From positions 1 through 62,811 of IMG/VR virus record IMGVR_UViG_3300038393_002510: a stretch of DNA of 62,811 bases. One strand, written 5' to 3'. The first letter of the stretch is position 1, and each line of letters begins with the position of its first letter. The notes under the pieces are model-generated. The model did not search any database, was not told where the DNA came from, and saw only the letters and a list, made by a program, of their open reading frames with translations. This DNA is from a virus. Taxonomy: Duplodnaviria > Caudoviricetes. This document shows, one piece after another, positions 1 through 62,811 of this stretch. Made by a program: the position numbers and the translations under genes.

Positions 1-1
1 T

Positions 2-382
2 GCGGTTCACCCAGACGTAGCGGTCGGTGTTGGTGAGCTTGGTCTCGGACCCGCCCGGCTTCAGCTTCGGGAAGGCGATGTGCCGTTCCTTCAGGAGCCC
101 CTTGGGGTTGGCCGTGACCAGGACGCCGATGGTCTCGCCGTGCAGCGTCAGCTTCCAGAAGCGCGGCCCGATCGGCAGGTTCTCGGCCTTGTAGTGCAGG
201 TCGTGCAGGAGCTCCCAGTCCGCCTTGGACCCGCGCTCCACGAACATCTCGTCGATGAGCGAAAAACGGGGCGCTGGCTGGGCGCAGCGCTCGATCAGTG
301 TCTCGGGCGCTTGATACGCGCGGACGCTGCCAGGGAGCTCCCCAGCGCAATCCGCGGGCTGTTCCTGCACAGGGGCGCGCAT
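2..382 (-). CDS. Mom-like GNAT-fold acetyltransferase associated with an ABC ATPase (3' end outside window)
   Basis: Hand-translated, not in the ORF track: MRAPVQ...GSKADWELLHDLHYKAENLPIGPRFWKLTLHGETIGVLV.... The W..L..LHY followed by a beta-strand ending in IG resembles ABC-associated/Mom-like GNATs. ATG at 382 overlaps the HAD stop. Confidence 0.6.
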   Translation of the reverse strand, partial: MRAPVQEQPADCAGELPGSVRAYQAPETLIERCAQPAPRFSLIDEMFVERGSKADWELLHDLHYKAENLPIGPRFWKLTLHGETIGVLVTANPKGLLKERHIAFPKLKPGGSETKLTNTDRYVWVNR

Positions 383-843
383 CAGTAATCGCCCTCGCAC
401 ACCTGGAGGCAGCGCACCCCGTTCTCACGAAACATCTTTGTTACGCTCGCCCGGTCCTCGACGGCGAACAGGATCTCGTAGCCGAGGTCACGGATGTGCT
501 CGAGGACCTCCTTCTTGACCACGGTGTCGGGCCGGCGATCGCCCGCGGGCCGCATGAACAGGCCGTTGAAGCGGATGCCGTTCTGGCGGAGCCAGTGGCT
601 CGTGTTCGTGCGGTCGGTCTCCGGCCGCCCAGTGACCATGAACACGGTCGTGACCGCGTGCATGGCGTTGTTGAGGGTCTTGATCTCGTCGTTGACGGTG
701 TCGAGGTGCGACCGGTCGAAGAACGCCTGCCAGGCCGGGCCGACCTCGTGGGACGGCGTGCCGTCGCGCGGGATCAGGTGGACCCGGTGCTCGGCGTTCG
801 CGAGGGTTCCATCTATATCCATCAAGACACAGGTCAGACGCAT
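382..843 (-). CDS. HAD-family phosphatase (T4 PseT/PNKP 3'-phosphatase-like)
   Basis: DIDGTLA, VTGRPE, MRPAGDRRPD..K and VEDR motifs. Confidence 0.9.
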   Translation of the reverse strand: MRLTCVLMDIDGTLANAEHRVHLIPRDGTPSHEVGPAWQAFFDRSHLDTVNDEIKTLNNAMHAVTTVFMVTGRPETDRTNTSHWLRQNGIRFNGLFMRPAGDRRPDTVVKKEVLEHIRDLGYEILFAVEDRASVTKMFRENGVRCLQVCEGDY

Positions 844-941
844 CAGTGCGCTCCCAAGCTCTGCACGACCAGGAGCGCGACGATGATCGCGGCCCCGAGG
901 GCGAGCCCCAGGAGCGCTTCCTTCGGGCTGCGCGGGCTCAT
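843..941 (-). CDS. small membrane peptide (32 aa)
   Basis: MSPRSPKEALLGLALGAAIIVALLVVQSLGAH; start and stop are coupled to neighbouring genes. Confidence 0.5.
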   Translation of the reverse strand: MSPRSPKEALLGLALGAAIIVALLVVQSLGAH

Positions 942-1213
942 AGGGCGTTTCCGGTGCGCGGGGTGGTCCAGCGGGTCACGATCGGGCAGCTCGAGCCGGA
1001 GGCGCCCGTGATGAGCACTCGGCGGATCGGCTCGTCGAGGTCCTCGAAGCGCAGGTCCTCGAGCACGATGGCGCCGATCGACAGCGTCATGATCGCGGAG
1101 CGGGCCGACGCCTTGACCGTGAGCTGGTCGACGCTGGTCTCGACGAAGTGGGTGCCCTGGGCCTGCACGCTGGTGTGCGGCCCGCGCGGGCGGATGAGCA
1201 GGACGCAGGTCAC
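938..1213 (-). CDS. hypothetical protein
   Basis: GTGA overlap with the upstream stop at 1210-1213; fills the operon. Confidence 0.55.
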   Translation of the reverse strand: MTCVLLIRPRGPHTSVQAQGTHFVETSVDQLTVKASARSAIMTLSIGAIVLEDLRFEDLDEPIRRVLITGASGSSCPIVTRWTTPRTGNAL

Positions 1214-1473
1214 GACACGATCTCCCAGTCGGAGGCCAGGAGGTCGGTCTGCGAGCACAGCCACGGCACGACCTGGCCGTCGGCGGTCTTCATGTCGACG
1301 TGGGCGTGGTAGCGGATCTCCGTGCCCTCGGGGTAGATCCCGAGCAGCGGCGGCCGGTTGACCTTGAAGGTCGAGCCGTTGACCAGGAAGAGGAACATCC
1401 CCTTGCCGTTCCAGCCGGCGCGGGCCACGCGCTTGCCGGCCTTCATCGCCTCGACGGCTTCCCCGATGTTCAT
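1210..1473 (-). CDS. tad2: DUF2829 / Tad2-family anti-defence nucleotide sponge
   Basis: GEAVEAMKAGKRVARAGWNGKGMFL...PWLCSQTDLLASDW matches the DUF2829 signature. Confidence 0.85.
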   Translation of the reverse strand: MNIGEAVEAMKAGKRVARAGWNGKGMFLFLVNGSTFKVNRPPLLGIYPEGTEIRYHAHVDMKTADGQVVPWLCSQTDLLASDWEIVS

Positions 1474-2111
1474 GCTGCTGCCTTTTCGATGTCGACCCGC
1501 TCGCGGAAGCGCTTGGTCAGGGTGAGGGAGGGGGCGAGTTCGGCCGTCAGGTCGGTGTGGGTCGTGGCGACCATCAGCGTCCGGCCCTGCCGGCGCGCGA
1601 CCTTCTGGCTATTGAAGGCGACGACCTTCGCCGTGACCCGGTCGAGCACGGCGCCGAACTCGTCGGCGATCCACACGTCGGCCCCGGACTCGAGGACCTT
1701 TGCGAGCTTCAGGCGGTAGCGCTGGCCGTCGGACAGCTCCGACGGCTTGCGGATGTAGATCCAGGCGTCCGAGATGCCGGCGAGCGCCAGGAGGTGCGTC
1801 GCGTCGGTCATGGAGGTGCCGACCTGCTCGATCACCGGGCGGTCATCGAGGACGATCTCGTTGAGGTCGGCGACCTTGAGGCCACCGGCGCGCATCTGGG
1901 CGGCGAGCTCCTTCAGGAGCAGCGACTTGCCCGAGCCCGACTGGCCGGTGATGTAGACGACGTCGCCGGCGGCCACGTCGACCTGGAGCCCGTCGTAGAT
2001 GACGAACTCCTTGTCGGAGAGGCCCAGGCCGAAGCCCTCGGCGACCTCGAGCACGCGCGGGGTGCGCTCCACCGACGAGGTGAAGCTCTTGGAGATGGTG
2101 TAGGTGGTCAC
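1470..2111 (-). CDS. soluble ABC-family ATPase (phage GNAT-associated type)
   Basis: Walker A GQSGSGKS, signature LSDGQRYR, Walker B WIADEF, H-loop TTH; no permease nearby. Confidence 0.9.
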   Translation of the reverse strand: MTTYTISKSFTSSVERTPRVLEVAEGFGLGLSDKEFVIYDGLQVDVAAGDVVYITGQSGSGKSLLLKELAAQMRAGGLKVADLNEIVLDDRPVIEQVGTSMTDATHLLALAGISDAWIYIRKPSELSDGQRYRLKLAKVLESGADVWIADEFGAVLDRVTAKVVAFNSQKVARRQGRTLMVATTHTDLTAELAPSLTLTKRFRERVDIEKAAA

Positions 2112-2596
2112 GCGCCGTCCTCCGGGTCCAGGTCCGGGTCCTCGGCGTCCATGTCGATGTAGACGGGCGCGTCGGTTGCCTCGAAGGCGGCCGCCGTCGG
2201 CGAGCCGATGCGTGAGAGCACCTCGACCTTGCCTTCGCAGAGGTCGGTGAGGTTCCGCTCCAGGACCTTGAGCGAGCCGAGCATCCGGGCGGCGCCGTCG
2301 GCGACCGAGAGCCCGATGGGCAGCGAGACGTGCGCCTCGAAGACCTTGTCGGCCTCGTTCCAGGTGATCGCCGCGATGCCGCGGGTGAGGCCTTCCTCGA
2401 AGTCCTCGACGAGGCCGGTGACGACCTTCAGGCTCTCGGTGTCGACCGTGCCCTCGGGCAGCTCCTCGGTCTCAGCCTCCTCGGGCGGCGGCTCGTAGGG
2501 CGCCCGGGTGAAGATGTGGAACACCTTCGGGGCGTCCGGGTCGGCCGACACCTCGGTGAAATACTTCTTGCGCAGGTCGTTGAGGGCATCGCTCAT
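2108..2596 (-). CDS. acidic hypothetical protein
   Basis: Coupled ORF with normal codon usage. Confidence 0.7.
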   Translation of the reverse strand: MSDALNDLRKKYFTEVSADPDAPKVFHIFTRAPYEPPPEEAETEELPEGTVDTESLKVVTGLVEDFEEGLTRGIAAITWNEADKVFEAHVSLPIGLSVADGAARMLGSLKVLERNLTDLCEGKVEVLSRIGSPTAAAFEATDAPVYIDMDAEDPDLDPEDGA

Positions 2597-2619
2597 GGGT
2601 GTGTCAGTCCTGACTTACC

Positions 2620-3303
2620 TCAGATGCCGAACTCGGTGAGGAAGCCCATGAAGGCCTCCGCGCCCTTCTTGCCGGTCTCGGCCTCGATCCGGGCCATGAA
2701 CGCCTTCACGCGCCGGCCGTCGGCGACCGACAGCTTGGAGAAGCCGAACACCTCGCCGAGCCGGGCCGGCGCGTCGTCCACGGCCGCGGCCTTGGCGGCG
2801 TTCTCGGTCTGCTGCTCCTGGACGGCCTCGCCGATGTCATCGACGAACGCCTCGTCCAGCATCTCGCCCGGGTCCTCGACCATGAAGTCGAGCTCCCGCT
2901 CGTCGAAGCCGAGGCTGCTCATCTCGATGCCGCCATCCTCGGCGAGCGCCGCGAGGCCCTGGCGCAGCAGGTCGGTGTCGACGTCGGTGTTGACCGCCTG
3001 GTTGTCGGAGAGCCGCAGCGCGTCGGCCTCGGCATCGGTGAGCCCCTTGAGCACGACGACCGGCACGGTGAGCATTCCCAGCTCGATCGCCGCCAGACGC
3101 CGGCCGTGGCCGTTGATGATCTCCTTGGTCTCGCCGCGCACGACGATCGGGTTCGTCCAGACGCCCCGGGCGCGGATGACGCCGGCGAGCTTCTTGGTCG
3201 TGGCCGGCGAGTGCTTCTTGGCGTTCTTGGCGTAGGGGACCAGGTCCGCGACCGGCCAGTGCTCCACGACCAGCTTCGAGAGGTCGATCTTAGGCGTCGT
3301 CAC
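2620..3303 (-). CDS. ParB/Srx N-terminal domain protein
   Basis: LVPYAKNAKKH, PIVV, IINGHGRRLAA, LSDN. Confidence 0.9.
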   Translation of the reverse strand: MTTPKIDLSKLVVEHWPVADLVPYAKNAKKHSPATTKKLAGVIRARGVWTNPIVVRGETKEIINGHGRRLAAIELGMLTVPVVVLKGLTDAEADALRLSDNQAVNTDVDTDLLRQGLAALAEDGGIEMSSLGFDERELDFMVEDPGEMLDEAFVDDIGEAVQEQQTENAAKAAAVDDAPARLGEVFGFSKLSVADGRRVKAFMARIEAETGKKGAEAFMGFLTEFGI

Positions 3304-3481
3304 GGGTCCACTCCCTCAGCATGCCGTAGAGGGCCGCCTCGCTGGGCTCCTCGTCGTCGATCTTGGGGTCGAAATTCTCCCCGGCCTTGCAGCCGAGGCA
3401 GGCCCGCACGAGCCGCGTCACGTCGCAGTGAGTGCATTCCCGGCACTCCGGGAAGCGCGGCTCGATGCGGATGCCGGTCAC
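3290..3481 (-). CDS. small Cys-rich protein
   Basis: CRECTHC...CLGC; overlaps both ParB-like genes. Confidence 0.6.
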   Translation of the reverse strand: MTGIRIEPRFPECRECTHCDVTRLVRACLGCKAGENFDPKIDDEEPSEAALYGMLREWTRDDA

Positions 3482-4206
3482 AGCGGCTCTCCGAAGGCAT
3501 CGTCTTCGGGGACGTCACCCTCGGAGCCTTCCTCCTCGGCGCCGGGCACGGGTGGCACGGCGGCGCCGAGGAGGAGGAAGCAGAGCGCGTCGCCCGCGTT
3601 CATCAGGGCGGTGCCGGCGTCAAAACCCTGGCGCTTGGCCGTGCGGGTGATGAGGTCGGTCAGGCGCTCCGCGTCGGCCAGCGGCACCTGAAAGCGCATC
3701 ATGGCGTGCGTCTTCGGGGCGGTGGCGACCGGGGTCTCGTGTTCCGTTGCGGTTTCGGACTCGGTCTCGTCTAAATCCAAGTCCTCCAGCGCTATAGTCG
3801 AAGACGAGAAGATCGACGTGAGCTCCTCGTCCGTGAAAGGCATGGTCTCCTGAAAGCCCTCGACGTCTCCCAGGCTCTTGAGCAGCAGCGCCAGCTCGCT
3901 GGCGTCGTCCTGCCCGTAGCGGGTGTTGTCGATCAGGCCGATCTTCTTGGCCTCGTCCTCGTCGATCGGGCCGAAGTTCAGCACCGGGACCAGGGGAAGA
4001 CCGAGATCGGTCGCGACCTTCCAGCGATGCTCGCCGCCCAGGATCTCCAGGCCGGTGTCGGTCTCGCGCACCAGGATCGGGCGCACGATGCCGCGCTGCC
4101 GGATGGAGGCGGTGAGCTTGGCCTCGTTGTCCGGCGCGACGTGGTTGGAGTTCCACGGGTTCGGCCGGAGCTCGGACGGCGCGATCTGGAGTGACTTGGG
4201 ATGCAT
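3478..4206 (-). CDS. ParB/Srx N-terminal domain protein
   Basis: LRPNPWNSN, PILVRE, ILGGEHRWKVA, DNTRYG. Confidence 0.9.
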   Translation of the reverse strand: MHPKSLQIAPSELRPNPWNSNHVAPDNEAKLTASIRQRGIVRPILVRETDTGLEILGGEHRWKVATDLGLPLVPVLNFGPIDEDEAKKIGLIDNTRYGQDDASELALLLKSLGDVEGFQETMPFTDEELTSIFSSSTIALEDLDLDETESETATEHETPVATAPKTHAMMRFQVPLADAERLTDLITRTAKRQGFDAGTALMNAGDALCFLLLGAAVPPVPGAEEEGSEGDVPEDDAFGEPL

Positions 4207-4270
4207 GGGAGGATGTGGTAAGTCAGCGCTTACTGACTTGTCAACGCCTCACAGGAGGAAAAAATCAGCC

Positions 4271-5962
4271 GTGACTGACCTGGTGCAGATGGCCGTGGGC
4301 GTCGTGAACGCCCAGCTCGTGAACCCGTCGAAGGCGGTGAAGGCGCTCGCCCACAAGACCCTGTCCTACGTGGTCGAGGGCGCCGAGTTCTCGGGCGCCG
4401 GCAACGGCCAGTGGAACGGCCGCTCCTCGTTCTTCTCGAACCTCAAGCACACCTTCCCCGCGGGCTTCGCGCACCTGCTGCACGCGGAGCTGACCCGGGC
4501 CGGCCACAAGGTCCACCTGGTCAAGAAGCCCCTGCCGGAGCCGCTCGGCCCCGAGGACCCACAGGTGGACGCCTTCGGGAACGACAATCCCGACTACGAC
4601 TACCAGATGCGCACGATCCGGCAGCTCCTCCGGCACGGGCGCGGCATCGCGCAGGTGGCCACCGGTGGAGGAAAGTCGAAAATTTCCAAGCTCGCGGTCG
4701 CGCGCATCCGCCGGCCGACCCTGTTCATCACCACCCGCGGCGTGCTCATGCACCAGATGGCCGACGGCTTCCGGGAGGCCGGCTTCAAGGTCGGGCTGAT
4801 CGGCGACGGCGAGTGGAGCCCGGTGCGCGGCGTCAACTGCGCGATGGTGCAGACGCTGGTCGCCCGGCTCGAGGAGACCGACGTCTCCAAGGAGCTCATC
4901 AAGGGCGTCGAGCGGCGCGCGGCCGCCGAGGAGAAGGCCCGGACCCAGCTCAAGGCGCGGATGAAGCGTGACGGCGCCAAGCCCCGGGACATCGCGCTGG
5001 CGCTCGACAAGCTGGAGAGCAACCAGATCGCGGCCCGGCCGAGCGACGAGGAGATGGCGAAGGAGGCGTCCGCCCGCGCGGTCCAGCAGATGACGCTGCG
5101 GGCGCGCACCATCAAGTTCCTGGAGATGATCGAGCTGGTGATCGGCGAGGAGGCGCACGAGGTCGGCGGCACCAGCTACTTCGAGATCATGCGCCACTGC
5201 CGGAACGCCCACTACCGCCTGGCGCTGACCGCGACCCCGTTCATGCGCGCCGACGCCGCCGACAACATGCGCCTGATGGCCGCCTTCGGCCCCATCCTGA
5301 TCCAGGTCACGGAGAAGGAGCTGATCGACAAGGGCATCCTGGCGAAGCCCTACTTCCGGTTCGTCGACACCCCGACGCCGAAGGGCCTGTTCAAGTCGAC
5401 GCCCTACCAGCGCGCCTACACGATGGGCTACGTCAACAACGTCGTGATGCACCAGGCGATCGTGGCCGAGGCCAAGAAGGCGGCCTCGCTCGGTCAGCCG
5501 GTGATGACCCTGATCCAGCGCACCGCCCACGGCGACATCCTGGTCGAGCTGATGCGCAAGGCGGGCCTGCGCGTCGTGTTCCTGAAGGGCGAGGACGACC
5601 AGAAGGCCCGCAAGCGCGCCCTCGACCAGCTCGCTCGGGGCGAGATCGACGTGCTGATCGGCACGACCATCCTCGACGTCGGCGTGGACGTGCCGGCCGT
5701 GGGTCTCGTGCAGCTCGCCGGCGGCGGCAAGGCGGAAGTCGCGCTCCGGCAGCGGATCGGCCGCGGCGCTCGGCGCAAGAAGACCGGGCCGAACATCTTC
5801 TTCGTCTCGGACTACACCACCGGCCCGAACTCGCACCTGCAGGGCCACGCCCGCGAGCGCCGGGCGATCATCGAGGGCACCGACGGCTTCCGGGAGGGCA
5901 TCCTGAAGGCCGGGGCCGACCACCCCTGGCACCTCGTTTCGGCGACGAAGCGCGCAGCCTGA
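4271..5962 (+). CDS. superfamily 2 (UvsW/ResIII-like) helicase
   Basis: YQ Q-motif, ATGGGKS, GEEAHE, LTATP, DVGVDVP, QRIGRGAR. GTG start at 4271 after AGGAGG. Confidence 0.9.
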   Translation: MTDLVQMAVGVVNAQLVNPSKAVKALAHKTLSYVVEGAEFSGAGNGQWNGRSSFFSNLKHTFPAGFAHLLHAELTRAGHKVHLVKKPLPEPLGPEDPQVDAFGNDNPDYDYQMRTIRQLLRHGRGIAQVATGGGKSKISKLAVARIRRPTLFITTRGVLMHQMADGFREAGFKVGLIGDGEWSPVRGVNCAMVQTLVARLEETDVSKELIKGVERRAAAEEKARTQLKARMKRDGAKPRDIALALDKLESNQIAARPSDEEMAKEASARAVQQMTLRARTIKFLEMIELVIGEEAHEVGGTSYFEIMRHCRNAHYRLALTATPFMRADAADNMRLMAAFGPILIQVTEKELIDKGILAKPYFRFVDTPTPKGLFKSTPYQRAYTMGYVNNVVMHQAIVAEAKKAASLGQPVMTLIQRTAHGDILVELMRKAGLRVVFLKGEDDQKARKRALDQLARGEIDVLIGTTILDVGVDVPAVGLVQLAGGGKAEVALRQRIGRGARRKKTGPNIFFVSDYTTGPNSHLQGHARERRAIIEGTDGFREGILKAGADHPWHLVSATKRAA

Positions 5963-5979
5963 TCCCTATAGAGAGCCCC

Positions 5980-6186
5980 ATGAGCCAGAAGCCGCGCCTC
6001 GTCGACCCGGTTCACCTCTTCGATGAGCGTGGGCACGCCCTGTCGTCCTACGACGTCCAGGACGCCCGCATCCGGGCGCTGGAAGCCGAGAACCGGCGGT
6101 TGCGCTCGAACCTCGAGCGGATCAACGCGATCCTGACCAAGAGCAGGGCCGCGAACGCCGAGAAGTCACCGCCCCGTCTGCACTAG
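5980..6186 (+). CDS. small coiled-coil hypothetical protein
   Basis: ORF directly after the helicase. Confidence 0.6.
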   Translation: MSQKPRLVDPVHLFDERGHALSSYDVQDARIRALEAENRRLRSNLERINAILTKSRAANAEKSPPRLH

Positions 6187-6252
6187 CAGCGCGGGGTTTT
6201 CTCGTTTCCCACCAAGGGCTTAGTGTGCCCTGCAACATAAGTCAGCACTGAC

Positions 6253-6843
6253 ATGACACACGACGTCACCATCCCCCGCTACATCGCGCTGTGCGGCAAC
6301 CCGGGCTCGGGCAAGAGCACCGTCCAGCAGATCCTCCGCGACAGCTACGGCGTGCAGCCGGTCGACGACGGCCACGTGATCCGCGCGATCGCCGTCGAGC
6401 ACATGGGCCTCACCTGGGACCAGGTCCGCACCCAGGAGGGCAAGCGCGAGACCGTGCATCTCGCCGGCAAGGACTGGATCGTCCGCGACCTGCTCGGCCA
6501 GATCGGCAACCAGCTCGAGGCGCTGCTCGGCCCACACGCGATGCCGTTCCTGGCTGAGCGCCTGGTCGCCGACAAGCCGGGCTCGTTCTCGTTCGGCTCC
6601 ACGCGCCGCGACCAGGGCGCCTATTTCCGGGAGCGCGGCGGCGTCGTGATCGAGATCGTCAGCCCGAACGCCCCGCCCTCCCCTTACGCGTTCGACCGCT
6701 ACGACCCGAGCGTCGTGGACGTGACGATCCAGAACGATGGCGTGAGTCTGCGTAACCTGGAGCGGGCCGTGTTCGACGCCCTGAAGGAACTCGAGGCGCG
6801 CCGCACCGAGTGGCTCTCGCGCGTGCTGCGGAAGGTCGCGTGA
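6253..6843 (+). CDS. deoxynucleoside monophosphate kinase-like P-loop protein
   Basis: IALCGNPGSGKST, RDLLGQIG, IQNDG. Confidence 0.75.
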   Translation: MTHDVTIPRYIALCGNPGSGKSTVQQILRDSYGVQPVDDGHVIRAIAVEHMGLTWDQVRTQEGKRETVHLAGKDWIVRDLLGQIGNQLEALLGPHAMPFLAERLVADKPGSFSFGSTRRDQGAYFRERGGVVIEIVSPNAPPSPYAFDRYDPSVVDVTIQNDGVSLRNLERAVFDALKELEARRTEWLSRVLRKVA

Positions 6844-6958
6844 TGATGCGCTGGGCGGACTTCTGGCTCCGGGCTGCGATGACCGCCCAGGGCCTCACCA
6901 TCTGCTACTGGACGGCCGTCTCGCGTGAGGCGGCCGCCATGCTCGAGGAGGACGCGCG

Positions 6959-7732
6959 ATGAGCTTCGACCTGTTCGGCAGCCCCGCGAACTGGGTGACG
7001 TCGACCAGCACCGCGATCGCCCCCTACAGCACCGCTCCCATCAAGGGCACCCGGGCGCCGCACGATCACCTCGAGGTCCGCTGCGATCACACCAACCGGC
7101 TGCTCGGCTGGCTGTCGGGCATCAACGCCCGGAAGGTGCCGGCCGACGAGCCGCTCGTGTTCATGGCCGATACCGGCGACCTGGTGATCGAGGACGAGGA
7201 CGGGGTTCACACGCAGGGCCTCGCCACCGAGGTCCGGGTCGCAGGCTTCGAGGCGACCTTCTCGCGCTACCTCGACGTCTCGGAGATCACCAACACGCTG
7301 CACCAGACGGTCCCGGAATACGCCAACCGCACCGTGCTGCCCGACAAGAAGACCTGCCGCTACGACTGGGCCGCGGCCGTGGTCGAGCCGCACGAGCACG
7401 AGGAGCTCTTCGACTTCGACAACTTCATCCCCTACGGGGTCGAGAACAAGGAGCTCGTGGACGCCGAGGCGCGCTTCCACCGGCTCGCCCGGCCCGCGGG
7501 ACTGGGCCCCTCCCCGCTCCTGAAGCCGGCGACCACGGCGCCCGCTGTCTCGACGCTGGGGCTCGCCACCAAGGCCAGCCAGGACCTCACCAAGGCGCTC
7601 ACGGGCGCGAAGGTGCCGGTCTCGGAGCTGGGGAAGACGCTCAACCAGCTCGGGGCGGCTGCCATGAAGGCCGGGACCGAGATGAACCGTGTGATCGAGC
7701 AGCAGCTCGGCAAGGCGATCCAGGGACGCTGA
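6959..7732 (+). CDS. hypothetical protein
   Basis: GAGGAGG RBS; normal codon usage. Confidence 0.7.
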   Translation: MSFDLFGSPANWVTSTSTAIAPYSTAPIKGTRAPHDHLEVRCDHTNRLLGWLSGINARKVPADEPLVFMADTGDLVIEDEDGVHTQGLATEVRVAGFEATFSRYLDVSEITNTLHQTVPEYANRTVLPDKKTCRYDWAAAVVEPHEHEELFDFDNFIPYGVENKELVDAEARFHRLARPAGLGPSPLLKPATTAPAVSTLGLATKASQDLTKALTGAKVPVSELGKTLNQLGAAAMKAGTEMNRVIEQQLGKAIQGR

Positions 7733-7983
7733 GCGAGCCTGAAGGTGACGCCCGCGCCAGCGGGCGGAAGCCGAGCGGGCTCGCGCCCCAAGGGCCAGAG
7801 CGTCGAGATCCTGAGAACCTGAGAACCGAGAGCCAAGGTCCGGGAGCCTGAGATCCGCTCGACCGTCCACCAAGGCTCAGTTCCAACTGAGCGGCTACCG
7901 TCCGCCAAGGGTCGATCTGGGGAGTGCGCGGCAACCCGTGGCATAGCCTCCGAGGGCGTGCGAAATCCCTAGGACTTCGCACT

Positions 7984-8016
7984 GTGTCCGACCCGCTACA
8001 GTGGCAGGTCGGACAC
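7984..8016. terminator. hairpin between convergent genes
   Basis: GTGTCCGACC / GGTCGGACAC 10-bp inverted repeat. Confidence 0.55.
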
Positions 8017-8021
8017 GCCCC

Positions 8022-8138
8022 TCAGTAATCGCAATCTGTGGCGAAGAAGTGACGTATGGCCCGAAGGACACGACGCTTGAAAGTGTAGTGGAGCGCGAAG
8101 GTCTCGGCGTTCATCTCGGCGATATCGGAGAGGGTCAT
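8022..8138 (-). CDS. small hypothetical protein (38 aa)
   Basis: MTLSDIAEMNAETFALHYTFKRR...; shares the leader motif found upstream of the 8948 gene. Confidence 0.45.
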   Translation of the reverse strand: MTLSDIAEMNAETFALHYTFKRRVLRAIRHFFATDCDY

Positions 8139-8251
8139 CTGTCTAACTCGCTTCTGTGTTGCTGACGATTACTTGTCGCACGCCCCCGACAGGGGGTCAA
8201 GTCACCGGTGACTTATCAACAGCGTGCGAGAAAATCGCATTAGCGCGTCGG

Positions 8252-8316
8252 TGAGACGCTTCGCGCGTCTCAGAGCTAGATCTGCTCACTGAGACGCTTC
8301 GCGCGTCTCAGTGAGC
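8252..8316 (-). terminator. two tandem hairpins downstream of the GG/CC-free gene
   Basis: TGAGACGC-TTCGC-GCGTCTCA (8252-8272) and a 14-bp perfect stem GCTCACTGAGACGC/GCGTCTCAGTGAGC (8284-8316); both are GG/CC-free. Confidence 0.7.
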
Positions 8317-8327
8317 TTGCTAGACGC

Positions 8328-8948
8328 TTAGAGCGCGACGCTCAGAGCTTTAGCTAGACGCTTCGTCGTTGCAGCGCTCAGATTGAGCGAATATGCAACT
8401 TCATTGCGTTCATCGCGCGTTTCTTTGAGAACGTCGAACATTTGCAGCGCGTTAATGCTGCTAGAGCTTTGCGTGTCAGCAGTATTCGCTGCAACAGTCT
8501 TAGCATAGCGCACGATATGTTGAGCTTTTGCAGCGTCAGCGCGCAGATCAACACACAGCGACGCTTGTGCATCTTTGTGCGTCATCGTCATGTTAGCTTT
8601 CGTGAGCTTAAGAGCAGTCAAGAAAATGCAGCGCGTGTAATTGTTGAGCGTATCAGCAGCAGCAGCAGAGCGCGCAATGTTAGCGACTTTCTGAGCGCTA
8701 TAGACGTTGAAGCGCTTGTTGCGACGCTCTTGACGATTGATAAAGTTAGCGTCGACGTTTGCGCTGTGCATAACTTTAACGACAGCTTCGTGAGAGAAAT
8801 CAATCGCGAGATTGTCGAGAGTCTTTTGAATGTTCGTGTTCTCAGCGTTGCACTCAATCTCATAAGACTTGCGAGCAGCGATCGACGTCTGAAGAGCGAC
8901 GCTGTAGTTCGCGACAGCTTCGTTCTGAGCGTTGTTGAGCTTCGTCAT
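8328..8948 (-). CDS. GG/CC-free gene; 206-aa putative winged-helix protein lacking Gly, Pro and Trp; paralog of 10253-11194
   Basis: ATG at 8948 (MTKLNNAQ...). Aligns with 10253-11194 (NIQKTL/NIHKTL, VDANFINR/VDPSFINR, FNVYSAQKVA/YNVYAVDKVA, TQSSS/TQASS, TKRL). Confidence 0.85.
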   Translation of the reverse strand: MTKLNNAQNEAVANYSVALQTSIAARKSYEIECNAENTNIQKTLDNLAIDFSHEAVVKVMHSANVDANFINRQERRNKRFNVYSAQKVANIARSAAAADTLNNYTRCIFLTALKLTKANMTMTHKDAQASLCVDLRADAAKAQHIVRYAKTVAANTADTQSSSSINALQMFDVLKETRDERNEVAYSLNLSAATTKRLAKALSVAL

Positions 8949-9249
8949 GACTGTGTCTCTCTGTGTGTGTGTTGCTGACGATTGAGAGAATACAGAGTCG
9001 GCAGATCGGCTCAAGAGCACAAAGCGAGAACAGAGCGAAAAAGTCAGCGGGAGGTGATTATTTTTGATGGGACGCACTTTCTCGTGCGGAGTGCGGAAAT
9101 GCCACTCGACGGGCGAGCGGAACTCCGTGGAGCCAGGATGGATTGTGCGCAATCGAATTGGGCACAACTCGATTGGGGTCAATTCAATTGGGGTCGATCG
9201 AATCACGCCCGATGGGCTCGGGCTCGATCGAGTCGTGCCCGACGCTTCC

Positions 9250-9490
9250 GCCCCATGGCGCCCCATGGGAGCGACCCCATGGCTACCTACCAAGCGGGGC
9301 CCCTAGCCGTTCCTAAAATCCGCAGCCGGAAGAGTCCAGCCCCACGGTGGCCCGAGGCGACCCACGGTGCCCCATGGGATCAGCCCCAGGAAGCCCCAGA
9401 ATTGGCCCAGGAGCGGCTCCATGGGTCTCGGAGCTGTCCATGGTGCTCCGGAGGCTCCCGTGGGCGTCCCTGGCGCTCCCATGGGGTTTG
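9250..9490. repeat. CCATGG/CCRYGG cluster 1
   Basis: CCATGG at 9253, 9263, 9277, 9372, 9419, 9438, 9479. Confidence 0.8.
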
Positions 9491-9503
9491 CCCGACACGA
9501 AGA

Positions 9504-9530
9504 AGGGGCAGCCCGGGATGGACTGCCCCT
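9504..9530 (-). terminator. intrinsic terminator
   Basis: AGGGGCAG/CTGCCCCT stem followed by a pyrimidine tract on the minus strand. Confidence 0.6.
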
Positions 9531-9557
9531 CGCGCTACGCGGGCGCGGTGACTGGGA

Positions 9558-9854
9558 TCAGAACTGCTCCTCGCGGAGCATCTCCTTCTGGAAGCGGGCA
9601 CGGGCGCGGAGGCGGTTGCGCTCGACGCGGGCGGTGCGGTGCGCGTAGCTCGCGGCCCGGGTCGCCTGGCCCATCGTGACGACGTTGCGCTCGGCGTCGA
9701 GGAGCTGGGAGAGGCTCAGGAGGTTCGAGCGGGCCTGGGCGGTGATCTCCCGGGCGTGGGCGCGCTGCATGTCGCGCGTCTCGGTCTGGAGGCTGTCGAG
9801 GTAGTCGGCGCACTCAGCGAAGCGACGGGCGACGGAAGCGATGAACTTGGTCAT
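9558..9854 (-). CDS. hypothetical helical protein
   Basis: Start MTKFIASVARRF at 9854. Confidence 0.7.
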   Translation of the reverse strand: MTKFIASVARRFAECADYLDSLQTETRDMQRAHAREITAQARSNLLSLSQLLDAERNVVTMGQATRAASYAHRTARVERNRLRARARFQKEMLREEQF

Positions 9855-10039
9855 GACTTGCTCTCGACTAGGTGAAGCGCTGCGCTTCGTTGTTGACGAG
9901 ACTGTTCTATCAAGTCGTGACGAGCTTGTGCGCGGAAGACCGAAGGATCTGCTTGGCGCTTTATGGGGCGGATACTTACGGGAGACGCTCTGTGGGAGCG
10001 GGGATCCCGGTATGGGCGGTCCGGGGCGCGGGGTCCGTC

Positions 10040-10200
10040 TCCCATGGGGTTCCATGGTAGGCCGTGGCCTGATGGACCAGGCCTGGCCTAGGCCTCATCC
10101 CATGGCCGGCCGTGGCGTTCGCGTGACCGTGATTCCCACCATGGCCGGCCATGGGAGCCTCTCCGACCGGAACCCCTAGCCGTTCCTGGATCCCATGGTG
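10040..10200. repeat. CCATGG/CCRYGG cluster 2
   Basis: CCATGG at 10042, 10052, 10100, 10139, 10149, 10193; CCGTGG at 10062 and 10110. Confidence 0.8.
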
Positions 10201-10212
10201 GATCCGAGCCAG

Positions 10213-10240
10213 AGAGAAAGGGAGCCTCGCGGGCTCCCCT
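10213..10240 (-). terminator. intrinsic terminator
   Basis: GGGAGCC/GGCTCCC stem followed by TTTCTCT on the minus strand. Confidence 0.65.
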
Positions 10241-10252
10241 CCCCTCTCGGTG

Positions 10253-11194
10253 TTAGGCTGCCTTCTGGAAGAGCACCTCCTCGAGCCGCTTGGTGATCGG
10301 GCTGTCCGTCAGGGTGAAGGTCGGGTTCCGCGAGGAGCCCTCCCGCTTGACGATCCCGAGGGTCTCGAGGGCCTGCATCGTGGAGCTCGCCTGGGTCGGC
10401 GCGGTCGAGGCGCTGACCGTGTGCCGGAGCAGGTGCTTGCGGATCGCGAGGTCGATGTGGTGCTTGTCGGAGGCGCAGGCCTTCGCGACCTCACCGGTGA
10501 AGGGCAGCCCCGCTTTGCGCATCTGGAAGAGCGAGACCATGCAGGCCCGGTTGATCGCGTTGGAGATCACCCCGTCGGCGATCCCCTTCACCGCGTCCGC
10601 GACCTTGTCGACCGCGTAGACGTTGTAGCGGGAGCCGTCGTGGAGCGTGCGGTTGATGAAGGAGGGGTCGACCTGGGCCGCGAGCATCACGCGGGAGGTG
10701 TCCTTCCACATCAGCGCCTTGCGGACCTTGTTGAGGGTCTTGTGGATGTTGTGGTGGCTCCCGTGCTTCTCCGTCTCGAAGGCGGAGCGGGCGTCGATCG
10801 CCGCGGTGATCCGGGCGGTCATGCCCTGGACCGCGATCTCGTCGTGGGCGTTCATCAGCTCCCGGAAGCTGCGCTGGGCGGCGTCCTCCCGCTCGACCGT
10901 CTCCTCGAGGGTCTCGGGGCTCTCGGTGGCCTGGTCCTCGAGGACCGTCTCGGTGGCCTCGTGGGCGAGGACCTCTGCCTCGGCCTCGTCGGACCGGATG
11001 TCCTCGAGGGTGGCGAGGGCGGCGTCCAGGTCCGCATCGTCCGTGAGCGTCTCGGCCGCGAAGGTCTGGGTGAGAGAGGCGGCGCGGTCCTCCCGACGCA
11101 TGTGGTCCGTGTAGTCGGAGATGTGGGCGCCGTAATCGTTGGCGGTCAGGACGGACTGGGCGGCGATCTTCTTGGAAGAGGTCTTGCGGGCCAT
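10253..11194 (-). CDS. acidic N-terminus plus putative winged-helix C-terminus; normally coded paralog of 8328-8948
   Basis: AAGGAG RBS and start MARKTSSKK; C-terminal ~190 aa align to the GG/CC-free protein. Confidence 0.85.
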   Translation of the reverse strand: MARKTSSKKIAAQSVLTANDYGAHISDYTDHMRREDRAASLTQTFAAETLTDDADLDAALATLEDIRSDEAEAEVLAHEATETVLEDQATESPETLEETVEREDAAQRSFRELMNAHDEIAVQGMTARITAAIDARSAFETEKHGSHHNIHKTLNKVRKALMWKDTSRVMLAAQVDPSFINRTLHDGSRYNVYAVDKVADAVKGIADGVISNAINRACMVSLFQMRKAGLPFTGEVAKACASDKHHIDLAIRKHLLRHTVSASTAPTQASSTMQALETLGIVKREGSSRNPTFTLTDSPITKRLEEVLFQKAA

Positions 11195-11309
11195 CTGTCG
11201 AACTCCTTGTTTCGTGAAGCACTGCGCTTCGTTTCGACAAGAATGACTATGATGATCCCACAGACCGGATGCTAATGGCGCGTCGTGGGACTTACGACAC
11301 TGCCTCAAA

Positions 11310-11655
11310 GACCATGGCCTATACGCGCGTGTGCTTTACATATGTCGGAAGAGGCCGTCCCATGGGGTGCCGCGGGCGCCCGTGGTGTTCCGAGGAGATC
11401 CGTGGGATGCCATGGGGCGGAGCCCCGCGGGTGTTCCGGGATATCCAACTCGGAAAAACGCCATCGGCCTGTATGTATATACCTACTATCTCTAATAGGT
11501 TTTAAGAACAGGCCGACGGACTTGGATATCCAACGGTCCGGGACACCCACGGGGCTTCCCATGGGAGAGGTGTAGGGACAGAGGCACCGGAACACCCGCG
11601 GGCGTGCCCCATGGGTTTCCATGGTCCGGGCCGAGAGGGGCCCCTGGCCGTTCCT
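11310..11655. repeat. CCATGG cluster 3 with a large imperfect inverted repeat around an AT-rich core
   Basis: CCATGG at 11312, 11360, 11410, 11559, 11609, 11619; arms ~11410-11472 and 11508-11564. Confidence 0.75.
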
Positions 11656-12297
11656 GATTTCGGGCTTGGAGTGTGACCGCGACCGGTCCGGGTCAAGGAC
11701 TCGCGGAGGCACCGCGTTCTCGCCGGACCGGTCGAAGCGTCAACAACACAGCCGCTCAGAGAGCAGGAGCGCCGCCTACGCGCTCGACTGATGCTGACAG
11801 AGATACCCGGTCCGCGTGTCGCTGTCATGCGGGGCACCGAGGCTGGTTTTCCCGTGGGTGTGGAGAGTGTGGGTCGCGGCCGGCCTGATGCGTTCTTCTG
11901 AGAGGCTCACTCCCCACTGACACACGCTCATGGGGCTCACCTCTCCCCTCCCCTGTCTCTCTAAGGGCTCCCTCTCCCTACGTTCTCTCACCCCTGGAGC
12001 GGTCTCTCATGGGTGTGCGTTCCTAGTGCCTTTCTCGCTAGGGGTGTCGTGTGCGTGAGGTCCCTCCCCTCTCATGGCGCATCGTGCTTCTCGCTCTAGG
12101 GATCGGGGCTCTGTGCGTGCTCTCTCTCGCTATGCTCATGTGAGCGTCCCTGTGTCGGGGGATCGCTTGAGAGCGCTGGTGAGCGTGTTCCTCAGTCTGA
12201 GATGAGCGCGTGCGCGTTCGTTCGCTGGGAGCGTCTCAGCGCGCGTTTCTGACTCTCCCGGGATTTGTCCGTTTGGATGCAAAATCGCGTTTGGGGT

Positions 12298-12346
12298 GGA
12301 CAAACACAGGACATTTACCGGACATCCGCAGGACGTTGACGGGACA
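12298..12346 (+). repeat. GGAC repeats with exact 11-bp period
   Basis: GGAC at 12298, 12309, 12320, 12331, 12342. Confidence 0.7.
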
Positions 12347-12447
12347 AACCGACCGGATCGGGCTCACGTCGTATTGGACCGGAGCAGGACATCCTGTCCG
12401 GCCTACGTCCTGCGTTTGTCCATGGCCTGCAGGCCTGCGGACCAGGC

Positions 12448-12669
12448 CTACGAGGCCTCTTCCTCTTTCAGCTCCAGGGCCCGGATGATGATCTGGTGCT
12501 GGTCCGGGAGGCCCTCGGTGAGCCGGCCGATCGAGTAGGGGCTGGCCGCTTTCTCCTCCGGGGTGTCCAGGAACGTGAGCTGGACCAGAGCCACGCTCAG
12601 CGCGTAGTCGGCCCGGCCGGGTCGTTCCTTGAAGGTCTCCAGGCAGGTGCGGATGTCGTGGGGTTCCAT
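12448..12669 (-). CDS. small hypothetical protein (paralog of 12597-12872)
   Basis: Shared PG.ADYAL and SPY.I..L..G motifs. Confidence 0.7.
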   Translation of the reverse strand: MEPHDIRTCLETFKERPGRADYALSVALVQLTFLDTPEEKAASPYSIGRLTEGLPDQHQIIIRALELKEEEAS

Positions 12670-12872
12670 GCGTCGGTCCTCAGCCTCATGGCGCGCTGGA
12701 TGAGGGCCTCGGCATTGTCGAACCCCTTCACCAGGTTTGGGATCGCGTAGGGGCTCTGGGGCCTCTGGCGAGGGGGCGTGCCAATAAGGGCTCGGAGCGC
12801 GCGACGCAACGCGTAATCCGCCAGGCCGGGGCTGCCGGTGGAGATCATCTCCCGCAGCCGCACCGGGTCCAT
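12597..12872 (-). CDS. small hypothetical protein (paralog of 12448-12669)
   Basis: Shared motifs as above. Confidence 0.7.
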   Translation of the reverse strand: MDPVRLREMISTGSPGLADYALRRALRALIGTPPRQRPQSPYAIPNLVKGFDNAEALIQRAMRLRTDAWNPTTSAPAWRPSRNDPAGPTTR

Positions 12873-12884
12873 GAGCCTTCTCCG

Positions 12885-13301
12885 TCAGTCCAGCAGGTAG
12901 ACGCCGCCGTCATAGACCGGGGTCCGGGCGCGAGGCGTCCCTGAGACGTTGCGGGTCCAGTAGCAGTGCCGCGTCACCTGCCCCTTGTGTCGGAGGCACT
13001 CATATTCCGTGACGCGTTCCGCAACCGTTACCGCGGTGCCCTTGCGTAGCATGATGCAGTGGCGCTCGCGCTCATCGACGATGGGGTCTCCGAACCTCAT
13101 CCACATGCTCTGGATCTGATCCCGCCTGCCGGCCCTGTAGGCGCCGTCCAGCTCGTCGGCGTCCAGGAAGTTCTGACAGGCCGGCTGGTCCTTCTTGAGG
13201 ATGTGCGGGCCCGGGTTGGGCACGGGGAAGGGCTTGGTCTGGGCCCAGGATGGGCTGGGGAGCACCAGGACGGCGATGAGGGAGAGGTGAGCGAGCTTCA
13301 T
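12885..13301 (-). CDS. secreted protein with Sec signal peptide
   Basis: MKLAHLSLIAVLVLPSPSWA leader; four Cys. Confidence 0.7.
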   Translation of the reverse strand: MKLAHLSLIAVLVLPSPSWAQTKPFPVPNPGPHILKKDQPACQNFLDADELDGAYRAGRRDQIQSMWMRFGDPIVDERERHCIMLRKGTAVTVAERVTEYECLRHKGQVTRHCYWTRNVSGTPRARTPVYDGGVYLLD

Positions 13302-13421
13302 GCTCTGCTCATAGCTTGGCTGTGTAGGGGCTTTCTAGCGCCCCTCAGCGCACCAGATGGCCCATGGGTCGCCATGGCCTTCGTGTGGGTCGGGGCTATG
13401 AGCCCCGGGTCTCTAGCTCCC

Positions 13422-13856
13422 TCACTTGAGGCCGAACTGGTTGATGCTCAGGATCTCGCGGTCCTTGAACACGATCTGCATCACCGCGATGCCGTCGCCG
13501 CGCCACTGGTAGGTGGAGTAGCGGGTGCCACCGATGCGGCTGTCCGAGATCAGCTCCCCCTCGCAGTCGTTCATCACCCGTCGGACGTGGCTCTTGAACT
13601 GACCGGCCTTGAGGGCTCGGAACTTCTCGTAGGTGGCCTTGCAGTCCGGCTGGAGGATATCCTCAACCGAGCCGTTGCGTCCCTGCTTGCCATCGAGCGG
13701 GTGCGGCGGCCGCTCGCCCTCATAGGCGGTCTGCTGGGTCTGGATGGCCGGCTGGGCGGTGTCGCTCGTCTTCTGCAAGAGCAGCGGGCCGACGATGATG
13801 GCCGCGACGATACCGGTGGCGGCGATCCAGAAGCCTTTGCTGTTGGGCTGGGTCAC
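13422..13856 (-). CDS. membrane-anchored protein, BLIP/DUF3862-like C-terminus
   Basis: N-terminal TM helix; GELISDS..YQW.G...IVF pattern. Confidence 0.6.
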   Translation of the reverse strand: MTQPNSKGFWIAATGIVAAIIVGPLLLQKTSDTAQPAIQTQQTAYEGERPPHPLDGKQGRNGSVEDILQPDCKATYEKFRALKAGQFKSHVRRVMNDCEGELISDSRIGGTRYSTYQWRGDGIAVMQIVFKDREILSINQFGLK

Positions 13857-14059
13857 GCTGCCACCCTCTGCCGGAGAGCCTGGTTTACGATGGCCGGGAC
13901 GTGCATGCCGATCTGCGCAAGCTGACCGCGGGCGCGCTCGAGGAGCTGGAGCTCGTTCTCGGTCGGCGACCAGGTGCCGTCCCGGGCCTTCATGGCGTAG
14001 AGGTTGAGGGCGACCTCGCTGGCGAAGTCGGCGATCAGGTCAGCGGCGTCGCGGTTCAT
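13853..14059 (-). CDS. hypothetical protein
   Basis: Coupled ORF in an operon of small genes. Confidence 0.65.
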   Translation of the reverse strand: MNRDAADLIADFASEVALNLYAMKARDGTWSPTENELQLLERARGQLAQIGMHVPAIVNQALRQRVAA

Positions 14060-14280
14060 CCCTTCCTCTCCTTCACCTCTGCCTTCAGGAACAGGCCGCG
14101 CACGATGGTCTTCTCGTGGGCGGTCATGGCGTCGTAGCTCGGGCTCACCACGAGCTTGCCGTTGATCGGCAGCTCCCGCTTGCCGTCGAAGAGAGCCCGG
14201 GCGAGCTTCTCGGCGTGGTCGGTGATCATGGTCTTGGCCTTGATGTGGCCGCCCAGGGTGTTCTCGGGGATGGCGCTCAC
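14056..14280 (-). CDS. hypothetical protein
   Basis: Coupled ORF. Confidence 0.65.
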   Translation of the reverse strand: MSAIPENTLGGHIKAKTMITDHAEKLARALFDGKRELPINGKLVVSPSYDAMTAHEKTIVRGLFLKAEVKERKG

Positions 14281-14636
14281 AGGCTTCCCAGCTCCTTCGT
14301 CATGGAGGTGACGAACTTGCTGGCCTTCGCGTCCGCCACTCGCTCCAGGAGCACCTTAGCCAGCGCCTCGGCGTGCTCGGGCGAGAGCACCAGCCGGGTT
14401 GCGAGGCTAATGTCTGGGGCGAGCTGGACGATCTCGATGTCAGGGAAGGAATCATCGGGCCTGTCGTCGCTCGCCCAGAGCACCGCTCGAACCGTCAGCC
14501 CTTCCGGCGCGATCTCCTTGCCCATGAGCACGTCGACCGCGCCCTCACGGATCAGGTTCTCGCAGTAGTCCGCCTGGAGGTCATTGAGGTCCAGGTCGCC
14601 CGAATAGAGGTTGGGCGTCAGTTCCGGCTTCATCAC
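14277..14636 (-). CDS. hypothetical protein
   Basis: Coupled ORF. Confidence 0.65.
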   Translation of the reverse strand: MMKPELTPNLYSGDLDLNDLQADYCENLIREGAVDVLMGKEIAPEGLTVRAVLWASDDRPDDSFPDIEIVQLAPDISLATRLVLSPEHAEALAKVLLERVADAKASKFVTSMTKELGSL

Positions 14637-14896
14637 GCTGCCTCCATCACCCAGCGCTGCACCGGCAGCGGCATCTTCAGGAGCCCCTGGATGTAGGCGT
14701 TGCCCTTCTCCGTGAGCACGAAGCGGTCGTCGCCGAACCGCTCCCGCTCGGGGTCATAATCCATCAGGCCCTCGGTGATGAGCGCCTCGATGAACCCCTC
14801 GTGCGACCGGCTCCGCGGGCACGGATAGGGTTCGGGCGCGAAGTAGTGCCAGAGCAGCAGGTGGAGCTGCCCGGCCGGCATGGTGTTCCCGCTCAT
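14633..14896 (-). CDS. small wHTH-like protein (paralog of 14893-15153)
   Basis: LITEGLM...VLTEKGNAYIQGLL; ATGA overlap at 14893-14896. Confidence 0.7.
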   Translation of the reverse strand: MSGNTMPAGQLHLLLWHYFAPEPYPCPRSRSHEGFIEALITEGLMDYDPERERFGDDRFVLTEKGNAYIQGLLKMPLPVQRWVMEAA

Positions 14897-15153
14897 TTCG
14901 CGACCCTCGAGTCCGACCGGCGCCGAGGCATCGGGGTGGCGAGAAGCCTCTCGACATAGGCCGTGCCGCGCTCGGTCAGCCGGAGATCGTAGTTGCCCTT
15001 GGCCGGGCTCTCGGGGCTGTGTTCCAGCAACCCCTCGCCGATCAGCTCGTCTCGCCATGAGCCCGTGCCTGCCCTGGGTGGCTCCGGCGGCGCTGTAAGG
15101 AAGTGCTGGCGCAGGAGCAGGGCGAGCTTGTCCGCGGACATCTTCTTGCTCAC
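14893..15153 (-). CDS. small wHTH-like protein (paralog of 14633-14896)
   Basis: LIGEGLL...RLTERGTAYVERLL. Confidence 0.7.
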   Translation of the reverse strand: MSKKMSADKLALLLRQHFLTAPPEPPRAGTGSWRDELIGEGLLEHSPESPAKGNYDLRLTERGTAYVERLLATPMPRRRSDSRVAK

Positions 15154-15332
15154 GCTGCCACCTCCACGAGGTTGAGGACCGGGTCGCTCCGCATCAGCGC
15201 CGTGCGCTGGTCCGGGCTCATGAGGTTCCAGGCGGCCCGCAGGAGGTCCTGGAGATCCCCGACCTCGTGGTCGGGGTCTTCGTCGGCGCCGTGCTGCCGC
15301 GCGGCGCCGAGGAAGTCTTCGAGGTTGGTCAT
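15150..15332 (-). CDS. hypothetical protein
   Basis: Start MTNLEDFL; coupled. Confidence 0.65.
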   Translation of the reverse strand: MTNLEDFLGAARQHGADEDPDHEVGDLQDLLRAAWNLMSPDQRTALMRSDPVLNLVEVAA

Positions 15333-15517
15333 CAGAAGTTTCTCTCCCTGTCTACGAACTCTTCCATCGCCTGCCGGCCGCGGGCGATGATCCCTTCCGC
15401 CTTGCACCGGGCGGCGTGCTGGAGATCCTCCAGCTCGCCCTCGTCCTCGGTGTAGGAAGCCGTGTTCATGACGGCGATCAGCGCGTATTCGCGCACGAGG
15501 TCCGCGAGCTGATCCAT
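15332..15517 (-). CDS. hypothetical protein
   Basis: Start MDQLADLV; coupled. Confidence 0.6.
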   Translation of the reverse strand: MDQLADLVREYALIAVMNTASYTEDEGELEDLQHAARCKAEGIIARGRQAMEEFVDRERNF

Positions 15518-15828
15518 CAGCCCGCGATCTCCTCGGCCGCGTTCATGCCGTCGTTCCAGGTCAGCTCGGCGAAGAGGCCGGCCTCGGCCTCGGCGAGCGT
15601 GGGCGAGTGGTCGGTGCCGCCCATGTGCCAGCCCCACTCGAAGCGGCCGTCGATCTCGATGATGGCGACGGCCCACGTCTCATTGTTGCGCGTGAAGGCG
15701 TAGAGGTGCGGCACGGCGCGCGGCGCAGCCTTGGAGCCGACCAGGCCCTCGACCGTCATGTGCGTCAGCGCCTCGAAGTCAGAGGCGTCGAAGTGCTTGG
15801 AGGTGGCGCGGAAGTCTTCGATGTTCAT
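15517..15828 (-). CDS. hypothetical protein, first gene of the operon
   Basis: Start MNIEDFR; leader carries the TGTGTTGCTGACGA motif. Confidence 0.7.
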   Translation of the reverse strand: MNIEDFRATSKHFDASDFEALTHMTVEGLVGSKAAPRAVPHLYAFTRNNETWAVAIIEIDGRFEWGWHMGGTDHSPTLAEAEAGLFAELTWNDGMNAAEEIAG

Positions 15829-16016
15829 GTCGCTCTCGCGTCGCTGTGTTGCTGACGAGATCGACACTATCGACCCCATCAGCGCTTGTGCGCGGCAGCT
15901 TGTGGCATCTGAAATTCACGCTCAGAGCGTCTGTGAGCGTCGGGATCGCGCTCGCGTATGCGAGACAAGTGCGAGCGCATGAACGCGCTCACCGCTCAAT
16001 TCTCGCGATCCCTGCG

Positions 16017-16334
16017 CTATGGGGCGCGCTTGCGTGCGCTCGCGCGCTGCTTCTCAGCCCAGACCAGCAGCTCTGGCAGCGCGCCGACCTTGTGCTTGTG
16101 CAGGAGGATCGTGCTCGCCTCCACGGACAGGCCGATGAGCTCCTCCTCGTCGAGCATCACCATCTCGCCGGTCTCCGGGACGTTGAAGGCGACGCCACCC
16201 TTGATCCGCACCACGTTCCTGAAGGAGTAGGCGCCGTTGCGCGTGATGAGCTTGGCGCTCAGCACCATGCCGTCGTGCTCGGCCGGGTCGACCAGGATCG
16301 CCTGGTTCACGATCTCCTTGGTGATGAGCCTCAC
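16017..16334 (-). CDS. hypothetical protein
   Basis: Coupled ORF. Confidence 0.65.
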   Translation of the reverse strand: MRLITKEIVNQAILVDPAEHDGMVLSAKLITRNGAYSFRNVVRIKGGVAFNVPETGEMVMLDEEELIGLSVEASTILLHKHKVGALPELLVWAEKQRASARKRAP

Positions 16335-16618
16335 CGCCGCGGCCTCCTCTTCTCGCGTTGGGTCCAGTCCTTGCGCGCCACCCAGTGCTTGGCCGGGCGG
16401 ACCGCATCGCGGCGCAGGACCGGCTCGTGCTCTATGCCGAAGCCGGCGCCCATCAGCGTCAGCACCACAGCCGCCCTGCCCCAGCGCCGGCCCGGCACAA
16501 CGTGGCAGTTGATCTCGGCCGAGCGCCGCGTCTGCTGCGCCTGGATCTCGGCGATCTCGGCGGCGCGAACGGAGTCGATGCGCTCGCCCTCGTAGTAGAT
16601 CTCGTGGTCGCCGCTCAT
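16331..16618 (-). CDS. hypothetical protein
   Basis: Start MSGDHEIY; ATGA overlap. Confidence 0.6.
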   Translation of the reverse strand: MSGDHEIYYEGERIDSVRAAEIAEIQAQQTRRSAEINCHVVPGRRWGRAAVVLTLMGAGFGIEHEPVLRRDAVRPAKHWVARKDWTQREKRRPRR

Positions 16619-16821
16619 CGCGACGCCTCGTAAGCCTCGGGGGTCAGCTCGTAGGTCTTCGTGCTCCCGTGCTCGCAAGCGTAGCCGGGCGTGGTCCGTC
16701 CGACGACCGTGCGGTTGCGGGCCTCCCAGATCACCTCGTTGCGCTTGGTGTTGAGCACGATGTCCCGCGGCCCGATGTAGGCGAAGAACCGCTCCTTGCT
16801 GACGGTGACGAAGCGGCTCAT
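16615..16821 (-). CDS. hypothetical protein
   Basis: Coupled ORF. Confidence 0.65.
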   Translation of the reverse strand: MSRFVTVSKERFFAYIGPRDIVLNTKRNEVIWEARNRTVVGRTTPGYACEHGSTKTYELTPEAYEASR

Positions 16822-17168
16822 TGGACCGGCTCCGTGACGTGCCGGCAGATCAGCGGCTCACCGCGGTGCCGGGGCCAGTCGTTGATGAGGTGCGCGCAGC
16901 GGGTGCAGTAGTAGGCCCGCGTGCCGTCGTTCCACCAGTTCCGGCCCTTGATCGGCTCTTGGCAGGCCGTGCGGTTGCAGTTGCCGTCGAACCGGCCCTT
17001 CAGGGCGGCCTTCTCCTCGGCCGCGCGCCGGGTGGCCGCGGTCATCTCCTCCGGCAGGCCCCGCGGGCGCGGGAACAGGTCCGAGCGGCGGACCTGGTGC
17101 TTGATGATGCGAGACGGCTTGGTCGCCTCCCGCTCCTGGTATCGACGGACCTGGCGCGAGGTCATCAC
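16818..17168 (-). CDS. Cys-rich (Zn-finger-like) phage protein
   Basis: CNRTAC...YYCTRCA. Confidence 0.7.
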   Translation of the reverse strand: MMTSRQVRRYQEREATKPSRIIKHQVRRSDLFPRPRGLPEEMTAATRRAAEEKAALKGRFDGNCNRTACQEPIKGRNWWNDGTRAYYCTRCAHLINDWPRHRGEPLICRHVTEPVQ

Positions 17169-17416
17169 AGGCGCCCTGTGATGACGGCCGGGATCAGGAT
17201 CCGGAACTCGCCCGGAGTCATCGGGTCCTTGGCCTCGAAGTGCTCGTCGCCGATCTTCACGAAGGCGCGGTAGGTGTCCCGCTCCTCGTTCACCTGCTTG
17301 CAGACGCGGCCCGAGACGGCCTCGCCGGCCAGGAACCCGAGCCGGGTCTGCATCGCCGGCGGCACGGCGTTGAGGGCCTCGTCGTAGGCCTCGGCGGTGA
17401 TGGGCTTCCAGTTCAT
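17165..17416 (-). CDS. DUF1419-like small protein
   Basis: ITAEAYDEALNAVPP...FLAGE pattern. Confidence 0.55.
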   Translation of the reverse strand: MNWKPITAEAYDEALNAVPPAMQTRLGFLAGEAVSGRVCKQVNEERDTYRAFVKIGDEHFEAKDPMTPGEFRILIPAVITGRL

Positions 17417-17428
17417 CGGGGCTCCTCC

Positions 17429-17818
17429 TCAGTTGCGGGGCAGGTTGCGGAAGTCGTCCTGGGTGAGCGCGTGCTCGGCCTTCAGGGCGTGGATGACGCC
17501 GTCGAGGATCCAGATGTCCCGGCCGCCGATCTCGGGGTCGAGGCTCTCACCGGGCGCCGCGAAGCGGGTCCAGGCACCGTTGCGGCGCTCCCAGCCGGCC
17601 TCGATCGCAGCCACGTCGTCGTGATGGTCGTCGAGTTCGTCCACCGCGTCCTGGAGCTCGCGCACAGCCGCGGCCAGGTCGCCGCTCTCCCAGTTCGAGA
17701 GCACCATGCGGGCGGCGAGGTAGAGGGCCTGGTTCTTGGCCTCCAGGTCGTCGCCGCGCTCCTTCGAGAGCACGAAATCCACGTCCTGCTTCTGGCTCGG
17801 GCTGATCGCGGTCTGCAT
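17429..17818 (-). CDS. hypothetical protein
   Basis: GAGGAG RBS before MQTAIS. Confidence 0.7.
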   Translation of the reverse strand: MQTAISPSQKQDVDFVLSKERGDDLEAKNQALYLAARMVLSNWESGDLAAAVRELQDAVDELDDHHDDVAAIEAGWERRNGAWTRFAAPGESLDPEIGGRDIWILDGVIHALKAEHALTQDDFRNLPRN

Positions 17819-17867
17819 CGAAATCTCCTCTTCCAAGTCAGTGCTGACTGACAATTATTGTTTTAGA

Positions 17868-18146
17868 TCAAGCGCTTAGGGCTGTCGGTAGGGACAGTGA
17901 GGCGCGTGCGAGGGCGTCGCTGTAGCGGTTCAACCGCTGCACCCGGCGGCCGATCTCCTCCTCCATCCAGTCGTCGTAGAGGTGGGTGAGGTGATCGCAG
18001 ACGCTCTTGGCGATGCTGCTGTAGGTCATGGGCTGCCAGCCCGGGCCGGCGCAGCCGATGCACTCCAACTTGCCGCTCGGCTTCATGGGCGCGAGCAGCT
18101 CGGCGTGTTCGTGGCAGCCGCAGGCGCCGCAGGGGATCGTCGCCAT
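17868..18146 (-). CDS. Cys-containing hypothetical protein
   Basis: CGAC...CIGC. Confidence 0.65.
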   Translation of the reverse strand: MATIPCGACGCHEHAELLAPMKPSGKLECIGCAGPGWQPMTYSSIAKSVCDHLTHLYDDWMEEEIGRRVQRLNRYSDALARASLSLPTALSA

Positions 18147-18820
18147 CAGGCCGCTTCCTCCTCGTCGGCCTCGGCCGGAGGCGTGGTCGACAGCTCAGCG
18201 AGGTAGCGGGTCGCCTCCTCCTGCATGTGCCTCGGCAGGGCCTCGTGCAGCTTGGTGCGGATCGCGTTGAGGATCTCCCAGACCAGGCCCACGTCCGTGT
18301 GCTGGGCGCGCTCGCAGGAGACGGCGAACTCGTCGATGGTCTCGATCACGTCGGCGCAGGTGTCGCGCGCCTTGAGCAGGTCCGGGACGGTCACGCCCTC
18401 GAAGCCATGCTCCTCACTGAAGGCGCACTCGTCGCCCTCGTGGTTGATGACGTCGGTGACGTAGGGGTAGGCCTCGTCCCGGAAGTGCTGGCCGCTGCCG
18501 TCGGCCTTGCCGTCCACCACCAACTCGCGGGCGACGCCGGCCGCCTGGTCAGCGTCGGTCGCCTCCACGAATGCCTCGAAGCGGGCGTAGGCGTTGTCCT
18601 CGATCAGGACCACGCGGAACGGGGTGACGACCTCGAACTTGTCGACGCCGATGATGAGGAAGAGGCCGCGGCCGTTGTCCCACTTCACGCCGATCTGGCG
18701 CGTTTTCTCGTGGACGGAGGTGACAGTGCCCAGCGTGCCCGGCTCGATGGGGTTCGGGTCATGCGGCATCTCGATCAGGCGGATCCGCGTGCCGACCTCG
18801 GGGAGAGCTTGGTGTGTCAT
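18146..18820 (-). CDS. DUF4314-domain protein
   Basis: GTRIRLIEM.DP.PIEPGTLGTV..V....I.VKWDNG..L.LI.GVDKF. Confidence 0.8.
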   Translation of the reverse strand: MTHQALPEVGTRIRLIEMPHDPNPIEPGTLGTVTSVHEKTRQIGVKWDNGRGLFLIIGVDKFEVVTPFRVVLIEDNAYARFEAFVEATDADQAAGVARELVVDGKADGSGQHFRDEAYPYVTDVINHEGDECAFSEEHGFEGVTVPDLLKARDTCADVIETIDEFAVSCERAQHTDVGLVWEILNAIRTKLHEALPRHMQEEATRYLAELSTTPPAEADEEEAA

Positions 18821-18941
18821 CGCTGACTGACGTCCTGTGTGCGTGTTGTCGATAGCGACAACGTAGCAGCGCAGCGCGAACGTGTCGGTTGGCGTCGTGC
18901 GGCAAGTCAGTGGTGACTGATGGTAGCCGTGGAGTCAAGGC

Positions 18942-19238
18942 TCACGGATCGAGCCGGATCATGGGCGCGAACCATGGCTCCCGATGGCGCCAGCCGTTCT
19001 TCCGCACCCAGCGCACCCAGCCGGCCGGGTCCGGGTAGACGGTGTGCCCTCCCCTTCTCCCGCAGCCCGTGCAGCGCAGGCGGTGGCCGCAGGCGTCCAT
19101 GTCGAGATGGTCGGGCAGCGCCAGGTCCGCGGCACGGACCTCGGTCTCGTGCTTGCAGATCGGGCAGCGCACGGAAAGGGCGAGACCCGCCTCGCGGACC
19201 TCGCCCAGTAGGATCGGAGGAACAGGATCACGGCCCAT
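18942..19238 (-). CDS. small Zn-ribbon protein
   Basis: CPICKH...LRCTGCG. Confidence 0.65.
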   Translation of the reverse strand: MGRDPVPPILLGEVREAGLALSVRCPICKHETEVRAADLALPDHLDMDACGHRLRCTGCGRRGGHTVYPDPAGWVRWVRKNGWRHREPWFAPMIRLDP

Positions 19239-19273
19239 CCGATCAAGCTAGAGCCGAACGGATGGGGAACAAG

Positions 19274-19801
19274 TCAGGCGGCGAGCGCCATGGCCTCCAC
19301 CTCGCACAGCACCTCGGGCCAGAGGCTCGGGTGCCGATCGGCCGTGCCGTTGAGGATGGTGATCGCGGACTCGACGTGCTCACGCATCAGGCCCGTGGCG
19401 AAGCGCGGCTTCACGAAGAACGGCCGCTGCTCGGGGAGCATGTCGCAGTCGTCGTCCAGGATGCAGTAGCGGGGCGTCCTTGGGTGACGGCCGAGCCACT
19501 CACGGATCTGGCAGCCGCGCCGGGCCCGCGGGTGCTCGTTCGGCACCCAGTCTCGCGTGGTGCGCCAGTCCTCGTGAAACTGCCCCGCGAAGCCGCCGGC
19601 GATCAATCGCTCGCGCAGGCCGTCGTCGCTGCGCCAGGTCGAGGAGACGACCACCCGGCAGACCGTGGACAGACACAGCAGGTTGAGGAGCTGCATCTTC
19701 CACTCGGGGATGTAGCGCGGGTCGCGGGAGCCCCAGAGCTCCTCGCCGGACAGGATCACCCCGTCGATGTCGAGAAACAGGACGGGGTGGTCTGGCCTCA
19801 T
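19274..19801 (-). CDS. HAD-domain protein (Swiss Army Knife RNA-repair type)
   Basis: LFLDIDGV, VVSSTWR, YCILDD. Confidence 0.85.
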   Translation of the reverse strand: MRPDHPVLFLDIDGVILSGEELWGSRDPRYIPEWKMQLLNLLCLSTVCRVVVSSTWRSDDGLRERLIAGGFAGQFHEDWRTTRDWVPNEHPRARRGCQIREWLGRHPRTPRYCILDDDCDMLPEQRPFFVKPRFATGLMREHVESAITILNGTADRHPSLWPEVLCEVEAMALAA

Positions 19802-20037
19802 GCCTCGCGCCTCTCGATGACGGCCTGCACGTTCTCCGGGCGGGCAGCGAGGATCGCCGCCTTGCACGCCTTCATCATCAAGCCCTGCTCGGCCCGGCTG
19901 TAGGTCTCCCAGGCCAGGACGGGGCACTCCTTGTTCGGGTGGAGCCGCACCCAGGCCCGGCGCCATTCGGCGAGCCAGGACTGGGTAGCGATCTCCAGCG
20001 CCGTCAGGGAGAGAGCGGACGCCGGAGACGGCGCCAT
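19798..20037 (-). CDS. hypothetical protein
   Basis: Coupled ORF. Confidence 0.6.
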   Translation of the reverse strand: MAPSPASALSLTALEIATQSWLAEWRRAWVRLHPNKECPVLAWETYSRAEQGLMMKACKAAILAARPENVQAVIERREA

Positions 20038-20579
20038 CAGGCGGCGCGCCCGATCGTCGCCGGGCCGCGCGAGACGCGACCCTGCAGGCCGATGCGGATC
20101 AGCGCCTCGGCGTGAGCCTCGGCCAGGTAGCCCGGCAGCACGACCGTGAGCCGCGCCTCGCCGAGCTGGGCGGTGAGGTGGTCGATCACGTCGTCGAGGA
20201 GCTTGGTCTGCTTCGCGTAGGCGTCAGCGATGCGGCCCTGCTCGACCGAGTCCACCTTGTAGGCGGCGAGCTCCGTCTCCAGGTCGTCGCGCTCCTGGCG
20301 CAGCTCGTCGACCATCTCGGAGAGGACGTTGCGCTCGCCGGCCAGGGCGAGGATGTTGACGCCGTGCTCCTGGCCGAACCGGCGCCAGCCGTCGCGGATC
20401 CGCTCGATGTAGGCGAGCGCATCGACCGTGCGGCCGTCGATGAAGTTCTCGGCCCGGATGGCGTAGGCCCGCGCCTCCTTGTCGGCGTTCCGGATGATCG
20501 AGCGGCTGTAGAGGACCGCAGCGCCGATGGTGGCACCGCTGAAGACGGCGGCGAAGATCGAGGAGGTAATCGGGTCCAT
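20037..20579 (-). CDS. N-terminal TM plus coiled-coil protein
   Basis: Hydrophobic N-terminus; GGAG RBS; preceded by promoter and operator motifs. Confidence 0.7.
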   Translation of the reverse strand: MDPITSSIFAAVFSGATIGAAVLYSRSIIRNADKEARAYAIRAENFIDGRTVDALAYIERIRDGWRRFGQEHGVNILALAGERNVLSEMVDELRQERDDLETELAAYKVDSVEQGRIADAYAKQTKLLDDVIDHLTAQLGEARLTVVLPGYLAEAHAEALIRIGLQGRVSRGPATIGRAA

Positions 20580-20642
20580 GTGGCTTCTCTCCGTGGTGTG
20601 AGTAAGTGCTGACTGACTATAGCGAGGGCGCTTCGGGGTTTC

Positions 20643-21560
20643 TCAGAGCATGTGCGGGATGAGCGCGAGCCCGCACACGATGGCGATGAGGAAGCTGGCG
20701 ACGGCGTAGCCGACACGCAGCCTCCCGGCCGGCGACAGCCCGTAGGGGAGCTTGATGGCCTCGGGCAGCGGCGTCGGGGTGAACCGCTCGCCGAGCTTGA
20801 GGTGCTGGCTCGCGGTCGCGGCGACCTGGATGAGGGTCGGCTTGTTGCCGAGCGCGACGCCGAAGCCCCAGAACTGGCCCGGGTCGAGGTCGCGCAGACC
20901 AAGCGCCTCGTCGCTCTTGAGCGGGAAGCCGAGGTTGTTGGCCGCGGCGTTGCGATCGAGGACCTGCCCGACCCGGCCGACGAGCCAGGTGTTGCACTCG
21001 CCGGTGGCGTCCTTGGTGATCTTGGCGAGCCGCTGGGTGCAGAGGATGCCGGTGAAGCCGCGCTTCCGGCCCTGGCTCATCAGCGTGCAGATGGCGCGGC
21101 GCGAGCTGCCGGCCGGCCCCGATTGCGGGGCGTAGCGGTGCGCCTCGTCGAGCACGACAAAGGCCGGCTGCCAGAGAGCGCGCGGCACGGTCATCATGGC
21201 GTTGAGGAACGAGGCGATGAACTCGCGCTGCTGGTCGAGGTGCTCGGTATCGTCAAACTGGATGATGACCGAGGTCTTGGTCTTCAGGATCCAATCCACG
21301 AGCGTCTTGGCGGATCGCGGCCGGAGCATGTCGGCGTAGGGGCCGCCCACGATCACGTAGGGGTGGAGCTGGCGCAGAGTGTGGAACTCCTGCTCCGGGT
21401 CGATGATGATCTGGACGCCCTTGCCCCAGAGCTGCTCCAGGACCTTGCGCACCGTGTGGGTCTTGCCCGAGCCGGTGTTGCCGATGATCGCGAGGTGGGT
21501 GCCGAGCAGCTTGTCGCTGTCGAGCACCACATCCTGTCCCGCCTCGTCGTGCCCGATCAT
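20643..21560 (-). CDS. short HerA/FtsK-like (DUF87) ATPase with C-terminal TM helix
   Basis: HLAIIGNTGSGKT, IDPEQEF, LDEAHRYAP, GRKRG, TQR. Confidence 0.85.
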   Translation of the reverse strand: MIGHDEAGQDVVLDSDKLLGTHLAIIGNTGSGKTHTVRKVLEQLWGKGVQIIIDPEQEFHTLRQLHPYVIVGGPYADMLRPRSAKTLVDWILKTKTSVIIQFDDTEHLDQQREFIASFLNAMMTVPRALWQPAFVVLDEAHRYAPQSGPAGSSRRAICTLMSQGRKRGFTGILCTQRLAKITKDATGECNTWLVGRVGQVLDRNAAANNLGFPLKSDEALGLRDLDPGQFWGFGVALGNKPTLIQVAATASQHLKLGERFTPTPLPEAIKLPYGLSPAGRLRVGYAVASFLIAIVCGLALIPHML

Positions 21561-21641
21561 GCCAACTTGCTCACTTGCTGCTTTCGATAGCGAGACAATG
21601 CGCGAACCAAAGCAGGCAAGCTACTGGCACGTATAGGCTTT

Positions 21642-21830
21642 TCAGTCCTCGCTCTCGCAGAACTGGATCGAGAAGGGCGTCTCCACGCCCTCCTTCACGG
21701 CCTTCTGGACGGCGTCGTCCATGCGCGGGACGGGCCCCTGCCACCGGCCGCCCTTCTTCGGGAGCCGGAAACGCACCGACCCGGTCTTGGGGTCGGCGAG
21801 CCGGATCTTGAGGACCGGCCGCTCGCTCAC
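21642..21830 (-). CDS. hypothetical protein
   Basis: GTGA overlap; VSERPVLKIRL... Confidence 0.55.
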   Translation of the reverse strand: MSERPVLKIRLADPKTGSVRFRLPKKGGRWQGPVPRMDDAVQKAVKEGVETPFSIQFCESED

Positions 21831-22237
21831 GCGGCCTCGTCCAGCAGATCCTCGCTGCACACGCCGTCGGCGAGCTTGCGCTCCAGCCGCGCCTTGAAGT
21901 GGTCGACGGACTTGGACAGCACCCGGTCGATCTCGGCGCTCTCGCAGTGGTCCGCGGAGATCCCGGCCGTGTCGCACAGAGCGAGCACCGAGATGCCGAC
22001 GCCGCCGACCTCCTGGCCGATCTCACCGGGTGGGTTGGCGTAGACCTTGTCCACGAGGCCGGCGATCTTCGCCTTGGGGTAGCCGCAGGCCTGGGCGAGC
22101 TCCAGGGCCTCCTCCAGGACCCGCTCGGCCCGGAAGCGCAGGTTGAGGGTGCGGGCGCCAAACACCCGGGTGATCCAGTCCTTGACGGTGGCCTGGCGCT
22201 TGTCCCGCGTGAAGCGGGTCTGAGACGGAACGGACAC
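21827..22237 (-). CDS. MazG-like nucleotide pyrophosphohydrolase
   Basis: RVLEEALELAQA...QEVGGV. Confidence 0.6.
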   Translation of the reverse strand: MSVPSQTRFTRDKRQATVKDWITRVFGARTLNLRFRAERVLEEALELAQACGYPKAKIAGLVDKVYANPPGEIGQEVGGVGISVLALCDTAGISADHCESAEIDRVLSKSVDHFKARLERKLADGVCSEDLLDEAA

Positions 22238-22310
22238 GGTTCTCTCCCGATAAGTCAGTGGTTACTGATGCGGATTGGCAGCAGGGCGCGCGACAGCGCC
22301 CTCCCCTCCC

Positions 22311-22583
22311 CTAGTTCAAGCTGCCCAGGTCGATGCCCTCGCCGACGACGGCCGGGTCGCTCGCCATGCGCTCCAGGATCGCCATCACCTCGGGGAACTT
22401 GAGCGCGACGGCCAGCGCCATGAGCTTCTTGCCCTGCGCGATCTGGGCCGGAGTCAGGTCGCCTTCGATGCCGGTCGAGAACACCTTAAAGTTGCCATCG
22501 GCCTTGAGAATGATGCCGGCGTCGCCGTCCTCGATCGGGGCCGATACGACGTTCTCCAGGGTCAAAAGAGAGTTTGCCTTCAC
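22311..22583 (-). CDS. hypothetical protein
   Basis: AAGGA RBS; preceded by a GCTATAG -10 element. Confidence 0.65.
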   Translation of the reverse strand: MKANSLLTLENVVSAPIEDGDAGIILKADGNFKVFSTGIEGDLTPAQIAQGKKLMALAVALKFPEVMAILERMASDPAVVGEGIDLGSLN

Positions 22584-22696
22584 GCTGAGATCCTTACGTT
22601 GTGGAGTGCTGTGGATGAGGTGCGCTGTGCGCGCTTCGCATCGCTTCTATAGCGCGAGCGCGCTTGATTTTCGCAGGGTTCTGTAGGAACTAATTG

Positions 22697-22879
22697 CTAT
22701 GAGAACAGAACGGGAACAAGCGATGCCGAGTCGGGGTATCCCAGAAGGTCAGAAGCCCCGGAGGGTGTCCGGGGCTTCCGCTGATAGACCTTCTTGCTCG
22801 CGACGATCCGACGGCGCAGGCCGGGGTCGGCCAGAGCTTTCGCGTAAGGGTTCCGCTTGGGTGGGGAAGTTGATTTCAC
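22697..22879 (-). CDS. ArfA-like (alternative ribosome rescue factor) small protein
   Basis: KRNPYAKALADPGLRRRIVASKKVYQRK resembles the ArfA core; GTG at 22879 with GAGG RBS; in-CDS hairpin at 22752-22778. Confidence 0.6.
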   Translation of the reverse strand: MKSTSPPKRNPYAKALADPGLRRRIVASKKVYQRKPRTPSGASDLLGYPDSASLVPVLFS

Positions 22880-23130
22880 GATTCGCCTCGCTTTCTGAAT
22901 ACATGTTGAACGTAACACGCTCAAGTTGGCGCGTATCGCGCGAAAAGCGCCTCCACTATCTTGCCATACGTTTCTTGCATGGCGTCACTGCCGACGGCGT
23001 GAAGGCCCCTTCCACTTTTTCCGTGACCGATTTATGGACACAGTCCAACCCGGGGAATGAGGTGGAGCGTCGGGGCATACCCGCCCCTCGCCAACCCGGC
23101 GCACACACTTCTGAGGGGGCTAAATCCACG

Positions 23131-23691
23131 ATGACCGAGGTTGCGAGCTACCGTTTCCACGCGATGACGGAAGAGCTGGCCGCTCGTATCGAGGGCACAC
23201 TGCATGATTTCGCCCGTGAACACGGGCGGGTCTACAACGCCATGGATATGCACCAATCGCATCTGTCCGTGAAAGATCTTGCCGAGCAAGCGGTTATGTT
23301 CGGCATGAACGTGTGGGCGCACAGCCCCGAAGACCACCAAGGCAACCTACCTGGGAACGTTGTCCCTCTCACCAGGCGCAAGCCTGCGGGTGGGCCGCGC
23401 ATGCTGCGGACCGCTCTCCAGACCATCACTGCCGTGATCGCAACGACCGTGGTGGCTGCGGCCACGACCGAGGCTGTGAGCCTGCCCGGCCTCCACTACG
23501 TCACCCACTTCATCTACGCCAAGCACGCGCCACCGCTGGTTGAGCGCACCGTTGAGGACCATGGCCAACTGAGGCGGGTCGTTTTCCAGCGCATCCCGGG
23601 CGAGCCGTTCGAGGTCGTCCACGTCATCAGCTCCCGGCCGGTGGACGACCCCATGATCGCCACCGCCCCGGACCACGAGCAGGAGGGCTGA
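23131..23691 (+). CDS. hypothetical membrane-associated protein
   Basis: GAGGGG RBS before ATG 23131; central hydrophobic segment. Confidence 0.6.
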   Translation: MTEVASYRFHAMTEELAARIEGTLHDFAREHGRVYNAMDMHQSHLSVKDLAEQAVMFGMNVWAHSPEDHQGNLPGNVVPLTRRKPAGGPRMLRTALQTITAVIATTVVAAATTEAVSLPGLHYVTHFIYAKHAPPLVERTVEDHGQLRRVVFQRIPGEPFEVVHVISSRPVDDPMIATAPDHEQEG

Positions 23692-23692
23692 G

Positions 23693-24013
23693 CTACCAGC
23701 TCCCCCAGGCGTAAGCGTCCTCCTCGACCCGCTCCAGCGCCAGCTCGGGCAGGATCTCCGGGGCCTCGTCGGGCTCCTGTGCCGCATTGGCGATTTCGAG
23801 CAGCCGGGCCACGTAGCCCGGCAGGGCTTTGCGGGCGCGCCGATACTGCGGCGGCGTCATCCGGTCCTGATACCTGGGCAGCTTGGCGTAGATGTCCGCG
23901 AGGAACGCGGCATCCGGTCCGTCGAAGCCCGCGGGTGCGAGCGCCTTGATGGCCCGCTTCACCGCCGCGTCGGAGCGCTGGATCAGCGCCAGGATCGTCT
24001 CTTGCGTGTGCAT
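23693..24013 (-). CDS. hypothetical protein ending in WGSW
   Basis: GGAG RBS; normal codon usage. Confidence 0.7.
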   Translation of the reverse strand: MHTQETILALIQRSDAAVKRAIKALAPAGFDGPDAAFLADIYAKLPRYQDRMTPPQYRRARKALPGYVARLLEIANAAQEPDEAPEILPELALERVEEDAYAWGSW

Positions 24014-24025
24014 CGGGCGCTGCTC

Positions 24026-24242
24026 CTAGCCGGCGAGCTGGACGGTGACGACGGCGTCGAGGTCGACGAAGGCCAGCTCGTCGTTCGTGCCGATCACCAG
24101 GACCGCCCCGGCCGGACCCTCGATGACGCGGTGAGCACCGGCGTAGGTGCGGTTCTGGGTCTGGACGCTGATCTCGAAACCCTCGCCCTGCCGGAATTTC
24201 TCGATCTCGCCGAGGATGGTGTTGAACTTCCCCAGGTGCATG
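24026..24242 (-). CDS. small hypothetical protein
   Basis: AGGAG RBS before MHLGKF. Confidence 0.65.
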
Positions 24243-24356
24243 ACGTTGTTAGCTCCTGTCTGTTTCGACATTCAGAAGCTACGACAACCATTGCGCTGTG
24301 TCGGGTGGCATCTAATGGCATGTGCTATACTTCCACGATCACAAGGAGATCGTGTC

Positions 24357-24710
24357 ATGTATGAATACCGTGCCACTCTGAAGAAGGTCGTCGATGGCGA
24401 TACCGTGGATGTGGAGCTCTCGCTGGGCTTCGACATCTACCAGAGCCATCGCCTGCGGCTCTACGGGGTCAACACCCCGGAGCTTCACGACAGGGACGCG
24501 ACCATCCGCGCGAAGGCGCTGGAGGCCAAGCAGTTCCTCATCGACACGCTGCCGACCGCGGCCGGCGCCATCACCGTGCGGTCGCACAAGGACGCGGGCG
24601 ACAAGTATGGCCGCTACCTCGCTGAGCTGTTCCTGCCGGAGCAGGAGGTCAGCGTGAACCAGCAGCTTGTCGCCCGCGGGTTGGCCGTCCCCTTTATGAC
24701 GGACGGCTGA
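24357..24710 (+). CDS. thermonuclease (SNase family)
   Basis: KVVDGDTVDV, RLYGVNTPE, DKYGRYLA, VNQQLV..GLA. Confidence 0.92.
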   Translation: MYEYRATLKKVVDGDTVDVELSLGFDIYQSHRLRLYGVNTPELHDRDATIRAKALEAKQFLIDTLPTAAGAITVRSHKDAGDKYGRYLAELFLPEQEVSVNQQLVARGLAVPFMTDG

Positions 24711-24716
24711 GTTCGA

Positions 24717-25097
24717 TCAGACGGCCGGGGCGCCCGGGACCGCGAACACGGGCGCCACGTAGGGCACGTTCACGTAGACCGCGGTGTAGAGCGTGCGCGG
24801 GTCGATCGCAGCAGCGGCCTTACCCTTCGGGGCGCGGGCCTCGAGGGCGTCGACCAGGTTCCGGACGTCGTAGGCCTTGCCCAGCGCCGAGACGTGGGGC
24901 TGACCCATGCCGAGGAACTGGCCGAGCGGGCCGATCGCCACGTTGACGACGGTGCCCTCGACCTCGCCGTCGGTCGTGGTGATCTTGACGGCCTCGCCGT
25001 TGCGGTAGGTGGCGTAGGCGTCAGCGCCGAGGAACAGCTCGAAGAAGCCAGCGCCGGTCTGGACCAGGGCCTTGGGCGCGTTGACGGTGATGTCCAT
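24717..25097 (-). CDS. hypothetical protein
   Basis: Normal codon usage. Confidence 0.7.
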   Translation of the reverse strand: MDITVNAPKALVQTGAGFFELFLGADAYATYRNGEAVKITTTDGEVEGTVVNVAIGPLGQFLGMGQPHVSALGKAYDVRNLVDALEARAPKGKAAAAIDPRTLYTAVYVNVPYVAPVFAVPGAPAV

Positions 25098-25111
25098 GTC
25101 GTTCTCTGCTC

Positions 25112-25561
25112 TCAGTTTGAGGCCACCCGCATCACGCGGCGGCCATACTCGGTGCAGGACGGCCGAGCGCCAATCCCGCGGTTATACAGGGAGACCCCGG
25201 AGCACCCGGCCCCTCCCCGATTGATGGCCGCGCGCAGGTAGCGCATTGCGGCTGAGATGTTCTGGCGGCAGTCGAAGACGTTGCGCACGCCCATCGCCCG
25301 CGCCGTGGAGCGGATGAGCTGCCCTGCCCCGGCCGCACTCGAATGCGGGTTCCGGGCGTGGCAGTCGCCGCCGCTCTCGACCTTGATGATCGCGTGACCG
25401 ATCCGCACCGGCACGCCGGCCGCGCGGGCTTCCTGGGTCACGATGGACCAGACGTTGCCGCTGGCCCGGTGATGACGATGATGGCGATGCCGGGCTTCGG
25501 CCTCCCCGGTCGTGGCGATGGTCGTCAGTGCGACCAGGGCCGCAATCGTTGTGAGGCGCAT
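25112..25561 (-). CDS. secreted lytic transglycosylase (SLT domain)
   Basis: Signal peptide; VESGG, GAGQL, YN.G motifs. Confidence 0.85.
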   Translation of the reverse strand: MRLTTIAALVALTTIATTGEAEARHRHHRHHRASGNVWSIVTQEARAAGVPVRIGHAIIKVESGGDCHARNPHSSAAGAGQLIRSTARAMGVRNVFDCRQNISAAMRYLRAAINRGGAGCSGVSLYNRGIGARPSCTEYGRRVMRVASN

Positions 25562-25819
25562 CCGCCCTCTCCTTCTCTCGCTCGCTGAGTAAGTCAGCGC
25601 TGACTGATTATAGCGAAGCGCGCTCGGGTTTGACGAAGCGCCCTGCCTGATCGTCAGAAGGTGGCTGGGATCGCGTGCGCGCGTCGCTGAGACGCTTCAG
25701 CTTGCGCGCGCTGTCTGCGTCGCTCGCGCGCGTGCCGAGTCTGTGTGAGCGTCTGAGCGCATTCTAGCAGCGCGGCACTCGATCGCGCGAGCGTGCGCTG
25801 TCTGCAAGCGTTCATGCGG

Positions 25820-26020
25820 GCCTGTGGGCAGGCGGGCAGACCGGCATGCAGATAATTTCGGCGTCGCGGCTTGGCGGTTACAGACAGGTAACGATGGCTG
25901 TGCTGAAACCGAGGCAGGCGAGTCGGCTCGTGGGATTGTGGGCAGGCCCGCAGATCCACAGGCCCGCAGATCCGCAGGCGGGCGAACGGACACGAAGGCG
26001 AGACGACAGGCAGGAGTGCA
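25820..26020 (+). repeat. TGTGGGCAGGC-type repeats upstream of parA (operator/centromere)
   Basis: Copies at 25823 and 25937 plus CCGCAG repeats. Confidence 0.6.
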
Positions 26021-26023
26021 GAC

Positions 26024-26686
26024 GTGCGGACAATAGCTGTCATCAGTCAGAAAGGTGGCGTCGGGAAATCGACTGTCGCTGTGCATCTCGCGGTGGCCGG
26101 CGCGCAGGCGGGGTTCCGCACGGCGCTTGTCGACCTCGACCCGCAGGCAACGGCTAGGAAGTGGGGTGACAAGCGCGAGGCTGCCGAGCCGGAGGTGATT
26201 GGCGACCACGCCGAGCGGCTGCCGCAGCTCGCCGAGGCGGCGCGCGAGAACGGCGCAGACCTTCTCATCATCGACACGGCGCCGAACGCGGACCGCGCCT
26301 CGCTGGCAGCGGCTCGGACGGCCGATCTCATCCTGATCCCCTGCCGGCCGGCAGCCTTCGACCTTGAGGCAATCGAGGCAACCCGGGATCTCGCGACCAT
26401 CGCCAAAAAGCCGGCTTGGGTTGTGCTGTCGTCGGCGCCGGCCCGCAGCGCCATCGTGGAAGAGGCTCGGCGTGGGCTCGAGGCGCAGGGCGCCAAGGTC
26501 GCGCCGCAGGTGATCCATCAGCGCGTCGCCTACAGCTATGCGGTGATCGACGGACGGTCCGCCTCTGAGTATGAGCCAGAGGGCAAGGCCGCAGAGGAAG
26601 TCGCGGCCCTGTTCGCGTGGGCTAGTGGCGAAGTGGGCCTGCGGGCAGGCGGACAAGACGGCAAGAAGACGAGGGGGCAAGCATGA
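26024..26686 (+). CDS. parA: ParA (type Ib) partition ATPase
   Basis: KGGVGKST, DLDPQA, IIDTAP. Confidence 0.93.
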   Translation: MRTIAVISQKGGVGKSTVAVHLAVAGAQAGFRTALVDLDPQATARKWGDKREAAEPEVIGDHAERLPQLAEAARENGADLLIIDTAPNADRASLAAARTADLILIPCRPAAFDLEAIEATRDLATIAKKPAWVVLSSAPARSAIVEEARRGLEAQGAKVAPQVIHQRVAYSYAVIDGRSASEYEPEGKAAEEVAALFAWASGEVGLRAGGQDGKKTRGQA

Positions 26687-27036
26687 CGAAGCGGCCGAGC
26701 CTGTTCATGGCGAAGACGGCGCCAGAGGCGCCAGCGGCGCCCGACACCGAAACGGCAGCGTCACCGGAGCCGGCCGCGCCGCCCGCCCCTACCAAGCCGA
26801 AGGTGGTCGCGCCGCGTGCCCCCGCCGAGCCGAAGGCGGCCGATCCGGCAGTGCGGGCTGCTTACCCGAAGGCCTCGACCCGCGAGGGTAAGCGCGTGGT
26901 GACAGCCTACGTCTCGCCCGAGGCGTTCCGGCAGCTCAAGCGGATCGCGGCCGACGAGGATGCCCAGGTGCAGGATCTGCTGACCGAAGGGCTCAACGCC
27001 GTGTTCGCTGCGCGCGGCCTGTCACGGATCGCGTGA
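26683..27036 (+). CDS. ribbon-helix-helix centromere-binding partner (ParG-like)
   Basis: Flexible Pro/Ala-rich N-terminus, then TREGKRVVTAYVSPEAFRQLK...QDLLTEGLN. Confidence 0.85.
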   Translation: MTKRPSLFMAKTAPEAPAAPDTETAASPEPAAPPAPTKPKVVAPRAPAEPKAADPAVRAAYPKASTREGKRVVTAYVSPEAFRQLKRIAADEDAQVQDLLTEGLNAVFAARGLSRIA

Positions 27037-27059
27037 GGGCCGGTCCGCTTGCCCTCATG

Positions 27060-28080
27060 CGGCGCTGTCTGCTTGTGGGCAAGCACACGATCCCGCTGTG
27101 CGGCCCGCATGCGGTCCTGCCGTGCTGTCGGCCTGTGGGCAAGCGGCTCTGTCCGCATGCCATCCTGCCGCGCAGACTGCTTGCGGGCCGGTTGCGCTGC
27201 GGGATGGTGGCCTTGCCGTGATGCCCGCCTGTAGGCATGCCGTGATGTGGGCGTGCCGCTGACCTAACCTGCCGGCTTGTGGTCAAGCCGTGTCGCCCGC
27301 TTTTGGGCAAGCCGTGTCGCCCACCTGTGGGTGAACACACAATCCTGCTCGTCGATCTGCCCCACGTCCGGCTTGTGGGCAGGCCGGCAATCCCGCTCGC
27401 CTTCCTGCCGCGCTGCATGCCCGTGGGCGAGCAGGCAATCCTGCCGCGCTGTCTGCTTGCCGCCGTGCCCCGCTGTGTGCTTGCGGCTTTGCGGCGCTGT
27501 GTGCTTGTGGGCAGGACGTGATGAGGGCGAGTGGTCAGGCCGTGTCGCCGGCTTGCGGGCGAACACACAACCCTTCACCTCAATCTGGCGTCAAGTCCGC
27601 CTGTAGGCAGGTGGGCAATCCGGCTGGCCCTCAAACGGCCGTGCCCGGCTGTGGGCAGGCGGACATTCCTGCTCGCATCTGTTGCCGTCGTGCCGTGCTG
27701 TCTGCGTGTGGGCAGGACGGCAGGCCGGCTCGCGAGTGTTGCCGTCCTGCGGCGCTGACTGCCTGTGGGCAAGCACACGATCCTGCTCGCCGTCTTCGTG
27801 TGGTGCGGGCTTGTGGGCAAGGCTACACGCCTGCTGTCCGGTCCTGTCGCCTTGTCGGCTTGTGGGCAAGCGGACAGGCCTGCTCAGCGGCCTTGCCGTC
27901 CTGCGGCGCTGTCCACTTGTGGGCAGGCCTGAGATCCTGCTTTCCCACTTCGTCGCCCTGCGGCGTAGCCCGCGTGTGGGCAGGAACACAATCCGGCTCG
28001 CCGTCAGGACGCGGAGCCCAATTGCGGGCGAGCGCACAGTCCGGCTTGCCGTCCTGGCGTGCTGCCGGCTTGTGGGCACG
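27060..28080 (+). repeat. ~1-kb parS-like array of degenerate TGTGGGC direct repeats
   Basis: About 20 copies, mostly 48 or 57 bp apart (e.g. 27554, 27602, 27650, 27707, 27764, 27812, 27861, 27918, 27975, 28023, 28071). Confidence 0.85.
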
Positions 28081-28083
28081 CCC

Positions 28084-28848
28084 TCAGTTCGCGGGGTCGA
28101 ACAGCCGATCCATGCGCTCGGCGACAATGCGCATCAGATCGCGGTAGCGGGCCTGGCAGTGCGCGGGTGTCAGCTCGAAGGCTGGCGTCTTGCCGGCCTC
28201 GAGGTCCTGGTGCTCACGCACGATCCGGGCGAGGGCGCCGATGACGCCGAGTTCACCCTCGTCGCACCAGGTGCGCGGCCCGGACAGATACTCGAAACGG
28301 CCCTCGTCCATGAAGGCCGGCCAGTCGGTCTGCCGGGAGGAGGTGAAGGCCCGGGTCCAGACCTCGCCGCCGTAGAGCGGCTCGTAGCTGACGAGCCAGG
28401 CGTCCGGGTCCTCGGTGTGCCGGGAGACGAGCACCACCCGGTAGACGGCGCCCTTCTTGTGGCGCCAGATCGAGCCGCGACCGGGCAGGTCAGCAGGCTT
28501 GGGCGAGAGCCCGGATGCGGTCAGCCCCGGATGGTGAGCCCGACCATTGTTCCCGCGTCGGGCATGCTCGCCGCCGTCTATCACCGGCGGCAGCCCGAGC
28601 TCCCGGGCGAGGGAGACCAGATCCTTCAGGCGGCCAGTCTTGGTCTTGCGGCGCAGGTTGAAACGGTGGGTCTCGACCGTGCGCACGCTGAGCGCGAGAC
28701 GCCGGGCGACCTCCTTGTTGCTGAACCCGGAGCTGAGGAAGCGCAGCACCTCGGCCTCGCGCGGCGTGATCCTGGTCTCACCGTCGATCGTATCCTCGAC
28801 GGTGATGCGGTTGTCTGGGGGCGTGATGAGGGCGTGGCCGGATGCCAT
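28084..28848 (-). CDS. LuxR-type HTH fused to a DUF1653-like domain
   Basis: TPREAEVL...GFSNKEVA..L.LSVRTVETHR and WRHKKGAVYRV...HTED...VSYEPLYG..VWTR. Confidence 0.8.
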   Translation of the reverse strand: MASGHALITPPDNRITVEDTIDGETRITPREAEVLRFLSSGFSNKEVARRLALSVRTVETHRFNLRRKTKTGRLKDLVSLARELGLPPVIDGGEHARRGNNGRAHHPGLTASGLSPKPADLPGRGSIWRHKKGAVYRVVLVSRHTEDPDAWLVSYEPLYGGEVWTRAFTSSRQTDWPAFMDEGRFEYLSGPRTWCDEGELGVIGALARIVREHQDLEAGKTPAFELTPAHCQARYRDLMRIVAERMDRLFDPAN

Positions 28849-28859
28849 GTGCGAAACTC

Positions 28860-29075
28860 CTATGCTCGGTTGCGATCAGTGGTCGGGAGCTTCGGCAGTG
28901 GGCCACCCGTCCGGATGGCCTCGCCGAGCAGGCTCATGTCGGCCGTGAACCGCTCCAGGGAGCGGCGGTGGTTCTCACGCTGCTCGGGCGTCAGCTCCTC
29001 GTAGGGCGGGAGCTTCGCGTCCGGGTAGGAGGCGCGGATGCCCTCGTAATCGGCTCGCAGGTGCGGGTCGGTCAT
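28860..29075 (-). CDS. hypothetical protein
   Basis: Start MTDPHLR; AGGA RBS. Confidence 0.6.
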   Translation of the reverse strand: MTDPHLRADYEGIRASYPDAKLPPYEELTPEQRENHRRSLERFTADMSLLGEAIRTGGPLPKLPTTDRNRA

Positions 29076-29101
29076 GTGCGAAAATCCTATGCTCGGATTG
29101 G

Positions 29102-29416
29102 CTAGTGGGCGCTCTCGCGCAGCGGGGTGGCGCAGAAGAAGTCCCGGAGGACCTTCAGCTCGTTGAGGTCCTCGACGGCGTTCCAGTGCTCGTGGCCGCG
29201 CTTGCCGTGCCGGCGCCCGAAGGTGCGCTTGACCTTCTCCTCGGCGGCCGGGATCAGGTCGGTGTCGAGGTAGGCGAGGCAGCGCGTGCGGTGCGCCTCG
29301 TCCGCCGGCCGGCCGTCGCCGACCGGGAAGCCGTAGAAGCAGGCGCCCGGATCGCCGGAGCTGATGTAGCTGCCCCACTGAGAGGCGATGGAGTAGGCGG
29401 CCGACGGCGCCAGCAT
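29102..29416 (-). CDS. hypothetical protein
   Basis: Start MLAPSAAY; GGGAG RBS. Confidence 0.65.
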   Translation of the reverse strand: MLAPSAAYSIASQWGSYISSGDPGACFYGFPVGDGRPADEAHRTRCLAYLDTDLIPAAEEKVKRTFGRRHGKRGHEHWNAVEDLNELKVLRDFFCATPLRESAH

Positions 29417-29486
29417 GGTTGGATGCTCCCTTCTCGAATGACAGTTGCGAGGGTGGGCGAGGGCGCTTGACCCTCGCCCGTGCCGA

Positions 29487-30326
29487 TCAGGCGGCGAGCT
29501 TCGGATCCTCGCCGGCCAGGGTCTCCTCGACCGCTGCCGGGGCGTCGAACCCGCGCAGCGCCTCGACGAGCAGGCTGTCGGGGTTGAGGGTGAGCTGATT
29601 GCCCGACCGGCTCGCGATCTTGAGCGCGGGGAACAGCGCCATGATCTGACCGACCTGGCTGCGCGCCGTGCCCTCGGAGTAGGTCTTCGAGCCGTTCTTG
29701 AGGCTCGTGCCCTTGAGGGCGGCAACCAGGTCGAGCGAGGTGATCTGCCCGCCCTTGGCCTCCAGCGCCCGGAAGCAGTCCATGATGTAGGTGGACGGCG
29801 CCTTGCCCTGGTGGATCGAGACCAGCAGGTTCTCGAACTTCTCCTGGACCTTCTTCTGCGCCGGGCAGGCGCGGATCACCGCGGCCTTGTTCGCCTCCAG
29901 GTCGTCCGGGATCTCGGCGGTGAGCACGAAGGCGTCGGCCGGCAGGCTGTCGATGCTGATCCGGGCGGCGCGCGGCTTGCTCGCCTTGGGTGCGCGGGCG
30001 GCCTTCGCGGGCGCGGCCGGCTCGGGCTGGGCGTCGAGGTCGGTCTCGTCGGCCTCCTGGGAGGCGTAGAGCTCCTCGCGGGCCTCCTGGAGCTCCATCT
30101 CCGCTTCGATGGCGTCAGCGGTCTCGTCGTCGAGCACGGTGTCCTCCGCGGCCGCGAGCTCCACCGGCGTCTCCTCGGTCTCGGGCTCCTCGATCACGTC
30201 GGCCGGCAGCTCCTCGCTGACCGCTTGGACCGTGACGACCTCGTCATCCGGGATGTCGAGATCGCCGAGCAGAGCGTCCAGCTCCAGATCTTCGGCAACA
30301 TTCATGGTGGCGTTCGCGTCGGTCAT
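29487..30326 (-). CDS. acidic N-terminus plus wHTH-like C-terminus protein
   Basis: Very acidic first ~110 aa; YSEGTARSQ...LTL C-terminus. Confidence 0.8.
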   Translation of the reverse strand: MTDANATMNVAEDLELDALLGDLDIPDDEVVTVQAVSEELPADVIEEPETEETPVELAAAEDTVLDDETADAIEAEMELQEAREELYASQEADETDLDAQPEPAAPAKAARAPKASKPRAARISIDSLPADAFVLTAEIPDDLEANKAAVIRACPAQKKVQEKFENLLVSIHQGKAPSTYIMDCFRALEAKGGQITSLDLVAALKGTSLKNGSKTYSEGTARSQVGQIMALFPALKIASRSGNQLTLNPDSLLVEALRGFDAPAAVEETLAGEDPKLAA

Positions 30327-30533
30327 CTGTGGTTCTCCGTGCTATGTGTTGCTGTCGTTGCTCTCTTGCTTTCGACAGCTTAGTTATAGCTGTGAGAACT
30401 CGGCGATGCGGCTGGAACGACTAGGAACGTAGTGGGAGCTTGCATGCTCGCCAGAAAGCCTGCATGCCTCACGTCGGGCATGCAGGCTCGCGGTAAGGTC
30501 CGCAGGCGGGATTGTTTGCCTGCCCACAAGCGG

Positions 30534-30794
30534 TCAATGGACGCCGGTCGGGAACCAACGCTGCTGCCGGCCCTCGCGGACGAAGTGGATCTGGCCGTTG
30601 GCCCGGAGCTTCTGGATCAGCCGGTCGGCGAGCCGGTGCGGGACGTTGCGGTCCGGATCGGTGATGCCCTCGACCAGGAGCAGCGAGGTCGCCTTGACCT
30701 CGATGGCGCCGGCCGTGGGGCCGGAGCCGTTGACGATGTAGGCCGTCAGCGCCTTCACGACGCTCTCGGGGATCTCGGTGCCCTGGACGATCAT
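30534..30794 (-). CDS. small wHTH-like protein
   Basis: RLADRLIQKLR..G.I. Confidence 0.65.
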   Translation of the reverse strand: MIVQGTEIPESVVKALTAYIVNGSGPTAGAIEVKATSLLLVEGITDPDRNVPHRLADRLIQKLRANGQIHFVREGRQQRWFPTGVH

Positions 30795-30831
30795 GCTCGG
30801 ATGTTCCCTTGAAGATGGACGAATGCGCGGC

Positions 30832-31020
30832 TCAGCGGCCGGCGGCTTCGACAGCGCTGACGAGGAGGCTGACCACGAGCTCCTGAGCGCAGGCCTCGGC
30901 GAACATCATCGCGAGGCAGATGCACACGAAGCAGCCGAGCAGCTCACAGGCACGCGCGGCCTTGATCGCGGCGAACAGGCAGGCCCAGCCGAGGAAGCCC
31001 CAGAACAGGCCGAGGATCAC
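30832..31020 (-). CDS. small hydrophobic protein
   Basis: Two hydrophobic segments; coupled start. Confidence 0.5.
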   Translation of the reverse strand: MILGLFWGFLGWACLFAAIKAARACELLGCFVCICLAMMFAEACAQELVVSLLVSAVEAAGR

Positions 31021-31171
31021 AGCGTCACCCCGAGGGCCAGGAGGACGCCGGCGGTCAGGAAGAGGGCGCCGACGACCGCGTTGATGATGGCCGTCACGCG
31101 GGTGCCGTCGCGCCAGTCGAAGATCCCGGTGACGCCGAACAGCACGGCGAGGATGAGACAGGCGAGCCAGG

Positions 31172-31504
31172 TCACGCGACCACCCGGAGGTAGGAGGGGA
31201 GGGCGCGCTTCGCCTTCGAGGGCGGGGCGCAGCGGACCATGCCGGGCGGCACCTGCCCGGCCATGCGGTTCTCGGGGCAGAACGGGTGAGGGGAGGCGGC
31301 CGTGGGGAACGCCGTGAAGACCGGCGTCATGTCACGCGACAGCTTCGTCATGCCGATCCGCACCAAGCCCCACTGCCGGCGCGCGCCCATCAGGGCGTAG
31401 TGGACGGCCGTCGGGTCGTCGTTGTGCATGGCGGCGATCGAGGGCTTGGGCTCCTCGCGGGCCTCGAACTCCGCGAGCGTCTGATTGTCGTTGACCCCGA
31501 TCAT
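31172..31504 (-). CDS. hypothetical protein
   Basis: Normal codon usage. Confidence 0.6.
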   Translation of the reverse strand: MIGVNDNQTLAEFEAREEPKPSIAAMHNDDPTAVHYALMGARRQWGLVRIGMTKLSRDMTPVFTAFPTAASPHPFCPENRMAGQVPPGMVRCAPPSKAKRALPSYLRVVA

Positions 31505-31509
31505 TACTG

Positions 31510-31797
31510 TTAACTCACCACTGACTTACTGCGGGAGACAGACTTCGGGCGTAGTAGGCCCAGAACTCCGAACACGATGAGGTGGACACGGACCAGGACG
31601 AACAGGCCGAGGCCGATCACGAGGTAGGCGAGGGCGATGCCGATCGTCAGCAACGGCCAGCCGATGAGGCTGAGGAGCGACCCGGGCGCCCGGAACACGC
31701 CGCGCTCGAACGCGAGGAAGAGCGAATTGGCGTAGCTGGGGTTCCGACCTGCTTCGACGTCCAAGAGGTCGTTGAGAGGGTTGGGTTTAGGCAGCAA
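31510..31797 (-). CDS. membrane protein
   Basis: Long hydrophobic stretch; AGGAG RBS. Confidence 0.55.
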   Translation of the reverse strand: MLPKPNPLNDLLDVEAGRNPSYANSLFLAFERGVFRAPGSLLSLIGWPLLTIGIALAYLVIGLGLFVLVRVHLIVFGVLGLLRPKSVSRSKSVVS

Positions 31798-32368
31798 GAG
31801 CGATCTCCTGGTTGGGGAAGAGGATGGCCTGATCGAAGTCGCGAAAGGCGCGCCAACGCCGGGCGTTGAAGAAGGCCCGCATCATCACGTCCACGTCATA
31901 CTCAGCGCGGTGCGCCTGGCTCGGGTCGTAGGGGATGTCGAGCGCCGCGCAGAAGCCGCCGAGGTTCGGCACCGCGCCGTTGGGCGTTGCGAACCGACCG
32001 TGCAGCATGGTGTCGAGGATCGGCCTCGTCAGCGCCGGCAGCCGCACGCGGGCCAGCTCGTAGTTCATGAACGGCACGTCGAAGCCCTCGCCGTTGTGGG
32101 CGACGGTCAGCGCCGCGGCCTCGAGGCGCTTGTGGACTTCCGGTGCGACCTCGGGCCAGGTCGGGCAGCCGACGATGTCGTTGGGGCCGATGCCGTGGAT
32201 GCGCTGCACGTCGGCCGGGATCGAGCGCTGCGGGTCGATCTTGGTCACGTAGGTGTCGACCAGCGTCTCGGTGTCGAGGTCGTAGGTGAGGATCGCGACT
32301 TCGACGAAGCGGTGATCCCCGGGCTGCAAGCCCGTCGTCTCGGTGTCCCAACCGGCTACCAGCGTCAT
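31787..32368 (-). CDS. DEDDh 3'-5' exonuclease (DnaQ/epsilon-like)
   Basis: WDTETTGL, IHGI, AHNG..FD, HRAEYD. Confidence 0.92.
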   Translation of the reverse strand: MTLVAGWDTETTGLQPGDHRFVEVAILTYDLDTETLVDTYVTKIDPQRSIPADVQRIHGIGPNDIVGCPTWPEVAPEVHKRLEAAALTVAHNGEGFDVPFMNYELARVRLPALTRPILDTMLHGRFATPNGAVPNLGGFCAALDIPYDPSQAHRAEYDVDVMMRAFFNARRWRAFRDFDQAILFPNQEIALAA

Positions 32369-32736
32369 TGCGGGGCGTGCTCCTTCAGCTCTTGGCGCGC
32401 CCGGTAGATCAGGGCGCTGATGTCGGGGTCCACGAGGCCCTGGGTCGTGTCGAACAAGGCGTCGATCACGAGCCACAGCTCCCGGTCAGTTATGATGTTG
32501 GCGTCGCGCTTGGCGTTCGCCTCCTGGATGGCCTGGAGCGCCTTCCGGGTGATCTCTTCCTTCATGGTCGCCCATTCGCTTACGGGCGCCGCCGAACTTT
32601 TGGGCTTGGGCGGCTGCTCGAATTTCCGGGCCATCACGCGCAGCAGCGCCGCGGCTCTGGCCCCGCGGGGATAGGCGTCGAGCGCGTGCGCGCCGGCCCG
32701 GGCCGCCCTCGCGTAGTTCTGTCGGTTGGTCCGCAA
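32365..32736 (-). CDS. hypothetical protein (start uncertain)
   Basis: Follows the promoter at 32769-32791. Confidence 0.55.
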   Translation of the reverse strand: MRTNRQNYARAARAGAHALDAYPRGARAAALLRVMARKFEQPPKPKSSAAPVSEWATMKEEITRKALQAIQEANAKRDANIITDRELWLVIDALFDTTQGLVDPDISALIYRARQELKEHAPQ

Positions 32737-32817
32737 GCTGTGTGCTCTCTCGCGTTGAGTCGCGTCACTTATAGCGACGCGACTGCGGGTTGTCTAAGTC
32801 AGCGCTGACTTACCGTG

Positions 32818-34515
32818 TCAGCCCTTGAGATTGCCCAGGGCGATGTGGCGCGCGAGGCTCTTGCGGCACATGCCCAGCGCCTTGTCGATCTGCCGGAGCG
32901 TGGCGCCCGCGCTGAGCATCTCCTGCGCCTTGTCGAGCTTGGCGCGATACTCGGGCGTGATCGTCTGGACCGGAGCCTCGGCGCGGCGCCCTTCCTTGAT
33001 CCGCGGGGCCGTCTTGACGTTCTGCGCCTGGGCGCTCGCCGACGGCTGCATCGGGACAGGGGAGGGCGGCGCCGGGCTCTGGGCGGGGATGTCCTCGGCC
33101 TTGGTGACGATCGCCTTGACCAGGGTGTTGTTGACCCCGAGCGAGCCGAACTGGACCGACTTCACCCGCACGCGGCTGGCGCGGCCGTCGTTCGAGACCC
33201 GCTCCACCGAATAGTCGCCGTCGGGGAGCTTGCTCGAACCCACGATCCGCACGATGTCGCCGGGCTTGGCGAGCTGCCAGGGCTCGGTGCCGGTCGGCTC
33301 GGTCTGCTGCGGGGCAGGGGAGGGGGCTGCCGTCACCGTCAGGCGATCAATCGAAACCCAGGCGCCGCTCACCAGCGCGGTGCCGCCGTCGACCGCAGCG
33401 ACCGGGACCGCCTTGCCCATGCCGTCGATCTTCACGAGCGCGTCCTTCACCAGGCCCGGCGCCACCTGCGGCTCATTCCCGGCCTGCACGTCGGTGACGG
33501 CCTGCTTGGCGTTGCGGATCGCCTTCTTGATCGTCTTCGGGTCGACCGCCTTGGGCTTCGACTTGATGACGCGCGCCTTGTTGCGCGGGGCCGTCACCTC
33601 GACCTTCTCCAGCACCTTGACCGTGTGCTCGCCCTGCCTGCCGACGAGGACCTCTTCGATCACGCCGATGTGCTGGCCGGCGATGACCTCGGCGACGACG
33701 CCCTTGGCGCCCTTCGCGGTGAGCGCCGAGCGCTTGGCCGAGACCGCCTCGTGCGAGCCCTGATCGAGCGCTGCCACGATGTGATAGGCGAGCACGCGCA
33801 TCTTGGACGACTCGTGGTGCGGGACCGCAACGACGTCCTCGGGCCGGACCTTCACGAGCAGGATGCGGTTGCCATACTGGCCGTAGGAGGCCGCGCAGAC
33901 GTGCAGGCCGGTGCCGCAGCTATCGCGGGTGTCGAGGTAGTCCTTCTTGTCCATGTAGACGCGCGAGCCGATCCGCTGGCGCACCTTCTTGGTGTGGTGA
34001 TCGACGTAGTAGCCCTCGTCGCTCGCGGCATCGAGGAACTTGTAGAGGACGAGACAGCCGTCGTCGGCGAGCGGCAGATCGACCTTCTCCATGAAGCGCA
34101 GCACCTCCTGGGCGGTGTCCTTGTGCTGCACCTTGGCGAAGCGCTCCAGGAACGCCGCGAGGCCGGGCGAGCCCTCGTAGGCCGCGCGCTCGATGTGCTC
34201 GGTGAGGGTCTGGGCGTTCTCCAGCTTGTCGCCGGCGGCCGTGGTCAGCGCGATCTTGGACACGCCGTCCTCGACCTTCTCCTCGACCTTCATGGCGCCG
34301 CCGGTCGCCTCCTGAATGATCTTCGCGAGGCTGAACTCCTCGAGGTCCACCTCGATGGGCTCGCCACCCGCGCTCGCCAGCGGCAGCAGCACCGCCTTGA
34401 GCAGATCGCCGGTGCGCCAGGAGTCCTGGCCGTAGACCGCGCTCTGCCCGGTCGGGAAGAAGAGGGTGATGCCGTTCTTCGACGCGATGGCGCCGGATAC
34501 CTTCGTGAGTGCCAT
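32818..34515 (-). CDS. rIIB: rIIB-like protein with C-terminal HTH
   Basis: LPLADDGCLVLYK, SCGTGLHV, LVKVRPEDVVAVP, KMRV..Y; directly follows rIIA. Confidence 0.85.
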   Translation of the reverse strand: MALTKVSGAIASKNGITLFFPTGQSAVYGQDSWRTGDLLKAVLLPLASAGGEPIEVDLEEFSLAKIIQEATGGAMKVEEKVEDGVSKIALTTAAGDKLENAQTLTEHIERAAYEGSPGLAAFLERFAKVQHKDTAQEVLRFMEKVDLPLADDGCLVLYKFLDAASDEGYYVDHHTKKVRQRIGSRVYMDKKDYLDTRDSCGTGLHVCAASYGQYGNRILLVKVRPEDVVAVPHHESSKMRVLAYHIVAALDQGSHEAVSAKRSALTAKGAKGVVAEVIAGQHIGVIEEVLVGRQGEHTVKVLEKVEVTAPRNKARVIKSKPKAVDPKTIKKAIRNAKQAVTDVQAGNEPQVAPGLVKDALVKIDGMGKAVPVAAVDGGTALVSGAWVSIDRLTVTAAPSPAPQQTEPTGTEPWQLAKPGDIVRIVGSSKLPDGDYSVERVSNDGRASRVRVKSVQFGSLGVNNTLVKAIVTKAEDIPAQSPAPPSPVPMQPSASAQAQNVKTAPRIKEGRRAEAPVQTITPEYRAKLDKAQEMLSAGATLRQIDKALGMCRKSLARHIALGNLKG

Positions 34516-36920
34516 TACCGTGAGGTCTCCTTGCTGCGGGCAGCGTGGCGCTTCGCCAGCTCCTCGGTGAGGTGGATGAAGTCGTCGAGCTGGTCGCCCG
34601 CGAGCCCGGACGGGTTCACGTTGAGGTTCGCCAGCAGTTCGAGGTGGTCGGTGCGCAACCACCAGCGCTCGGAGCCGAAGGTCCGGGCTTCGAGAGGCAT
34701 CGCGAGTTCGCGGTATTCCTCATAGTAGCGCTGGATGAGCGCCTGCTCGTCCGCGTCCATGTGCTGCCCGCGGACGTGCCGCTGATGGAAGACGAGCCGG
34801 GCCAGCATCCAGAGTTCGTAGGCCTGGTCGCGGTCGGCGCTCTGCTTGTAGGGCTCGCGCACGGCCGCGTGAGCGATCCGCCGGCTGGTCCGCATCATCT
34901 TGGATGAGAAGCCGGTCCTGCGCCCGTCGTCGCTGCCGTCGAGCGCCCGGACAGCCATCCGGGCGTAGAAGGCCTCGTAGGGCTTCGGCCGCTTGGTGCG
35001 CGCCCGCAGCTTCTCCAGGATGATCTCCTCGATCCGCCGGACGCCCTGCGCCTCATACCACTCGAAGCGCTCGCGCTTCGTCGCCACCGCGACCCGGCCG
35101 ATGAGCTTGCGCGCCAGGTTCGCGCGCAGCGCCTCGTGCATCGTGTCGTGGATCACCAGCGCCGGCTGGCTGTCGTTCGTCGTGCCCCTGGCCGTGAACA
35201 CGGCGTCCGGTGTGAAGAACTTCTGGGAGCGGTTGAGCGTCCGGACGTCGTGGCACGGCCCGTCCGCCGGGATGAAGCGGCGCGGCGTGTGGCCGGAGAT
35301 CCCGAACAGCAGTGGGAACTCAGGGGTCTCGGGGCCGTAGAAGCGCGGCGCCTCCTTCTTCTCCCGCTTGACCTTGGGCGGCGCTGCGACCTCGTCGACC
35401 TTCACCTTGTAGTGCGCGGCCCGCGCCTTCAGCGCGTCGATCTCGGCCGGCGGCAGCCGGGCCGTGGAGATCGCGAAGCCGTCGTTCATGTTGTCGGAGA
35501 TGAGCTTCTGGGTCGGCGCCAGGGTGATGCGCGGCTCGAAAAGCCGATGGTGGTAGAAGGGGTAGGCGTCGGGCGACTTGATGCCCTTCAGCCGCGCGCT
35601 GCTGTGGTCTCGGGTGAGCAGCAGGCCGGCGAGCGGGCCGGCCACACGGACGATGCGCTTGCGCAGGCGGAAGTAGCGCTCGGCGATCAGGTCGTTGGTG
35701 AGCGCGTCGCCACCGCGAACGCTGTAGGAGTATGAGTTGCACTGCGGGAGCAGGTTCTTGAGCGAGCGCCGGCTGTCCGAGAAGCGCTGGACCGCCTTGA
35801 GGACGAAGTCGCGCCGGGAATACTGCCCCTCGCGCACCCAGAACCGGGCCCGGTCCATCGCGATGGCGTCGGGGCCGACGAAGTCCTGACCGCTGGTCCA
35901 GACCAGGTTGCGCTTGTCGCGGTGCAGGTGCAGCGTGTCGCGGGTGAGCTTGTCCATCAGCTCGCCCAGCGCGATGTCGCGCTTGCCAGGCATCGCCGCC
36001 TCAATCTCGCGGATCGCGTTGTCGAGGAGCTTGCCGATCACCTCGACCGTGATCTCGTCGTAGGACAGGCTCTCGCGGCTCGGCGTCACGCCGATGGTCG
36101 AGGGCTGCGCGTAGAAGACGATGGGCGCCGAGCCCCGGCCGACGAGTTCCTTGATGCGCTCCATCCTGAGGTGGAGGCTCGGGTTGCTGTCGATCGGGTA
36201 GATGACGTTGGCGTAGAGGAGCCTCAGCCGGTTGGAGCTCTGGTTGGCAATGCTCCCGAAGACGCCGTAGCCGACCTCCTTGAGCCCCGTGAAGTCCGGG
36301 GCCTCCAGCGTCGCGCCGTTGAGGCGCACGTTCATGCCGCCCTCGCGCACGATCTCCTTGATGCAGCGCTCGATCTTGGAGTGCATGCCGGGCGCGAGCG
36401 GGATCGAGACCTTCAAGCCCCGGGCGTCCGTCGGCACCTTCATCATGCGCTTGGCGGACGGGCAGTCGTCCTCTTCCGGGTCGCTCGCGACCATCGCGTA
36501 GAGCGACTTGGTGCCGGCGTGGTTGCTCTCGACCGTGAAGTGATCGGTGATCGAGAAGGGCGCCTTGCACCCTAAGCCGAAGCCGCCGGTGACGCGCTTG
36601 TCCTTGGCCTTCTGAGAGCCGAACAGCGTGCAGTAGATCTCCACGATCTTCTCGTGGGGAATGCCGTTGCCGGAGTCGGCGACGATCATCTCGTCTTCGG
36701 TCAGCGTGACATCGACCGGCTCGTCGGGGAGCCCGGCCTCGATGTTGGCGTCGACCGCGTTGCAGATGACCTCGCGGACGGTGGCGCGCTCTTTGTCCCG
36801 ATAGAGCGTATCGGACATGATCTTGAACGCAGCCGCGGACGCCGCGACTTGGAATTTTGCAGCTTTCTCGCCGCCGATGGCGACAAAGCTGTCGCTCTCG
36901 TTGATGTGGGTTACTTGCAT
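34515..36920 (-). CDS. rIIA: rIIA-like protein with GHKL/HATPase N-terminus
   Basis: LY....VRE.ICNAVDA, D.GNGI, GGFGLGCKAPFS, TPSRESLSY. Confidence 0.88.
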   Translation of the reverse strand: MQVTHINESDSFVAIGGEKAAKFQVAASAAAFKIMSDTLYRDKERATVREVICNAVDANIEAGLPDEPVDVTLTEDEMIVADSGNGIPHEKIVEIYCTLFGSQKAKDKRVTGGFGLGCKAPFSITDHFTVESNHAGTKSLYAMVASDPEEDDCPSAKRMMKVPTDARGLKVSIPLAPGMHSKIERCIKEIVREGGMNVRLNGATLEAPDFTGLKEVGYGVFGSIANQSSNRLRLLYANVIYPIDSNPSLHLRMERIKELVGRGSAPIVFYAQPSTIGVTPSRESLSYDEITVEVIGKLLDNAIREIEAAMPGKRDIALGELMDKLTRDTLHLHRDKRNLVWTSGQDFVGPDAIAMDRARFWVREGQYSRRDFVLKAVQRFSDSRRSLKNLLPQCNSYSYSVRGGDALTNDLIAERYFRLRKRIVRVAGPLAGLLLTRDHSSARLKGIKSPDAYPFYHHRLFEPRITLAPTQKLISDNMNDGFAISTARLPPAEIDALKARAAHYKVKVDEVAAPPKVKREKKEAPRFYGPETPEFPLLFGISGHTPRRFIPADGPCHDVRTLNRSQKFFTPDAVFTARGTTNDSQPALVIHDTMHEALRANLARKLIGRVAVATKRERFEWYEAQGVRRIEEIILEKLRARTKRPKPYEAFYARMAVRALDGSDDGRRTGFSSKMMRTSRRIAHAAVREPYKQSADRDQAYELWMLARLVFHQRHVRGQHMDADEQALIQRYYEEYRELAMPLEARTFGSERWWLRTDHLELLANLNVNPSGLAGDQLDDFIHLTEELAKRHAARSKETSR

Positions 36921-37003
36921 TCGTCCTGCTCTGTGTGCGTTTGCGTTCGCAATACTGTTTATAGTCTTGCGAACGCGGGTTGTCTCAGTCAGCGCTGACT
37001 TAT

Positions 37004-37606
37004 TTAATGGAGGCTCGAGGACGCCCGCTCCTGGGCGTTCTTCTCCAGCCAGTTGACGATGACCTCGCAAGCGCCCTCGACCCGGGTCTGAAGGTCCGTG
37101 GCCGTGATCCGCACCATCGTCGGGCCGCGGAGCATCTGGGCGGCGCCTTCCATCAGCCAGTGGGTGTGCCACTGGTAGGCGGCGTTGGCCGGCGCCTTGC
37201 CGTCGGCGACCTGGTAGCTCCCGAGCGGGACCGGGATGAAGATGATGGCGAAGGTCTGGTTGGCGAGCGTCAGCGCCTTCTCGCAGTAGAGCCGGATCCG
37301 CTCACCCTGCTCGGGCGTGGTCGCGTGCATGCCGACCTCGGCCATCATGTAGCCGACGAGGTCGATGGGCGTGCGGTCGACGAGGCTCTGCCGGGGCAGG
37401 GCGTCCATGATCTCGGCGTAGCGCTTCAGATAGAACTCCTGCGCCTCGATCCGCTGCTCGATCGGCAGGTTGCCGATGTTCTCGAAGCCGCCCTCGGCCA
37501 TGATCTCGGCGGTCTTCATCTCGTGGTAGTTGAAGCCGAGGTTCTCGGCGCAGAGGCGCGCGAGGGTGCTCTTCCCGGTCCTGGATGCTCCTGTGAAGCC
37601 GATCAC
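37004..37606 (-). CDS. P-loop nucleotide kinase (AAA_28/dTMP kinase-like)
   Basis: IGFTGASRTGKSTLA, VDRTPID. Confidence 0.8.
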   Translation of the reverse strand: MIGFTGASRTGKSTLARLCAENLGFNYHEMKTAEIMAEGGFENIGNLPIEQRIEAQEFYLKRYAEIMDALPRQSLVDRTPIDLVGYMMAEVGMHATTPEQGERIRLYCEKALTLANQTFAIIFIPVPLGSYQVADGKAPANAAYQWHTHWLMEGAAQMLRGPTMVRITATDLQTRVEGACEVIVNWLEKNAQERASSSLH

Positions 37607-37860
37607 GGTGTGTCCTCGATAAGCCGGTAGCGCGTGGCGAAGCGCGAGACCCGGATGAAGCGGTTGCTGGGGCGGAAGGTCTTGGAGGAGGCGGGGCGCG
37701 TCGAGACGCGGGCGATCTGCGTCTCGACGGTGCGGACCATCCCGAGCACGGTCTGGGTCTCGGGTCGGCTCTCGATCCGGTCGACCCGCACGTAGCGGGC
37801 CTCGCCGTTCGGGAGCCGCCCGTAGGCGCACCAGATCTGCCCGGGGCGGACCTCGGTCAC
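37603..37860 (-). CDS. hypothetical protein
   Basis: VRPGQIW start; coupled. Confidence 0.65.
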   Translation of the reverse strand: MTEVRPGQIWCAYGRLPNGEARYVRVDRIESRPETQTVLGMVRTVETQIARVSTRPASSKTFRPSNRFIRVSRFATRYRLIEDTP

Positions 37861-38510
37861 GCCGGCACCGGCTGGGGCTCGGCGTCGAGCCAGCGCACCG
37901 GCTGCGGCTCCTCGCTGATGCGCCGGTCGAAGGCGTCCTGGGCGAGCGCCCGGAGGCCGATCTTCGCGTTGAGGTCCATCGGACGGCCCGACGGGAGAAG
38001 GATCTCCTTGTCCAGCACCGACGGGATAAGGGACGGGCGGGCAGGGGAGGTGGCTGCGACGCCCGTGGAGCCGAAGCCACCCGTTCCGCGGCCGGTCTCG
38101 CCCAGATCGTCGACCTCCTCGAAGTCGGCCTGGAACACCGGCACGATCACGCCCTGCGCGATCCGGTCGCCGGCGTTGACCACGAACTGCTGGTGCGTGG
38201 TGTTGTGCAGGATCACGCCGACGCCACCGCGGTAGTCACCGTCGATCACGCCCGGGCCGTTGTGGACGGTGATGCCGGACTTGGCCGACAGACCGGAGCG
38301 CGGGCAGATGAGCAGCGTCATGTTCGAGGGCAGGGCCATAGCGATGCCGGTCGGGATCGTGGCGCGCTCGCCCGGTGCGATGAGCGTGAAGGGCGACTTG
38401 CCGAGGTCGGCGTAGAGATCCATGCCGGCCGCATCCGAGGTGCCGTAGGTGGGCAGGATCGCGGTCGCGGTGAGGCGCTTGATCCGAAGGGCGATGCGAT
38501 TGAAGTTCAC
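37857..38510 (-). CDS. dut: trimeric dUTPase with C-terminal extension
   Basis: AGMDL, PRSGL, GVIDGDYRG, RIAQ, RGTGGFGSTG. Confidence 0.95.
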   Translation of the reverse strand: MNFNRIALRIKRLTATAILPTYGTSDAAGMDLYADLGKSPFTLIAPGERATIPTGIAMALPSNMTLLICPRSGLSAKSGITVHNGPGVIDGDYRGGVGVILHNTTHQQFVVNAGDRIAQGVIVPVFQADFEEVDDLGETGRGTGGFGSTGVAATSPARPSLIPSVLDKEILLPSGRPMDLNAKIGLRALAQDAFDRRISEEPQPVRWLDAEPQPVPA

Positions 38511-38791
38511 GCGGGGAGCTCCGGGTTCTGGGCCAGCACCTCGGCGGCCTCGGTTTCAGCGACGTCGAGCAGGAAGGACCCGGCCTCCTCGAGGGCCTTC
38601 TCGCGGCTCTCGTAGGGGCCGTGGAGCGTCACGGTCTCTCCGAGACCGGGCTGCGGGTCCGGGAAGGTGAAGTAGAAGCCGGGCCAGATGCCCAGCGGGT
38701 CGTTGGCACCGATCTCGGCGATGCCGACCGTGACGCTCGCGAATGTCTCGCCGTCTTCGTCCTTGAAATCGACCGTTCCGGTCTCGCTCAT
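38507..38791 (-). CDS. acidic hypothetical protein
   Basis: GAGG RBS; HGPY motif. Confidence 0.65.
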   Translation of the reverse strand: MSETGTVDFKDEDGETFASVTVGIAEIGANDPLGIWPGFYFTFPDPQPGLGETVTLHGPYESREKALEEAGSFLLDVAETEAAEVLAQNPELPA

Positions 38792-38856
38792 TGTCGCCTC
38801 TGTGAGTAAGCGCTGACTTATCTAAGGGGCCGCTGGTTGTCCAGCGGCCGGGCGGA

Positions 38857-39774
38857 TCAGGCGGCCTCGGCCGGGGTGACGTTCGGATCGGGCTGCGGAC
38901 CCGTCTCCTGCGGGAACAGCGCCTTGCCGCTGTAGGGCTCGTCGAAGACCGCCTCGTTCTGGAGCAGCTTGCGGTGCTGGACCCAGCCGCGGAAGTTGCC
39001 GTGCAGGTGGGCGTTCTTCCAGGGCTGCTTCACCGAGGACGTGGCGATGTCCGGCGTGGCCTGGTGCTCGGCCGGGCTGGCGTGGACCGGCTGCGAGACC
39101 ACGAGGCGCTCGAAGCGGGCCTTCTCGGCGTCGTAGTCGGCGTTGCCGTCAAAGGGCTCGATGGTGAGCCGGGCGCAGCGGGCGGTGGAGAGCACGAGCT
39201 GCTCGGGGATCGGGAGCGTCGCCCGTTCCTCGTCCGAGACGAAGGGCATGTGCCACTGGCCGGGCTGGAGAGCGCGCGGGGTGGACTCGGCGAGCGCGAT
39301 CCGGATTTCCTTGGCGAGCGCCCGGATCTCGGGCTGGGCGCCGCTGTCGTCGCGCAGCGCCATGAAGTTCGTCCAGTCGGTCGAGGTCACGAGGACGTCG
39401 ATCTTGCCGAACCATTCGAGCGGCCGGTTGGCCCACTGCTTGTGCAGGCCGGCGAGGTGCAGCACCCGGACGCCGAGCTTGGTCAAGTTCGCCATGCCGA
39501 GCCAGGTGCCCCGGGCGAGCAGGTAGCGCCAGCCGGTGAGTTCGGCGCCGGCCGACATGCCCGACTTGTTCGCGCCGTAGAACAGTGGCTCCACGATCGG
39601 CTCAGCCAGGAGGCGCTTGGTCGGCACCGCGCGCGAGGATCGCCCGTTCCGGGAGAAGACGCGGTGCGTCATGAAGTCGGCGTGGACGAAGCGCGGGTTG
39701 GAGAACAGGACGCTGGTGAGGCGCTCGCCCTGCGGGCTGACGCTGTCCTCGATGATCTTGACTGTGGGGCGCAT
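38857..39774 (-). CDS. thyX: phage ThyX-like flavin-dependent thymidylate synthase
   Basis: THRVFSRN..SSRAVP, HKQ.ANR.LE, AQPEI, HASPAEHQA. Confidence 0.8.
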   Translation of the reverse strand: MRPTVKIIEDSVSPQGERLTSVLFSNPRFVHADFMTHRVFSRNGRSSRAVPTKRLLAEPIVEPLFYGANKSGMSAGAELTGWRYLLARGTWLGMANLTKLGVRVLHLAGLHKQWANRPLEWFGKIDVLVTSTDWTNFMALRDDSGAQPEIRALAKEIRIALAESTPRALQPGQWHMPFVSDEERATLPIPEQLVLSTARCARLTIEPFDGNADYDAEKARFERLVVSQPVHASPAEHQATPDIATSSVKQPWKNAHLHGNFRGWVQHRKLLQNEAVFDEPYSGKALFPQETGPQPDPNVTPAEAA

Positions 39775-40220
39775 GGGCTTCTCGAAAAAGGAGGGGTCGA
39801 GGGGCGAACCAGGACCCCTCCGGGTGTTTCTCTTATCAGTCAGTGCTGACTGACTTTCTCGTTATAGCGCGCGACGCTCGGGTTTTCGCGTGGGTTGCAC
39901 CGGTATCTCGTCGAACGGATAGGCGTGACCACGCCGAGGGGTGCTGAGGCGTTCAGAAGGCAGAGTTACCAATTTCGAATTAGGCTGAGCGCATAAACGG
40001 AGCATATTGGTATGTTAAGCGTCCCTCGATCGGGATAATATACAGAATTTGACTAAGACGCTTGATTTTTATCCTCACCTTCATGACCATGGAAGGGTGA
40101 GAGCTCGCAGCCGCGACTGAGTCGCCCGTAGCCGCAGCTACTCTTCAATGGGCTCAATCTTGGAGTAGCCCAACGAGAACGATCCTGGTCATCGCTTTCC
40201 AATTAGAAGAGGGACAGAAA

Positions 40221-40805
40221 ATGCGTGCCTATGCCTCTATTTCGCTTCTTGTAGTTATGTGGGCATTTCCAGCTCTGGCGGATTCACGACAATGCACTGT
40301 AGCCAAAGACAAAGGTAATGCTGCGGCATCAGAATATTATGACCCTCGCATAAAACAAGTTGATGATGCAATCCGGGATATAAAGGATAAGGGCGGCAAT
40401 CCAGATGATATCGCCATCAGGGTGGGCGACAAGTTTCTTACATTCCCCGAGATACGCGCCAAACTAGCCAAGGATAAACAGATTGCGCTCGCGGCAGTGA
40501 CTACGCAGATAGATGAGTGCGAAAAAGGGATGAAACCTTATCAAGATTTAGTGAACGAATATGCAAACTTAGCTACAGGTGGAGTATTAAAAATGCTGCC
40601 GGGGAAGATGGGGTTCATCGACGTCTCTGATATCCTTGCTGGTTATCCACTCGGTGGGCCTGATGCCTTCGTGCCAAAGGCCCGCGAGCAGATCCTAAAA
40701 GCTTTAGGAATGGGAGGGAAAAATAACACTGCTGGAAAAATTTTTAGAGATCCGATCAAAGAGGGTATCATTCGACCGATACAATGTATTTTCGGTTGTA
40801 AATAA
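40221..40805 (+). CDS. low-GC accessory (moron) secreted protein
   Basis: Signal peptide ending ALA; AT-rich codons; own AT-rich upstream region; opposite strand to its neighbours. Confidence 0.8.
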   Translation: MRAYASISLLVVMWAFPALADSRQCTVAKDKGNAAASEYYDPRIKQVDDAIRDIKDKGGNPDDIAIRVGDKFLTFPEIRAKLAKDKQIALAAVTTQIDECEKGMKPYQDLVNEYANLATGGVLKMLPGKMGFIDVSDILAGYPLGGPDAFVPKAREQILKALGMGGKNNTAGKIFRDPIKEGIIRPIQCIFGCK

Positions 40806-40809
40806 ATGA

Positions 40810-40840
40810 GAAAACCCCGCAAGCGGAGCTCGCGGGGCTC
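40810..40840. terminator. hairpin between the moron and RNR
   Basis: CCCCGC...GCGGGG stem. Confidence 0.5.
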
Positions 40841-41034
40841 TCGATGTCGGGTGTCTTCCCAGCACCATCAGGCGTTTAGGCGACCGATATCTTCACACCG
40901 CGCGTGGCGATGATCTCGGCGAGCCGGTCGATGTCGACCGGGATCCCCGATGCTGGCGTTGAACGTGGCCAGCTGGATGAAGGGGCGCACCCACCAGCGA
41001 AGGTGGATGCGGACCCGGACGTGCTGCGTCGCCA

Positions 41035-43548
41035 CTACGCAGCCTTCTCTTCATTGAAGTCCACGGGGCAGCCGCCGGTCCCGCAGTCTACGTGCTCGAA
41101 GCCGATCTCCTCCTTCACGTCGCCGTTGTCGTTCGCGATCGCCGCGGCGATCTGCTCGAACTCCAGCTTCGTGACGGGCTGCTCCGGCTGGTATTCGTAA
41201 GCGGTGGTGTCAGCCTGCGGCATCACCGAGCAGCAGCGGATCGAGAACTGGCCCTCGATCAGCGTCTCCAGGAAGTCATCGTAGCTGACAACCTTCGGGT
41301 CATACTTGAGAGTATAGGACACCTGGTTGCCGGACTCGGCCAGCGGGGTGACGCCGTCCTCCTCGACACCGCGGATCCAATACTTCTCTAAGAGACGCAA
41401 AAACTGATACTGCTCTTCGGGCGTCGCCTCGGCCGCCGTGACGACCCACTGCCCGTCACCCAGCTCGCAGATCGCGGGCTTGGTCGGGAAGCCGACGATG
41501 GTGGTCCCGGAGTAGCTCTTGAGCCGCTTCACCGGGTAGCCCTTCTCCTCGTAGACCTTCACCAGCGGGTCATCGTTGCGGAACTGCACCCAGCGCAGGA
41601 ACTCGCGCATGGACGGCAGATGCGCGCCCTCGGTGAGGCCGAACAGCTTCGAGGTGGTGCCGGCCGGCTTGAACGTCGTGTCCGTGTGGGGAACGGTCAG
41701 GCCCAGCATCTCCGAGAACCGGCGCGCTTCGTCGACCACGGCCCGCTTGAACCGGCTCACCGTCAGCCACATCGCCATCGACTTCGCCTCGTCGATGATG
41801 TCGTGCCAGGTGAAGCCGAAGCGGCTGTAGGCCCACTCGTGGAAGCCGGTCATGCCCACGCCGATGCGGTTGGTGCGCTTCACCTCACGGCTGTAGAGGC
41901 TGTCCATCGTGTTCGTGCGGATCAGCGCCCGGGTCGCGGTGCGGAAGGCGTCCTCGGCGTCGTCGTCGTTCTGGGCGTGGAACGGCACCACGTCGGCGAT
42001 GACACAGTAGGCCCCGAGCATGAGGAGGCAGATCTCCCCGCACGGGTTGGTAATCATCGGCCAGCCGAGTTCGGCGCAGGCGTGAACCAGGGCCTTCATC
42101 AGCGGCAGGGTCTCGGCGTCGAGCTTGAACTTGGCGCTCTCGGCGATCAGGCCGTCGAGGTAGCTGTCCAGGCCTTCCGGCTTGTGGGTCAGCTTGTCCT
42201 GGTTGATGAAGCCCGGCTCACCCGTGCCGTCGTGGTAGGCGGCGTGGGCAGCAGCCCGCAGAACCCGATACGCATGGGCCTCGTCGTCGGTGATCTCGCC
42301 GAGCTGCTCCAGGATCTCGAGCCGCATCTTGAGCTGCTCGCCGTCCTCGTGAGAGGCGCAGAGCGGGTGCAGCTTCTTCACCGCCTTGCGGAACTCCTTG
42401 TCGATGGTGACGGAGTTGTTCGAGGACCACAGGAAGCCGCCGCGCTTCACCGAGATGAAGTCCAGGACCGTGCGGTCCTTCCAGAACTTCGTCGCCATGC
42501 GGGCCGCGCGGCGCGCACCGCCCACGAGCACGCACTCGGCCGCATAGTGATCGGCGTAGAGGGCAGCGCGCCACGGGGCCATGCCGGCGTCACGGATCGC
42601 GGCGATCGACTTGATCGCGCCCATCAGCGGACCCGGACCCGAGGCCGGCCGACCCTGCATGCCGGCAATCGGCGCGCCGTTCGGGCGGACGTCCGTGAAG
42701 TCGAGGATCAGGACCTCCTCGCGACGGCCCTCGAACGCGAAGCGCTCGATGATCTCGACCGCCTTGGCCCAGCCCTCGCGGGAGTCCGGCACCTTGAACG
42801 TCGTGATCTTGCGGTCGGCGTAGAGGTGGCGCGCGTCGCGCTCCGTCAGGTAGCCCTGGATCTTGCCCGAGGCGACGTCCTGGTGGTTCCAGCCGATCAC
42901 CGGCACCACGATGGGCATCTGGTTGAGGTCGGCCTGGATCATGGCGTCCGAGTAGTCGCGGCCGACGCCGGAGCCGTTGAGCAGTAGATAGAACAATAGG
43001 AACGTGGTCGCGCTAGTCGAGCAGTTTGTAAAAACTTCCATATTACGCTGCGACTGCGTGGTGTCGCCGTGCTGAAGGTGCCGGCCCGACATCAGGATCG
43101 AGGCCTGACGCAGGTGGTGATGCATGGCCGAGAACTCGTCCACGAGCACCTTGTTGGTGCCGGCGTCGAACATCGCGTCCACGCCGCTCATGCCGGCCGG
43201 GTGCAGCCGCGGGTCGAGCGAGGCGTTGCCCATCGCGACCCGGTAGGCGACGTCGGCCCATTCCTCGGTCTGGATCGTGTAGGGCGGGATGAACCAGCCG
43301 GAGACGGTCTCGCCGTCGCCCTTGTCGACGAAGTAGTCGGCGACGCCGTAGCCCTGGCTCTTGGCGTAGGCCTTCACCTGGCTGTCGAGCGAGGAGCTGT
43401 CGTCGCGGGGGATCTTGAAGGTCACGACCGCGTCGGCCGTGTAGGGCTTCTGGATCTTGCGGTTGATCGTGCGATCAGCCACGGCCTGACCCATGCCGGG
43501 GAAGTAGGAGCGAGCCGGCGTCAGCGACTCGGGGAAAAGGCCTGCCAT
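41035..43548 (-). CDS. nrdJ: class II (B12-dependent) ribonucleotide reductase
   Basis: FTNC, GGARRAARM, TNPCGEI, KPAGTTS, C-terminal CGTGGCP. Confidence 0.9.
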   Translation of the reverse strand: MAGLFPESLTPARSYFPGMGQAVADRTINRKIQKPYTADAVVTFKIPRDDSSSLDSQVKAYAKSQGYGVADYFVDKGDGETVSGWFIPPYTIQTEEWADVAYRVAMGNASLDPRLHPAGMSGVDAMFDAGTNKVLVDEFSAMHHHLRQASILMSGRHLQHGDTTQSQRNMEVFTNCSTSATTFLLFYLLLNGSGVGRDYSDAMIQADLNQMPIVVPVIGWNHQDVASGKIQGYLTERDARHLYADRKITTFKVPDSREGWAKAVEIIERFAFEGRREEVLILDFTDVRPNGAPIAGMQGRPASGPGPLMGAIKSIAAIRDAGMAPWRAALYADHYAAECVLVGGARRAARMATKFWKDRTVLDFISVKRGGFLWSSNNSVTIDKEFRKAVKKLHPLCASHEDGEQLKMRLEILEQLGEITDDEAHAYRVLRAAAHAAYHDGTGEPGFINQDKLTHKPEGLDSYLDGLIAESAKFKLDAETLPLMKALVHACAELGWPMITNPCGEICLLMLGAYCVIADVVPFHAQNDDDAEDAFRTATRALIRTNTMDSLYSREVKRTNRIGVGMTGFHEWAYSRFGFTWHDIIDEAKSMAMWLTVSRFKRAVVDEARRFSEMLGLTVPHTDTTFKPAGTTSKLFGLTEGAHLPSMREFLRWVQFRNDDPLVKVYEEKGYPVKRLKSYSGTTIVGFPTKPAICELGDGQWVVTAAEATPEEQYQFLRLLEKYWIRGVEEDGVTPLAESGNQVSYTLKYDPKVVSYDDFLETLIEGQFSIRCCSVMPQADTTAYEYQPEQPVTKLEFEQIAAAIANDNGDVKEEIGFEHVDCGTGGCPVDFNEEKAA

Positions 43549-43627
43549 TTTCGTATCGTCTCGGTTGAGGGGTTGGAGATTGTAGGGAAGTCAGCGCTGA
43601 CTTATCAGACTGGACAAGCGGCCGCGC

Positions 43628-44188
43628 TTATGCAGCCCGGCGCATCAGCGACAGGGACCGGCGAAATTCGTCCGTGAGCACCCCGGCTTCGGCGACCGCG
43701 ATGGCGTCGGCGAGGTGCTCGTTCTTGGCGACGAGCGGCCCATCGGCCTTTCCGCGCGCCCGCAGCCAGCCCGGGTGCGGATACTTCGCAGTCGCCCACT
43801 CGATCATCTCGGCCTTCGTGGCCGTCTTGCCGAGTCCGGTCGCCGCCTTGGTCTCAAGCGGCATCACCTGCACGATGGGCGTGGGGCTGCCGCCGAGGAT
43901 CCCGACGATGATGCCGAACGCCCGGGCCGACTTCGCGTCCTGGGCACCGGACGGCACCTCCGAGAACACGACCTGCGCGCCCGCTGCCGCCTTGTGGAAG
44001 GCGTTGTAGAGCTTGGTCGCCCGCGACAGGTCGTCGGACGTGACCCGGGCGCGCTTCTCCTTGGTCTTCTCGGTCTCGGTGAGGATCAGCTCCTCGAGCT
44101 CCAACTCCAGGGTGTCGGTGTCGAGCAGCATGCGGGCCATGCCCCATGCGGTGAAACTCGGGTCGCAGGACAGGATCGGGATCTTCAT
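43628..44188 (-). CDS. RuvC-like Holliday junction resolvase
   Basis: ILSCDPSFTAWG, FSEVP, NEHLADAIA. Confidence 0.8.
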   Translation of the reverse strand: MKIPILSCDPSFTAWGMARMLLDTDTLELELEELILTETEKTKEKRARVTSDDLSRATKLYNAFHKAAAGAQVVFSEVPSGAQDAKSARAFGIIVGILGGSPTPIVQVMPLETKAATGLGKTATKAEMIEWATAKYPHPGWLRARGKADGPLVAKNEHLADAIAVAEAGVLTDEFRRSLSLMRRAA

Positions 44189-44240
44189 GGTCACACCCCG
44201 GGTGGGGCCTCCGTTGCTGAGGTGGAAAAGGGGCTGAGGC

Positions 44241-44879
44241 TCACCAGGAGCCCCAGAGTGGGTTCTCGGCCGCGGCGCGGGCATCCTCCAGCTCGCGCGC
44301 CTTGCGCCGAGCCGCGAGCTCCCGCGCTCTGATCTCGGCGACCACGCTTCCGAACTTCGCCTCGACCAGGTCCCGGCGCTCGCGCACCTTCGTCTCGTAT
44401 TCGACGATGGCGAGGGCGTTGCCGGTGGCCGTCTCCAGCCACTGCTTGCCCTCATCGAGCGGCGTCGGGTTGAACACCTGCCGGCCCTTGAGCGGCGCGG
44501 CGTTGCCGAACACCAGGTGCCGGTGCGCGGTGACGATGGAGTCGTCGAGGGTGACGTTGCCGCCTTGCGTGAAGCCCGGCATCACCAGCGCCGGCCGGGG
44601 CAGCGTCACCCGACCGACATCGTGGCTCGTCACGAAGTCGACCGAGATGATGCGCTCGTGCGTGACGGAGCGAGTGGACGCCGGCACGCTGCCGAAGCCG
44701 GGTTGGAACACCTCTTCGGTGGCCGTCTCGATCTTCGCCTCGAACCAGAGCCCATTCAGCTTGAACAGGCGCCGGGTTTGGGGTGGCTGGCCCCGCTTGC
44801 GCAGCGGGGAGCCGTAGTAGACGCACTCGCCCTCAAGGGCGACGAGGAGCTCGTCACAGAGCTTCACCAGGTGCCCCAT
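44241..44879 (-). CDS. hypothetical protein ending in NPLWGSW
   Basis: Normal codon usage. Confidence 0.7.
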   Translation of the reverse strand: MGHLVKLCDELLVALEGECVYYGSPLRKRGQPPQTRRLFKLNGLWFEAKIETATEEVFQPGFGSVPASTRSVTHERIISVDFVTSHDVGRVTLPRPALVMPGFTQGGNVTLDDSIVTAHRHLVFGNAAPLKGRQVFNPTPLDEGKQWLETATGNALAIVEYETKVRERRDLVEAKFGSVVAEIRARELAARRKARELEDARAAAENPLWGSW

Positions 44880-45388
44880 TCGTCGTTGTCGGCGTAGGCG
44901 AGCTGCGCCTCACGCTCGGCCTTGGCCGCGCGCTTCGCCTTCAGATCCTCGAGGAGGTCCGCGGTGCTCACCTTGAACTTGGCGATCGCCGAGTTGAGCG
45001 AGATCCCGGACGGGATGAACGGCGCGTCCAGGTCCTCGATCTCAGCCTCGGCCTGGAGCTTGAACAGGTAGGCGCCGAGGCTGTCGACCAGGTGCTTTTC
45101 GAGCTCCAGGAACTGCGTGACCTTGTTGCTCTCCAGCTCCAGGGCCTCGTAGTCGACTGTGTCCATCGGCGAGAGCTTCAGGATCAACGGCTGCCGGTTG
45201 CCGATCCGGGCGCCCGACAGGATCAGCTCCTCGTTGCCGCGCATCTTGATCGTCTTGAAGGGCGGCGAGCGGTCCGGGTAGACGGCCGTGAGGCTCATCG
45301 GGGCCGGCATCTGGATGATCCGGCCGTCGCAGGCGTCTACGATCGCCTTGAGCAGGTGGCCGTCTGTGGTCTCGGGTTCCTGGGTCAT
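44864..45388 (-). CDS. hypothetical protein ending in DEWGTW
   Basis: GGAG RBS; follows operator and promoter. Confidence 0.75.
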   Translation of the reverse strand: MTQEPETTDGHLLKAIVDACDGRIIQMPAPMSLTAVYPDRSPPFKTIKMRGNEELILSGARIGNRQPLILKLSPMDTVDYEALELESNKVTQFLELEKHLVDSLGAYLFKLQAEAEIEDLDAPFIPSGISLNSAIAKFKVSTADLLEDLKAKRAAKAEREAQLAYADNDEWGTW

Positions 45389-45413
45389 CTCCAGCCTGTG
45401 AGTAAGCGCTGAC

Positions 45414-45632
45414 TTATTGTGTATAGCGAACGAAGCTCGGTCTTTCGCACCGCTTGATGTCGGCCATCGTGTTCTGGAGCGTGCGATGATCGGACGGGGT
45501 CGCGGCCGAGATCACCACGGCGCCGGTCGCCGCGTAGAGCCACTTGAAGTGGCCCTTCTTGGTGCGCTCGACGACCCAGCCCTCCTTGCACTTCTTCCGC
45601 ACGAAGGCCTTCATGTCTCCCTTGAGGCTCAT
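45414..45632 (-). CDS. HicA-like small protein
   Basis: GWVVERTKKGHFKW...TPSD.R. Confidence 0.6.
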   Translation of the reverse strand: MSLKGDMKAFVRKKCKEGWVVERTKKGHFKWLYAATGAVVISAATPSDHRTLQNTMADIKRCERPSFVRYTQ

Positions 45633-45904
45633 GACACGCGCACCCCGAGCGCCTGGAGCTTGTGGGTGAGGTCGGCGATCTGCACCTCGAGGTGGCGCTC
45701 CAGAGCCTCGGCCATGTCGTTGAGGAAGCCGCCGCGCGGACCCTGGCTCATGACGATATCGCCGCCTTCGCCCTTGAACTTCAGCTCGGCGTATTTGAGG
45801 TTCCTGCGGTTCGCCCGCAGAGCTTCCAACTTGTCCCGCAAGGACTTGCGGTGCTTGGTGTGCTCCCGGATATCCTCGATCTGATTTTCTGTTAAGTCGA
45901 TCAC
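45629..45904 (-). CDS. hypothetical coiled-coil protein
   Basis: Coupled ORF. Confidence 0.65.
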   Translation of the reverse strand: MIDLTENQIEDIREHTKHRKSLRDKLEALRANRRNLKYAELKFKGEGGDIVMSQGPRGGFLNDMAEALERHLEVQIADLTHKLQALGVRVS

Positions 45905-47841
45905 GCGAAAATCTCCTCAATAGTGGACGCGCCGCGTCCGGTCTTGGTCACTTTCATCACCTGGGGAACCCAATCCTTCAGATCACTATGCGAGATGATG
46001 AAGACGGTCCCGCGCTCGCGGGCCTTCTCCTGAAGGATCATGGTGAGCCGCTCGATGCCGGCCGGATCGAGGGCGTTGTCGATCTCGTCGCCGACGAACA
46101 GCGGGATCGGCTTCGAGGCGCGCGAGGCCACGAGGTCCTGGAGCGCGAGCGCTGCCGCGATGCGGACCTTGCGCTGCTCGCCGCCGGAGATCGCCGCGAA
46201 CTTGGAGCCGCCGAGCGCGTGCTCGACCTCGATGGCGAACTTCTCCTTCAGCTCACCGGCCTTGTTGCGGGTGAGCGTCGACCAGGTGGCCCGGATGTTC
46301 CCGTCCGAGAGGGTGCCGAGATACTTCGCCGTCTGGGCGTTGAGGTAGGGCGTCACCTCGTCGAGCATCTCCGCGCGGGCGCCAGCCGGCGCGAACACCT
46401 TGCAGACCTCCTCGGCGATCTCGAACTCGGTCTGCGCCGCCTCCAGCGCGGCCTGGGCCGCCTTGAGCAGGTCCTCCTTCTCGACCACCGACGCCTCGTG
46501 GCGCGCCTTGACGGCCGCGTAGGGGTTCTCCTTGGCCTGGAGCGCCTTGATCCGGTCGGCCTCGCGCCGCGTCTCGGCGGCCCGGGCTTCGATCCGGTCG
46601 GACTCGCGATCGTATGCCGCCAGAGATGCGCGTAATTGAGCGCTGAGCGCGTTCGTCGCGCTCGCGTCAGTCATGCTCGCGCGATGCGCTTCCAACGCTG
46701 TGCGCGCGTCTGTGAGCTTCGCAGAAGCGCTCATGTGATCGCGCTTCACGTCGCGCAGCGTCAGCAGCTCAGCACGCAGATCGGCCGCGGCCTTCTCCTT
46801 GGCCGGCGCGATGTCGGCGGCGGTGTAGGGCTTGGCGCAGGTGCCGCACGGACAGCCGACCTGGTGATCCATGTCGTCGTGGGTCGCCTTGAGGCGGCGC
46901 GCCCGGGCGCTGATCGTCTCGATGGAGTGATGGTGCGCGTCCACGAGGCGCTGGGCCTGGGCGACCTCCTGCACCAGCCGGCGCTCCTCGGCCTGCTCGC
47001 CCGCGAGACCGTTGAGCCGCGCGAAGGCGTCGGCGAGCTGGGCGTCCAGGGCGTTCCGGTCGGTCTTGGCGAGTTCGGCACGGGCCGCCTTCACCTCGGC
47101 GACCATCGCGCGGACGTTCGCGGTGAGCTGGTCGACTTCGAGCTTCCGCCCGGTCTCCCACTCGCTCATGTCGAGCTTGGCGTCCTCGACCTGGTTGCGC
47201 GCGGCGTCGAGCCAGCTCTGGGCGTTGGCGACACCCTGGTTGGTCGCTGCCACGAGGGCCTTCGCCTCGTTGCACTGCTGGAGCGCGACCTTGTGGCCCT
47301 TCTCCAGGACCGTCGTGCCGGCGGCCTCCTCGACGATCACCTTGAGGTTCTTGTCGGTCATGCCGGGCAGGTCCGGCATCTGGTCCTGACCCGCGAGGAC
47401 GGCCGAGACGAACACCTCCCGGCTCGCGCCGAGGATCTCGTTCACGAGGGCCTGCGTGAGCTTGTCGGTGCCCTTGGTCAGGTCGTGGGTGTCGCCGGCG
47501 GCGTCGAGCAGCAGGACGCGCAGGGCGTTCTTGCCGGTCTTGTGCTTCCGATGCCGGGCGATGGTGTAGACCAGGTCGCCGTCCTGGATCCGCGCGGCGA
47601 CGCGCGTGCCCTTCTTCGCCACCCAGTTGATAACGTCGTCGCCGCTGATGCCGCGGCTCGTCTCGCCGAACAGGCACCAGAACAGCCCGTCGGCGAAGGA
47701 GCTCTTGCCGGCGCCGTTACTGTCGGCCGACGTGTCGCATTCGTTGACGCCCTGGACCAGCACGAGCCCGCGGTCAGACATGCCGACCTTGGCGCTCGCG
47801 ATGGTGAGGAAGTTCTCGATCTCGAGGTCGAGGATCTTCAC
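45901..47841 (-). CDS. SbcC/Rad50-like SMC ATPase (gp46-like)
   Basis: NGAGKSS, zinc hook CGTC, SGGEQRK, VGDE, ISH; GTG start at 47841. Confidence 0.92.
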   Translation of the reverse strand: MKILDLEIENFLTIASAKVGMSDRGLVLVQGVNECDTSADSNGAGKSSFADGLFWCLFGETSRGISGDDVINWVAKKGTRVAARIQDGDLVYTIARHRKHKTGKNALRVLLLDAAGDTHDLTKGTDKLTQALVNEILGASREVFVSAVLAGQDQMPDLPGMTDKNLKVIVEEAAGTTVLEKGHKVALQQCNEAKALVAATNQGVANAQSWLDAARNQVEDAKLDMSEWETGRKLEVDQLTANVRAMVAEVKAARAELAKTDRNALDAQLADAFARLNGLAGEQAEERRLVQEVAQAQRLVDAHHHSIETISARARRLKATHDDMDHQVGCPCGTCAKPYTAADIAPAKEKAAADLRAELLTLRDVKRDHMSASAKLTDARTALEAHRASMTDASATNALSAQLRASLAAYDRESDRIEARAAETRREADRIKALQAKENPYAAVKARHEASVVEKEDLLKAAQAALEAAQTEFEIAEEVCKVFAPAGARAEMLDEVTPYLNAQTAKYLGTLSDGNIRATWSTLTRNKAGELKEKFAIEVEHALGGSKFAAISGGEQRKVRIAAALALQDLVASRASKPIPLFVGDEIDNALDPAGIERLTMILQEKARERGTVFIISHSDLKDWVPQVMKVTKTGRGASTIEEIFA

Positions 47842-48008
47842 CGCTTGGTTTCCTTCTCGCAGGCGTCCTCCAGCTCCCACTCCGGGATCTGGTCGAGGAT
47901 GTCGCACATGGACGAGACCAGGCGCTCCTGGTCGGCGATCTGGTGCTGACGCTCAGCCGGGTCGGGCGACCAGCCCGGCCCGATGGTGCGGATGGTCTCG
48001 CCGATCAC
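47838..48008 (-). CDS. small hypothetical protein
   Basis: GTGA overlaps at both ends; 56 aa. Confidence 0.5.
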   Translation of the reverse strand: MIGETIRTIGPGWSPDPAERQHQIADQERLVSSMCDILDQIPEWELEDACEKETKR

Positions 48009-48373
48009 GCCGCCTGCTCCTTCTCGACCATGCGGTTGATGATGCCGGCGTAGGAGCCGGTGAATGCGGCATCGTCGTCCTCGGCGACCGCAGCGGCCGG
48101 GCCGGACAGGGCGGCCTTCGTGGTGCGCTTGCCGTCGCGCTTGACCTTGCCGGTCTTCAGAGCCTCGCGCTCGTAGCCGCTGCCGCCGCCGAACTCTTGC
48201 TCGACCGAGATGATTTGGTTGCCGAGCACCTTGCGGTAGTTCGCGACCGTCGATGCGGGCAGTCCGCCGATGGTCTCGGTGATCTCCGTCGTGACCTCAC
48301 GGATCGGCGCACCGTGCAAATAGTCAGTGGTGACTTGCTTCCGGACGTAGGTGATCTTGTAAAGTTGGCTCAC
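48005..48373 (-). CDS. hypothetical protein
   Basis: Normal codon usage; own GG/CC-poor leader. Confidence 0.65.
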   Translation of the reverse strand: MSQLYKITYVRKQVTTDYLHGAPIREVTTEITETIGGLPASTVANYRKVLGNQIISVEQEFGGGSGYEREALKTGKVKRDGKRTTKAALSGPAAAVAEDDDAAFTGSYAGIINRMVEKEQAA

Positions 48374-48437
48374 GTTGCGCTCGCTGTTGCTGATGACTGT
48401 GAGAGTGTAGCGAGCCGGTGTCGGCTCGCATGTGGCT

Positions 48438-49508
48438 TCACTCGGTAGCTGCGCGGACGGCGCTGATGATCGAGGCGGCCCGGGCCTTTACGGCGTCTTT
48501 GTGGGGTGAGCCCTGGCGCTCGACGTAGTCGGCGACCGACGCCTCGAGGCTCTTGGCCTTCACCGAGGCCGTGGTGCCGGTGCGGGCGCTCATGGTCTCG
48601 CGCTCGACGTTCATCACCACGCCCTTCGCCCCGAGCTTCACCAGCTCGTCGCGGAAGGCCGCTTCCTCGGCGTCGGTGAACTTGAGGCCGCGGACTCTCG
48701 CGTAGTTGCCGTCCACGATGTCGGCGATCAGATCCGGGTCAGTCTCGTCGGAGATCTCGACGAAGGACGGCGCGTGGCTCGCTCGGTAGACCACCTCGTT
48801 GTCGTGGACGATCAGGAAGCCGGCCCGGGTGCCGATGTCGCTGGCCGTCTGGTGCGTCGTGGCGCCGATCGACCACACCTTGCCATCCTCGAACGAGCAA
48901 TGGTGATGATAATGACCTGCGAACGTTCGCTTGAAGCCCAGGCTCGCGAGATAGGCCGGCGTCAGCCCATGCGCCGGCATACCCGATAGCACGCCGTCGA
49001 TGCCCGCGTGCATGATGAGGTCGGTCTGACCCAGGACGCCGCGGCGCACGGCCTCCTCGGCGAGCGCTTCGAGCACCGCCTTGAGGTCGTCGAGCTTCGG
49101 GATCCACGGCACCATCGCCAGCGGCAGGCTGTCGAGGAGCTTCGGCTGGGTGACGATGCCGAAGCCCTGCGTGCCCTTGAGCGACTGAAAGGCGTTTCCG
49201 AGCTCCGTGGTCTCATTCGACTTGAGGTCGTGGTTGCCCGGGATCGCGACGATCCGGTAGCCATCCCAGGTGAGGCCTTTGATGGTCTCGATCACCGGGT
49301 TGAACACCTCGGGGTCGATCGAGCCTCTCGTATGAAAAAGGTCGCCGGCGAAGGCGAGCGTGTCGCCGCCGGCAGCGCGCACCTCGGCCGCTGCCCGGTT
49401 GATCTCGTCCACGATGATCTGGAGCCGCGAGTTGCGGCCGCAGGGGAGGCGGGTCGAGAAGGCGCTCCACGCATGCGCGTGGATGTCGGAGAGGAGCCCG
49501 TAGGTCAT
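48438..49508 (-). CDS. SbcD/Mre11-like metallophosphoesterase nuclease (gp47-like)
   Basis: SDIH, AGDLFH, PGNHD, AGHYH. Confidence 0.92.
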   Translation of the reverse strand: MTYGLLSDIHAHAWSAFSTRLPCGRNSRLQIIVDEINRAAAEVRAAGGDTLAFAGDLFHTRGSIDPEVFNPVIETIKGLTWDGYRIVAIPGNHDLKSNETTELGNAFQSLKGTQGFGIVTQPKLLDSLPLAMVPWIPKLDDLKAVLEALAEEAVRRGVLGQTDLIMHAGIDGVLSGMPAHGLTPAYLASLGFKRTFAGHYHHHCSFEDGKVWSIGATTHQTASDIGTRAGFLIVHDNEVVYRASHAPSFVEISDETDPDLIADIVDGNYARVRGLKFTDAEEAAFRDELVKLGAKGVVMNVERETMSARTGTTASVKAKSLEASVADYVERQGSPHKDAVKARAASIISAVRAATE

Positions 49509-50407
49509 CAGGCCAGGTAGCCCGAGAGGTCGACGCCCTGCACCTTCGGGCCGACCTTGTTGTTGAGGTAGAGACCGCCCTTCCGGTAGCGCTCGAAGGT
49601 CGCGACCGTCTTATTCATCAGCTCCAGGGTGCGGCTGTTTCCGCTCTTGCCGCGCACCGTGCGGGTGATGAGGTCGTGGAGCGCCTGGACGCCGTCGCAG
49701 TGCGTGGACGTCTTCTGGCCGGCGTTCGCGTTATAGGCGCCCAGGAACTTGAGCGCGTCGGCCTTGTCCTTGCGCAGGATGATGACCGCGCCGGCGATTA
49801 CGCCGACCGGGAACAGCCGGGCGTTCGGGTCCAACTCGTCGAGGGCGACCAGCTCATCCCGGAAGGTCTCCAGGTTCCGGTAGATGTCGGCGACTTCCGG
49901 GCCGAGCAGGCGCGAGGCCATGCGCAGGGCGGCGGCGAACTTGTAGCGGCGCAGGTGGCTGCTCTTGAACTCCACCGCGGCCTGGCGAGCCGCGCCGGAC
50001 AGCTTGTCGGCCGTCGTCTCGACAGCGGAGGCGTTGTCGAAGTGGGTGTAGAGCTCCAGGAGGTCGGCGAAGGTGTCGACCATGTAGATGTGGGCGGCGA
50101 CGTTCTTGGGCGCCTTCAGCTCACCCTTGCCCCACAGGAACGCCCGGGTGTGGCCGTCGAGCTTATACTGCCGGCCCATGTAGCTCGCGACGTGGACGAC
50201 GGCGTGCGTCGGCGAGGGCTGCGCCAGGTGCTTCTTCTTCGCCATCTCGGCGTGCCGCGCGGTGTCGCGCTGCCGGGGATGATCCTCCAGCATCATGAAC
50301 TCGGCGATCGACATCGAGGTGTGCGTGCGCTTCACGCGGTCGACGAGGTCCGGATCCTTCGGGGCAGGGCGCGCGGCGACGGAGGCGGTGGCGATTGCGA
50401 CTTGCAT
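49508..50407 (-). CDS. hypothetical protein, possibly a divergent ParB/DGQHR-like domain
   Basis: HPRQR...LDGHTR...FDN. Confidence 0.6.
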   Translation of the reverse strand: MQVAIATASVAARPAPKDPDLVDRVKRTHTSMSIAEFMMLEDHPRQRDTARHAEMAKKKHLAQPSPTHAVVHVASYMGRQYKLDGHTRAFLWGKGELKAPKNVAAHIYMVDTFADLLELYTHFDNASAVETTADKLSGAARQAAVEFKSSHLRRYKFAAALRMASRLLGPEVADIYRNLETFRDELVALDELDPNARLFPVGVIAGAVIILRKDKADALKFLGAYNANAGQKTSTHCDGVQALHDLITRTVRGKSGNSRTLELMNKTVATFERYRKGGLYLNNKVGPKVQGVDLSGYLA

Positions 50408-50489
50408 GTCTCTCTCTGTGCGTGGTGTCAGTCAGTGCTGACTGACTCGTTATAGCGAGCGCGCGTCGGGTTTTGCGCGGGTTCGTGCG

Positions 50490-50912
50490 TCAGCGCTTCG
50501 GCATCTTGATGGCGGCGCGTCGATACGCGAACAGATGCCGCGGCAGGAAGCGCTGGAGCGCGCCGCCGCGGCCGGTGTAGTTCCGGTAGGGCGCCTTATC
50601 GCGGTCGAAGTAGTTCTCAAGGCGCGTGAGGTAGAGGTCGCCGGTCTCCTCCTCGCGCATGCCGACGAAGTCGATCTTGCGGGCGCGGAGCTTCAGCAGC
50701 GTGGCGTCGTCGATCGCCAAGGCCGCCTTCTTGAGGCGCACGGCGTCGGAGACGCAGGTCTCGCCGCCCCGGAACCACTCCTCCCGGAAGCGGTGCGCGA
50801 GGTAGACCTTCCGGCCATCGGGCACCTGGTAGATGTAGCCGTAGAGCCGGTTGCCGTTCTTGACGGCCTCAAGCCGCCTGGGATCGGGGGAAAGAGAGGA
50901 TCGTCGCTTCAC
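50490..50912 (-). CDS. hypothetical basic protein (start uncertain)
   Basis: Normal codon usage. Confidence 0.65.
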   Translation of the reverse strand: MKRRSSLSPDPRRLEAVKNGNRLYGYIYQVPDGRKVYLAHRFREEWFRGGETCVSDAVRLKKAALAIDDATLLKLRARKIDFVGMREEETGDLYLTRLENYFDRDKAPYRNYTGRGGALQRFLPRHLFAYRRAAIKMPKR

Positions 50913-51339
50913 GGAGAGTCCAAATGCCTTGCGCGCCCCGGACCGGCACTGGCTCGGCGAGTGGCTGGGGATCGCGGCAGCGCCAGGCGTAGCGGCCCGG
51001 CTTCCACCACCCGTAGGCCTGCTCCTCCTCCGTCACGTCCTCGATGTCCTCCTCGGTGATCTGATCGCACGAGTGCAGCAGCACGGTGCCGAGGAGGAAG
51101 CCGTTGGGCAGCTCCTCGATCTGACGCGGGAGGTTCGTCTCGAAGTAGTAGCGGGCGAAGACCGGGTCCTTCATCGCCTCGCGCTGCTCGTGCTTGATCG
51201 TCTTGGTCGACGCGATGCCGATCCGGGTGCCGATCAAGCTCTTGGGCGCGGGGAAACCCCTCGTCTCGATGAGCTTGTGTCCGTGCGCCAGGAGCGACGC
51301 ATACGGATTCCAGATGGAGATGACCTTTAACGCTGACAC
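50869..51339 (-). CDS. ASCH-domain protein
   Basis: ISIWNPYASLLAHGHKLIETR, GRYAW, RGAQGIW. Confidence 0.85.
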   Translation of the reverse strand: MSALKVISIWNPYASLLAHGHKLIETRGFPAPKSLIGTRIGIASTKTIKHEQREAMKDPVFARYYFETNLPRQIEELPNGFLLGTVLLHSCDQITEEDIEDVTEEEQAYGWWKPGRYAWRCRDPQPLAEPVPVRGAQGIWTLREATILSFPRSQAA

Positions 51340-51408
51340 GACCGGGGTTCCCTCTGCTTAGAGAGACATAGCCCGTTCTTGCCCGCGTTGCAGCATCGGT
51401 TAAGGGAT

Positions 51409-51440
51409 ACGGCGCCGAACCTGTCAGATCCGGCGCCGTG
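51409..51440 (-). terminator. hairpin downstream of recA
   Basis: ACGGCGCCG / CGGCGCCGT. Confidence 0.55.
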
Positions 51441-51447
51441 AGAGTGC

Positions 51448-52548
51448 TTAAGCGGCGATCGGGGCGGCGTCGGTCTCGCCGGTCAGGTCCTCCTCACCGA
51501 CCACCGGCGGCTCGTAGGCCTTGGGCAGCAGCGCGTGCAGCTCGTTGAGGGCGTTCCCCGCCTCGATCTTGCGGGCGAGCTGCTCCTTGGCGATCTGCTT
51601 GCCGTCCCAGACCACGAAGCCCGGCCGACCCTCGGGCAGCAGCTTCTCCTTGACCAGGAACTCGATCAGGGACCGCTCGACGTCGAACTTGCCGAAGCCG
51701 TCGGGCTGGAAGATGAAGCGCCAGGAGGCGCGCAGGAACGGCCGGGCGACCTTGTTCTTGGCGACTACGCCCGAGACCTCGACACCCAGGACCTCGGCGT
51801 CCTCGCCCTTGCCCTTCTGGATCTTCGACGCCGCCCCGAGCATGAGCTTCTGGGTGTCGTAGAAGTAGGGCGCCTCGCCGCCCGGGGTCTTGCGCGGGTC
51901 GCCATACATGACGCCGATCTTCATGCGGATCTGGTTCGTGAAGATCGCCGAGATCCCCAGCTCCTCGATGTAGAGGTTGAAGGCCGGGAGGTGAGCCGAC
52001 GTGGCGCGGGCGAGCGCCGTGTTGTCGTTCATGTTCCGGTCCGTCATGTCCTTGTCCTTGCCCGTCTTCATGTCGATCAGGGCGGACTGCGGGACCATCG
52101 AGGCGAGGCTGTCGAACACGAAGCAGATGGGCGCCTCCTTGGCGATCAGCTTCTTGGTGCGGATCAGCTCACCCGCGCGGACGGCCAGCGTGAGGCTGTC
52201 CTCGAAGGTGCGCGGCTTCTTGTAGAGGAAGCGGCCGGGCGTGGTGTCGAGACCGATGCGCTGCGCCAGAGCGCCCGAGAACGAGCGCTCGTGGTCGAAG
52301 AAGCCGGCGATGCCGCCCTGCCGCTGGGCGTCGATCATGGCGCGCGTGGCGATCGCCGTCTTGCCCGAGGTCGAGGGGCCGGCGATCTCGACCTGGCGCC
52401 CGACCGCGATGCCGCCGTCCCAGCGCGAGGACAGGGCGTAGTTGAGCGGCGCGTAGCCGGTGTCGAGGAAGTTCTTGACGGTCGCCTCGTCGTCGTTGCC
52501 GCCGATCAGGCTGTCGAGGGCCTTCGCGATGTCTGCTGCCGATGCCAT
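51448..52548 (-). CDS. recA: RecA/UvsX-like recombinase
   Basis: GPSTSGKT, DHE, FDSLASM, NQIRMKIGVMYGDP..TPGG, KNKVARPF. Confidence 0.93.
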   Translation of the reverse strand: MASAADIAKALDSLIGGNDDEATVKNFLDTGYAPLNYALSSRWDGGIAVGRQVEIAGPSTSGKTAIATRAMIDAQRQGGIAGFFDHERSFSGALAQRIGLDTTPGRFLYKKPRTFEDSLTLAVRAGELIRTKKLIAKEAPICFVFDSLASMVPQSALIDMKTGKDKDMTDRNMNDNTALARATSAHLPAFNLYIEELGISAIFTNQIRMKIGVMYGDPRKTPGGEAPYFYDTQKLMLGAASKIQKGKGEDAEVLGVEVSGVVAKNKVARPFLRASWRFIFQPDGFGKFDVERSLIEFLVKEKLLPEGRPGFVVWDGKQIAKEQLARKIEAGNALNELHALLPKAYEPPVVGEEDLTGETDAAPIAA

Positions 52549-52555
52549 GTGTGCT

Positions 52556-53035
52556 TCACTCCGTCTCGATGTCAGGGTCGGTCTCGTCTTCGTCGAGGAA
52601 CGCGGGCTCCTCGTCGTCCGTCGGGGCGGGTAGGCCCCGGTCGTCTCCGGGCACCCGCGAGCGGGCGGCGTCCCGGGCGTCCTTGCAGAAGCGGCCGCCG
52701 AGCTCCTGGACGCTCGGGGTCCGCGGGCCGGCAGGCGCCGGGCTCACGGTGATCGTCGCGCCGGGGATCAGCCGCGCCGGGGCCGTGGCGACCTGCATGG
52801 CCGGGATCGCCGGCAGCTCCCGGTCGAGCGAGAAGCCTGACAGACTGGTGCTCGTGAGCGCGGCGAACGCGCGGGTCTGCGCGGCGCTGGCCGTCAGGGC
52901 GAGGTAGCCGAAGGCCTTCTGGACCTCCTCGGGCTTCAGGTTCTTGCCCTCGCTCTCGACGGTCTTCACCAGCCGGGCGATCGCCTGCGCGGCGCGCTCG
53001 ACGGCGACCTCGATCTTCTGCTGCGCGGTGCTCAT
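52556..53035 (-). CDS. hypothetical protein
   Basis: Coupled ORF with GAGG RBS. Confidence 0.7.
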   Translation of the reverse strand: MSTAQQKIEVAVERAAQAIARLVKTVESEGKNLKPEEVQKAFGYLALTASAAQTRAFAALTSTSLSGFSLDRELPAIPAMQVATAPARLIPGATITVSPAPAGPRTPSVQELGGRFCKDARDAARSRVPGDDRGLPAPTDDEEPAFLDEDETDPDIETE

Positions 53036-54063
53036 GCGGTCTTCCTCGTGTCAGTGCTGACTGAACTCAGCGCGGCGAACGGTTCGAGCCAGCCGTCCAC
53101 GTCGCTGAGGATCTGGTTGAACAGGAGCGCCTCGCACTGCTCGCGCACGGCGTCCGGGTTGAACTCGGGCTTGTGAACCTTGGGCCGCACCGGGGCCGGG
53201 ATGTCGTGGTGCATCAGGTCCATAATCCGCAGGTTGCGGTAGAAGATCTCCCGCTTCTCCTTTTCGGAGCAGAAGTCGGCGAGCTTCTTGGGCACCTTGA
53301 CCTGGTGGATCTCGACCGCCTCGAAGAAGCCGCGCACGGTGCCGAACTGGCGCACCAGGTCGAACGCGCCCTTCTCGCCGATGCCGCCCACGCCCGGGAT
53401 CTCGTCGGACAGGTCGCCCATGAGCGCCTTGACTTCGAGGTAGGCGGCCGGGCTCGGGCAGCCGCGCCAGCCCAGATCCTCGACGAGCTTGGTGCCGTCG
53501 GCCTGGATCGTGGTCTTCTGCTTCATGTAGCCCACCATCTCCGAGAAGTTGGTGTGCGTGATCCGCTTCTTGCGGATCGGGCAGTGCCAGGCGACGCCGG
53601 GCCGGACGAGCTGGAGCCAGTCCTTGTCGCCGGAGATCATCAGGATCTTGGCGCCCTTCTCCAGGTCGGGCGCGTAGCGCTTGACCAGCATGCCGGCGAG
53701 GTCGTCGGCCTCGAGGTTCGCCGCGATGAGCTGGGGCACGCCGCAGGCCTTCATGAACCGCGAGACCAGCGGGCGCTGCGAGCGCCACGAGGCGCGGATG
53801 GCGAGCTGCTTCTCGTCGTTCTTGGTCTGGGCCTTGGCGTCGCGCGAGCCCTTGTAGCCCTCGATCTCCTTCTTCCTCCAGCTATCACCGTCCCACAAAA
53901 TCATGGGCCTCAACTGGGGATAGGTGGCGACCATCATGCGGATCGAGCGGACGACGCCGAGCACGCCCTGGGTCTGCTGCTCGCCGACGGTGAGAGGCTT
54001 CGTGCTGGTCGCCGCGAAACCCAGGTTATTCACGTCGATGAGGAGGTGGCCGCGGTGCTTCAT
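53032..54063 (-). CDS. 5'-3' exonuclease / T4 RNase H-like flap endonuclease
   Basis: LIDVNN, WDG, YKG.R, EADD, SGDKDWLQL, GD.SD.IPGVGGIGEK. Confidence 0.93.
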   Translation of the reverse strand: MKHRGHLLIDVNNLGFAATSTKPLTVGEQQTQGVLGVVRSIRMMVATYPQLRPMILWDGDSWRKKEIEGYKGSRDAKAQTKNDEKQLAIRASWRSQRPLVSRFMKACGVPQLIAANLEADDLAGMLVKRYAPDLEKGAKILMISGDKDWLQLVRPGVAWHCPIRKKRITHTNFSEMVGYMKQKTTIQADGTKLVEDLGWRGCPSPAAYLEVKALMGDLSDEIPGVGGIGEKGAFDLVRQFGTVRGFFEAVEIHQVKVPKKLADFCSEKEKREIFYRNLRIMDLMHHDIPAPVRPKVHKPEFNPDAVREQCEALLFNQILSDVDGWLEPFAALSSVSTDTRKTA

Positions 54064-54395
54064 GCCGGCAGCTCCCACAGGAGTTCGGCCTTGACGACGT
54101 TGAGGTCGAAATCGTCCTCGTCGCCGAGCGGGTTCATCTCGATCCGGTAGACGCTCGGGCCGGCGGTCTCCGGCACCCATTCGAGATCGTCGCCGTTGTC
54201 GGACGTCAGGCCGCCGTTGATGAAGATGTCCTTGGTGCGGCAGTCGTCGGACTGCTTGAGCACATGCGCCTCGCAGTCGCCGCGCTCACCGAAGAAGCTG
54301 ATGGCGACGATGGCCCAGAAGTCCTCGCCGGGCTCGCCTTCGAGCTCAGCCTGCTCCTTGGTGTGGACGTGCGGCGGTGTGGTGAGAAATGACAT
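54060..54395 (-). CDS. acidic hypothetical protein
   Basis: ATGA overlap. Confidence 0.65.
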   Translation of the reverse strand: MSFLTTPPHVHTKEQAELEGEPGEDFWAIVAISFFGERGDCEAHVLKQSDDCRTKDIFINGGLTSDNGDDLEWVPETAGPSVYRIEMNPLGDEDDFDLNVVKAELLWELPA

Positions 54396-54415
54396 GGGAG
54401 CCTCGCTGACAGGGG

Positions 54416-54476
54416 AAAGGGCGCCAGCCCGTGAGACTGGCGCCCTGTGAGAGGGAAGGGCGCGTGCGCCCTCCCT
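54416..54476 (-). terminator. tandem hairpins downstream of the SSB gene
   Basis: AGGGCGCCAG/CTGGCGCCCT and AGGGCGC/GCGCCCT. Confidence 0.6.
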
Positions 54477-54484
54477 AGCGAGGC

Positions 54485-55399
54485 TCAGACGCCGTCCAGA
54501 TCGTCGAGCAGGCTGTCCAGCTCGTCGTCCTTGACGTCGGCACCGAACTCGCTGCCGGCGGCAGCCTTCGGGGCCGGGGTCCCCTCGACCACCTCGGCAT
54601 CCTCCACGACCGCGGCCGGACGGGCAGCGGGGCGGGCAGCCTTCGGGGCCGGGGTCGGGGCCGGCTCGGGCTCCTCCTCGGCGACCGTCGAGGTCAGCAG
54701 ACCAGCGGCGCGCGCGGGCGGGGCGATGGCGAGCGTAATGCCGGTCGCCTGACCGATCGCGTTGAGCGCCTTGTTCTCCTCGCCGCGGAAGTATTCCTTC
54801 TCGACGGCCTCCAGGAGGTTGATCTCCTTGGCCTTCGCGATCTGGTCCTTCGTGAGCGGGGTGGACTTGAGCGCCGGGATCGGCTCGTAACGGGTGTCGA
54901 GGCCCTTGCCGGACCGGGTGATGACGAAGTCGATGCCCTCGGTCGGGGACAGCGGGTCGACCTCGGTGCCGTATTCCTCGATCATCGACACGATGGTGCC
55001 GAAGGTCGAGGGCGTCAGCTCGAGGATCTGCGGATCCGGGGACGCATCGGCGCCGTCACGGATGATCGCCTTCACCAGGACCGACTTCTTGGTCTTCCAC
55101 TCCTTGACGAGGTTCACGGTCTCGTCGTCGGTCGCGGCCTTCATCGCCTTCTCGATCGCGGCGCAGATCGGGCAGGGCTCGTCCTTCACGAGGTCGTGGC
55201 AGCCCACGACCGCGACGGGCTTGCCGCCGATCTCGGTCTTGATCCAGTGAACGCCGAGGTCCTGCCAGAACTTCTCCTCGGTGGCGATGATGCGGATGCG
55301 GGTCTTGCCCTCCTTCAGCTTCACGAACTTGGAGTTCGAGCGGCTGTAGCGGTTCTTGGCGCCCTTCACGAGAGCCATCATTGCGGGGCTGAGTGCCAT
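54485..55399 (-). CDS. gp32-like single-stranded DNA-binding protein
   Basis: H..., C.......CPIC zinc site, G.DF.I.RSG.G..TRY, acidic tail DDELDSLLDDL. Confidence 0.8.
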   Translation of the reverse strand: MALSPAMMALVKGAKNRYSRSNSKFVKLKEGKTRIRIIATEEKFWQDLGVHWIKTEIGGKPVAVVGCHDLVKDEPCPICAAIEKAMKAATDDETVNLVKEWKTKKSVLVKAIIRDGADASPDPQILELTPSTFGTIVSMIEEYGTEVDPLSPTEGIDFVITRSGKGLDTRYEPIPALKSTPLTKDQIAKAKEINLLEAVEKEYFRGEENKALNAIGQATGITLAIAPPARAAGLLTSTVAEEEPEPAPTPAPKAARPAARPAAVVEDAEVVEGTPAPKAAAGSEFGADVKDDELDSLLDDLDGV

Positions 55400-55669
55400 T
55401 TGTGCTTCTGCTTTCGGTTTGGCGATTTGCGCTGAGCGCTGCTGCCGGTGCTTGGTTGCTTGCTAAGACTTTCGTCTTTTGCTGCTCTATTATAGCGCAC
55501 ACTCGTCGGAGTTTGCGCTAATCCTCGCAGTCCCGGATGGGAACTGCGCGAATGGGGAGCCCCTAGAAGGGGCGGTGCCGGCGCACCGGGACGGGTGGGC
55601 GCGGCTTGCGGATCTGGGCGCGGGTCCAGAACACGGCGCCGAGGACCAGGAGGGCGATGCCGACGACCA

Positions 55670-56257
55670 TCATTCGGCCTCTGCCATCGACCGGGCTGCA
55701 CGGGCGCCCACGCGCTCGGCGGCCGACTTCTGATTGTCCTGGAGCTCGCGCTTCACCGACAGGGACAGCTCGCCCTTCCGCTCCTCGCGGGAGATGGCGC
55801 CGGCCTGCACCAGCATGTCGCGCCGGTGCTTGAAGGCCTCGAGGGTCGTGTTGGCGACCTTCTCGACCTGCTTGGCCTCGTTGAGGGCGCGCTTGTAGGC
55901 GACCACCTGCGGGTGCCGGGCGATCTTCCGCTCGACGATGCCTTCCGTGATCTTCTCGTTGAGGATCGCCATCGCCTCGCGGATCTCGCGATCGACGCGG
56001 GCCTCGGTGTTCTCGATGAGGATCTTGATGTTGTCGACCTGGCGCGAGGCCTTGGCCGCCAGCACGCCGAAGTGGGCGAACAGCGACGCCTGCTCGGCCA
56101 TCGCGGTCGAGAGGTCGTTCAGCGAGTAGGAGAGCTTGGTCTTGAGGTCCTCCTCCTTGAGGTAGTCGACCACGCGGACCTGGCGGACCTGCACCGGCTT
56201 CGGAGCGGGCAGGGCGGGCGCGGGCGGCGCCTCCTGGGTCTGGGCTTCGTCGCTCAT
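55670..56257 (-). CDS. UvsY-like helical recombination mediator
   Basis: All-helical; EQASLFAHFG...EAFKHRRDML; sits next to the SSB gene. Confidence 0.6.
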   Translation of the reverse strand: MSDEAQTQEAPPAPALPAPKPVQVRQVRVVDYLKEEDLKTKLSYSLNDLSTAMAEQASLFAHFGVLAAKASRQVDNIKILIENTEARVDREIREAMAILNEKITEGIVERKIARHPQVVAYKRALNEAKQVEKVANTTLEAFKHRRDMLVQAGAISREERKGELSLSVKRELQDNQKSAAERVGARAARSMAEAE

Positions 56258-56262
56258 GGCGC

Positions 56263-56541
56263 TCAGACCCGCGGCGGCCATGACCAGGTGCCCGGCTGAT
56301 CCGGGCCACCCTCACGCACGCTCATCTCCGGCACGAATGCCCGTCCGGGCGCGAAGACGTGGAGCGAGAGCAGATCGGAGCCGTCGCTGCCCTCGAACAC
56401 GCCCGAGACCAGGGCCGCGAACGGCTGCGGGATCTTCGCGGCCTCGCTGGGCAGCGGGTGGTAGTGGACGATGCGACCGATGCCGGGGCGCACCTTCAGG
56501 GGCGGCGCGAGGCGGCCCTCGATAGAGGTGGGTGGGTTCAC
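56263..56541 (-). CDS. hypothetical phage protein
   Basis: PGIGRIVHY...AALV...LHVF...GTWSWPPRV; GAGG RBS. Confidence 0.75.
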   Translation of the reverse strand: MNPPTSIEGRLAPPLKVRPGIGRIVHYHPLPSEAAKIPQPFAALVSGVFEGSDGSDLLSLHVFAPGRAFVPEMSVREGGPDQPGTWSWPPRV

Positions 56542-56633
56542 TCGTGCCTCACGTAAGTAAGTGCTGACTGATCTCTTATAGCGAGCGCATGTCGGGTTTT
56601 GTGAGGGACCGGCCGGGAATTTCGCATTCCCGG

Positions 56634-56642
56634 TTATCCACA
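56634..56642 (+). promoter_or_regulatory. perfect DnaA box
   Basis: TTATCCACA. Confidence 0.5.
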
Positions 56643-56709
56643 TGCCACGCTGGACGGCTGAGCTTGACAACGGCGCGTGTTTACAATGCGGGTTGTAAGG
56701 CTATCTTAC

Positions 56710-57020
56710 GAGGTGGAGACCCGCGGTGGCCCCCGCGGATCTCCTTGGTTGGTAGCCTGGCAGCTACGTGTTACGCGAGCCCGAGCGTGATGGTCACAGA
56801 CCACTCACCGCTCGGGTTTCTCGTAACGGTGATCCTCACGAGGGGGATCATCAGCACATTGCTCACCTCCTTCCCGTCTGCCTACTCACGCGACGGCGAT
56901 CGGCTAGGTCGCCGTAAGCCCCACGAGCCATGGGGCCGTCGTGACGGGAAGGTTGCCTCCAACGCGCTCAAGGTAGCACAAGCCCGAGCGCTGTCACCGA
57001 CAGGCCCGGGCTTGTCCCCC
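56710..57020 (+). ncRNA. candidate highly structured non-coding RNA (strand tentative)
   Basis: At least 7 stem-loops tile the interval; possible promoter TTTACA-N16-TATCTT at 56680-56707. Confidence 0.5.
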
Positions 57021-57085
57021 ACATCCACAGCTATGTGCCCTGGCGCCCGGGTTGTCCCCGATATGCACCACGACGCCGGTTGACG

Positions 57086-57433
57086 TCAGGCCGGGAGTTT
57101 CGCCCGCGGCGCCGCCTCGGCCATGGCCCAGATCTCGCGGTCCAGATGGCCGAACACCACGCGCCGGGGACGAGCACCGGCAGGCAAACGCAAGAACCCG
57201 ACGTGCCGGATCGTCACGAAGTTGAAGCCCTTCCTCCGAAACCGACGCAGGATGTCGGCGAGCTGCTCGCAGACCTGACGGCGGCGCCAATTCGATCCGA
57301 ACACCGTGTCGAAATCCTCGAAGAGGATCTTCTCCCCGACCTGGACGGCGTAGAGCATCTCCAGCAGGAGGCGACGGTCGAGACCACCCATCGTGTCAGC
57401 CTCGACGATCCCCACCGGCCGGTCATCACTCAT
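57086..57433 (-). CDS. OmpR/Trans_reg_C-like winged-helix protein
   Basis: ILRRFRRKG..FVTIRHVGF. Confidence 0.6.
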   Translation of the reverse strand: MSDDRPVGIVEADTMGGLDRRLLLEMLYAVQVGEKILFEDFDTVFGSNWRRRQVCEQLADILRRFRRKGFNFVTIRHVGFLRLPAGARPRRVVFGHLDREIWAMAEAAPRAKLPA

Positions 57434-57450
57434 CGCCACACTCCCGACAC

Positions 57451-60400
57451 TCACTCCGTCAGCGACGCCGCGACCTCGAACACCTCGTTGAGCTTCGCCT
57501 GCTTGGACGCCTCGTGGAAGATCTCGCCTGGGGCGAAGCCGATCACGAGGTTGGCGTCGAGCTCCTTGTGGTAGACCACCTCGCCCGCGACCTCGGACGC
57601 CTTGCCCTTGAAGTCGGGGATGAACTGGCGAACCGTGGTCGAGCCGAGCAGCACGATCACCGGCGGCTTGAGGATCTCGATCTCGCGCTGGAGATATGGT
57701 GCGTAGGTCGCGATCTCGGACGCCGAGACCTGCTTGCCGGCCTTGGGCCGCTTGATGAGCGCGGTCCAGTAGGCGTCGGCCCGCGAGAGGTCGTTGGCGT
57801 CGAGCGCCTCCTGGACCCACTCGCTGACGCAGTAGCTGCCGCGGTTGTCGTAGCTCATGCGCCCGGACGCATCCTCACCCTTCGAGGGCGCGTCGAGGAT
57901 CACCATGAAGCGCATGTTCTTGCCGGTGGTCATCTTCACCGGCATGCCGTCCTCGGCGCAGCCGTCCGAGTAGTCGGCGAACACCTCCAGGATCTTGATC
58001 CGGCTGTCCCGGTCCTTGTGCATCTCCCGGTTGATCGGAACGTGCGCCGTGATGAGGCCCGGGATCAGCTCGCGCTGGTCCTTGATCCGGTCGGGGTGCC
58101 GGCGATGGAGCTGACCCGGCTCGATGTCGGCGAAGGCACCGACCAGGTCGAGGAGCCCGACGTGCTTGACGTTGCAGCGGCGCCGCTCGACCCGCTCGGA
58201 CAGGTTGGCCTTGGACGTGAACGGCCCCTGCCCGTCGTTCCGCGCCTTCAGGATCGCCTCCGTGGTCAGCGCCGAGATACCCTTGATCCGGTTGAAGGGC
58301 ATGCAGAGGCGCGTGTCGGTCACGATCTCGAACTGGCCCGTGGAGTGGTTGATGTCGGGCAGATCAACCTCGATGCCGAGCCGCTCGGCGTCCTTCATCA
58401 GGCCCGGCAGCTTGTCCTGGGGCATCAGCGACAGGGCGGCTGCGAAGAACTCCACCGGGTAATGGGTCTTGAGATACATCGCCTGATAAGAAATCAAGGT
58501 GTATTCTACGGAGTGACTCTTGTTGAACCCGTATCCAGCGAAGCCTTCGATCTTGTCGAACAACTGTCCGGCCCATTCCGGCGTGCATTCGACTGTCTTG
58601 ATGCAGCCGTTTACGAACTTGCCGCGCTCCTTTGCCATTTCCTCGGGGAGCTTCTTGCCCATGATCTTGCGGAGCTTGTCGGCGTCCGCGCCCGAGTAGC
58701 CGGCGATAACCTGGGAGGCCTTCATGACCTGCTCCTGGTAGACGAACACGCCGTAGGTGGGCGCCAGGACCGGCTCCAGGAGCGGGTGGTCGTAGTCCAC
58801 GCTCTCGTGGCCCTGCTTCCGCTTCCAGTAGCTGTCCATCATGCCCGACTCCATCGGGCCTGGCCGGTAGAGCGCGGTCGCGGCCGTGATGTCGTCGAAG
58901 GTAATCGTGCCGTCGCGCCCGAGCTCCTTAAGAAGTCGGCGCATACCGCCGCCCTCGAACTGAAATATTCCGGTCGAGATCGCGCGGGCGAAGTTGTCGA
59001 GCACCTTCGGCTCATCGAGCGGGATCCGCAGCAGGTCGACCTTCTTGCCGCGCCGCTTGCGGATGTAGTCGAGGGTGAGCGCGATCAGGTCGAGGGTGTT
59101 GAGGCCCAGGATGTCCATCTTCACGAGGCCCTGGTCCTCGACGATGCGCTTGTCCCAGCACACCACCGGCAGATCCGGCACCGGCTCCTCGCCTTCCTTG
59201 GGCTTGGCCGGGGCCTTGCGCCGCTCGATCACCGCGCGCTCGACCAGGTCGACGCCGCCCACGACGACGCCGGCGGCGTGCTGCGAGAGGTTGCGGAGCG
59301 TGCCTTCCAGCTTCTCGGCCGTGTCCCAGATCTCCGGGTTCGCGCTCTTGAAGGCGGCGATCTCGGAGACCTCCTCGGCCGCGACCGTCAGCTTGACCGG
59401 CTGGCCGTGCTTCTTCGGCACGAACTTCGAGCAGCGGTAGAGCTCCTCGTTGAGCCCGAACACGCGCGACACGTCGCGGATCGCCGATGAGGCGCCCAGA
59501 CGCCCGTAGTTCGAGACGCCGGCCACGCGCGCCGTCCCATACTTGCGGATGAGATACTGGAACACCTCGTGCCGGCGCTCGGACATGAAGTCGAGGTCGG
59601 CGTCGGGAAGGTCGATACGCTCGGGGTTGATGAAGCGCTCGAACAGAAGACCGAAGCGGATCGGGTCGCAGTCGGTGATCCCCATCAGGTAAGCGACGAG
59701 TGAGCCACCCACGGAGCCGCGGCCCGGGCCGACCAGGATGCCCTGGCTCTTGGCCCACACGACCACGTCCTGCACGAGGAGGAAGTAGCCCGAGAAGTTG
59801 AGGTTCTTGAGCACGGACAGCTCGTAGCGCAGCCGCGGCTCGTAGACCGCCTTCAGCTCGTCCATGTCGGGCCGGTGCCCGAACACCTCCGCCGTGAAGC
59901 GCTCCTTCCAGCCGACCTTGCAGGCGGCCACCACAGCCGCGAACTCGTTGGGCGCCATGACCGGCAGCGAGGGCGCCGACTTCACCCAGGCGAACGTGAC
60001 CATGTCGACGAGGCGCGCGGTGTTCTTGAGGCCTTCCGAGAAGCGGCCCTTGGTCGGCACGCCCCGGTATTCCTCGAGCCGCTTGGCCGCGGCCTTCACG
60101 TCGCGCACCAGCTCGGGCAGGGTCTTCGGGTGCAGGTCGCGCACCGCGTTGAACCACGCCCAGGGCTCGGTGAGCTTCACGTTGCGGGTGACGGCGTTCA
60201 TGATGTCGGCCGCGTCCGCGGAGCCTTCCTCGTAGAGGGCAGGGGCCGCGACCAGCGTCGGCAGGCCGAGCTCCTCGGCGAGCGCCAGCGCCTTGACGTT
60301 CTGCGTGTCCCAGTAGGGCGTGTCGACCGGCACCAGCGTGCAGAACGTATTAGACGCGCTCAGAGCGTCGGAAATCTTGCGTAGTATCTGAGACGCTGAC

Positions 60401-60855
60401 TTGTGCGAAACGACGCTGTGCGCGTCGCTTGTCGCAATCGCGACGTCTGCCGCAGTGACGTTCGCAAGCTCTGCATAGAGATCATCGAACGCGAGCTTGG
60501 GGACGTTGTAGAAACGGTCCTCGGAGTTGGCGAGCGAGAGCAGCCGGTAGAGCGCCATGAGCCCGGTCTGCGACAGCACATACCAGGTCACGAAGAACTC
60601 CGGCGGCGCCTTCTTGCTCTCCTTGGTCTTGCGCCAGGTGACGTCGTCCACGAGCCGTAAGCGGCAGCCGATGACCGGCTTGATGCCGGCCTTCTGCGCC
60701 TTCTGGGTCAGCTCGATCAACGCGGTGCACGACATCGTGTCGGTGATGCCGACCGCCTTCGCGCCGGCCCCGGCCGCGCGGTCGACGAGCTTGTCGATGG
60801 CGAGGATCGACTCGCCGATGCTGAAGTTCGACCGTGCGGCCAGGATCGCGTGCAT
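57451..60855 (-). CDS. dnaE: DNA polymerase III alpha with C-terminal uracil-DNA-glycosylase-like domain
   Basis: PHP N-terminus, GPGRGSVGGS, PDADLD, KMDILGL, GIFQFE, GYGFNKSH; C-terminal ILDAP..GED..G, ALIKR, EIEILKPPVIVLLG. Confidence 0.95.
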   Translation of the reverse strand: MHAILAARSNFSIGESILAIDKLVDRAAGAGAKAVGITDTMSCTALIELTQKAQKAGIKPVIGCRLRLVDDVTWRKTKESKKAPPEFFVTWYVLSQTGLMALYRLLSLANSEDRFYNVPKLAFDDLYAELANVTAADVAIATSDAHSVVSHKSASQILRKISDALSASNTFCTLVPVDTPYWDTQNVKALALAEELGLPTLVAAPALYEEGSADAADIMNAVTRNVKLTEPWAWFNAVRDLHPKTLPELVRDVKAAAKRLEEYRGVPTKGRFSEGLKNTARLVDMVTFAWVKSAPSLPVMAPNEFAAVVAACKVGWKERFTAEVFGHRPDMDELKAVYEPRLRYELSVLKNLNFSGYFLLVQDVVVWAKSQGILVGPGRGSVGGSLVAYLMGITDCDPIRFGLLFERFINPERIDLPDADLDFMSERRHEVFQYLIRKYGTARVAGVSNYGRLGASSAIRDVSRVFGLNEELYRCSKFVPKKHGQPVKLTVAAEEVSEIAAFKSANPEIWDTAEKLEGTLRNLSQHAAGVVVGGVDLVERAVIERRKAPAKPKEGEEPVPDLPVVCWDKRIVEDQGLVKMDILGLNTLDLIALTLDYIRKRRGKKVDLLRIPLDEPKVLDNFARAISTGIFQFEGGGMRRLLKELGRDGTITFDDITAATALYRPGPMESGMMDSYWKRKQGHESVDYDHPLLEPVLAPTYGVFVYQEQVMKASQVIAGYSGADADKLRKIMGKKLPEEMAKERGKFVNGCIKTVECTPEWAGQLFDKIEGFAGYGFNKSHSVEYTLISYQAMYLKTHYPVEFFAAALSLMPQDKLPGLMKDAERLGIEVDLPDINHSTGQFEIVTDTRLCMPFNRIKGISALTTEAILKARNDGQGPFTSKANLSERVERRRCNVKHVGLLDLVGAFADIEPGQLHRRHPDRIKDQRELIPGLITAHVPINREMHKDRDSRIKILEVFADYSDGCAEDGMPVKMTTGKNMRFMVILDAPSKGEDASGRMSYDNRGSYCVSEWVQEALDANDLSRADAYWTALIKRPKAGKQVSASEIATYAPYLQREIEILKPPVIVLLGSTTVRQFIPDFKGKASEVAGEVVYHKELDANLVIGFAPGEIFHEASKQAKLNEVFEVAASLTE

Positions 60856-60863
60856 GTTGAGGA

Positions 60864-61169
60864 TCAGCCTTCCAGGGCGCGCCAGTTGATGATGCGGACG
60901 TTCTTGAGCTGCTTCTGCTCGGTGATGACCTGCTCGACCTTCAGCAGGGCATCGAGGGTGCGCAGGTCGGCGAGACCGTCGACCCACATGCGGTCATGGC
61001 GATCGAAGCCGTCGGCGTCCTCGTGGACGAAGGCCACGAACGTGCGCCGGGGCGGGGTTTCGATGGGCTGGCCCGGCTGCACCGGCTCCAGGGTCTCGGC
61101 TTCGGCGCGCGCCTTGGCGGCGTCGAGGCGCTGCTGACGCCGGTTCGTCTTCGGGGTCTCGTCGGTCAT
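60864..61169 (-). CDS. hypothetical protein
   Basis: GAGG RBS; start MTDETPK. Confidence 0.65.
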   Translation of the reverse strand: MTDETPKTNRRQQRLDAAKARAEAETLEPVQPGQPIETPPRRTFVAFVHEDADGFDRHDRMWVDGLADLRTLDALLKVEQVITEQKQLKNVRIINWRALEG

Positions 61170-61699
61170 AGGGTCCTCAGTGTGAGGCGGCCGTTGCTCT
61201 CGGCTGCGGCTCCAAGCGCGGTGAGCGCCTGGAACGCCTGGGTCGCGTGGGCGGCCGCCGTGCCCTCGCTCCATCCCAGCTTCCTCACGAACGCCGTCTT
61301 GAGCGTCGTCCGGTCGATGCCCGCCCGCATGTGCAGGAGCAGGTGACAGGTGACGCGCAGGAACGCCGGGCTCGTGGTGAAAGGGTTCTCGCCGCGCGCG
61401 AGCGCGGCCGTGACGGAGATGCCGGCGCGCTCGATGCGGGCCAGCAGCTCCTCGACCTTCTTCGGCAGGCCCTCGGTGAGCACGCCCGTGGCGTGAACCT
61501 CTGCCGGGGGCTTGGGCTGACGCACGACCTTGGCTCGGGGCTTGGCGACGATGCCGAGCTCCGCGCGACGCCGGGCGAGCTGCTCGGCGCCGATACGCGC
61601 GCACTCCTCGGAGAACGGGCACGAGATGCACTCGGCCGCGTCCTCTCGGTGGGAGAGAGCGTAGCCGAAACAGCCGGGGCGCAAGGCAGAAGTCAGCAC
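61166..61699 (-). CDS. Cys-motif N-terminus plus wHTH-like C-terminus protein
   Basis: PGCFG...CISC....C and WSEGTA..H...LTL. Confidence 0.75.
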   Translation of the reverse strand: MLTSALRPGCFGYALSHREDAAECISCPFSEECARIGAEQLARRRAELGIVAKPRAKVVRQPKPPAEVHATGVLTEGLPKKVEELLARIERAGISVTAALARGENPFTTSPAFLRVTCHLLLHMRAGIDRTTLKTAFVRKLGWSEGTAAAHATQAFQALTALGAAAESNGRLTLRTL

Positions 61700-61711
61700 T
61701 TACTTATTTCC

Positions 61712-62344
61712 TTAGCTGATGGCGAACCGCGCGAGGTGCTTCACCTCGCGGTAGATCTTGTTCCGCTCCACGCGGTCGGCGCCCATGAGGTCGAGGACCA
61801 GGGAGCCGGTGATGTGGCCCGGGACGCCCGCGCGGATGCCCCGCGAATTGGCGAACTCGGCCCGGGCCTGGATCGCCGTCATCTCCTCGTAGAGGGCCAG
61901 CGGCGGGTTCGCGAGCAGCTCCACGAACTGACGCGCCTGGGGTGAGAGCAGACTGAGGTTGCGCTCGAACTCCTGGGTGTCGCCGAGCAGCTCGTCCTGG
62001 AGCGGGCCGTGGTCCGGGATCGCCTCGTGCAGGTCCGAGCCCTCGTCGCCGCGCTCCTCGTCGAGATCGAGGGCCGCGGCGTGGCCGATCTGCCGGTCGA
62101 TCCAGTCGTTGATGTGGTTGCGCATGCCGAGCTGCAGGTAGGCGCCGAAGGGCACGCCCTTGCTGGCGTCGAACCGCTCCCGGGCGATCACCCAGGCGAG
62201 CGACAGCTCCGAGACCACGTCCGAGAGCATCACCGAGCGGGCGCCTGCCGCGTGCGCCCGCTTGAGGTAGCGGAACGCTGAGCGCTCCACGACGTGTCGC
62301 CAGTCCTTCCACTGGATCGGGTGGGTGTCGCGCATGGCGCTCAC
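61712..62344 (-). CDS. phage sigma70-family (sigma-like) factor
   Basis: Region 2-like DVVSEL..AW..ARERFDASKGVPFGAYL...MRNHI, then LDLDE and LSPQARQ. Confidence 0.7.
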   Translation of the reverse strand: MSAMRDTHPIQWKDWRHVVERSAFRYLKRAHAAGARSVMLSDVVSELSLAWVIARERFDASKGVPFGAYLQLGMRNHINDWIDRQIGHAAALDLDEERGDEGSDLHEAIPDHGPLQDELLGDTQEFERNLSLLSPQARQFVELLANPPLALYEEMTAIQARAEFANSRGIRAGVPGHITGSLVLDLMGADRVERNKIYREVKHLARFAIS

Positions 62345-62811
62345 CCGAAGTAGCGCTGGGCGAGCTGCGAGGCGGCCTCGCGGTCGACCCGGCTCATGCG
62401 GTTCATGAAGCCCTGCTTGAGCCCGGCCGTGTAGTCGGCGCCCTTCATGACGCCGAGCCGCCCGGCGGTGATGAGCTCGCGCGGCGAGATCGTCATGCCC
62501 ATCCGGCCGCCCTTGAAGGCCTCGCGGATGTCGTTGGCGAACTGGACGAGCTTCTTGGCGTCGTCCTTCTTGAGACCCGCCTGGCTGGCGATGACCGCGG
62601 TCTCGAGCTCCGGCTCCATGTAGGGGACCTCCTCGACGATGTGCATGCGCGAGTAGTTCGCGGCGTTCTGGATCTGGGTGCCCTGGTAGAGGCCCGTCTC
62701 GTCGCCGCCGCCGTTGGTGTTGCCGGTCGCCACGAAGCGGAAGTTCTTGTGCGGGCGGATCACCCGCATGTCCGGCGGCGCGTCCTTGATGAACAGCGGC
62801 TTGCCCTCGAG
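62341..62811 (-). CDS. CobS/MoxR-type AAA+ ATPase (5' end outside window)
   Basis: LEGKPL...HKNFRFVATGNT.G.GD.TGLYQGT, ISPRELI. Confidence 0.88.
   Translation of the reverse strand, partial: LEGKPLFIKDAPPDMRVIRPHKNFRFVATGNTNGGGDETGLYQGTQIQNAANYSRMHIVEEVPYMEPELETAVIASQAGLKKDDAKKLVQFANDIREAFKGGRMGMTISPRELITAGRLGVMKGADYTAGLKQGFMNRMSRVDREAASQLAQRYFG

Follow-up and report, generated by a model that had tools for sequence, protein, structure and literature searches.

The phage operon described here encodes, as two genes, an ABC-type ATPase and a GNAT-fold protein that sequence comparison shows to be the N-terminal half and its GNAT counterpart in a split version of a widespread fused ABC-GNAT protein. 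Across tailed viruses that infect bacteria or archaea, the ABC-GNAT enzyme is a conserved companion of terminase genes. The split identity and the adjacency to the terminase large subunit (TerL) in three virus groups are the new results of this analysis. We favour, with a probability of about 0.35, the reading that the enzyme is an ATP-powered acyltransferase whose target around the time of packaging is phage DNA or something bound to it.

Organization and conservation of the operon

The window, the whole stretch of 62,811 nucleotides that was analysed, is an entire IMG/VR contig. The operon spans positions 2–4206 on the minus strand and is tightly packed, with neighbouring genes abutting or overlapping, for example by 4 nt. 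The gene order is ParB1, a five-cysteine peptide, ParB2, an acidic protein, the ABC ATPase, a Tad2-like protein, a HAD phosphatase and the GNAT protein, whose ORF runs into the contig end. The original prediction had listed two ParB proteins, a Cys-rich peptide, a permease-less ABC ATPase, a HAD phosphatase and a GNAT-like ORF with an LHY motif, and all of these were found in place on the minus strand; the Tad2-like gene and the acidic ORF had been missed or left unnamed. ParB1 diverges from a UvsW-like helicase gene (4322–5962, plus strand), and the intergenic region between them (4207–4321) is, from the gene coordinates, presumed to be the promoter region of the operon. A consensus scan placed a sigma-70-like site on the plus strand of this region (4238–4265) and called no sigma-70-type promoter on the minus strand of the operon. 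The only terminator-like match on the operon strand lies inside the GNAT ORF (290–271), and such matches show no excess over shuffled sequences (2 found, 1.7 expected).

Conservation was counted across 27 related IMG/VR loci, with tblastn used for small ORFs. The ABC ATPase is present in all 27, ParB2 in 26 and ParB1 in 25, both misses being loci truncated at contig ends. From Rhizobium phages to SSU5, the four genes ParB1, ParB2, ABC and GNAT keep this order, with protein identities of 37–56%. Synteny within this phage lineage is inherited, so the 27 loci do not amount to 27 independent observations.

A split ABC-GNAT enzyme

The ABC-type ATPase (1470–2111, minus strand, 213 aa; PF00005, E 5.8e-13, 50.1 bits) is soluble, and the operon contains no membrane partner for it. 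Walker A (GQSGSGKS), the signature (LSDGQ), Walker B (VWIADE) and the H-loop (TTH) are invariant among 21 sequences, which shows, at the level of motifs, a catalytically competent ATPase. Over 93–99% of its length it is 45–60% identical to proteins of ~480 aa that carry an N-terminal ABC and a C-terminal GNAT domain. The annotation of these proteins reads 'ABC-type ATPase with predicted acetyltransferase domain', and we take them to be COG2401. In P0043, one of these proteins, the GNAT part is homologous to the phage GNAT profile (hhalign probability 98.2%, E 3e-14), and the 133-aa GNAT fragment in the window matches the C-terminal portion of such fusions at 63 of 80 cellular loci (phmmer). 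The phage gene order, ABC followed by GNAT, equals the domain order in the fusions. Both forms share a W..L..(F/L)HY(R/K) motif as well as GNAT motifs A and B, and both adjoin TerL. They differ in that the phage form consists of two genes separated by a variable slot (Tad2, HAD), is preceded by two ParB genes and the Cys-rich peptide, and diverges in the region past the GNAT core. Sequence searches returned no solved structure for the fused family, and a literature search returned nothing on its function.

The GNAT ORF in the window (2–400, minus strand) carries the motif LHDLHYKAE and matches positions 8–107 of the 295 in phrog_886 (E 2.4e-35). The ORF is present as predicted but incomplete: it covers the N-terminal 133 residues of a ~300–314-aa protein, the C-terminal ~180 of which lie past the contig end; a full-length orthologue, 89% identical, is found at L004:8013-8954. 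Pfam GNAT models score 15 bits on the phage protein, below the cut-off of 23.6. The GNAT fold, as originally predicted, is shown by motifs that are invariant in 22 orthologues and, at the level of a predicted structure, by an AlphaFold model (pLDDT 77.1) with the GNAT order of strands and helices. The best 50 VIA-align matches of this model are all GNAT proteins (Z 8.6–10.6), Foldseek returned GNAT proteins only, and the named neighbours in the ESM Atlas are GNAT clusters.

Relation to Mom and the GG/CC-free island

Phage Mu Mom modifies DNA and carries the annotation 'DNA modification'. The original prediction was that the GNAT protein is Mom-like. Spelled out as an explanation, this would make it a homologue of Mom, with carbamoylmethylation of adenine or a similar Mom-type adduct as its product, in a GG/CC-related context. 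The two proteins have the GNAT-superfamily fold in common, and Mom is likewise a late-phase phage enzyme. The Mom structure 8bv8_B is found by Foldseek (E 2e-3) and ranks twelfth in VIA-align (Z 9.7, rmsd 3.6 over 141 residues). It is one of about 50 GNAT neighbours that are tied, dozens of them ordinary acetyltransferases, and eleven GNATs that are as close or closer precede it, so that Mom is structurally no nearer than they are. There is no detectable sequence relation: the family profile aligned to Mu Mom with an hhalign probability of 0.2%, and the Pfam Mom family PF25680 gave no match at E<=1. Membership in the Mom family is therefore largely refuted, and only the superfamily is shared. 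To our knowledge, Mom needs neither an ABC ATPase nor a ParB partner, which further sets it apart from the phage operon. No com-like gene was noticed in the window, short of a dedicated search for one.

The GG/CC-free island, which on the original proposal would reveal the target of the operon, is real. At 8251–9000, GG/CC is absent from 750 bp at a GC content of 0.51, where ~73–75 occurrences per 600-bp window would be expected. The island occurs in four of the five whole genomes with the operon, these four being from related phage lineages and thus not independent cases; SSU5 has the operon without the island. In view of SSU5 and the missing sequence relation, we regard the Mom-homologue explanation as highly improbable, even with the shared fold and the genuine island in its favour.

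Terminase linkage in three virus groups

The ABC-GNAT pair adjoins TerL in its own siphophage lineage, in Bathyarchaeia (pro)viruses and in Bacillota prophages. In the phage lineage, a same-strand TerL gene begins at most 2.5 kb downstream in 24/24 loci with enough sequence. Of 78 Bathyarchaeia and other archaeal loci, 50 have TerL of the Terminase_6N family (E 2.5e-18) immediately upstream and in the same orientation; only 51 of the 78 have at least 3 kb of upstream sequence. The same arrangement is seen in 43 of 75 IMG/VR loci with the fused form. Both Bacillota prophage loci examined show the order ABC-GNAT, Amidoligase_2 (E 1.6e-47 and 8.8e-60), small ORF, TerL, portal. Modification of DNA late or at packaging, as originally proposed for the operon, would fit the TerL adjacency in the three groups. 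Against this stands the fact that a gene beside a terminase may be an accessory with any function.

TerL is the only partner gene common to all three groups. A ParB gene near the archaeal and Bacillota ABC-GNAT genes was detected as one weak match in 80 cellular loci and in 0 of 80 viral loci. The enzyme thus generally needs no ParB, and ParB in the phage operon may be a mere neighbour.

The ParB proteins

ParB1 (3478–4206, minus strand, 242 aa) has a ParB/Srx N-terminal domain (PF02195, E 2.4e-12, 47.2 bits with the cut-off at 26.3; phrog_723, E 1.6e-57) and matches ParB/Spo0J/Noc entries in the PDB by sequence (E 2e-9 to 1e-5). ParB2 (2620–3303, minus strand, 227 aa) is a ParB/Srx-type protein of a methyltransferase-associated subtype: it matches phrog_930 (E 6e-63) and the Spo0J structure 1vz0 (E 1e-6), scores 24.0 bits against PF02195, under the same cut-off, and has the motifs GHGRR and NAKKH, which do not vary among 21 sequences. 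Both proteins match the N-terminal part of phrog_498 ('DNA methyltransferase'; E 5e-20 for ParB1, 1e-31 for ParB2) and PADLOC MTase_II (E 3e-10 and 5.7e-21), ParB2 aligning to positions 9–149 of 436. By these profile matches, the pair belongs to the subtype seen fused to DNA methyltransferases. Unlike the proteins in such fusions, the phage ParBs have no methyltransferase domain, stand alone, come in two copies and precede ABC-GNAT. The suggestion that they do something other than partitioning is plausible, given this match and a ParA-type gene at ~26.0–26.4 kb in the window, ~22 kb off the operon rather than beside ParB1 or ParB2. Between the two ParB genes, the Cys-rich peptide (3290–3481, minus strand, 63 aa, five Cys, CxxC..CxxC-like) has no family match in Pfam, PHROG, NCBIfam or PADLOC; it occupies this place in 14 of the 27 related loci (tblastn) and is possibly a zinc ribbon.

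It is unlikely, in our estimate, that the two ParBs and ABC-GNAT sit side by side with unconnected functions. On that reading, the ParBs would serve replication, segregation or an anti-host role as nucleases, NTPases or DNA-binding factors, and ABC-GNAT would be an independent accessory, for example one that counters defence by acetylating a defence protein, a polyamine or a small-molecule signal. The ParB-free archaeal and Bacillota (pro)viruses agree with such a separation, as do the known or likely counter-defence genes in the ABC/GNAT slot (Tad2, PNKP-type phosphatase) and structural matches that include the viral polyamine acetyltransferase 3qb8 and insect polyamine/agmatine acetyltransferases. 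Against it stand the four-gene order shared by Rhizobium phages and SSU5, the close packing of the ParB genes, which overlap or adjoin the ABC operon and are separated from it by neither promoter nor terminator, and an in-frame ParB2-ABC fusion (P0042). Moreover, an anti-defence accessory would be unlikely to stay by TerL across bacterial and archaeal viruses.

The acyl acceptor

If the enzyme is an acyltransferase on DNA, the two ParB-type proteins would load onto phage DNA late in infection, the ABC dimer would close and open with ATP and so offer substrate to the GNAT active site, and the GNAT would move an acyl group from acyl-CoA to the DNA just before or during packaging; a DNA-bound protein could serve as the acceptor instead. 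DNA as the target is favoured by the methyltransferase-fusion type of the ParB modules and by the P0042 fusion. Against it, neither the ABC nor the GNAT part yielded a DNA-binding element, and the annotation of RHEph10 lists ordinary nucleotide metabolism but none of the known genes for hypermodification.

The closest structural neighbours of the GNAT model are tied (IAA acetyltransferase, RimI and NatA, Z 10.3–10.6) and are mostly small-molecule and protein N-acetyltransferases, so the fold itself does not indicate DNA. The same split enzyme might instead acylate a protein. Its target could belong to the virion or the packaging machinery (terminase, portal, an internal or DNA-bound protein, perhaps the ParBs), or could be a protein of the host or of a defence system, and the ABC dimer would then be an ATP-driven clamp or unfoldase-like presenter. 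Most of the characterised GNATs among the tied top matches act on proteins or small amines (RimI 5isv, NatA 6c95 and 4kvm, Ard1, HP0935), TerL adjacency suits a virion or packaging protein equally with DNA, and the next gene in the Bacillota prophages is Amidoligase_2, a family reportedly proposed to act in peptide-type modifications. We consider a protein substrate slightly less probable than the favoured reading: no target protein was identified, the three virus groups have no conserved partner in common beyond TerL, and the ParB modules indicate DNA rather than protein.

Known systems offer partial parallels to the favoured DNA acyltransferase. The tRNA(Met) cytidine acetyltransferase TmcA and NAT10 are ATPase-coupled GNATs that acetylate cytidine in RNA. 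Like the phage enzyme, they combine a GNAT domain with a P-loop ATPase, in their case to act on a nucleic-acid base, but their ATPase is helicase-type rather than ABC and their substrate is RNA. Both are among the Foldseek matches of the GNAT model (TmcA 2zpa_A, E 4.9e-4; NAT10 9aym_A, E 1.8e-3), with alignments at rmsd ~14 Å that confine the likeness to the GNAT part. In the Dnd system, a DNA-modifying enzyme is accompanied by DndB, which is of the ParB superfamily, and by the ABC ATPase DndD (PMC10853773). In contrast to acyl transfer, Dnd inserts sulfur (phosphorothioation), and it is a cellular defence system rather than a phage packaging module. GNAT domains are also proposed as DNA modifiers in BREX-related systems (PMC12839542).

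Accessory genes of the variable slot

The slot between the ABC and GNAT genes is variable, and its HAD phosphatase and Tad2-like genes are not core. The HAD phosphatase, of polynucleotide kinase-phosphatase (PNKP) type (382–843, minus strand, 153 aa; PF25109, E 4.7e-28, 98.5 bits; phrog_415, E 5e-41), had been counted as an operon member; it is present here, yet occupies the slot in only 3 of the 27 loci. The acidic protein (2108–2596, minus strand, 162 aa, 22% Asp+Glu) has no family match in Pfam, PHROG, NCBIfam or PADLOC, gives a tblastn match in just 4 of 27 loci and is missing in SSU5, which marks it as a poorly conserved gene that fills the space separating ParB2 from the ABC ATPase. The Tad2-like (DUF2829) protein (1210–1473, minus strand, 87 aa; PF11195, E 2e-27, 96 bits) is found in the slot in 3 of the 27 loci and additionally in RHph_X66 and RHEph10, and is probably an anti-defence sponge. 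Together with the HAD phosphatase, it probably represents unrelated accessory functions in anti-defence and RNA repair, respectively.

A compact operon with a variable slot between two enzyme genes

Eight closely packed ORFs run on the minus strand from 4206 to 2, with 4-nt overlaps at several genes. In this order they encode a ParB/Srx-domain protein, ParB1 (3478-4206), a 63-aa peptide with five cysteines (3290-3481), a second ParB protein, ParB2 (2620-3303), an acidic protein of 162 aa (2108-2596), an ABC ATPase of 213 aa (1470-2111), a Tad2-like/DUF2829 protein (1210-1473), a PNKP-type HAD phosphatase (382-843) and a truncated GNAT ORF that runs off the contig (2-400). The ParB proteins, the Cys-rich peptide, the ABC ATPase, the HAD phosphatase and the GNAT ORF are all present as the original prediction had listed them; the gene at 1210-1473 had been overlooked. 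Its product is a predicted Tad2-like anti-defence protein (Thoeris anti-defence 2-like, PF11195, 96 bits against a cut-off of 25). Neither the GNAT nor the acidic protein nor the Cys-rich peptide has a match in NCBIfam or PADLOC. Transcription of a UvsW-like helicase gene and a dNMP kinase gene runs divergently from the operon. Promoter calling gave no sigma-70-type site on the strand of the operon, and the single terminator-like match on that strand is within shuffle expectation.

The window is one complete viral contig in IMG/VR (62,811 bp, linear class), for which CheckV estimates a completeness of about 56%. It is related to large siphophages of 103-122 kb, namely the Rhizobium phages RHEph10 and RHph_X66, Pseudomonas phage nickie, Stenotrophomonas and Xanthomonas phages, and SSU5-type phage-plasmids. 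Across 27 related IMG/VR loci together with RHph_X66, RHEph10 and SSU5, the conserved order is helicase (divergent), ParB1, (Cys-rich peptide), ParB2, (acidic protein), ABC ATPase, a variable slot, and GNAT. Among the 27 IMG/VR loci, the ABC ATPase is present in 27, ParB2 in 26 and ParB1 in 25, the ParB1 misses being loci cut by contig ends. The Cys-rich peptide was found in 14 of these loci and the acidic protein in four. The Tad2-like protein and the HAD phosphatase occur in only three each, and we therefore regard them as guests in the variable slot between the enzyme halves rather than as parts of the machine. Because RHEph10 also encodes an RtcB-type RNA ligase, the PNKP-type phosphatase may belong to an RNA-repair set.

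The GNAT half resembles Mom at superfamily level only

The GNAT fold is a mixed β-sheet with the order β1-α1-α2-β2-β3-β4-α3-β5-α4-β6-β7, and its motif A (R/Q-x-x-G-x-G/A), located at the β4-α3 turn, binds the pyrophosphate of CoA. A 314-aa orthologue on another contig (L004:8013-8954) is 89% identical to the GNAT fragment of the window. Across 22 orthologues, LH.LHYKAE, a motif A of the form DTMYRG.G..YR and the motif-B-like EIQSSMSKFN.F..AGF are invariant. The AlphaFold model of the full-length reference orthologue, P0001 (pLDDT 77.1, pTM 0.62), follows the GNAT order of strands and helices from residue 46 and carries a helical insert (189-273) before the last strand. Motif A lies between strand 129-137 and helix 143-158 of the model; R142-G143-x-G145 is invariant in the 22 orthologues, and residue 147, a glycine in P0001, is variable. 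In an all-against-representatives comparison with VIA-align, all 50 matches listed are GNAT proteins (Z 8.6-10.6). Foldseek returned GNATs with probabilities of 0.9-1.0, and the named neighbours in the ESM Atlas are GNAT clusters.

By sequence, Pfam GNAT models stay under their gathering scores for P0001 (Acetyltransf_10, 15.0 bits versus 23.6, E 0.024; Acetyltransf_7, 12.5 bits versus 27). Querying solved structures by sequence with the GNAT profile gave no real match, the best being an annexin at E 1. We conclude from model and motifs that the last ORF encodes a truncated, predicted GNAT-fold acyltransferase. The full-length protein is matched by phrog_886 (E 3e-119), which PHROG labels 'ABC transporter ATP-binding subunit'. 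This label misleads: the protein lacks a P-loop and represents the GNAT half. Genes filed under the label are the GNAT half as well, which corrects a widespread mis-annotation.

The original prediction had described the ORF as a Mom-like GNAT, and only the fold survives comparison. Mu Mom itself matches PF25680 at E 2.4e-75; the same model gave no match to P0001 at E<=1, and hhalign of the GNAT family profile (A1) against Mu Mom returned a probability of 0.2%, ruling out membership of the Mom family. The Mom structure 8bv8_B does appear among the VIA-align matches (Z 9.7, rmsd 3.6, 141 residues), but at rank 12: eleven unrelated GNATs outrank it at Z 9.8-10.6, all within 1 Z. Foldseek placed 8bv8 17th. 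These ranks rule out a closer structural kinship to Mom than to other GNATs. The resemblance between the phage GNAT and Mom, as judged from profiles and the model, is confined to the superfamily level, and a true Mom-type enzyme, for which the shared fold would speak, is very improbable.

The ABC ATPase and the GNAT as a split form of a fused family

The ABC ATPase scores 50.1 bits against PF00005 (cut-off 25) and has a complete set of catalytic motifs: GQSGSGKS (Walker A), LSDGQ (signature), VWIADE (Walker B) and TTH (H-loop) do not vary across 21 sequences. Its sequence is similar to those of transporter-type nucleotide-binding domains, and its NCBIfam and PADLOC matches are generic ABC models only (mad3, mad8). 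No membrane permease partner or domain was found in the operon or its conserved neighbourhood, so that it does not qualify as part of an ABC transporter, the annotation that the gene carries in relatives.

We looked for longer proteins related to the ATPase and retrieved 500 at E<=1e-10. Those that match best are about 470-500 aa long, share 45-60% identity over 93-99% of the query and combine Pfam ABC_tran and GNAT domains; their source names are 'ABC-type ATPase with predicted acetyltransferase domain' or 'GNAT family N-acetyltransferase'. The ABC domain is N-terminal and the GNAT domain follows, which is the order of the two phage genes. The GNAT domains of these fused proteins do show matches to PF00583, PF13673 or PF13508. 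With hhalign, the phage GNAT profile aligned to residues 232-371 of one fused protein at a probability of 98.2% (E 3e-14), and in 63 of 80 cellular loci the GNAT fragment of the window matches the fused protein within its C-terminal part. When proteins of 551-2000 aa were searched with P0001 for longer forms, none matched at E<=0.001; the fusions are shorter (about 480 aa) and came to light through the ABC half instead.

Both halves are thus homologous to the fused proteins; in the window they are two genes, 1.07 kb apart, with the Tad2-like and HAD genes between them. On this homology, the ABC ATPase and the GNAT represent a split form of the fused ABC-GNAT family, and are predicted to be two halves of one enzyme. 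One fused protein of the phage type, P0040 (471 aa), is 60% identical to the ATPase of the window. It is filed under the moss Sphagnum compactum and probably derives from a phage or bacterial contig within that assembly.

As far as we found, the fused family is catalogued and its function is uncharacterised in the literature searched. In the main texts covered, a set apart from Krishnan et al. 2020 and Iyer et al. 2009, we found no description of the split form, of its association with ParB proteins or of its link to the terminase; the former reportedly deals with ABC ATPases, the latter is said to concern amidoligases, and both may bear on ABC-GNAT. The module is not mentioned in excerpts of the literature on Nickievirus phages, Bathyarchaeia viruses and Clostridium prophages.

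Gene order ties ABC-GNAT to the terminase

Downstream of the phage GNAT lie genes for a small winged-helix protein, a 227-aa DNA-binding protein (phrog_867) that is probably the small terminase, the large terminase TerL, and the portal. In all 24 phage-lineage loci with enough sequence, TerL starts no more than 2.5 kb downstream on the same strand.

Scanning one genome per species brought up 570 stretches with relatives of ABC-GNAT, and IMG/VR yielded 581. The best 80 of the 570 are almost all from Bathyarchaeia. In 50 of 78 loci of this type, the gene immediately preceding ABC-GNAT on its strand encodes TerL, and only 51 of the 78 have at least 3 kb of upstream sequence; the archaeal TerL assignment rests on Terminase_6N (E 2.5e-18) and Terminase_6C. 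Tail-type genes are found farther upstream, and nothing is conserved downstream. Among the 80 of 581 IMG/VR loci examined for the fused form, TerL lies immediately upstream in 43 of the 75 with enough upstream sequence. In many IMG/VR loci (for example L127, L128, L135 and L138-L143), the fused gene lies a few hundred bases from the end of the viral contig or provirus, and seems to be the final viral gene, following TerL. Two Bacillota prophages have the order ABC-GNAT, Amidoligase_2, small ORF, TerL and SPP1-type portal, with Amidoligase_2 (PF12224) at L042:9528-10418 (E 1.6e-47) and L123:8516-9379 (E 8.8e-60).

In three virus groups, then, gene order links the split or fused ABC-GNAT to the terminase. 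A catalogued family without known function regularly accompanies the terminase in tailed viruses that are very distant from one another.

The ParB proteins of the phage lineage

ParB1 has a ParB/Srx N-terminal domain (PF02195, 47.2 bits). ParB2 falls just below the cut-off of the same model (24.0 bits), matches phrog_930 (E 6e-63) and Spo0J (E 1e-6), and has an invariant GHGRR motif. Both proteins have the ParB N-terminal fold, whose superfamily hallmark is the GxxR box, and both resemble the module found at the N-terminus of ParB-methyltransferase fusions (phrog_498; PADLOC MTase_II). Neither has the adjacent ParA expected of a partition ParB (ParABS): the only ParA-type gene found in the window is at about 26.0-26.4 kb, roughly 22 kb away, and in RHEph10 and RHph_X66 ParA lies beyond the helicase, on the opposite side from the operon.

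The ParB pair and the enzyme pair could be functionally separate, the enzyme then serving an accessory or anti-defence function. Beside fused ABC-GNAT forms, no ParB gene was found in cellular or IMG/VR loci, bar one weak match: a Bathyarchaeia ABC-GNAT of 647 aa (L093:1448-3391) is extended at its N-terminus by about 180 aa with a weak likeness to ParB1 (phmmer E 2e-4) that Pfam does not confirm. One complex prediction for the ABC ATPase (A4) and ParB2 (A3) returned no answer, at scores of 0.01 and 0.05, and speaks neither for nor against their binding. Against a functional separation stand the conserved gene order of the phage lineage and P0042, the one case of an in-frame ParB2-ABC fusion, and we consider a functional separation rather unlikely. 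A second apparent fusion, P0041, looks like a frameshifted read-through and was set aside.

Candidate substrates and a possible mechanism

We propose that an ABC dimer would spend ATP presenting a polymer substrate to the GNAT, which would acylate it around the time of packaging. The substrate of the split enzyme may be DNA, a reading to which we give a probability of roughly one in three. TmcA and NAT10 are ATPase-coupled GNATs that acetylate a nucleic-acid base, and both are among the Foldseek matches of the P0001 model. The Dpd system brings together a ParB protein, an ATPase and a DNA-modifying enzyme. A further precedent for this combination acting on DNA is Dnd, according to an excerpt of its description (PMC10853773). 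That the presented polymer is a protein instead is nearly as probable. Hypermodification pathway genes were not seen in the RHEph10 annotation, a point against a DNA target. If DNA is the target, the enzyme would represent a novel, ATP-driven chemistry of DNA modification; a protein target would add a new step to virion assembly or to host takeover. Since cultured phages such as RHEph10 carry the enzyme, they offer a concrete and cheap experimental entry to the acylation target.

A conserved GG/CC-free island

Positions 8251-9000 of the window contain no GG or CC across 750 bp at a GC content of 0.51, against a window average of 0.181 per position; the longest free run of any other dinucleotide pair is at most 237 bp. 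The island holds a minus-strand ORF (8328-8948) encoding 206 aa without Gly, Pro or Trp. Its product has no clear family, DUF6387 matching at E 0.008 only. When the protein was re-encoded with the codon usage of the operon, GG/CC occurred 88.5 times on average and at least 67 times in 2000 draws, and paralogues in the same genomes are not depleted of GG/CC. Other genomes have one island each: 549+424+159 bp in RHEph10, 799 bp in genome G007 and 1072 bp in the nickie-like genome G006, the last without a homologue of the 206-aa protein. The complete lack of GG/CC, the re-encoding result and the recurrence in relatives show that the island is a real and conserved feature.

Operon and island occur together in four of five whole genomes, those four being related lineages; SSU5 has the operon and no island. 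Near fused ABC-GNAT genes, none of 160 loci has a 500-bp window at an observed/expected ratio of 0.1 or less, a weak negative because flanks of equal size recover the island in only one of 27 phage-lineage loci.

In its most specific form, the DNA reading would make ABC-GNAT a new DNA 'writer', an ATP-dependent acyltransferase acting at the hand-over to the terminase in bacterial and archaeal tailed viruses. It would acylate a base, one candidate site being the exocyclic amine of a C or G within GG/CC steps, and the island would be a stretch kept unmodified. Taken jointly, these proposals are a long shot. In phage T5, the region that enters first and is expressed early avoids nuclease target sites. 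By analogy, the island may alternatively be a first-entering, early-expressed region of this kind.

On the 3' side of the island gene, 8252-8311 contains two exact copies, 38 bp apart, of a 22-nt repeat that includes a palindrome, TGAGACGCTTCGCGCGTCTCAG; the pair may be an operator or terminator-like element. Elsewhere, a second region of low GC (39901-40900; minimum 0.45 against a window average of 0.67) is not free of GG/CC. Six short GG/CC-free stretches of 44-57 bp (17833-17879, 25571-25626, 39823-39880, 45395-45439, 50424-50468 and 56547-56594) share the motif (C/G)AGT(C/A)AGTGCTGACTGA... followed by TTATAGCG or a variant, and look like a repeated phage promoter or operator.

Follow-up and report, generated by a model that had tools for sequence, protein, structure and literature searches.

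At 8251..9000 of the DNA analysed here lies an operon with neither a GG nor a CC dinucleotide on either strand, a pattern shared by distant relatives in a family of soil phage-plasmids. We tentatively read it as an operon that selection has cleared of targets, so that an activity aimed at the GG:CC steps of duplex DNA passes it by. The window, by which we mean the whole stretch of 62,811 bp (66.6% GC), holds 11,380 GG/CC dinucleotides by count, or 18.1% of positions. Its longest run lacking both extends between the GG at 8250-8251 and the GG at 9000-9001, and this island (8251..9000, without strand; 750 bp, 50.5% GC) compares with a runner-up of 91 bp. Here, the local base composition predicted 96.4 GG and CC, and 0 were observed, in agreement with the preliminary description of this DNA, which had put the expectation at about 90. 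Moreover, 20,000 shuffles of the island gave a mean of 96.0 (sd 7.8) and a minimum of 66, for a log10 P(zero) of about -45, and among all other dinucleotide pairs only the generally rare TA leaves a comparable gap in the window. When 13 strict islands were pooled, 13,547 nt contained 0 GG/CC against an expected ~1,570, and these were the sole avoided dinucleotides. The absence extends to each of the three codon phases of the island gene, whereas its paralogue P0002 has 16, 79 and 98 GG/CC in the respective phases. Alanine codons differ likewise, with GCT used 24 times and GCC never in the island gene, as against 29 GCC and no GCT in the paralogue.

The island gene, P0001, is read from the minus strand (8331..8948; ATG at 8948, stop at 8328-8330), and its translation bears out the earlier claim of a 206-aa product with no Gly, Pro or Trp. 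Seven nucleotides 5' of the ATG, the Shine-Dalgarno sequence is replaced by the GG-free AGAGAGA (8956..8962, minus), previously noted as AGAGAG for AGGAGG, and the leader ACACAGAGAGAGACAC is kept in relatives. A further leader motif, AATCGTCAGCAACA (8970..8983, minus), has a second exact copy at 8157-8170, upstream of the next gene, which is truncated; in all, six matches with up to two mismatches were found against 0.2 expected, two of them exact. Read from the sequence, a putative host-type promoter (8987..9015, minus) consists of CTTGAG/TTGAGC, a 16-nt spacer and TATTCT, and its spacer contains the GGs at 9000-9001 and 9008-9009. The layout CTTGnn-17-TATTCT is also seen at related loci. Because the island promoter of the window escaped a scan with a stringent consensus, we treat it as putative; a simple promoter regex returned too few sites to judge how unique this promoter type is. 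On the 3' side, folding gives two hairpins, whose stems avoid GG/CC as had been claimed: the first (8284..8316, minus) with a 14-bp stem, and the second (8252..8272, minus) formed by a second copy of the TGAGACGC..GCGTCTCA stem, at whose foot the island stops. They fold strongly (-57.3 kcal/mol, z = -4.2).

Beyond the hairpins, and outside the island, is a 38-aa remnant (MTLSDIAEMNAET...; 8022..8138, minus) of the third island gene of the relatives, with normal GG/CC content. Next to it, a conserved 39-nt bipartite element, GGCATAGCC-N19-CTAGGACTTC (7940..7978, plus), faces the island from the 3' side, while in Rhizobium-type relatives it is the 5' edge of the island. On the other flank are P0003 (9561..9854, minus), a small basic protein of unassigned function encoded in the interval that separates P0001 from its paralogue, and that paralogue, P0002 (10256..11194, minus), which is 313 aa long and of normal composition (GC3 97%; 193 GG/CC). 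The island, P0003 and P0002 each have CCRTGG repeats at a spacing of ~10 bp on their upstream side.

The island coincides with a single transcription unit, from about -20 in the promoter to the terminators, and the positions of promoter, ribosome-binding site and hairpins uphold this part of the preliminary description. At all 14 tabulated loci, the last GG/CC on the 5' side falls in or directly after the -35-like half of a conserved element resembling a promoter; in locus L011 this element is located 450 nt 5' of the ATG, and the entire leader is GG/CC-free. The 3' edge lies at or beyond hairpins with GG/CC-free stems. In locus L009 the island stops at the stop codon, with GG/CC returning only within the base-paired terminator stem, and in B1VFA and pLM21S1 it continues for ~100-200 nt past the intrinsic terminator.

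With regard to the product, the AlphaFold2 model of P0001 (pLDDT 91; H154-170, E174-178, E184-188) matches winged-helix regulators over residues ~93-205 by structural alignment with VIA-align, with Z of 7-8 (best 8.0), and linker-histone globular domains are included among the matches. The model thus supports a winged-helix DNA-binding fold for the C-terminal part; since such Z values are in the range that the tool calls common, they bear on the fold only and not on function. MarR/ArsR/PadR-type regulators superpose on this C-terminal half with a rmsd of 1.9-3.2 Å over 72-84 residues at Z 7-8, though P0001, unlike those families, has an N-terminal helical half and an invariant TQSSSSINAL motif, and it lacks an above-threshold Pfam match. 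Neither of its best Pfam hits, DUF6387 (E 0.0077) or HTH_IclR (E 0.1), reached the respective cut-off, and P0001, P0002 and P0003 went unassigned in PHROGs, PADLOC, NCBIfam and Pfam. Six accessory island genes had no Pfam match. The ESM Atlas gave unnamed clusters only.

By its sequence, the window is a fragment of a Hyphomicrobiales phage-plasmid of ~117 kb, from a lineage that includes the Rhizobium phages B1VFA and RHph_X66 and the plasmids pLM21S1 and pAMS5a. The lineage backbone is represented in the window by a DnaE-type polymerase, RecA, a helicase, a ParB pair, an ABC ATPase and a sigma factor, and the window's ORFs recur in the same order with amino-acid identities of 80-95% in the Methylobacterium oryzae plasmid, 50-78% in pAMS5a and 35-73% in B1VFA. 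In B1VFA, annotation and paper place parA, parB and repC on the replicon that also bears the structural genes of the phage; neither structural genes nor repC were found in the 62.8-kb window, which is itself a fragment. A megablast of the region against a phage collection returned no match, and in Rfam the two matches for window positions 7500-9700 were both far under the gathering score. Among sequencing runs, none of RNA was listed as containing window positions 6000-12000, and the sole run to contain them in full is a soil metagenome, possibly the source of the window.

Counts of GG and CC over the window and its complete relatives revealed a single island per replicon, of 0.7-1.5 kb, except in the M. 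oryzae-type clade, where it has been lost; contigs of 168, 117 and 106 kb are among the members of the relaxed clade. The island measures 851 bp in B1VFA (next gap 74), 1,334 bp in pLM21S1 (next gap 73) and 1,531 bp in pAMS5a (followed by gaps of 91 and of 151, the latter contiguous with the island), and is interrupted in Shinella (724+151 bp), Pararhizobium (899+137+95 bp) and pRlX6 (475+383 bp). Outside the islands, these replicons carry 14-18% GG/CC, and repC, parA and parB are of normal composition, as is the paralogue present in all five complete records searched. The GG/CC-free pattern holds down to ~41% protein identity; 33 of 50 homologues are devoid of Gly, Pro and Trp altogether, and Trp occurs in none of the 50. 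Every island contains the gene of the winged-helix regulator, to which some relatives add one or two variable small genes, so that two or three co-oriented genes lie inside. Given this, and given the normal composition of the remnant past the hairpins in the window, the extent of the island tracks the operon and not the protein. Relative to the 39-nt element, the gene cassette is inverted between clades with the island kept; among 20 loci examined, the gene is sense to the element in nine and antisense in nine, which fits a strand-symmetric constraint. We found no description of such an island in the literature on B1VFA, pLM21S1 and GG-/CC-free sequences, supplements aside, and it therefore seems to be without prior description in the literature covered.

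We tentatively rank the reading at the DNA level first, ahead of an immunity of the mRNA that is nearly as likely. In each replicon, one unit, the operon of the winged-helix regulator, would have been purged of the GG:CC base-pair step, and an activity directed at that step, whether it modifies bases, nicks the DNA or consists in a protein bound tightly there, would impair transcription of ordinary replicon DNA. With no target for this activity in the operon, host RNA polymerase could still make the regulator while the rest is unreadable. The moment of need, and with it the timing of expression, might be entry of the virion DNA or a silent plasmid state. Several observations point in this direction. 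A single duplex rule, no GG on either strand, accounts for both missing dinucleotides; moreover, the purge is blind to reading frame and to the border of coding and non-coding sequence and is kept after cassette inversion, for which reason we take the DNA template to be the protected object, probably kept clean by selection and not by mutation. The preliminary description had placed the constraint on the DNA and not on the protein or mRNA. Its exclusion of the protein stands, as the effect reaches every codon phase and extends to leader and terminators, though a constraint on the mRNA that forbids two dinucleotides would have the same boundaries, and the step from the joint absence of GG and CC to DNA is thus parsimonious rather than proven. 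In leaky islands the sense-strand GG:CC count is 9:45, as compared with 34:124 in fully relaxed orthologues, a ratio so similar that no strand bias beyond the neutral one is indicated. Accordingly, we dropped the predominance of sense-strand CC among the leaks as evidence.

Other results count against the DNA-level reading. The B1VFA paper describes virion DNA sequenced by ordinary Illumina chemistry with no trouble reported; repC, parA and parB are normal, even though they would be expected to be needed early or in the plasmid state; and the island boundaries fit an mRNA-level constraint equally well. PADLOC and Pfam identified no GG/CC-directed enzyme among the island genes. Methyltransferases of the PF01555 and PF00145 families (N4/N6 and C5) were absent from all five complete relatives, in a search whose control genomes gave matches, and Decewicz et al. 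(2017) report no DNA methyltransferase in pLM21S1 either. The overrun of ~100-200 nt past the terminator is unexplained by either the DNA- or the mRNA-level version.

The more specific mechanism first proposed, a bulky modification of virion DNA at GG or CC with the island as a pioneer gene, is a possibility that gained no direct support here, and its enzyme might belong to a family not yet described. Its link to the ParB/ABC/GNAT operon did not hold, as the island-less M. oryzae plasmid retains this operon (ABC ATPase 95% and ParB 81-84% identical) and homologues of the operon's fourth gene (orf162) are missing from pAMS5a and B1VFA, both of which bear the island. Nor does a location at the injected end fit, if the B1VFA record starts at the physical terminus, since its island is at 42.4-43.3 kb of 122 kb.

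We also looked for genes that co-vary with the island. Of the large window ORFs, only a GHKL ATPase and its 565-614-aa neighbour are found in island-bearing genomes and not in the relaxed M. oryzae plasmid. One source calls the ATPase 'N4 gp33-like', and the B1VFA counterpart of the neighbour is annotated 'N4 gp34-like'; the former has weak Topo VI-B-type similarity only, and the model of the latter (pLDDT 69) matched KOW/Tudor-like barrels only. As pRlX6 has neither gene and yet keeps its island with one exception, and as the ATPase family is widespread in contigs sized like N4-like phages, we rejected the pair as a demonstrated agent and regard it as a weak lead. Transfer RNA genes were set aside as well, because the supply for Gly, Pro and Trp is inconsistent across relatives: the M. 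oryzae plasmid has none, pAMS5a has Met and Ile, pLM21S1 has Cys, Met and Asn, and B1VFA additionally has Trp-CCA. The window's single tRNA-Arg call sits within an ORF.

The closest rival, with a probability only a little below that of the DNA-level reading, is that a transcript without GG/CC survives a sequence-specific endoribonuclease or RNA-binding repressor, encoded by the host (abortive infection, toxin-antitoxin) or by the phage. The way in which the island spans a transcript, from promoter and leader through the coding sequence to the hairpins, the exchange of the Shine-Dalgarno sequence for a GG-free version and the return of GG/CC in L009 only where the terminator stem is paired all agree with it, and inactivation by a single hit would account for an avoidance that is absolute. 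In addition, the window encodes a PNKP phosphatase domain and HAD_SAK_2, and an RtcB-type RNA ligase is annotated in B1VFA; with such RNA-repair genes and tRNA genes in the lineage, RNA cleavage seems to figure in its conflicts with hosts. As an extra, the lack of Gly, Pro and Trp codons would make translation independent of tRNAs with CC/GG anticodons, though the tRNA sets vary and Trp-CCA is present in B1VFA only. What weakens RNA immunity is that it needs two distinct forbidden dinucleotides, or transcription of both strands, that the leaky islands display no strand asymmetry, and that the island overruns the intrinsic terminator in B1VFA and pLM21S1. Moreover, Pfam, PHROGs, PADLOC and NCBIfam revealed no nuclease candidate among the island genes and their neighbours, though one might be encoded elsewhere or by the host.

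A broader form of the DNA-level reading, rather doubtful in our estimation, is that the whole replicon is silenced or marked at the GG:CC step by a hitherto undescribed modification or coat, with the GG/CC-free operon as the sole part readable by host RNA polymerase. The winged-helix product, possibly via the 10-bp-periodic arrays, would then open the rest through replication or derepression. If true, the genome would carry a built-in 'boot sector' set by dinucleotide composition alone.

Less probable again is a mutational origin, in which a transcription-coupled process, such as a CC-specific deaminase or a lesion on exposed single strands, erases GG/CC as quickly as it appears and the protein has merely adapted. 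The drop in GC from 66% to 50% would follow from it, the boundaries fit a transcription-melted region, and a cleaned sequence would cease to be a target. A/T-ending codons are also in surplus where G or C would create no GG/CC (at such harmless sites 65-84% of codons end in G/C in island genes as compared with 97% in the paralogue); as a distinct mutational regime could yield the same, we count this against our best reading. Still, 0 GG/CC in 13.5 kb, with proteins 40-50% identical, would demand that both strands lose GG/CC at a very greatly raised rate, and no deaminase or comparable gene was found. By eye, transitions do not account for most of the exchanges of Gly and Pro seen against the paralogue, and the ribosome-binding site and terminators, rebuilt from permitted dinucleotides, look like the work of selection.

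CRISPR systems with GG/CC PAMs exist, and many restriction sites contain GG or CC. A shield against DNA-targeting host immunity, offering no such PAM or site and thereby protecting an early operon of the anti-defence type, would predict the observed symmetry of both strands, and the layout, in which a conserved HTH-type regulator is accompanied by variable small genes that belong to no known family, is reminiscent of anti-defence operons. We consider this very unlikely, however, given that protecting 1 kb of 117 kb leaves the replicon cleavable and that the promoter spacer has a sense-strand CC, from which a protospacer would extend over both the -10 element and the start site. Furthermore, GCGC, CGCG and AGCT are abundant in the island, with only GTAC low (2 against 12.5 expected). 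Equally improbable is an escape from self-silencing, in which GG/CC-rich operators would let the winged-helix protein, or else its paralogue, coat or repress the replicon while its own operon, free of half-sites, stays on: the 10-bp-periodic CCATGG-type arrays that fill neighbouring intergenic regions, the DNA-binding fold with linker-histone matches and the single island per replicon suit it, but avoiding operators requires no removal of all GG and CC, a lone GG would not nucleate cooperative binding, and the plasmid-maintenance genes are of normal composition.

As a signature, an absolute ban on one base-pair step over a full operon is both very strong and highly specific: it has cost a protein family three of its amino acids and imposed other ribosome-binding sites and terminators. 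It implies an undescribed dinucleotide-specific activity in phage-host or plasmid-host conflict, acting on DNA or on RNA, and we infer that GG:CC in DNA is the more probable target. The agent, if found, could be a new DNA mark, nuclease or silencer, and immunity of one operon defined by composition would be a new principle of gene regulation, useful for protected-gene design. The system is also tractable, as the cultured phages B1VFA, V1VFA-S and RHph_X66 and strains in the plasmid state bear the island, and a naturally island-less clade is available for comparison.

Among known systems, T7 gene 0.3 (ocr) and plasmid leading regions are expressed first and placed at the entering end. The island shares with them the idea of a pioneer gene that works before the remaining incoming DNA, though it lies at 42 kb in the 122-kb B1VFA record and is marked by its composition. 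The Chlorella-virus Nt.CviPII/M.CviPII, a frequent-cutting nickase paired with a methyltransferase of CC-type specificity, show that viral enzymes with 2-3-nt CC-centred specificity exist; here, no homologous methyltransferase was found in the five complete relatives of the window, and we know of no GG/CC-free island in Chlorella viruses. MazF spares ACA-less transcripts, and T4 RegB cuts at GGAG. As may be the case for the island, an entire transcript without a short motif is spared and the Shine-Dalgarno variant matters, though in both systems a known nuclease recognises a strand-specific 3-4-mer, whereas the island misses GG and CC alike, with no strand bias, and not on the transcribed strand only. 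Lastly, the avoidance of restriction sites and PAMs in phage genomes is a statistical, genome-wide depletion of 4-8-mers. Both there and in the island, depletion of a short recognition sequence would leave a sequence-specific host activity without a target; in contrast, the depletion in the island is absolute, is confined to one operon per replicon, concerns a 2-bp step and has reshaped the protein to the loss of Gly, Pro and Trp.

Across the window, GG or CC occupies 18.1% of positions (11,380 dinucleotides in 62,811 bp), and the longest stretch free of both runs from 8250 to 9000 (750 bp), the second longest being 91 bp. This island has a GC content of 50.5%, and its own base composition leads to an expectation of 96 GG+CC; the minimum among 20,000 shuffles was 66, with a probability of zero near 1e-45. 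No other dinucleotide pair in the window leaves a comparable gap, except the generally rare TA. The gene inside the island (8948 to 8331, minus strand) lacks GG/CC in all three codon phases, and its alanine codons include GCT 24 times and GCC never. Translation gives a 206-residue product, P0001, devoid of Gly, Pro, and Trp, the ribosome-binding site reads AGAGAGA, and the two strong 3′ hairpins contain neither GG nor CC. Thus, the facts of the preliminary description (the uninterrupted 750 bp, here confirmed by a dinucleotide count over the whole window, the depleted protein, the non-standard ribosome-binding site, and the terminator stems avoiding GG/CC) all hold.

The GG+CC scan over the replicon and its relatives, which that description had proposed, revealed that islands recur, with never more than one in a complete genome. 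Over the P0001 orthologue, the GG/CC-free stretch measures 1,531 bp in plasmid pAMS5a / L004, 1,373 bp in L011, 1,334 bp in plasmid pLM21S1, at least 1,294 bp in L024, 1,102 bp in L025, 979 bp in L009, 951 bp in L007, 942 bp in L022, 899 bp in Pararhizobium p5, 851 bp in Rhizobium phage B1VFA, 830 bp in L021, and 724 bp in Shinella, while phage RHph_X66 and plasmid pRlX6 have one exception each. The second-longest gap is 74 bp in B1VFA and 73 bp in pLM21S1; pAMS5a has a 151-bp gap immediately beside its island, followed in length by one of 91 bp. In 13 pooled strict islands (13,547 nt), GG/CC was observed 0 times versus about 1,570 expected, GC and CG were enriched, and the sole further avoidance was a mild deficit of GTAC (2 observed versus 12.5 expected), a degree of depletion that no other GG/CC-free tetramer reached. 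Among 50 P0001 homologues, with identities down to 41%, Gly, Pro, and Trp are all absent from 33, Trp occurs in none, and Gly and Pro together number at most 5.

Some islands are leaky, as in L002 (26 GG/CC in 2.2 kb) and in L001, L006, L010, L019, and L023. Complete loss is found in one clade, comprising the M. oryzae plasmid, L003/L017, and L018, where the gene carries 12-17 GG and 44-49 CC, and the longest GG/CC-free gap of the M. oryzae plasmid is 89 bp. Since the backbone closest to that of the window belongs to this relaxed clade, the loss is recent; consistent with this, codon bias at unconstrained sites in the relaxed genes has yet to return to normal. In L020, a further loss, incomplete this time, seems to have occurred.

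The island is one transcription unit, as had been claimed from its boundaries, the edges of which match a promoter-like site and hairpins. In Methylobacterium-type loci, a promoter-like site (CTTGnn-17-TATTCT) lies 60-75 nt upstream of the ATG, with the last GG/CC in its spacer. The window's putative promoter of this type (8987-9015) was not called by a stringent consensus scan, and, as at the other island loci, we infer it from conservation. One exact copy of a 14-nt leader motif, AATCGTCAGCAACA, precedes the island gene (8970-8983, minus strand), and another precedes the gene after it, which is truncated (8157-8170, minus strand). The 3′ edge falls at or shortly past hairpins built of allowed dinucleotides, though in B1VFA and pLM21S1 a classic terminator is followed by about 100-200 nt of further island. 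Among the Rhizobium-type relatives, the GG/CC-free zone past the intrinsic terminator spans ~4590-4693 in L013 and ~66508-66700 in pLM21S1. In relatives, the island also accommodates one or two small genes in the same orientation, none of them assignable to a known family; what is left of the third island gene in the window is a 38-residue remnant of normal composition beyond the hairpins.

In Rhizobium-type and other loci, the island starts inside a conserved bipartite element (GGCATCCCC, 19 nt, TCTAAGACTTC), whose GG/CC-rich half is outside and the remainder inside. All 14 tabulated loci have their last GG/CC within the −35-like half or directly after it. In L011, 450 nt separate this element from the ATG downstream, and the entire leader is GG/CC-free. 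As a 39-nt pattern (GGCAT.., 19 nt, ..CTAAGACTTC), it adjoins the island in 18 of 20 loci by regular-expression search, L011 and Pararhizobium having variant forms; each genome has a single exact copy of its downstream half. In L013, the element lies at 3818-3856. The element, a candidate protein-binding site or a candidate promoter read by a special sigma factor, always points into the island, with the regulator gene co-oriented in nine loci and opposed in nine, including the window (7940-7978, plus strand). Because gene order around the element is otherwise identical between B1VFA and the window, one lineage has inverted the gene cassette, gaining a promoter at the new upstream end; the GG/CC-free property, which inversion leaves unaltered, persisted.

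In the predicted structure of P0001, which is of high confidence (pLDDT 91), the N-terminal half is helical and the C-terminal half forms a winged helix, the latter resembling MarR/ArsR/PadR regulators and linker-histone globular domains with Z 7-8, a level of similarity that speaks for the fold but not beyond it. The TQSSSSINAL motif shows no variation. A nearby paralogue of normal composition, P0002 (32% identical, E 5e-26), has counterparts in all five complete records searched. CCRTGG-type repeats (CCATGG/CCGTGG palindromes, ~10-bp spacing) occupy intergenic regions around these genes, at 9240-9390, 10030-10165, 11350-11640, and ~12650, upstream of the island, the small basic protein P0003, and P0002; they could be operators or iterons.

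The window, which makes up the entire record, has ORFs in the order of those of the M. oryzae plasmid (at 80-95% identity), pAMS5a, and B1VFA, and is most plausibly a fragment of a ~117-kb Hyphomicrobiales phage-plasmid. Its DnaE-type polymerase (DNA polymerase III alpha subunit; 57451-60987, minus strand) carries a UDG domain at the C-terminus (uracil-DNA-glycosylase superfamily, residues 1024-1129), and the other products include RecA, a gp32-like protein, an SbcCD-like pair, class II ribonucleotide reductase, dUTPase, a ThyX-like protein, two ParB_N proteins, an ABC-type ATPase, a helicase, sigma-factor-like proteins, and HAD phosphatases of RNA-repair type. The last comprise PNKP phosphatase and HAD_SAK_2 domains (382-843 and 19274-19966, minus strand), and B1VFA gene 017 is annotated RNA 2′,3′-PO4:5′-OH ligase; together, these genes suggest that host defences which cleave RNA are important to the lineage. 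The siphophages B1VFA and V1VFA-S have terminal repeats of 3.6-3.9 kb, carry parA, parB, and repC, and are termed phage-plasmid-like by their authors (PMC12509600); pLM21S1 is a related plasmid-like prophage (PMC5537653).

The ParB/ABC/GNAT operon, earlier tied to the island, is retained by the island-free M. oryzae plasmid, which refutes the link. The variable fourth gene, orf162 (2108-2596, minus strand), moreover has no homologue in island-bearing pAMS5a or B1VFA; in the M. oryzae plasmid it is 37% identical, with flanking genes at 84-95%. Two large window ORFs, and no others, occur in island-bearing genomes but not in the relaxed plasmid (32818-37172, minus strand): a GHKL ATPase, named "N4 gp33-like" in one source, and its 565-614-residue partner, whose B1VFA counterpart is annotated "N4 gp34-like". 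The pair is present in 12 island-bearing relatives. However, pRlX6 keeps its island without this module, and nothing links it to GG/CC.

What is constrained is the nucleic acid, with only the GG:CC step and only one operon affected, and the strictness of the constraint suggests that each single occurrence is costly. We tentatively favour a constraint on duplex DNA, since one rule then covers both missing dinucleotides; this generalises the earlier idea of virion DNA modified at GG/CC. The rest of the replicon would be impaired by a mark, nick, or bound protein directed at GG/CC, and the GG/CC-free operon would stay readable. The cassette inversion and leaks without strand bias fit, but no GG/CC-directed agent was found, virion DNA could be sequenced by ordinary Illumina chemistry (PMC12509600), and maintenance genes are unprotected. 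Escape of the transcript from an endoribonuclease, an only slightly less likely alternative, fits the island boundaries, the replaced ribosome-binding site, and the RNA-repair genes equally well, but requires two forbidden dinucleotides. Less likely than either are a transcription-coupled mutational sink, which is improbable, and PAM or restriction avoidance and escape from self-silencing, both more improbable still. None of these readings accounts for the over-run past the terminator.

The matter is open to direct testing, given phages in culture, strains that carry the plasmids, and a clade naturally devoid of the island. In the literature on these phages, the plasmid, and GG-/CC-free sequence, supplements aside, we found no description of the island; PMC12509600 does not mention it, nor does the accessible part of PMC5537653. 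The nearest known cases are statistical site avoidance and nuclease-site-free mRNAs, from both of which the island differs in scale, strictness, and strand symmetry.

Follow-up and report, generated by a model that had tools for sequence, protein, structure and literature searches.

A single expression unit of a phage-plasmid contains no GG or CC on either strand, and the gene that it carries, gene A, has a normally coded paralog, gene B, a short distance upstream. That an expression unit has lost the commonest dinucleotide entirely points very strongly to selection. The loss is conserved across related elements, and its reversal in one lineage places the constraint on the nucleic acid and not on the protein. 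Our preferred reading, to which we assign a probability of roughly one in three, makes A a site-free "starter" copy, out of reach of a factor that reads GG/CC.

A GG/CC-free unit in a phage-plasmid

The DNA analyzed is a stretch of 62,811 nt, here called the window, and all coordinates are given in its numbering. Judging by its protein matches to 10 Rhizobium phages and 5 plasmids, the window is part of an alphaproteobacterial phage-plasmid of ∼115 to 120 kb belonging to the RHEph10/pLM21S1/B1VFA group, with which it has in common the A/B pair, ParA, ParB-like genes, a helicase, DnaE, RecA, RNR, and gene order. Complete relatives measure 116.8 to 117.7 kb; the window is 56% complete, with the structural genes and RepC outside the portion read, and carries no end repeats. 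In the accessible portions of the papers describing the group, its members occur as circular plasmids of ∼117 kb that carry RepC or as virions whose DNA has terminal repeats, and neither the purged unit nor the A/B pair is mentioned there (PMC12509600; PMC4447125). The terminal repeats measure 3,605 bp in B1VFA and 3,939 bp in V1VFA-S (PMC12509600).

The GG/CC-free stretch covers positions 8251 to 9000 on both strands, a total of 750 bp with a G+C content of ∼50% in a window of ∼67% G+C, and the runner-up gap in the window is 91 bp long. No strand-symmetric dinucleotide pair is more frequent in the window than GG/CC (11,380 occurrences in 62,811 nt), and the absence of GG/CC from this stretch goes far beyond chance, as ∼96 occurrences are expected from the base composition of the stretch itself and none of 2,000 shuffles contained fewer than 70. 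When the A protein was back-translated 5,000 times with the codon usage of the window, occurrences averaged 79.7 and never fell below 57, against the 0 observed; the purge exceeds the effects of both chance and amino acid composition. General avoidance of palindromes within the unit was considered as well and is ruled out, since GTCGAC, CGATCG, GCGCGC, and AGATCT are all present.

With no GG or CC on either strand, the encoded protein is forced to do without glycine (GGN), proline (CCN), and tryptophan (TGG). Gene A (8331 to 8948, minus strand; stop codon at 8328 to 8330) encodes 206 amino acids, none of which is one of these three. The original prediction held that the loss of glycine and proline was driven by the DNA, and two features of the unit confirm that it is imposed at the level of the nucleic acid: GCC is the top alanine codon of the window (333 of 703), yet it accounts for none of the 37 alanine codons of A, and GG and CC are also absent from codon junctions, leader, and terminators.

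Gene B and the A/B duplication

Gene B (10256 to 11194, minus strand; whole open reading frame 10253 to 11194) encodes 313 amino acids and starts with an ATG preceded by an AAGGAG ribosome site, while the ribosome site of A is of a GAGAGA type and not GGAGG. Its stop lies 1,305 nt upstream of the start of A, in agreement with the paralog predicted ∼1.3 kb away. A BLASTP comparison of the two proteins returned 65 identities in 201 positions (32%) and 53% positives at an E value of 5e-26, spanning residues 3 to 202 of A and 112 to 308 of B, and every sequence string on which the proposed paralogy had been based falls within this alignment. The three replacements that had been named are also found, with P177, P266, and G280 of B corresponding to A67, D158, and D172 of A, as is the acidic N-terminal extension of B (∼110 amino acids), whose first 110 residues include 27 Asp and Glu against 10 Lys and Arg.

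A family phylogeny, built from 51 A sequences and 40 of 120 B sequences, separates A and B into two clean clades on opposite sides of a single branch with an SH-aLRT support of 100, which indicates that a single ancient duplication of a phage-plasmid gene gave rise to both. The replacement of glycine and proline extends across the family. Twelve aligned columns hold Gly or Pro in at least 60% of 30 B-type rows and Ala, Ser, Asn, Asp, Glu, or Arg in 23 A-type rows, and the position of G286 in B is Gly in all 30 B rows and Arg in all 23 A rows. Gly, Pro, and Trp were entirely absent from 34 of 51 A homologs, and Trp was absent from all 51; these three residues together made up at least 5.4% of each of the 120 B homologs among the matches listed. 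A search of representative sequences gave 501 relatives, with the best 150 of them listed. B-type proteins average 8.2% Gly, Pro, and Trp. The fold accepts Gly and Pro, as had been proposed, and the purge is therefore not a property of the protein.

The product of both genes looks mostly helical, with a C terminus resembling a winged helix-turn-helix, and for this reason A and B probably bind DNA. The resemblance is faint in sequence searches: HTH_IclR matched residues 166 to 203 of A at an E value of 0.1, below the cut-off, and AbiEi_3, HFX_2341_N, and DUF4423 gave weak Pfam matches in one or two of 53 family members. An ESM Atlas model of B reached TM scores of 0.31 to 0.36 to winged-helix-containing proteins; the A and B profiles had no sequence match in the PDB. 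Against DUF6387, A scored 16.3 bits (E value of 0.0077), short of the gathering cut-off of 28.9 bits, and 3 of the 53 family members matched this domain at an E value of 0.05 or less (best, 0.0014). Searches of A and B against Pfam, PHROGs, and NCBIfam otherwise gave nothing usable, and PADLOC found no match for either protein.

Layout of the A unit and its surroundings

Gene A appears to sit in a self-contained expression unit made up of a promoter of host type, a GG-less ribosome site, the 206 codons, and two strong hairpins. The candidate promoter, TTGAGC-N16-TATTCT (8987 to 9014, minus strand), is proposed from the sequence and its conservation across loci: TTGnnC-N16-TATTCT recurs in four related loci (L010, L011, L013, and L018), and the B1VFA group has TTGnnC-N16-TAAAGT as its counterpart. 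A consensus promoter scan of positions 7700 to 12500 called no sigma-70 sites, this one included. The last CC upstream of A lies inside the promoter spacer, at 9000/9001. On the other side, the unit is closed by two minus-strand hairpins with GCGAAGC loops (8284 to 8316 and 8252 to 8272), which have a predicted folding energy of −48.6 kcal/mol (z score of −4.2; none of 200 shuffles was equally stable), and the first CC beyond the unit occurs 3 nt past the second hairpin.

Between A and B lies a small helical open reading frame of normal composition (9561 to 9854, minus strand; 98 amino acids), whose leader has a hairpin motif in common with the leader of B. An array of CCATGG and CCCATGGG boxes is located directly upstream of the A unit (9253 to 9484) and includes 7 CCATGG, some at 10-bp spacing; a second CCATGG array precedes the 98-amino-acid open reading frame (10042 to 10198), and a third precedes B (11312 to 11624). 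The third array flanks an AT-rich island (11465 to 11515) inside the inverted repeat CGGCCTGT / ACAGGCCG. In total, 22 of the 29 CCATGG and all 8 CCCATGGG of the window fall between 9250 and 13400, and CCATGG clusters near A and B in relatives also (25 of 36 in G002, 17 of 31 in G003, and 13 of 27 in the M. oryzae plasmid). The candidate promoter of B, behind the CCATGG box arrays, is CATTCT with no recognizable −35 element. As read from these motifs, the promoter of A appears better than that of B, which is the only hint as to the order of expression.

Just downstream of the A unit lies gene C (MTLSDIAEMNAE...; 8022 to 8138, minus strand; 38 amino acids), which has its own promoter-like site and, in the window, a normal composition with 20 GG/CC in 179 nt. 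Gene C falls within the purged zone of G003 and G002, and beyond the zone in the window and beside the purge-less unit in L011, which indicates that the zone tracks the unit and not a gene family. An Rfam search of positions 7600 to 13500 gave nothing usable.

Conservation of the purge and its loss in one lineage

The same purged unit surrounds the A gene in 17 of 20 related elements, at A-protein identities of only 30 to 80%. Across these 20 elements, whose DNA was examined, the purged zones are 0.5 to 2.4 kb long and contain between 0 and 34 GG/CC each; where a host is named, it belongs to Rhizobium, Sinorhizobium, Shinella, Methylobacterium, or Faunimonas. When 13 zones were pooled (13,790 nt), CC and GG each had an odds ratio of 0.01, compared with 1.76 for CG and 1.84 for GC. 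Scans of two complete genomes and of the initial 100 kb of B1VFA each turned up one purged zone and no more. In RHEph10, the A-like open reading frame is without annotation, and two genes on the opposite strand are annotated instead.

Of 16 A coding sequences, 5 tolerate single GG/CC, and one site is therefore not fatal. In G002, 26 of the 33 residual sites are ACC or GGT (19 sense ACC and 7 sense GGT), and GCC is used for none of 87 alanine codons; the strand symmetry of these sites suggests that something reads the sequence on double-stranded DNA. The zones of L012, L015, and L020 run 95 to 466 nt upstream of the ATG, past the likely promoter. An apparent sense-strand signal among residual sites (39 CC against 17 GG) was rejected because ordinary codon usage explains the excess, the core of B having 68 CC against 52 GG with NCC codons preferred.

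The purge was lost once, in a lineage comprising L011 and the M. oryzae plasmid, neither of which has a zone. The A gene of this lineage contains 71 GG/CC in 609 nt and uses GCC for 21 of 38 alanine codons, while its protein keeps to 2 Gly, 1 Pro, and no Trp and its ribosome site is still GAGAGA. The return of synonymous GCC and ACC codons in a gene whose product is still nearly free of Gly, Pro, and Trp shows that the constraint acts on the nucleic acid and not on the protein. When the gene content of the purge-less M. oryzae plasmid was compared with that of G002, G003, B1VFA, and the window, 29 open reading frames were unique to the plasmid and ∼50 from G003 were missing there. Two differences were consistent, namely that the plasmid has lost rIIA/rIIB and has acquired two generic SAM methyltransferases, and we rejected both as pointers to the agent, given that a single purge-less genome is available for the comparison (n = 1).

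What the purge might evade

We consider evasion the likeliest reason for the purge. A reader of short GG/CC-containing words, for which a frequent-cutting or nicking nuclease or a blocking or silencing protein would be candidates, would be active at the time when A must be made. Ordinary genes, which carry one such word every 5 to 6 nt, would be unable to work at that time, and A would serve as the site-free starter. B would be the regular copy, with better chemistry (Gly, Pro, and the acidic N-terminal extension) behind a weaker, box-flanked promoter, and would take over after the factor has been dealt with. An agent that cuts DNA would also destroy the rest of the genome, with its site every 5 to 6 nt, unless that DNA were absent from the cell, protected, or repaired. 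In addition, the CC inside the A promoter spacer, found in the window and in several relatives, sits where a cut would disable the unit, and a constraint linked to transcription or acting at the RNA level therefore fits better than plain DNA cleavage. It is possible, if on balance doubtful, that these phage-plasmids live with a hitherto undescribed factor that discriminates nucleic acid by GG/CC with a third-base nuance (ACC/GGT being tolerated in one lineage), and it might be encoded by the host or by the element. We found nothing with GG/CC specificity among nucleases, silencers, or modification enzymes.

The elements themselves appear to be in the habit of escaping sequence readers by removing sites. 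GTAC is absent from all four genomes in which it was counted, against 86 to 184 sites expected, and several 6-bp palindromes have likewise been removed genome-wide, a pattern typical of DNA that faces restriction enzymes without protective modification. This bears directly on the proposal in the original prediction that A works from modified incoming DNA, which was not supported: genes for C5 or N4/N6 methyltransferases or TGT/DpdA were missing from all five records (4 of them complete genomes) in a search that covered PF00145, PF01555, and PF01702 and that matched in control genomes, and we found no evidence, in the form of base-modification genes, for modified or hypermodified virion DNA. 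A bulky modification of GG/CC that hinders the host RNA polymerase, such that A is read from incoming DNA and B after replication, would explain why one purged unit coexists with a retained normal paralog, and a dNMP kinase (6253 to 6840; phrog_139, E value of 5.5e-18) is encoded 1.4 kb away, but removing GTAC and the palindromes genome-wide would be unnecessary if the DNA were modified, and we judge this explanation to be very unlikely. A weaker point in the same direction is that B1VFA and V1VFA-S were sequenced from an Illumina library made by enzymatic fragmentation with no problem reported (PMC12509600).

Evasion might instead operate on RNA, with the transcript kept free of GG/CC to escape an endoribonuclease or an RNA-modifying defense, for instance a host abortive-infection toxin or a phage shut-off RNase acting on GG/CC, so that the A messenger survives the destruction of others. 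We regard this as unlikely, albeit with several observations in its favor: in the window the zone reaches ∼20 to 30 nt beyond the presumed start site on the upstream side and stops directly after the terminator hairpins, the CC of the spacer is tolerated where the promoter is not transcribed, the ribosome site avoids GGAGG even in the purge-less lineage, and relatives encode an RtcB-type RNA ligase (B1VFA_017), an enzyme that repairs RNA cut by such toxins. A single RNA reader, however, would not need both GG and CC to be missing from the same strand, the residual sites of G002 show strand symmetry, with ACC accompanied by its complement GGT, and the zone of L012, L015, and L020 reaches past the likely promoter. 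That same overrun of the A transcript in several loci weighs against local hypermutation, in which a CC-specific cytosine deaminase would act on DNA opened by strong transcription and convert every CC, as well as every GG through the other strand, and only a protein independent of Gly, Pro, and Trp would have survived. The overlap of zone and transcription unit, the drop in G+C from 67% to 50%, a uracil-DNA-glycosylase domain on the DNA polymerase, and the partly transition-like replacements (Gly by Asp or Asn, Pro by Ser or Ala) would all suit such a process, but the enrichment of CG and GC is far greater than a mere loss of C and G would leave, and changes from Pro to Ala and Pro to Asp require transversions, which makes it a distinctly improbable cause. 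We give equally little credence to self-avoidance, by which A and B would bind CCWWGG-type boxes and coat or silence their neighbors while the starter gene is kept free of half-sites against its own product. The boxes do crowd around A and B, partly 10 bp apart, with similar clustering in the relatives, and in G003 the first box begins 1 nt past the end of the zone; a box of 6 to 8 bp, however, could be avoided without removing every GG and CC, and the purge-less lineage retains its boxes. Least probable of all, and close to negligible, is avoidance of a protospacer-adjacent motif, which would keep a CC-PAM (type I-F) or NGG-PAM (Cas9) CRISPR-Cas system from targeting or silencing the unit. 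Such CC/GG-PAM systems are not known to be common in Rhizobium, cutting at any other position would be fatal to the element all the same, and GG/CC outside the unit occurs at 0.17 to 0.18 per nt in the window, G002, and G003, which is not the picture of a PAM-depleted genome. A third-base nuance such as the tolerance of ACC would suit a PAM reader, and genome-wide CC depletion, with lower G+C content, is described as an escape from type I-F systems in Pseudomonas aeruginosa phages in the accessible part of the source (PMC12174588).

Relation to known systems and implications

The purge resembles restriction-site avoidance in phage and plasmid genomes, in which a short DNA word is removed because it is read, and the same elements purge GTAC and 6-bp palindromes. 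It differs in that the word is the commonest dinucleotide, the removal is confined to one expression unit, and the cost is three amino acids; moreover, we know of no cognate enzyme for GG/CC. In work by Davison and Brunel from 1979, T5 mutants that gained an EcoRI site in the first-step-transfer region reportedly became restricted. Recognition sites in the first-step-transfer region of T5 and BF23 and in the leading early region of T7 affect sensitivity, according to the accessible part of the source (PMC10644984). If A is a starter copy, it would be like these regions in that a small part of the genome must work before protection is up. The A unit is nevertheless flanked by ordinary DNA on both sides, unlike the first-step-transfer region, and to our knowledge two-step injection has no precedent in phages of the RHEph10/pLM21S1/B1VFA group.

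Genes kept free of a short word are also familiar from ACA-less genes, whose messengers survive sequence-specific mRNA interferases such as MazF. The A unit is similar in this respect but lacks both the word and its complement, with strand-symmetric residual sites, and we are aware of no GG- or CC-specific RNase of the MazF kind. The CC depletion of P. aeruginosa phages, as far as the accessible part of that report goes, involves the same dinucleotide and a reduced G+C content, but it is mild and genome-wide, whereas the purge of the A unit is total and confined to 0.75 to 2.4 kb. Full-text searches of the literature for GG-free, CC-free, or dinucleotide-free genes, or for the absence of GG/CC in phages, returned no description, and no described mechanism could be tied to the purge.

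The purge has persisted while the proteins diverged down to 30% identity. The rewriting of one copy without GG or CC suggests that some factor in infected cells acts on the GG/CC word. The B paralog provides a built-in control and the purge-less lineage a second one, and with both at hand the identity of the GG/CC reader, its timing, and the nucleic acid on which it works become testable, with Rhizobium phage B1VFA on R. leguminosarum VF39SM as a harmless laboratory system. The A family is also a source of natural proteins of ∼200 residues that fold without Gly, Pro, or Trp, along with matched normal relatives. If the undescribed GG/CC-discriminating factor exists, it would be strong enough to force a regulator gene to do without three amino acids, backed by a normal paralog, and dispensable enough for one lineage to have lost it. 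In that case, the purged unit would be a genomic footprint of a new kind of immunity or takeover, whose recognition word would be shorter than any other known.

Relationship of the element to known phage-plasmids

The proteins encoded by the GG/CC-free gene (gene A) and its normally coded paralog (gene B) have matches in Rhizobium phages (B1VFA, V1VFA-S, RHph_X66, and the RHEph10 set) and in plasmids of Methylobacterium, Shinella, Rhizobium, and Sinorhizobium that are circular and 116.8-119.4 kb in size. Published descriptions present the group as phage-plasmids or plasmid-like prophages that carry RepC, ParA, and ParB and form siphophage virions with 3.6-3.9-kb terminal repeats (PMC12509600; PMC4447125); neither text speaks of the A/B pair or of a dinucleotide anomaly, and full-text literature searches found no published description of a GG/CC-free unit. 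The 62,811-bp IMG/VR virus record (estimated 56% complete, ∼67% G+C) is otherwise consistent with the group, encoding ParB-like proteins, a helicase, a dNMP kinase, rIIA/rIIB homologs, ThyX, a class II RNR, SbcCD, RecA, FEN, a gp32-like protein, and a DnaE with a UDG domain. The last is a DNA polymerase III alpha subunit (57454-60987, minus strand) whose C terminus holds a domain of the uracil-DNA-glycosylase superfamily (PF03167, E 6e-9). The rIIB-like and rIIA-like genes (32821-37172, minus strand; phrog_2886, 2.8e-67; phrog_2979, 1.9e-98) have homologs in B1VFA and in the related genomes G002 and G003 and are missing from the M. oryzae plasmid. A 94-nt tRNA-Arg(gcg) called by ARAGORN inside the rIIB-like ORF (33335-33428, minus strand) is probably a false call. 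Between the thyX-like and RNR genes, a low-G+C island (40221-40805, plus strand; ∼40 to 55%) carrying a 194-aa ORF with a signal-peptide-like start looks like a foreign insertion.

An expression unit purged of GG and CC

No other strand-symmetric dinucleotide pair occurs as often in the window as GG/CC (11,380 times), and this pair is absent from both strands over 750 bp (8251-9000) enclosing gene A (8331-8948, minus strand, 206 aa); the next longest such stretch measures 91 bp. The base composition of the stretch predicts 96 occurrences, every one of 2000 shuffles held at least 70, and back-translation of the fixed A protein with window codon usage averaged 79.7 over 5000 draws, with no draw below 57. 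Alanine in A is encoded by GCT (24), GCG (7), and GCA (6) and never by GCC, which accounts for 333 of the 703 alanine codons in the window, and the codon junctions, leader, and terminators are likewise free of GG/CC. At one end, the stretch stops within the spacer of TTGAGC-N16-TATTCT (8987-9014), a promoter-like site that is recognized by its conservation in relatives and was not called by a consensus promoter scan; at the other, it runs 3 nt past the second hairpin of a pair (8284-8316 and 8252-8272; −48.6 kcal/mol, z −4.2). The ribosome site of A is GAGAGA-like. This purge is real, highly nonrandom, and conserved. Generic palindrome avoidance was rejected as its cause, given that several GC-rich palindromes occur in the unit. 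The second most depleted spot of the window, with a single GG/CC in 163 nt (46621-46783), falls in GCG- and CGC-rich coding sequence of an SbcC/Rad50-like gene.

Gene B (10256-11194, minus strand, 313 aa) begins with an ATG behind AAGGAG, and A starts 1305 nt downstream of its stop. Residues 3-202 of A align with residues 112-308 of B at 32% identity (BLASTP, E 5e-26), which bears out the paralogy originally predicted, and a search of the record itself returned exactly these two copies. The extra acidic N terminus attributed to B is also present, as an extension of ∼110 residues with 27 D+E versus 10 K+R. Searches of curated families, solved structures, and named clusters gave no match for either protein; the C terminus (T-x3-QSSSS-INAL..., then a short hairpin-like segment) gave winged-helix family matches that were all subthreshold.

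Among 51 A-type proteins (41-100% identity to A), 34 contain no G, P, or W and the remainder only 1-5 such residues in total, with W absent from all 51. G+P+W averages 8.2% in B-type proteins, with a minimum of 5.4% (120 listed of 193 found). Within the C-terminal 195 residues, the counts were bimodal across 112 further representatives among the profile search matches listed: four have none, the next 3 and 6, and the rest from 9 to at least 20. At 12 aligned columns where G or P is conserved in B, A carries A, S, N, D, E, or R, and G286 of B is Arg in all 23 A rows. A tree of the 51 A-type and 40 sampled B-type proteins, the latter trimmed to their last 205 residues, separates the two types by a single branch (SH-aLRT 100), meaning that the pair goes back to a single duplication and that the purge belongs to the A side. 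Nearly all loci with long enough flanks have a B-type gene within a few kilobases of A, in either orientation.

Conservation and plasticity of the purged zone

We compared the DNA of 20 distinct elements with an A-type gene, merging duplicates (L013 with L024, L015 with L016, L010 within G002, L012 within G003) and leaving out L022, where only a B-like gene occurs; B1VFA, V1VFA-S, and X66 are closely related and so not independent within the 20. A zone free or nearly free of GG/CC surrounds the A gene in 17 elements, with free runs of, for example, 851 bp in B1VFA, 1279 bp in V1VFA-S, 432 and 336 bp in X66, 549, 424, and 159 bp in RHEph10, 1531 and 151 bp in G003, 1334 bp in pLM21S1, 724 and 151 bp in Shinella, and 455-1373 bp in metagenomic loci. 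G002, one of the 17, is relaxed (34 sites over 2.4 kb); L021, at a contig end, is intermediate (152-213 bp), and L011 and the M. oryzae plasmid, which are of the same lineage, have no such zone at the A gene. Tabulated for 16 loci (without L014), the A coding sequences contain no GG/CC in 11 and 1, 1, 2, 5, and 6 in the other five. G002 and G003 each have a single such zone, as do the first 100 kb of B1VFA. Pooled odds ratios over 13 zones (13,790 nt) are 0.01 for both CC and GG, 1.76 for CG, and 1.84 for GC, and G+C is held as high as the GG/CC ban permits.

The neighboring small gene C (MTLxDIAEMNA...) lies with its promoter within the zone in G003 and G002, and outside it with ordinary composition in the window (8022-8138, minus strand) and L011. 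Its first 13 residues are identical in the window, L012 (5961-6341), and L010 (6235-6930), its length being 38 aa in the first and 126 and 231 aa, GG/CC-free, in the other two. Other small ORFs are carried within the zone in V1VFA-S, L015, L017, L019, and L020. The zone grows and shrinks over neighboring genes and is not bound to one gene family. The purged zone of RHEph10 (10835-11983) contains a minus-strand 204-aa ORF (11196-11810) with an N terminus like that of A-type proteins; the record gives two plus-strand genes there instead, gp097 and gp098, probably a strand error.

Box arrays lie upstream of both genes. Within 9250-13400 fall 22 of the 29 CCATGG and all 8 CCCATGGG sites of the window, in arrays partly at 10-bp spacing upstream of A, of a small ORF (9561-9854), and of B. 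The clustering is kept in Methylobacterium relatives; it recurs in the M. oryzae plasmid, G002, and G003, and B1VFA has CCWWGG-like variants. Two of the arrays upstream of B flank an AT-rich island of 35 nt (11465-11515). The island, bounded by an inverted repeat (CGGCCTGT / ACAGGCCG), looks origin-like or like a large hairpin. The arrays resemble operator or origin-like sites at which a DNA-binding protein, perhaps A and B themselves, would act; a separate RepC is present in relatives, so the role of plasmid initiator does not fall to A and B.

Nature of the constraint and a possible role for the two copies

The original prediction held that the loss of G and P looks DNA driven; that it is imposed on the nucleic acid is supported, since the normally coded paralog B is a valid internal control and synonymous sites are restored in the M. 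oryzae lineage. The A gene of that plasmid has 71 GG/CC in 609 nt, with GCC at 21 of 38 alanine and ACC at 10 of 17 threonine codons, and its protein, 68% identical to A of the window, is nonetheless limited to 2 G, 1 P, and 0 W. Synonymous sites are thus back at the genomic norm, and the protein keeps the imprint of the purge; the constraint therefore acts on nucleic acid and can be lifted. ACC and its complement GGT make up 26 of the 33 residual sites analyzed in G002, read on the sense strand as 19 ACC and 7 GGT, and GCC serves 0 of 87 alanine codons versus ACC at 7 of 38 threonine codons. This third-base nuance, alike on both strands, does not fit a bulk physical property and points to a macromolecule reading double-stranded DNA. 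The M. oryzae plasmid also carries defense-like insertions (7593-10309 and 18160-19449), encoding a TcmP partner protein with a GMT-wHTH domain, a DUF5131 (Gp37/Gp68) protein, and a HEPN/Toprim-associated protein, and two generic SAM methyltransferases (97505-99297).

The best-supported reading, to which we give a probability of only about 35%, is that A would be a site-free starter copy escaping a GG/CC-reading factor, with B as the regular copy beside it. A version in which the evasion operates at the RNA level ranks second and seems unlikely. Several points speak against simple DNA cutting: CC is present in the A promoter spacer of the window and several relatives, some coding sequences tolerate single sites, and the remaining genome is full of them. 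PAM avoidance was also considered and does not account for a purge confined to one unit.

The original proposal that A works from modified incoming DNA found no support: C5 or N4/N6 methyltransferases and the TGT family were found in 0 of 5 records searched, and GTAC is purged lineage-wide, with 0 sites versus 86-184 expected in all four genomes (the window, G002, G003, and B1VFA 1-100 kb). Certain 6-bp palindromes have been removed too, in sets that differ by lineage (CAGCTG, TGATCA, and ATCGAT in the window; GTCGAC, GACGTC, and CCCGGG in G002; CTCGAG in G003). Together these losses argue that the DNA of these elements meets nucleases unmodified, and because the loss of GTAC is common to elements across host genera, the elements themselves may bring along a GTAC reader.
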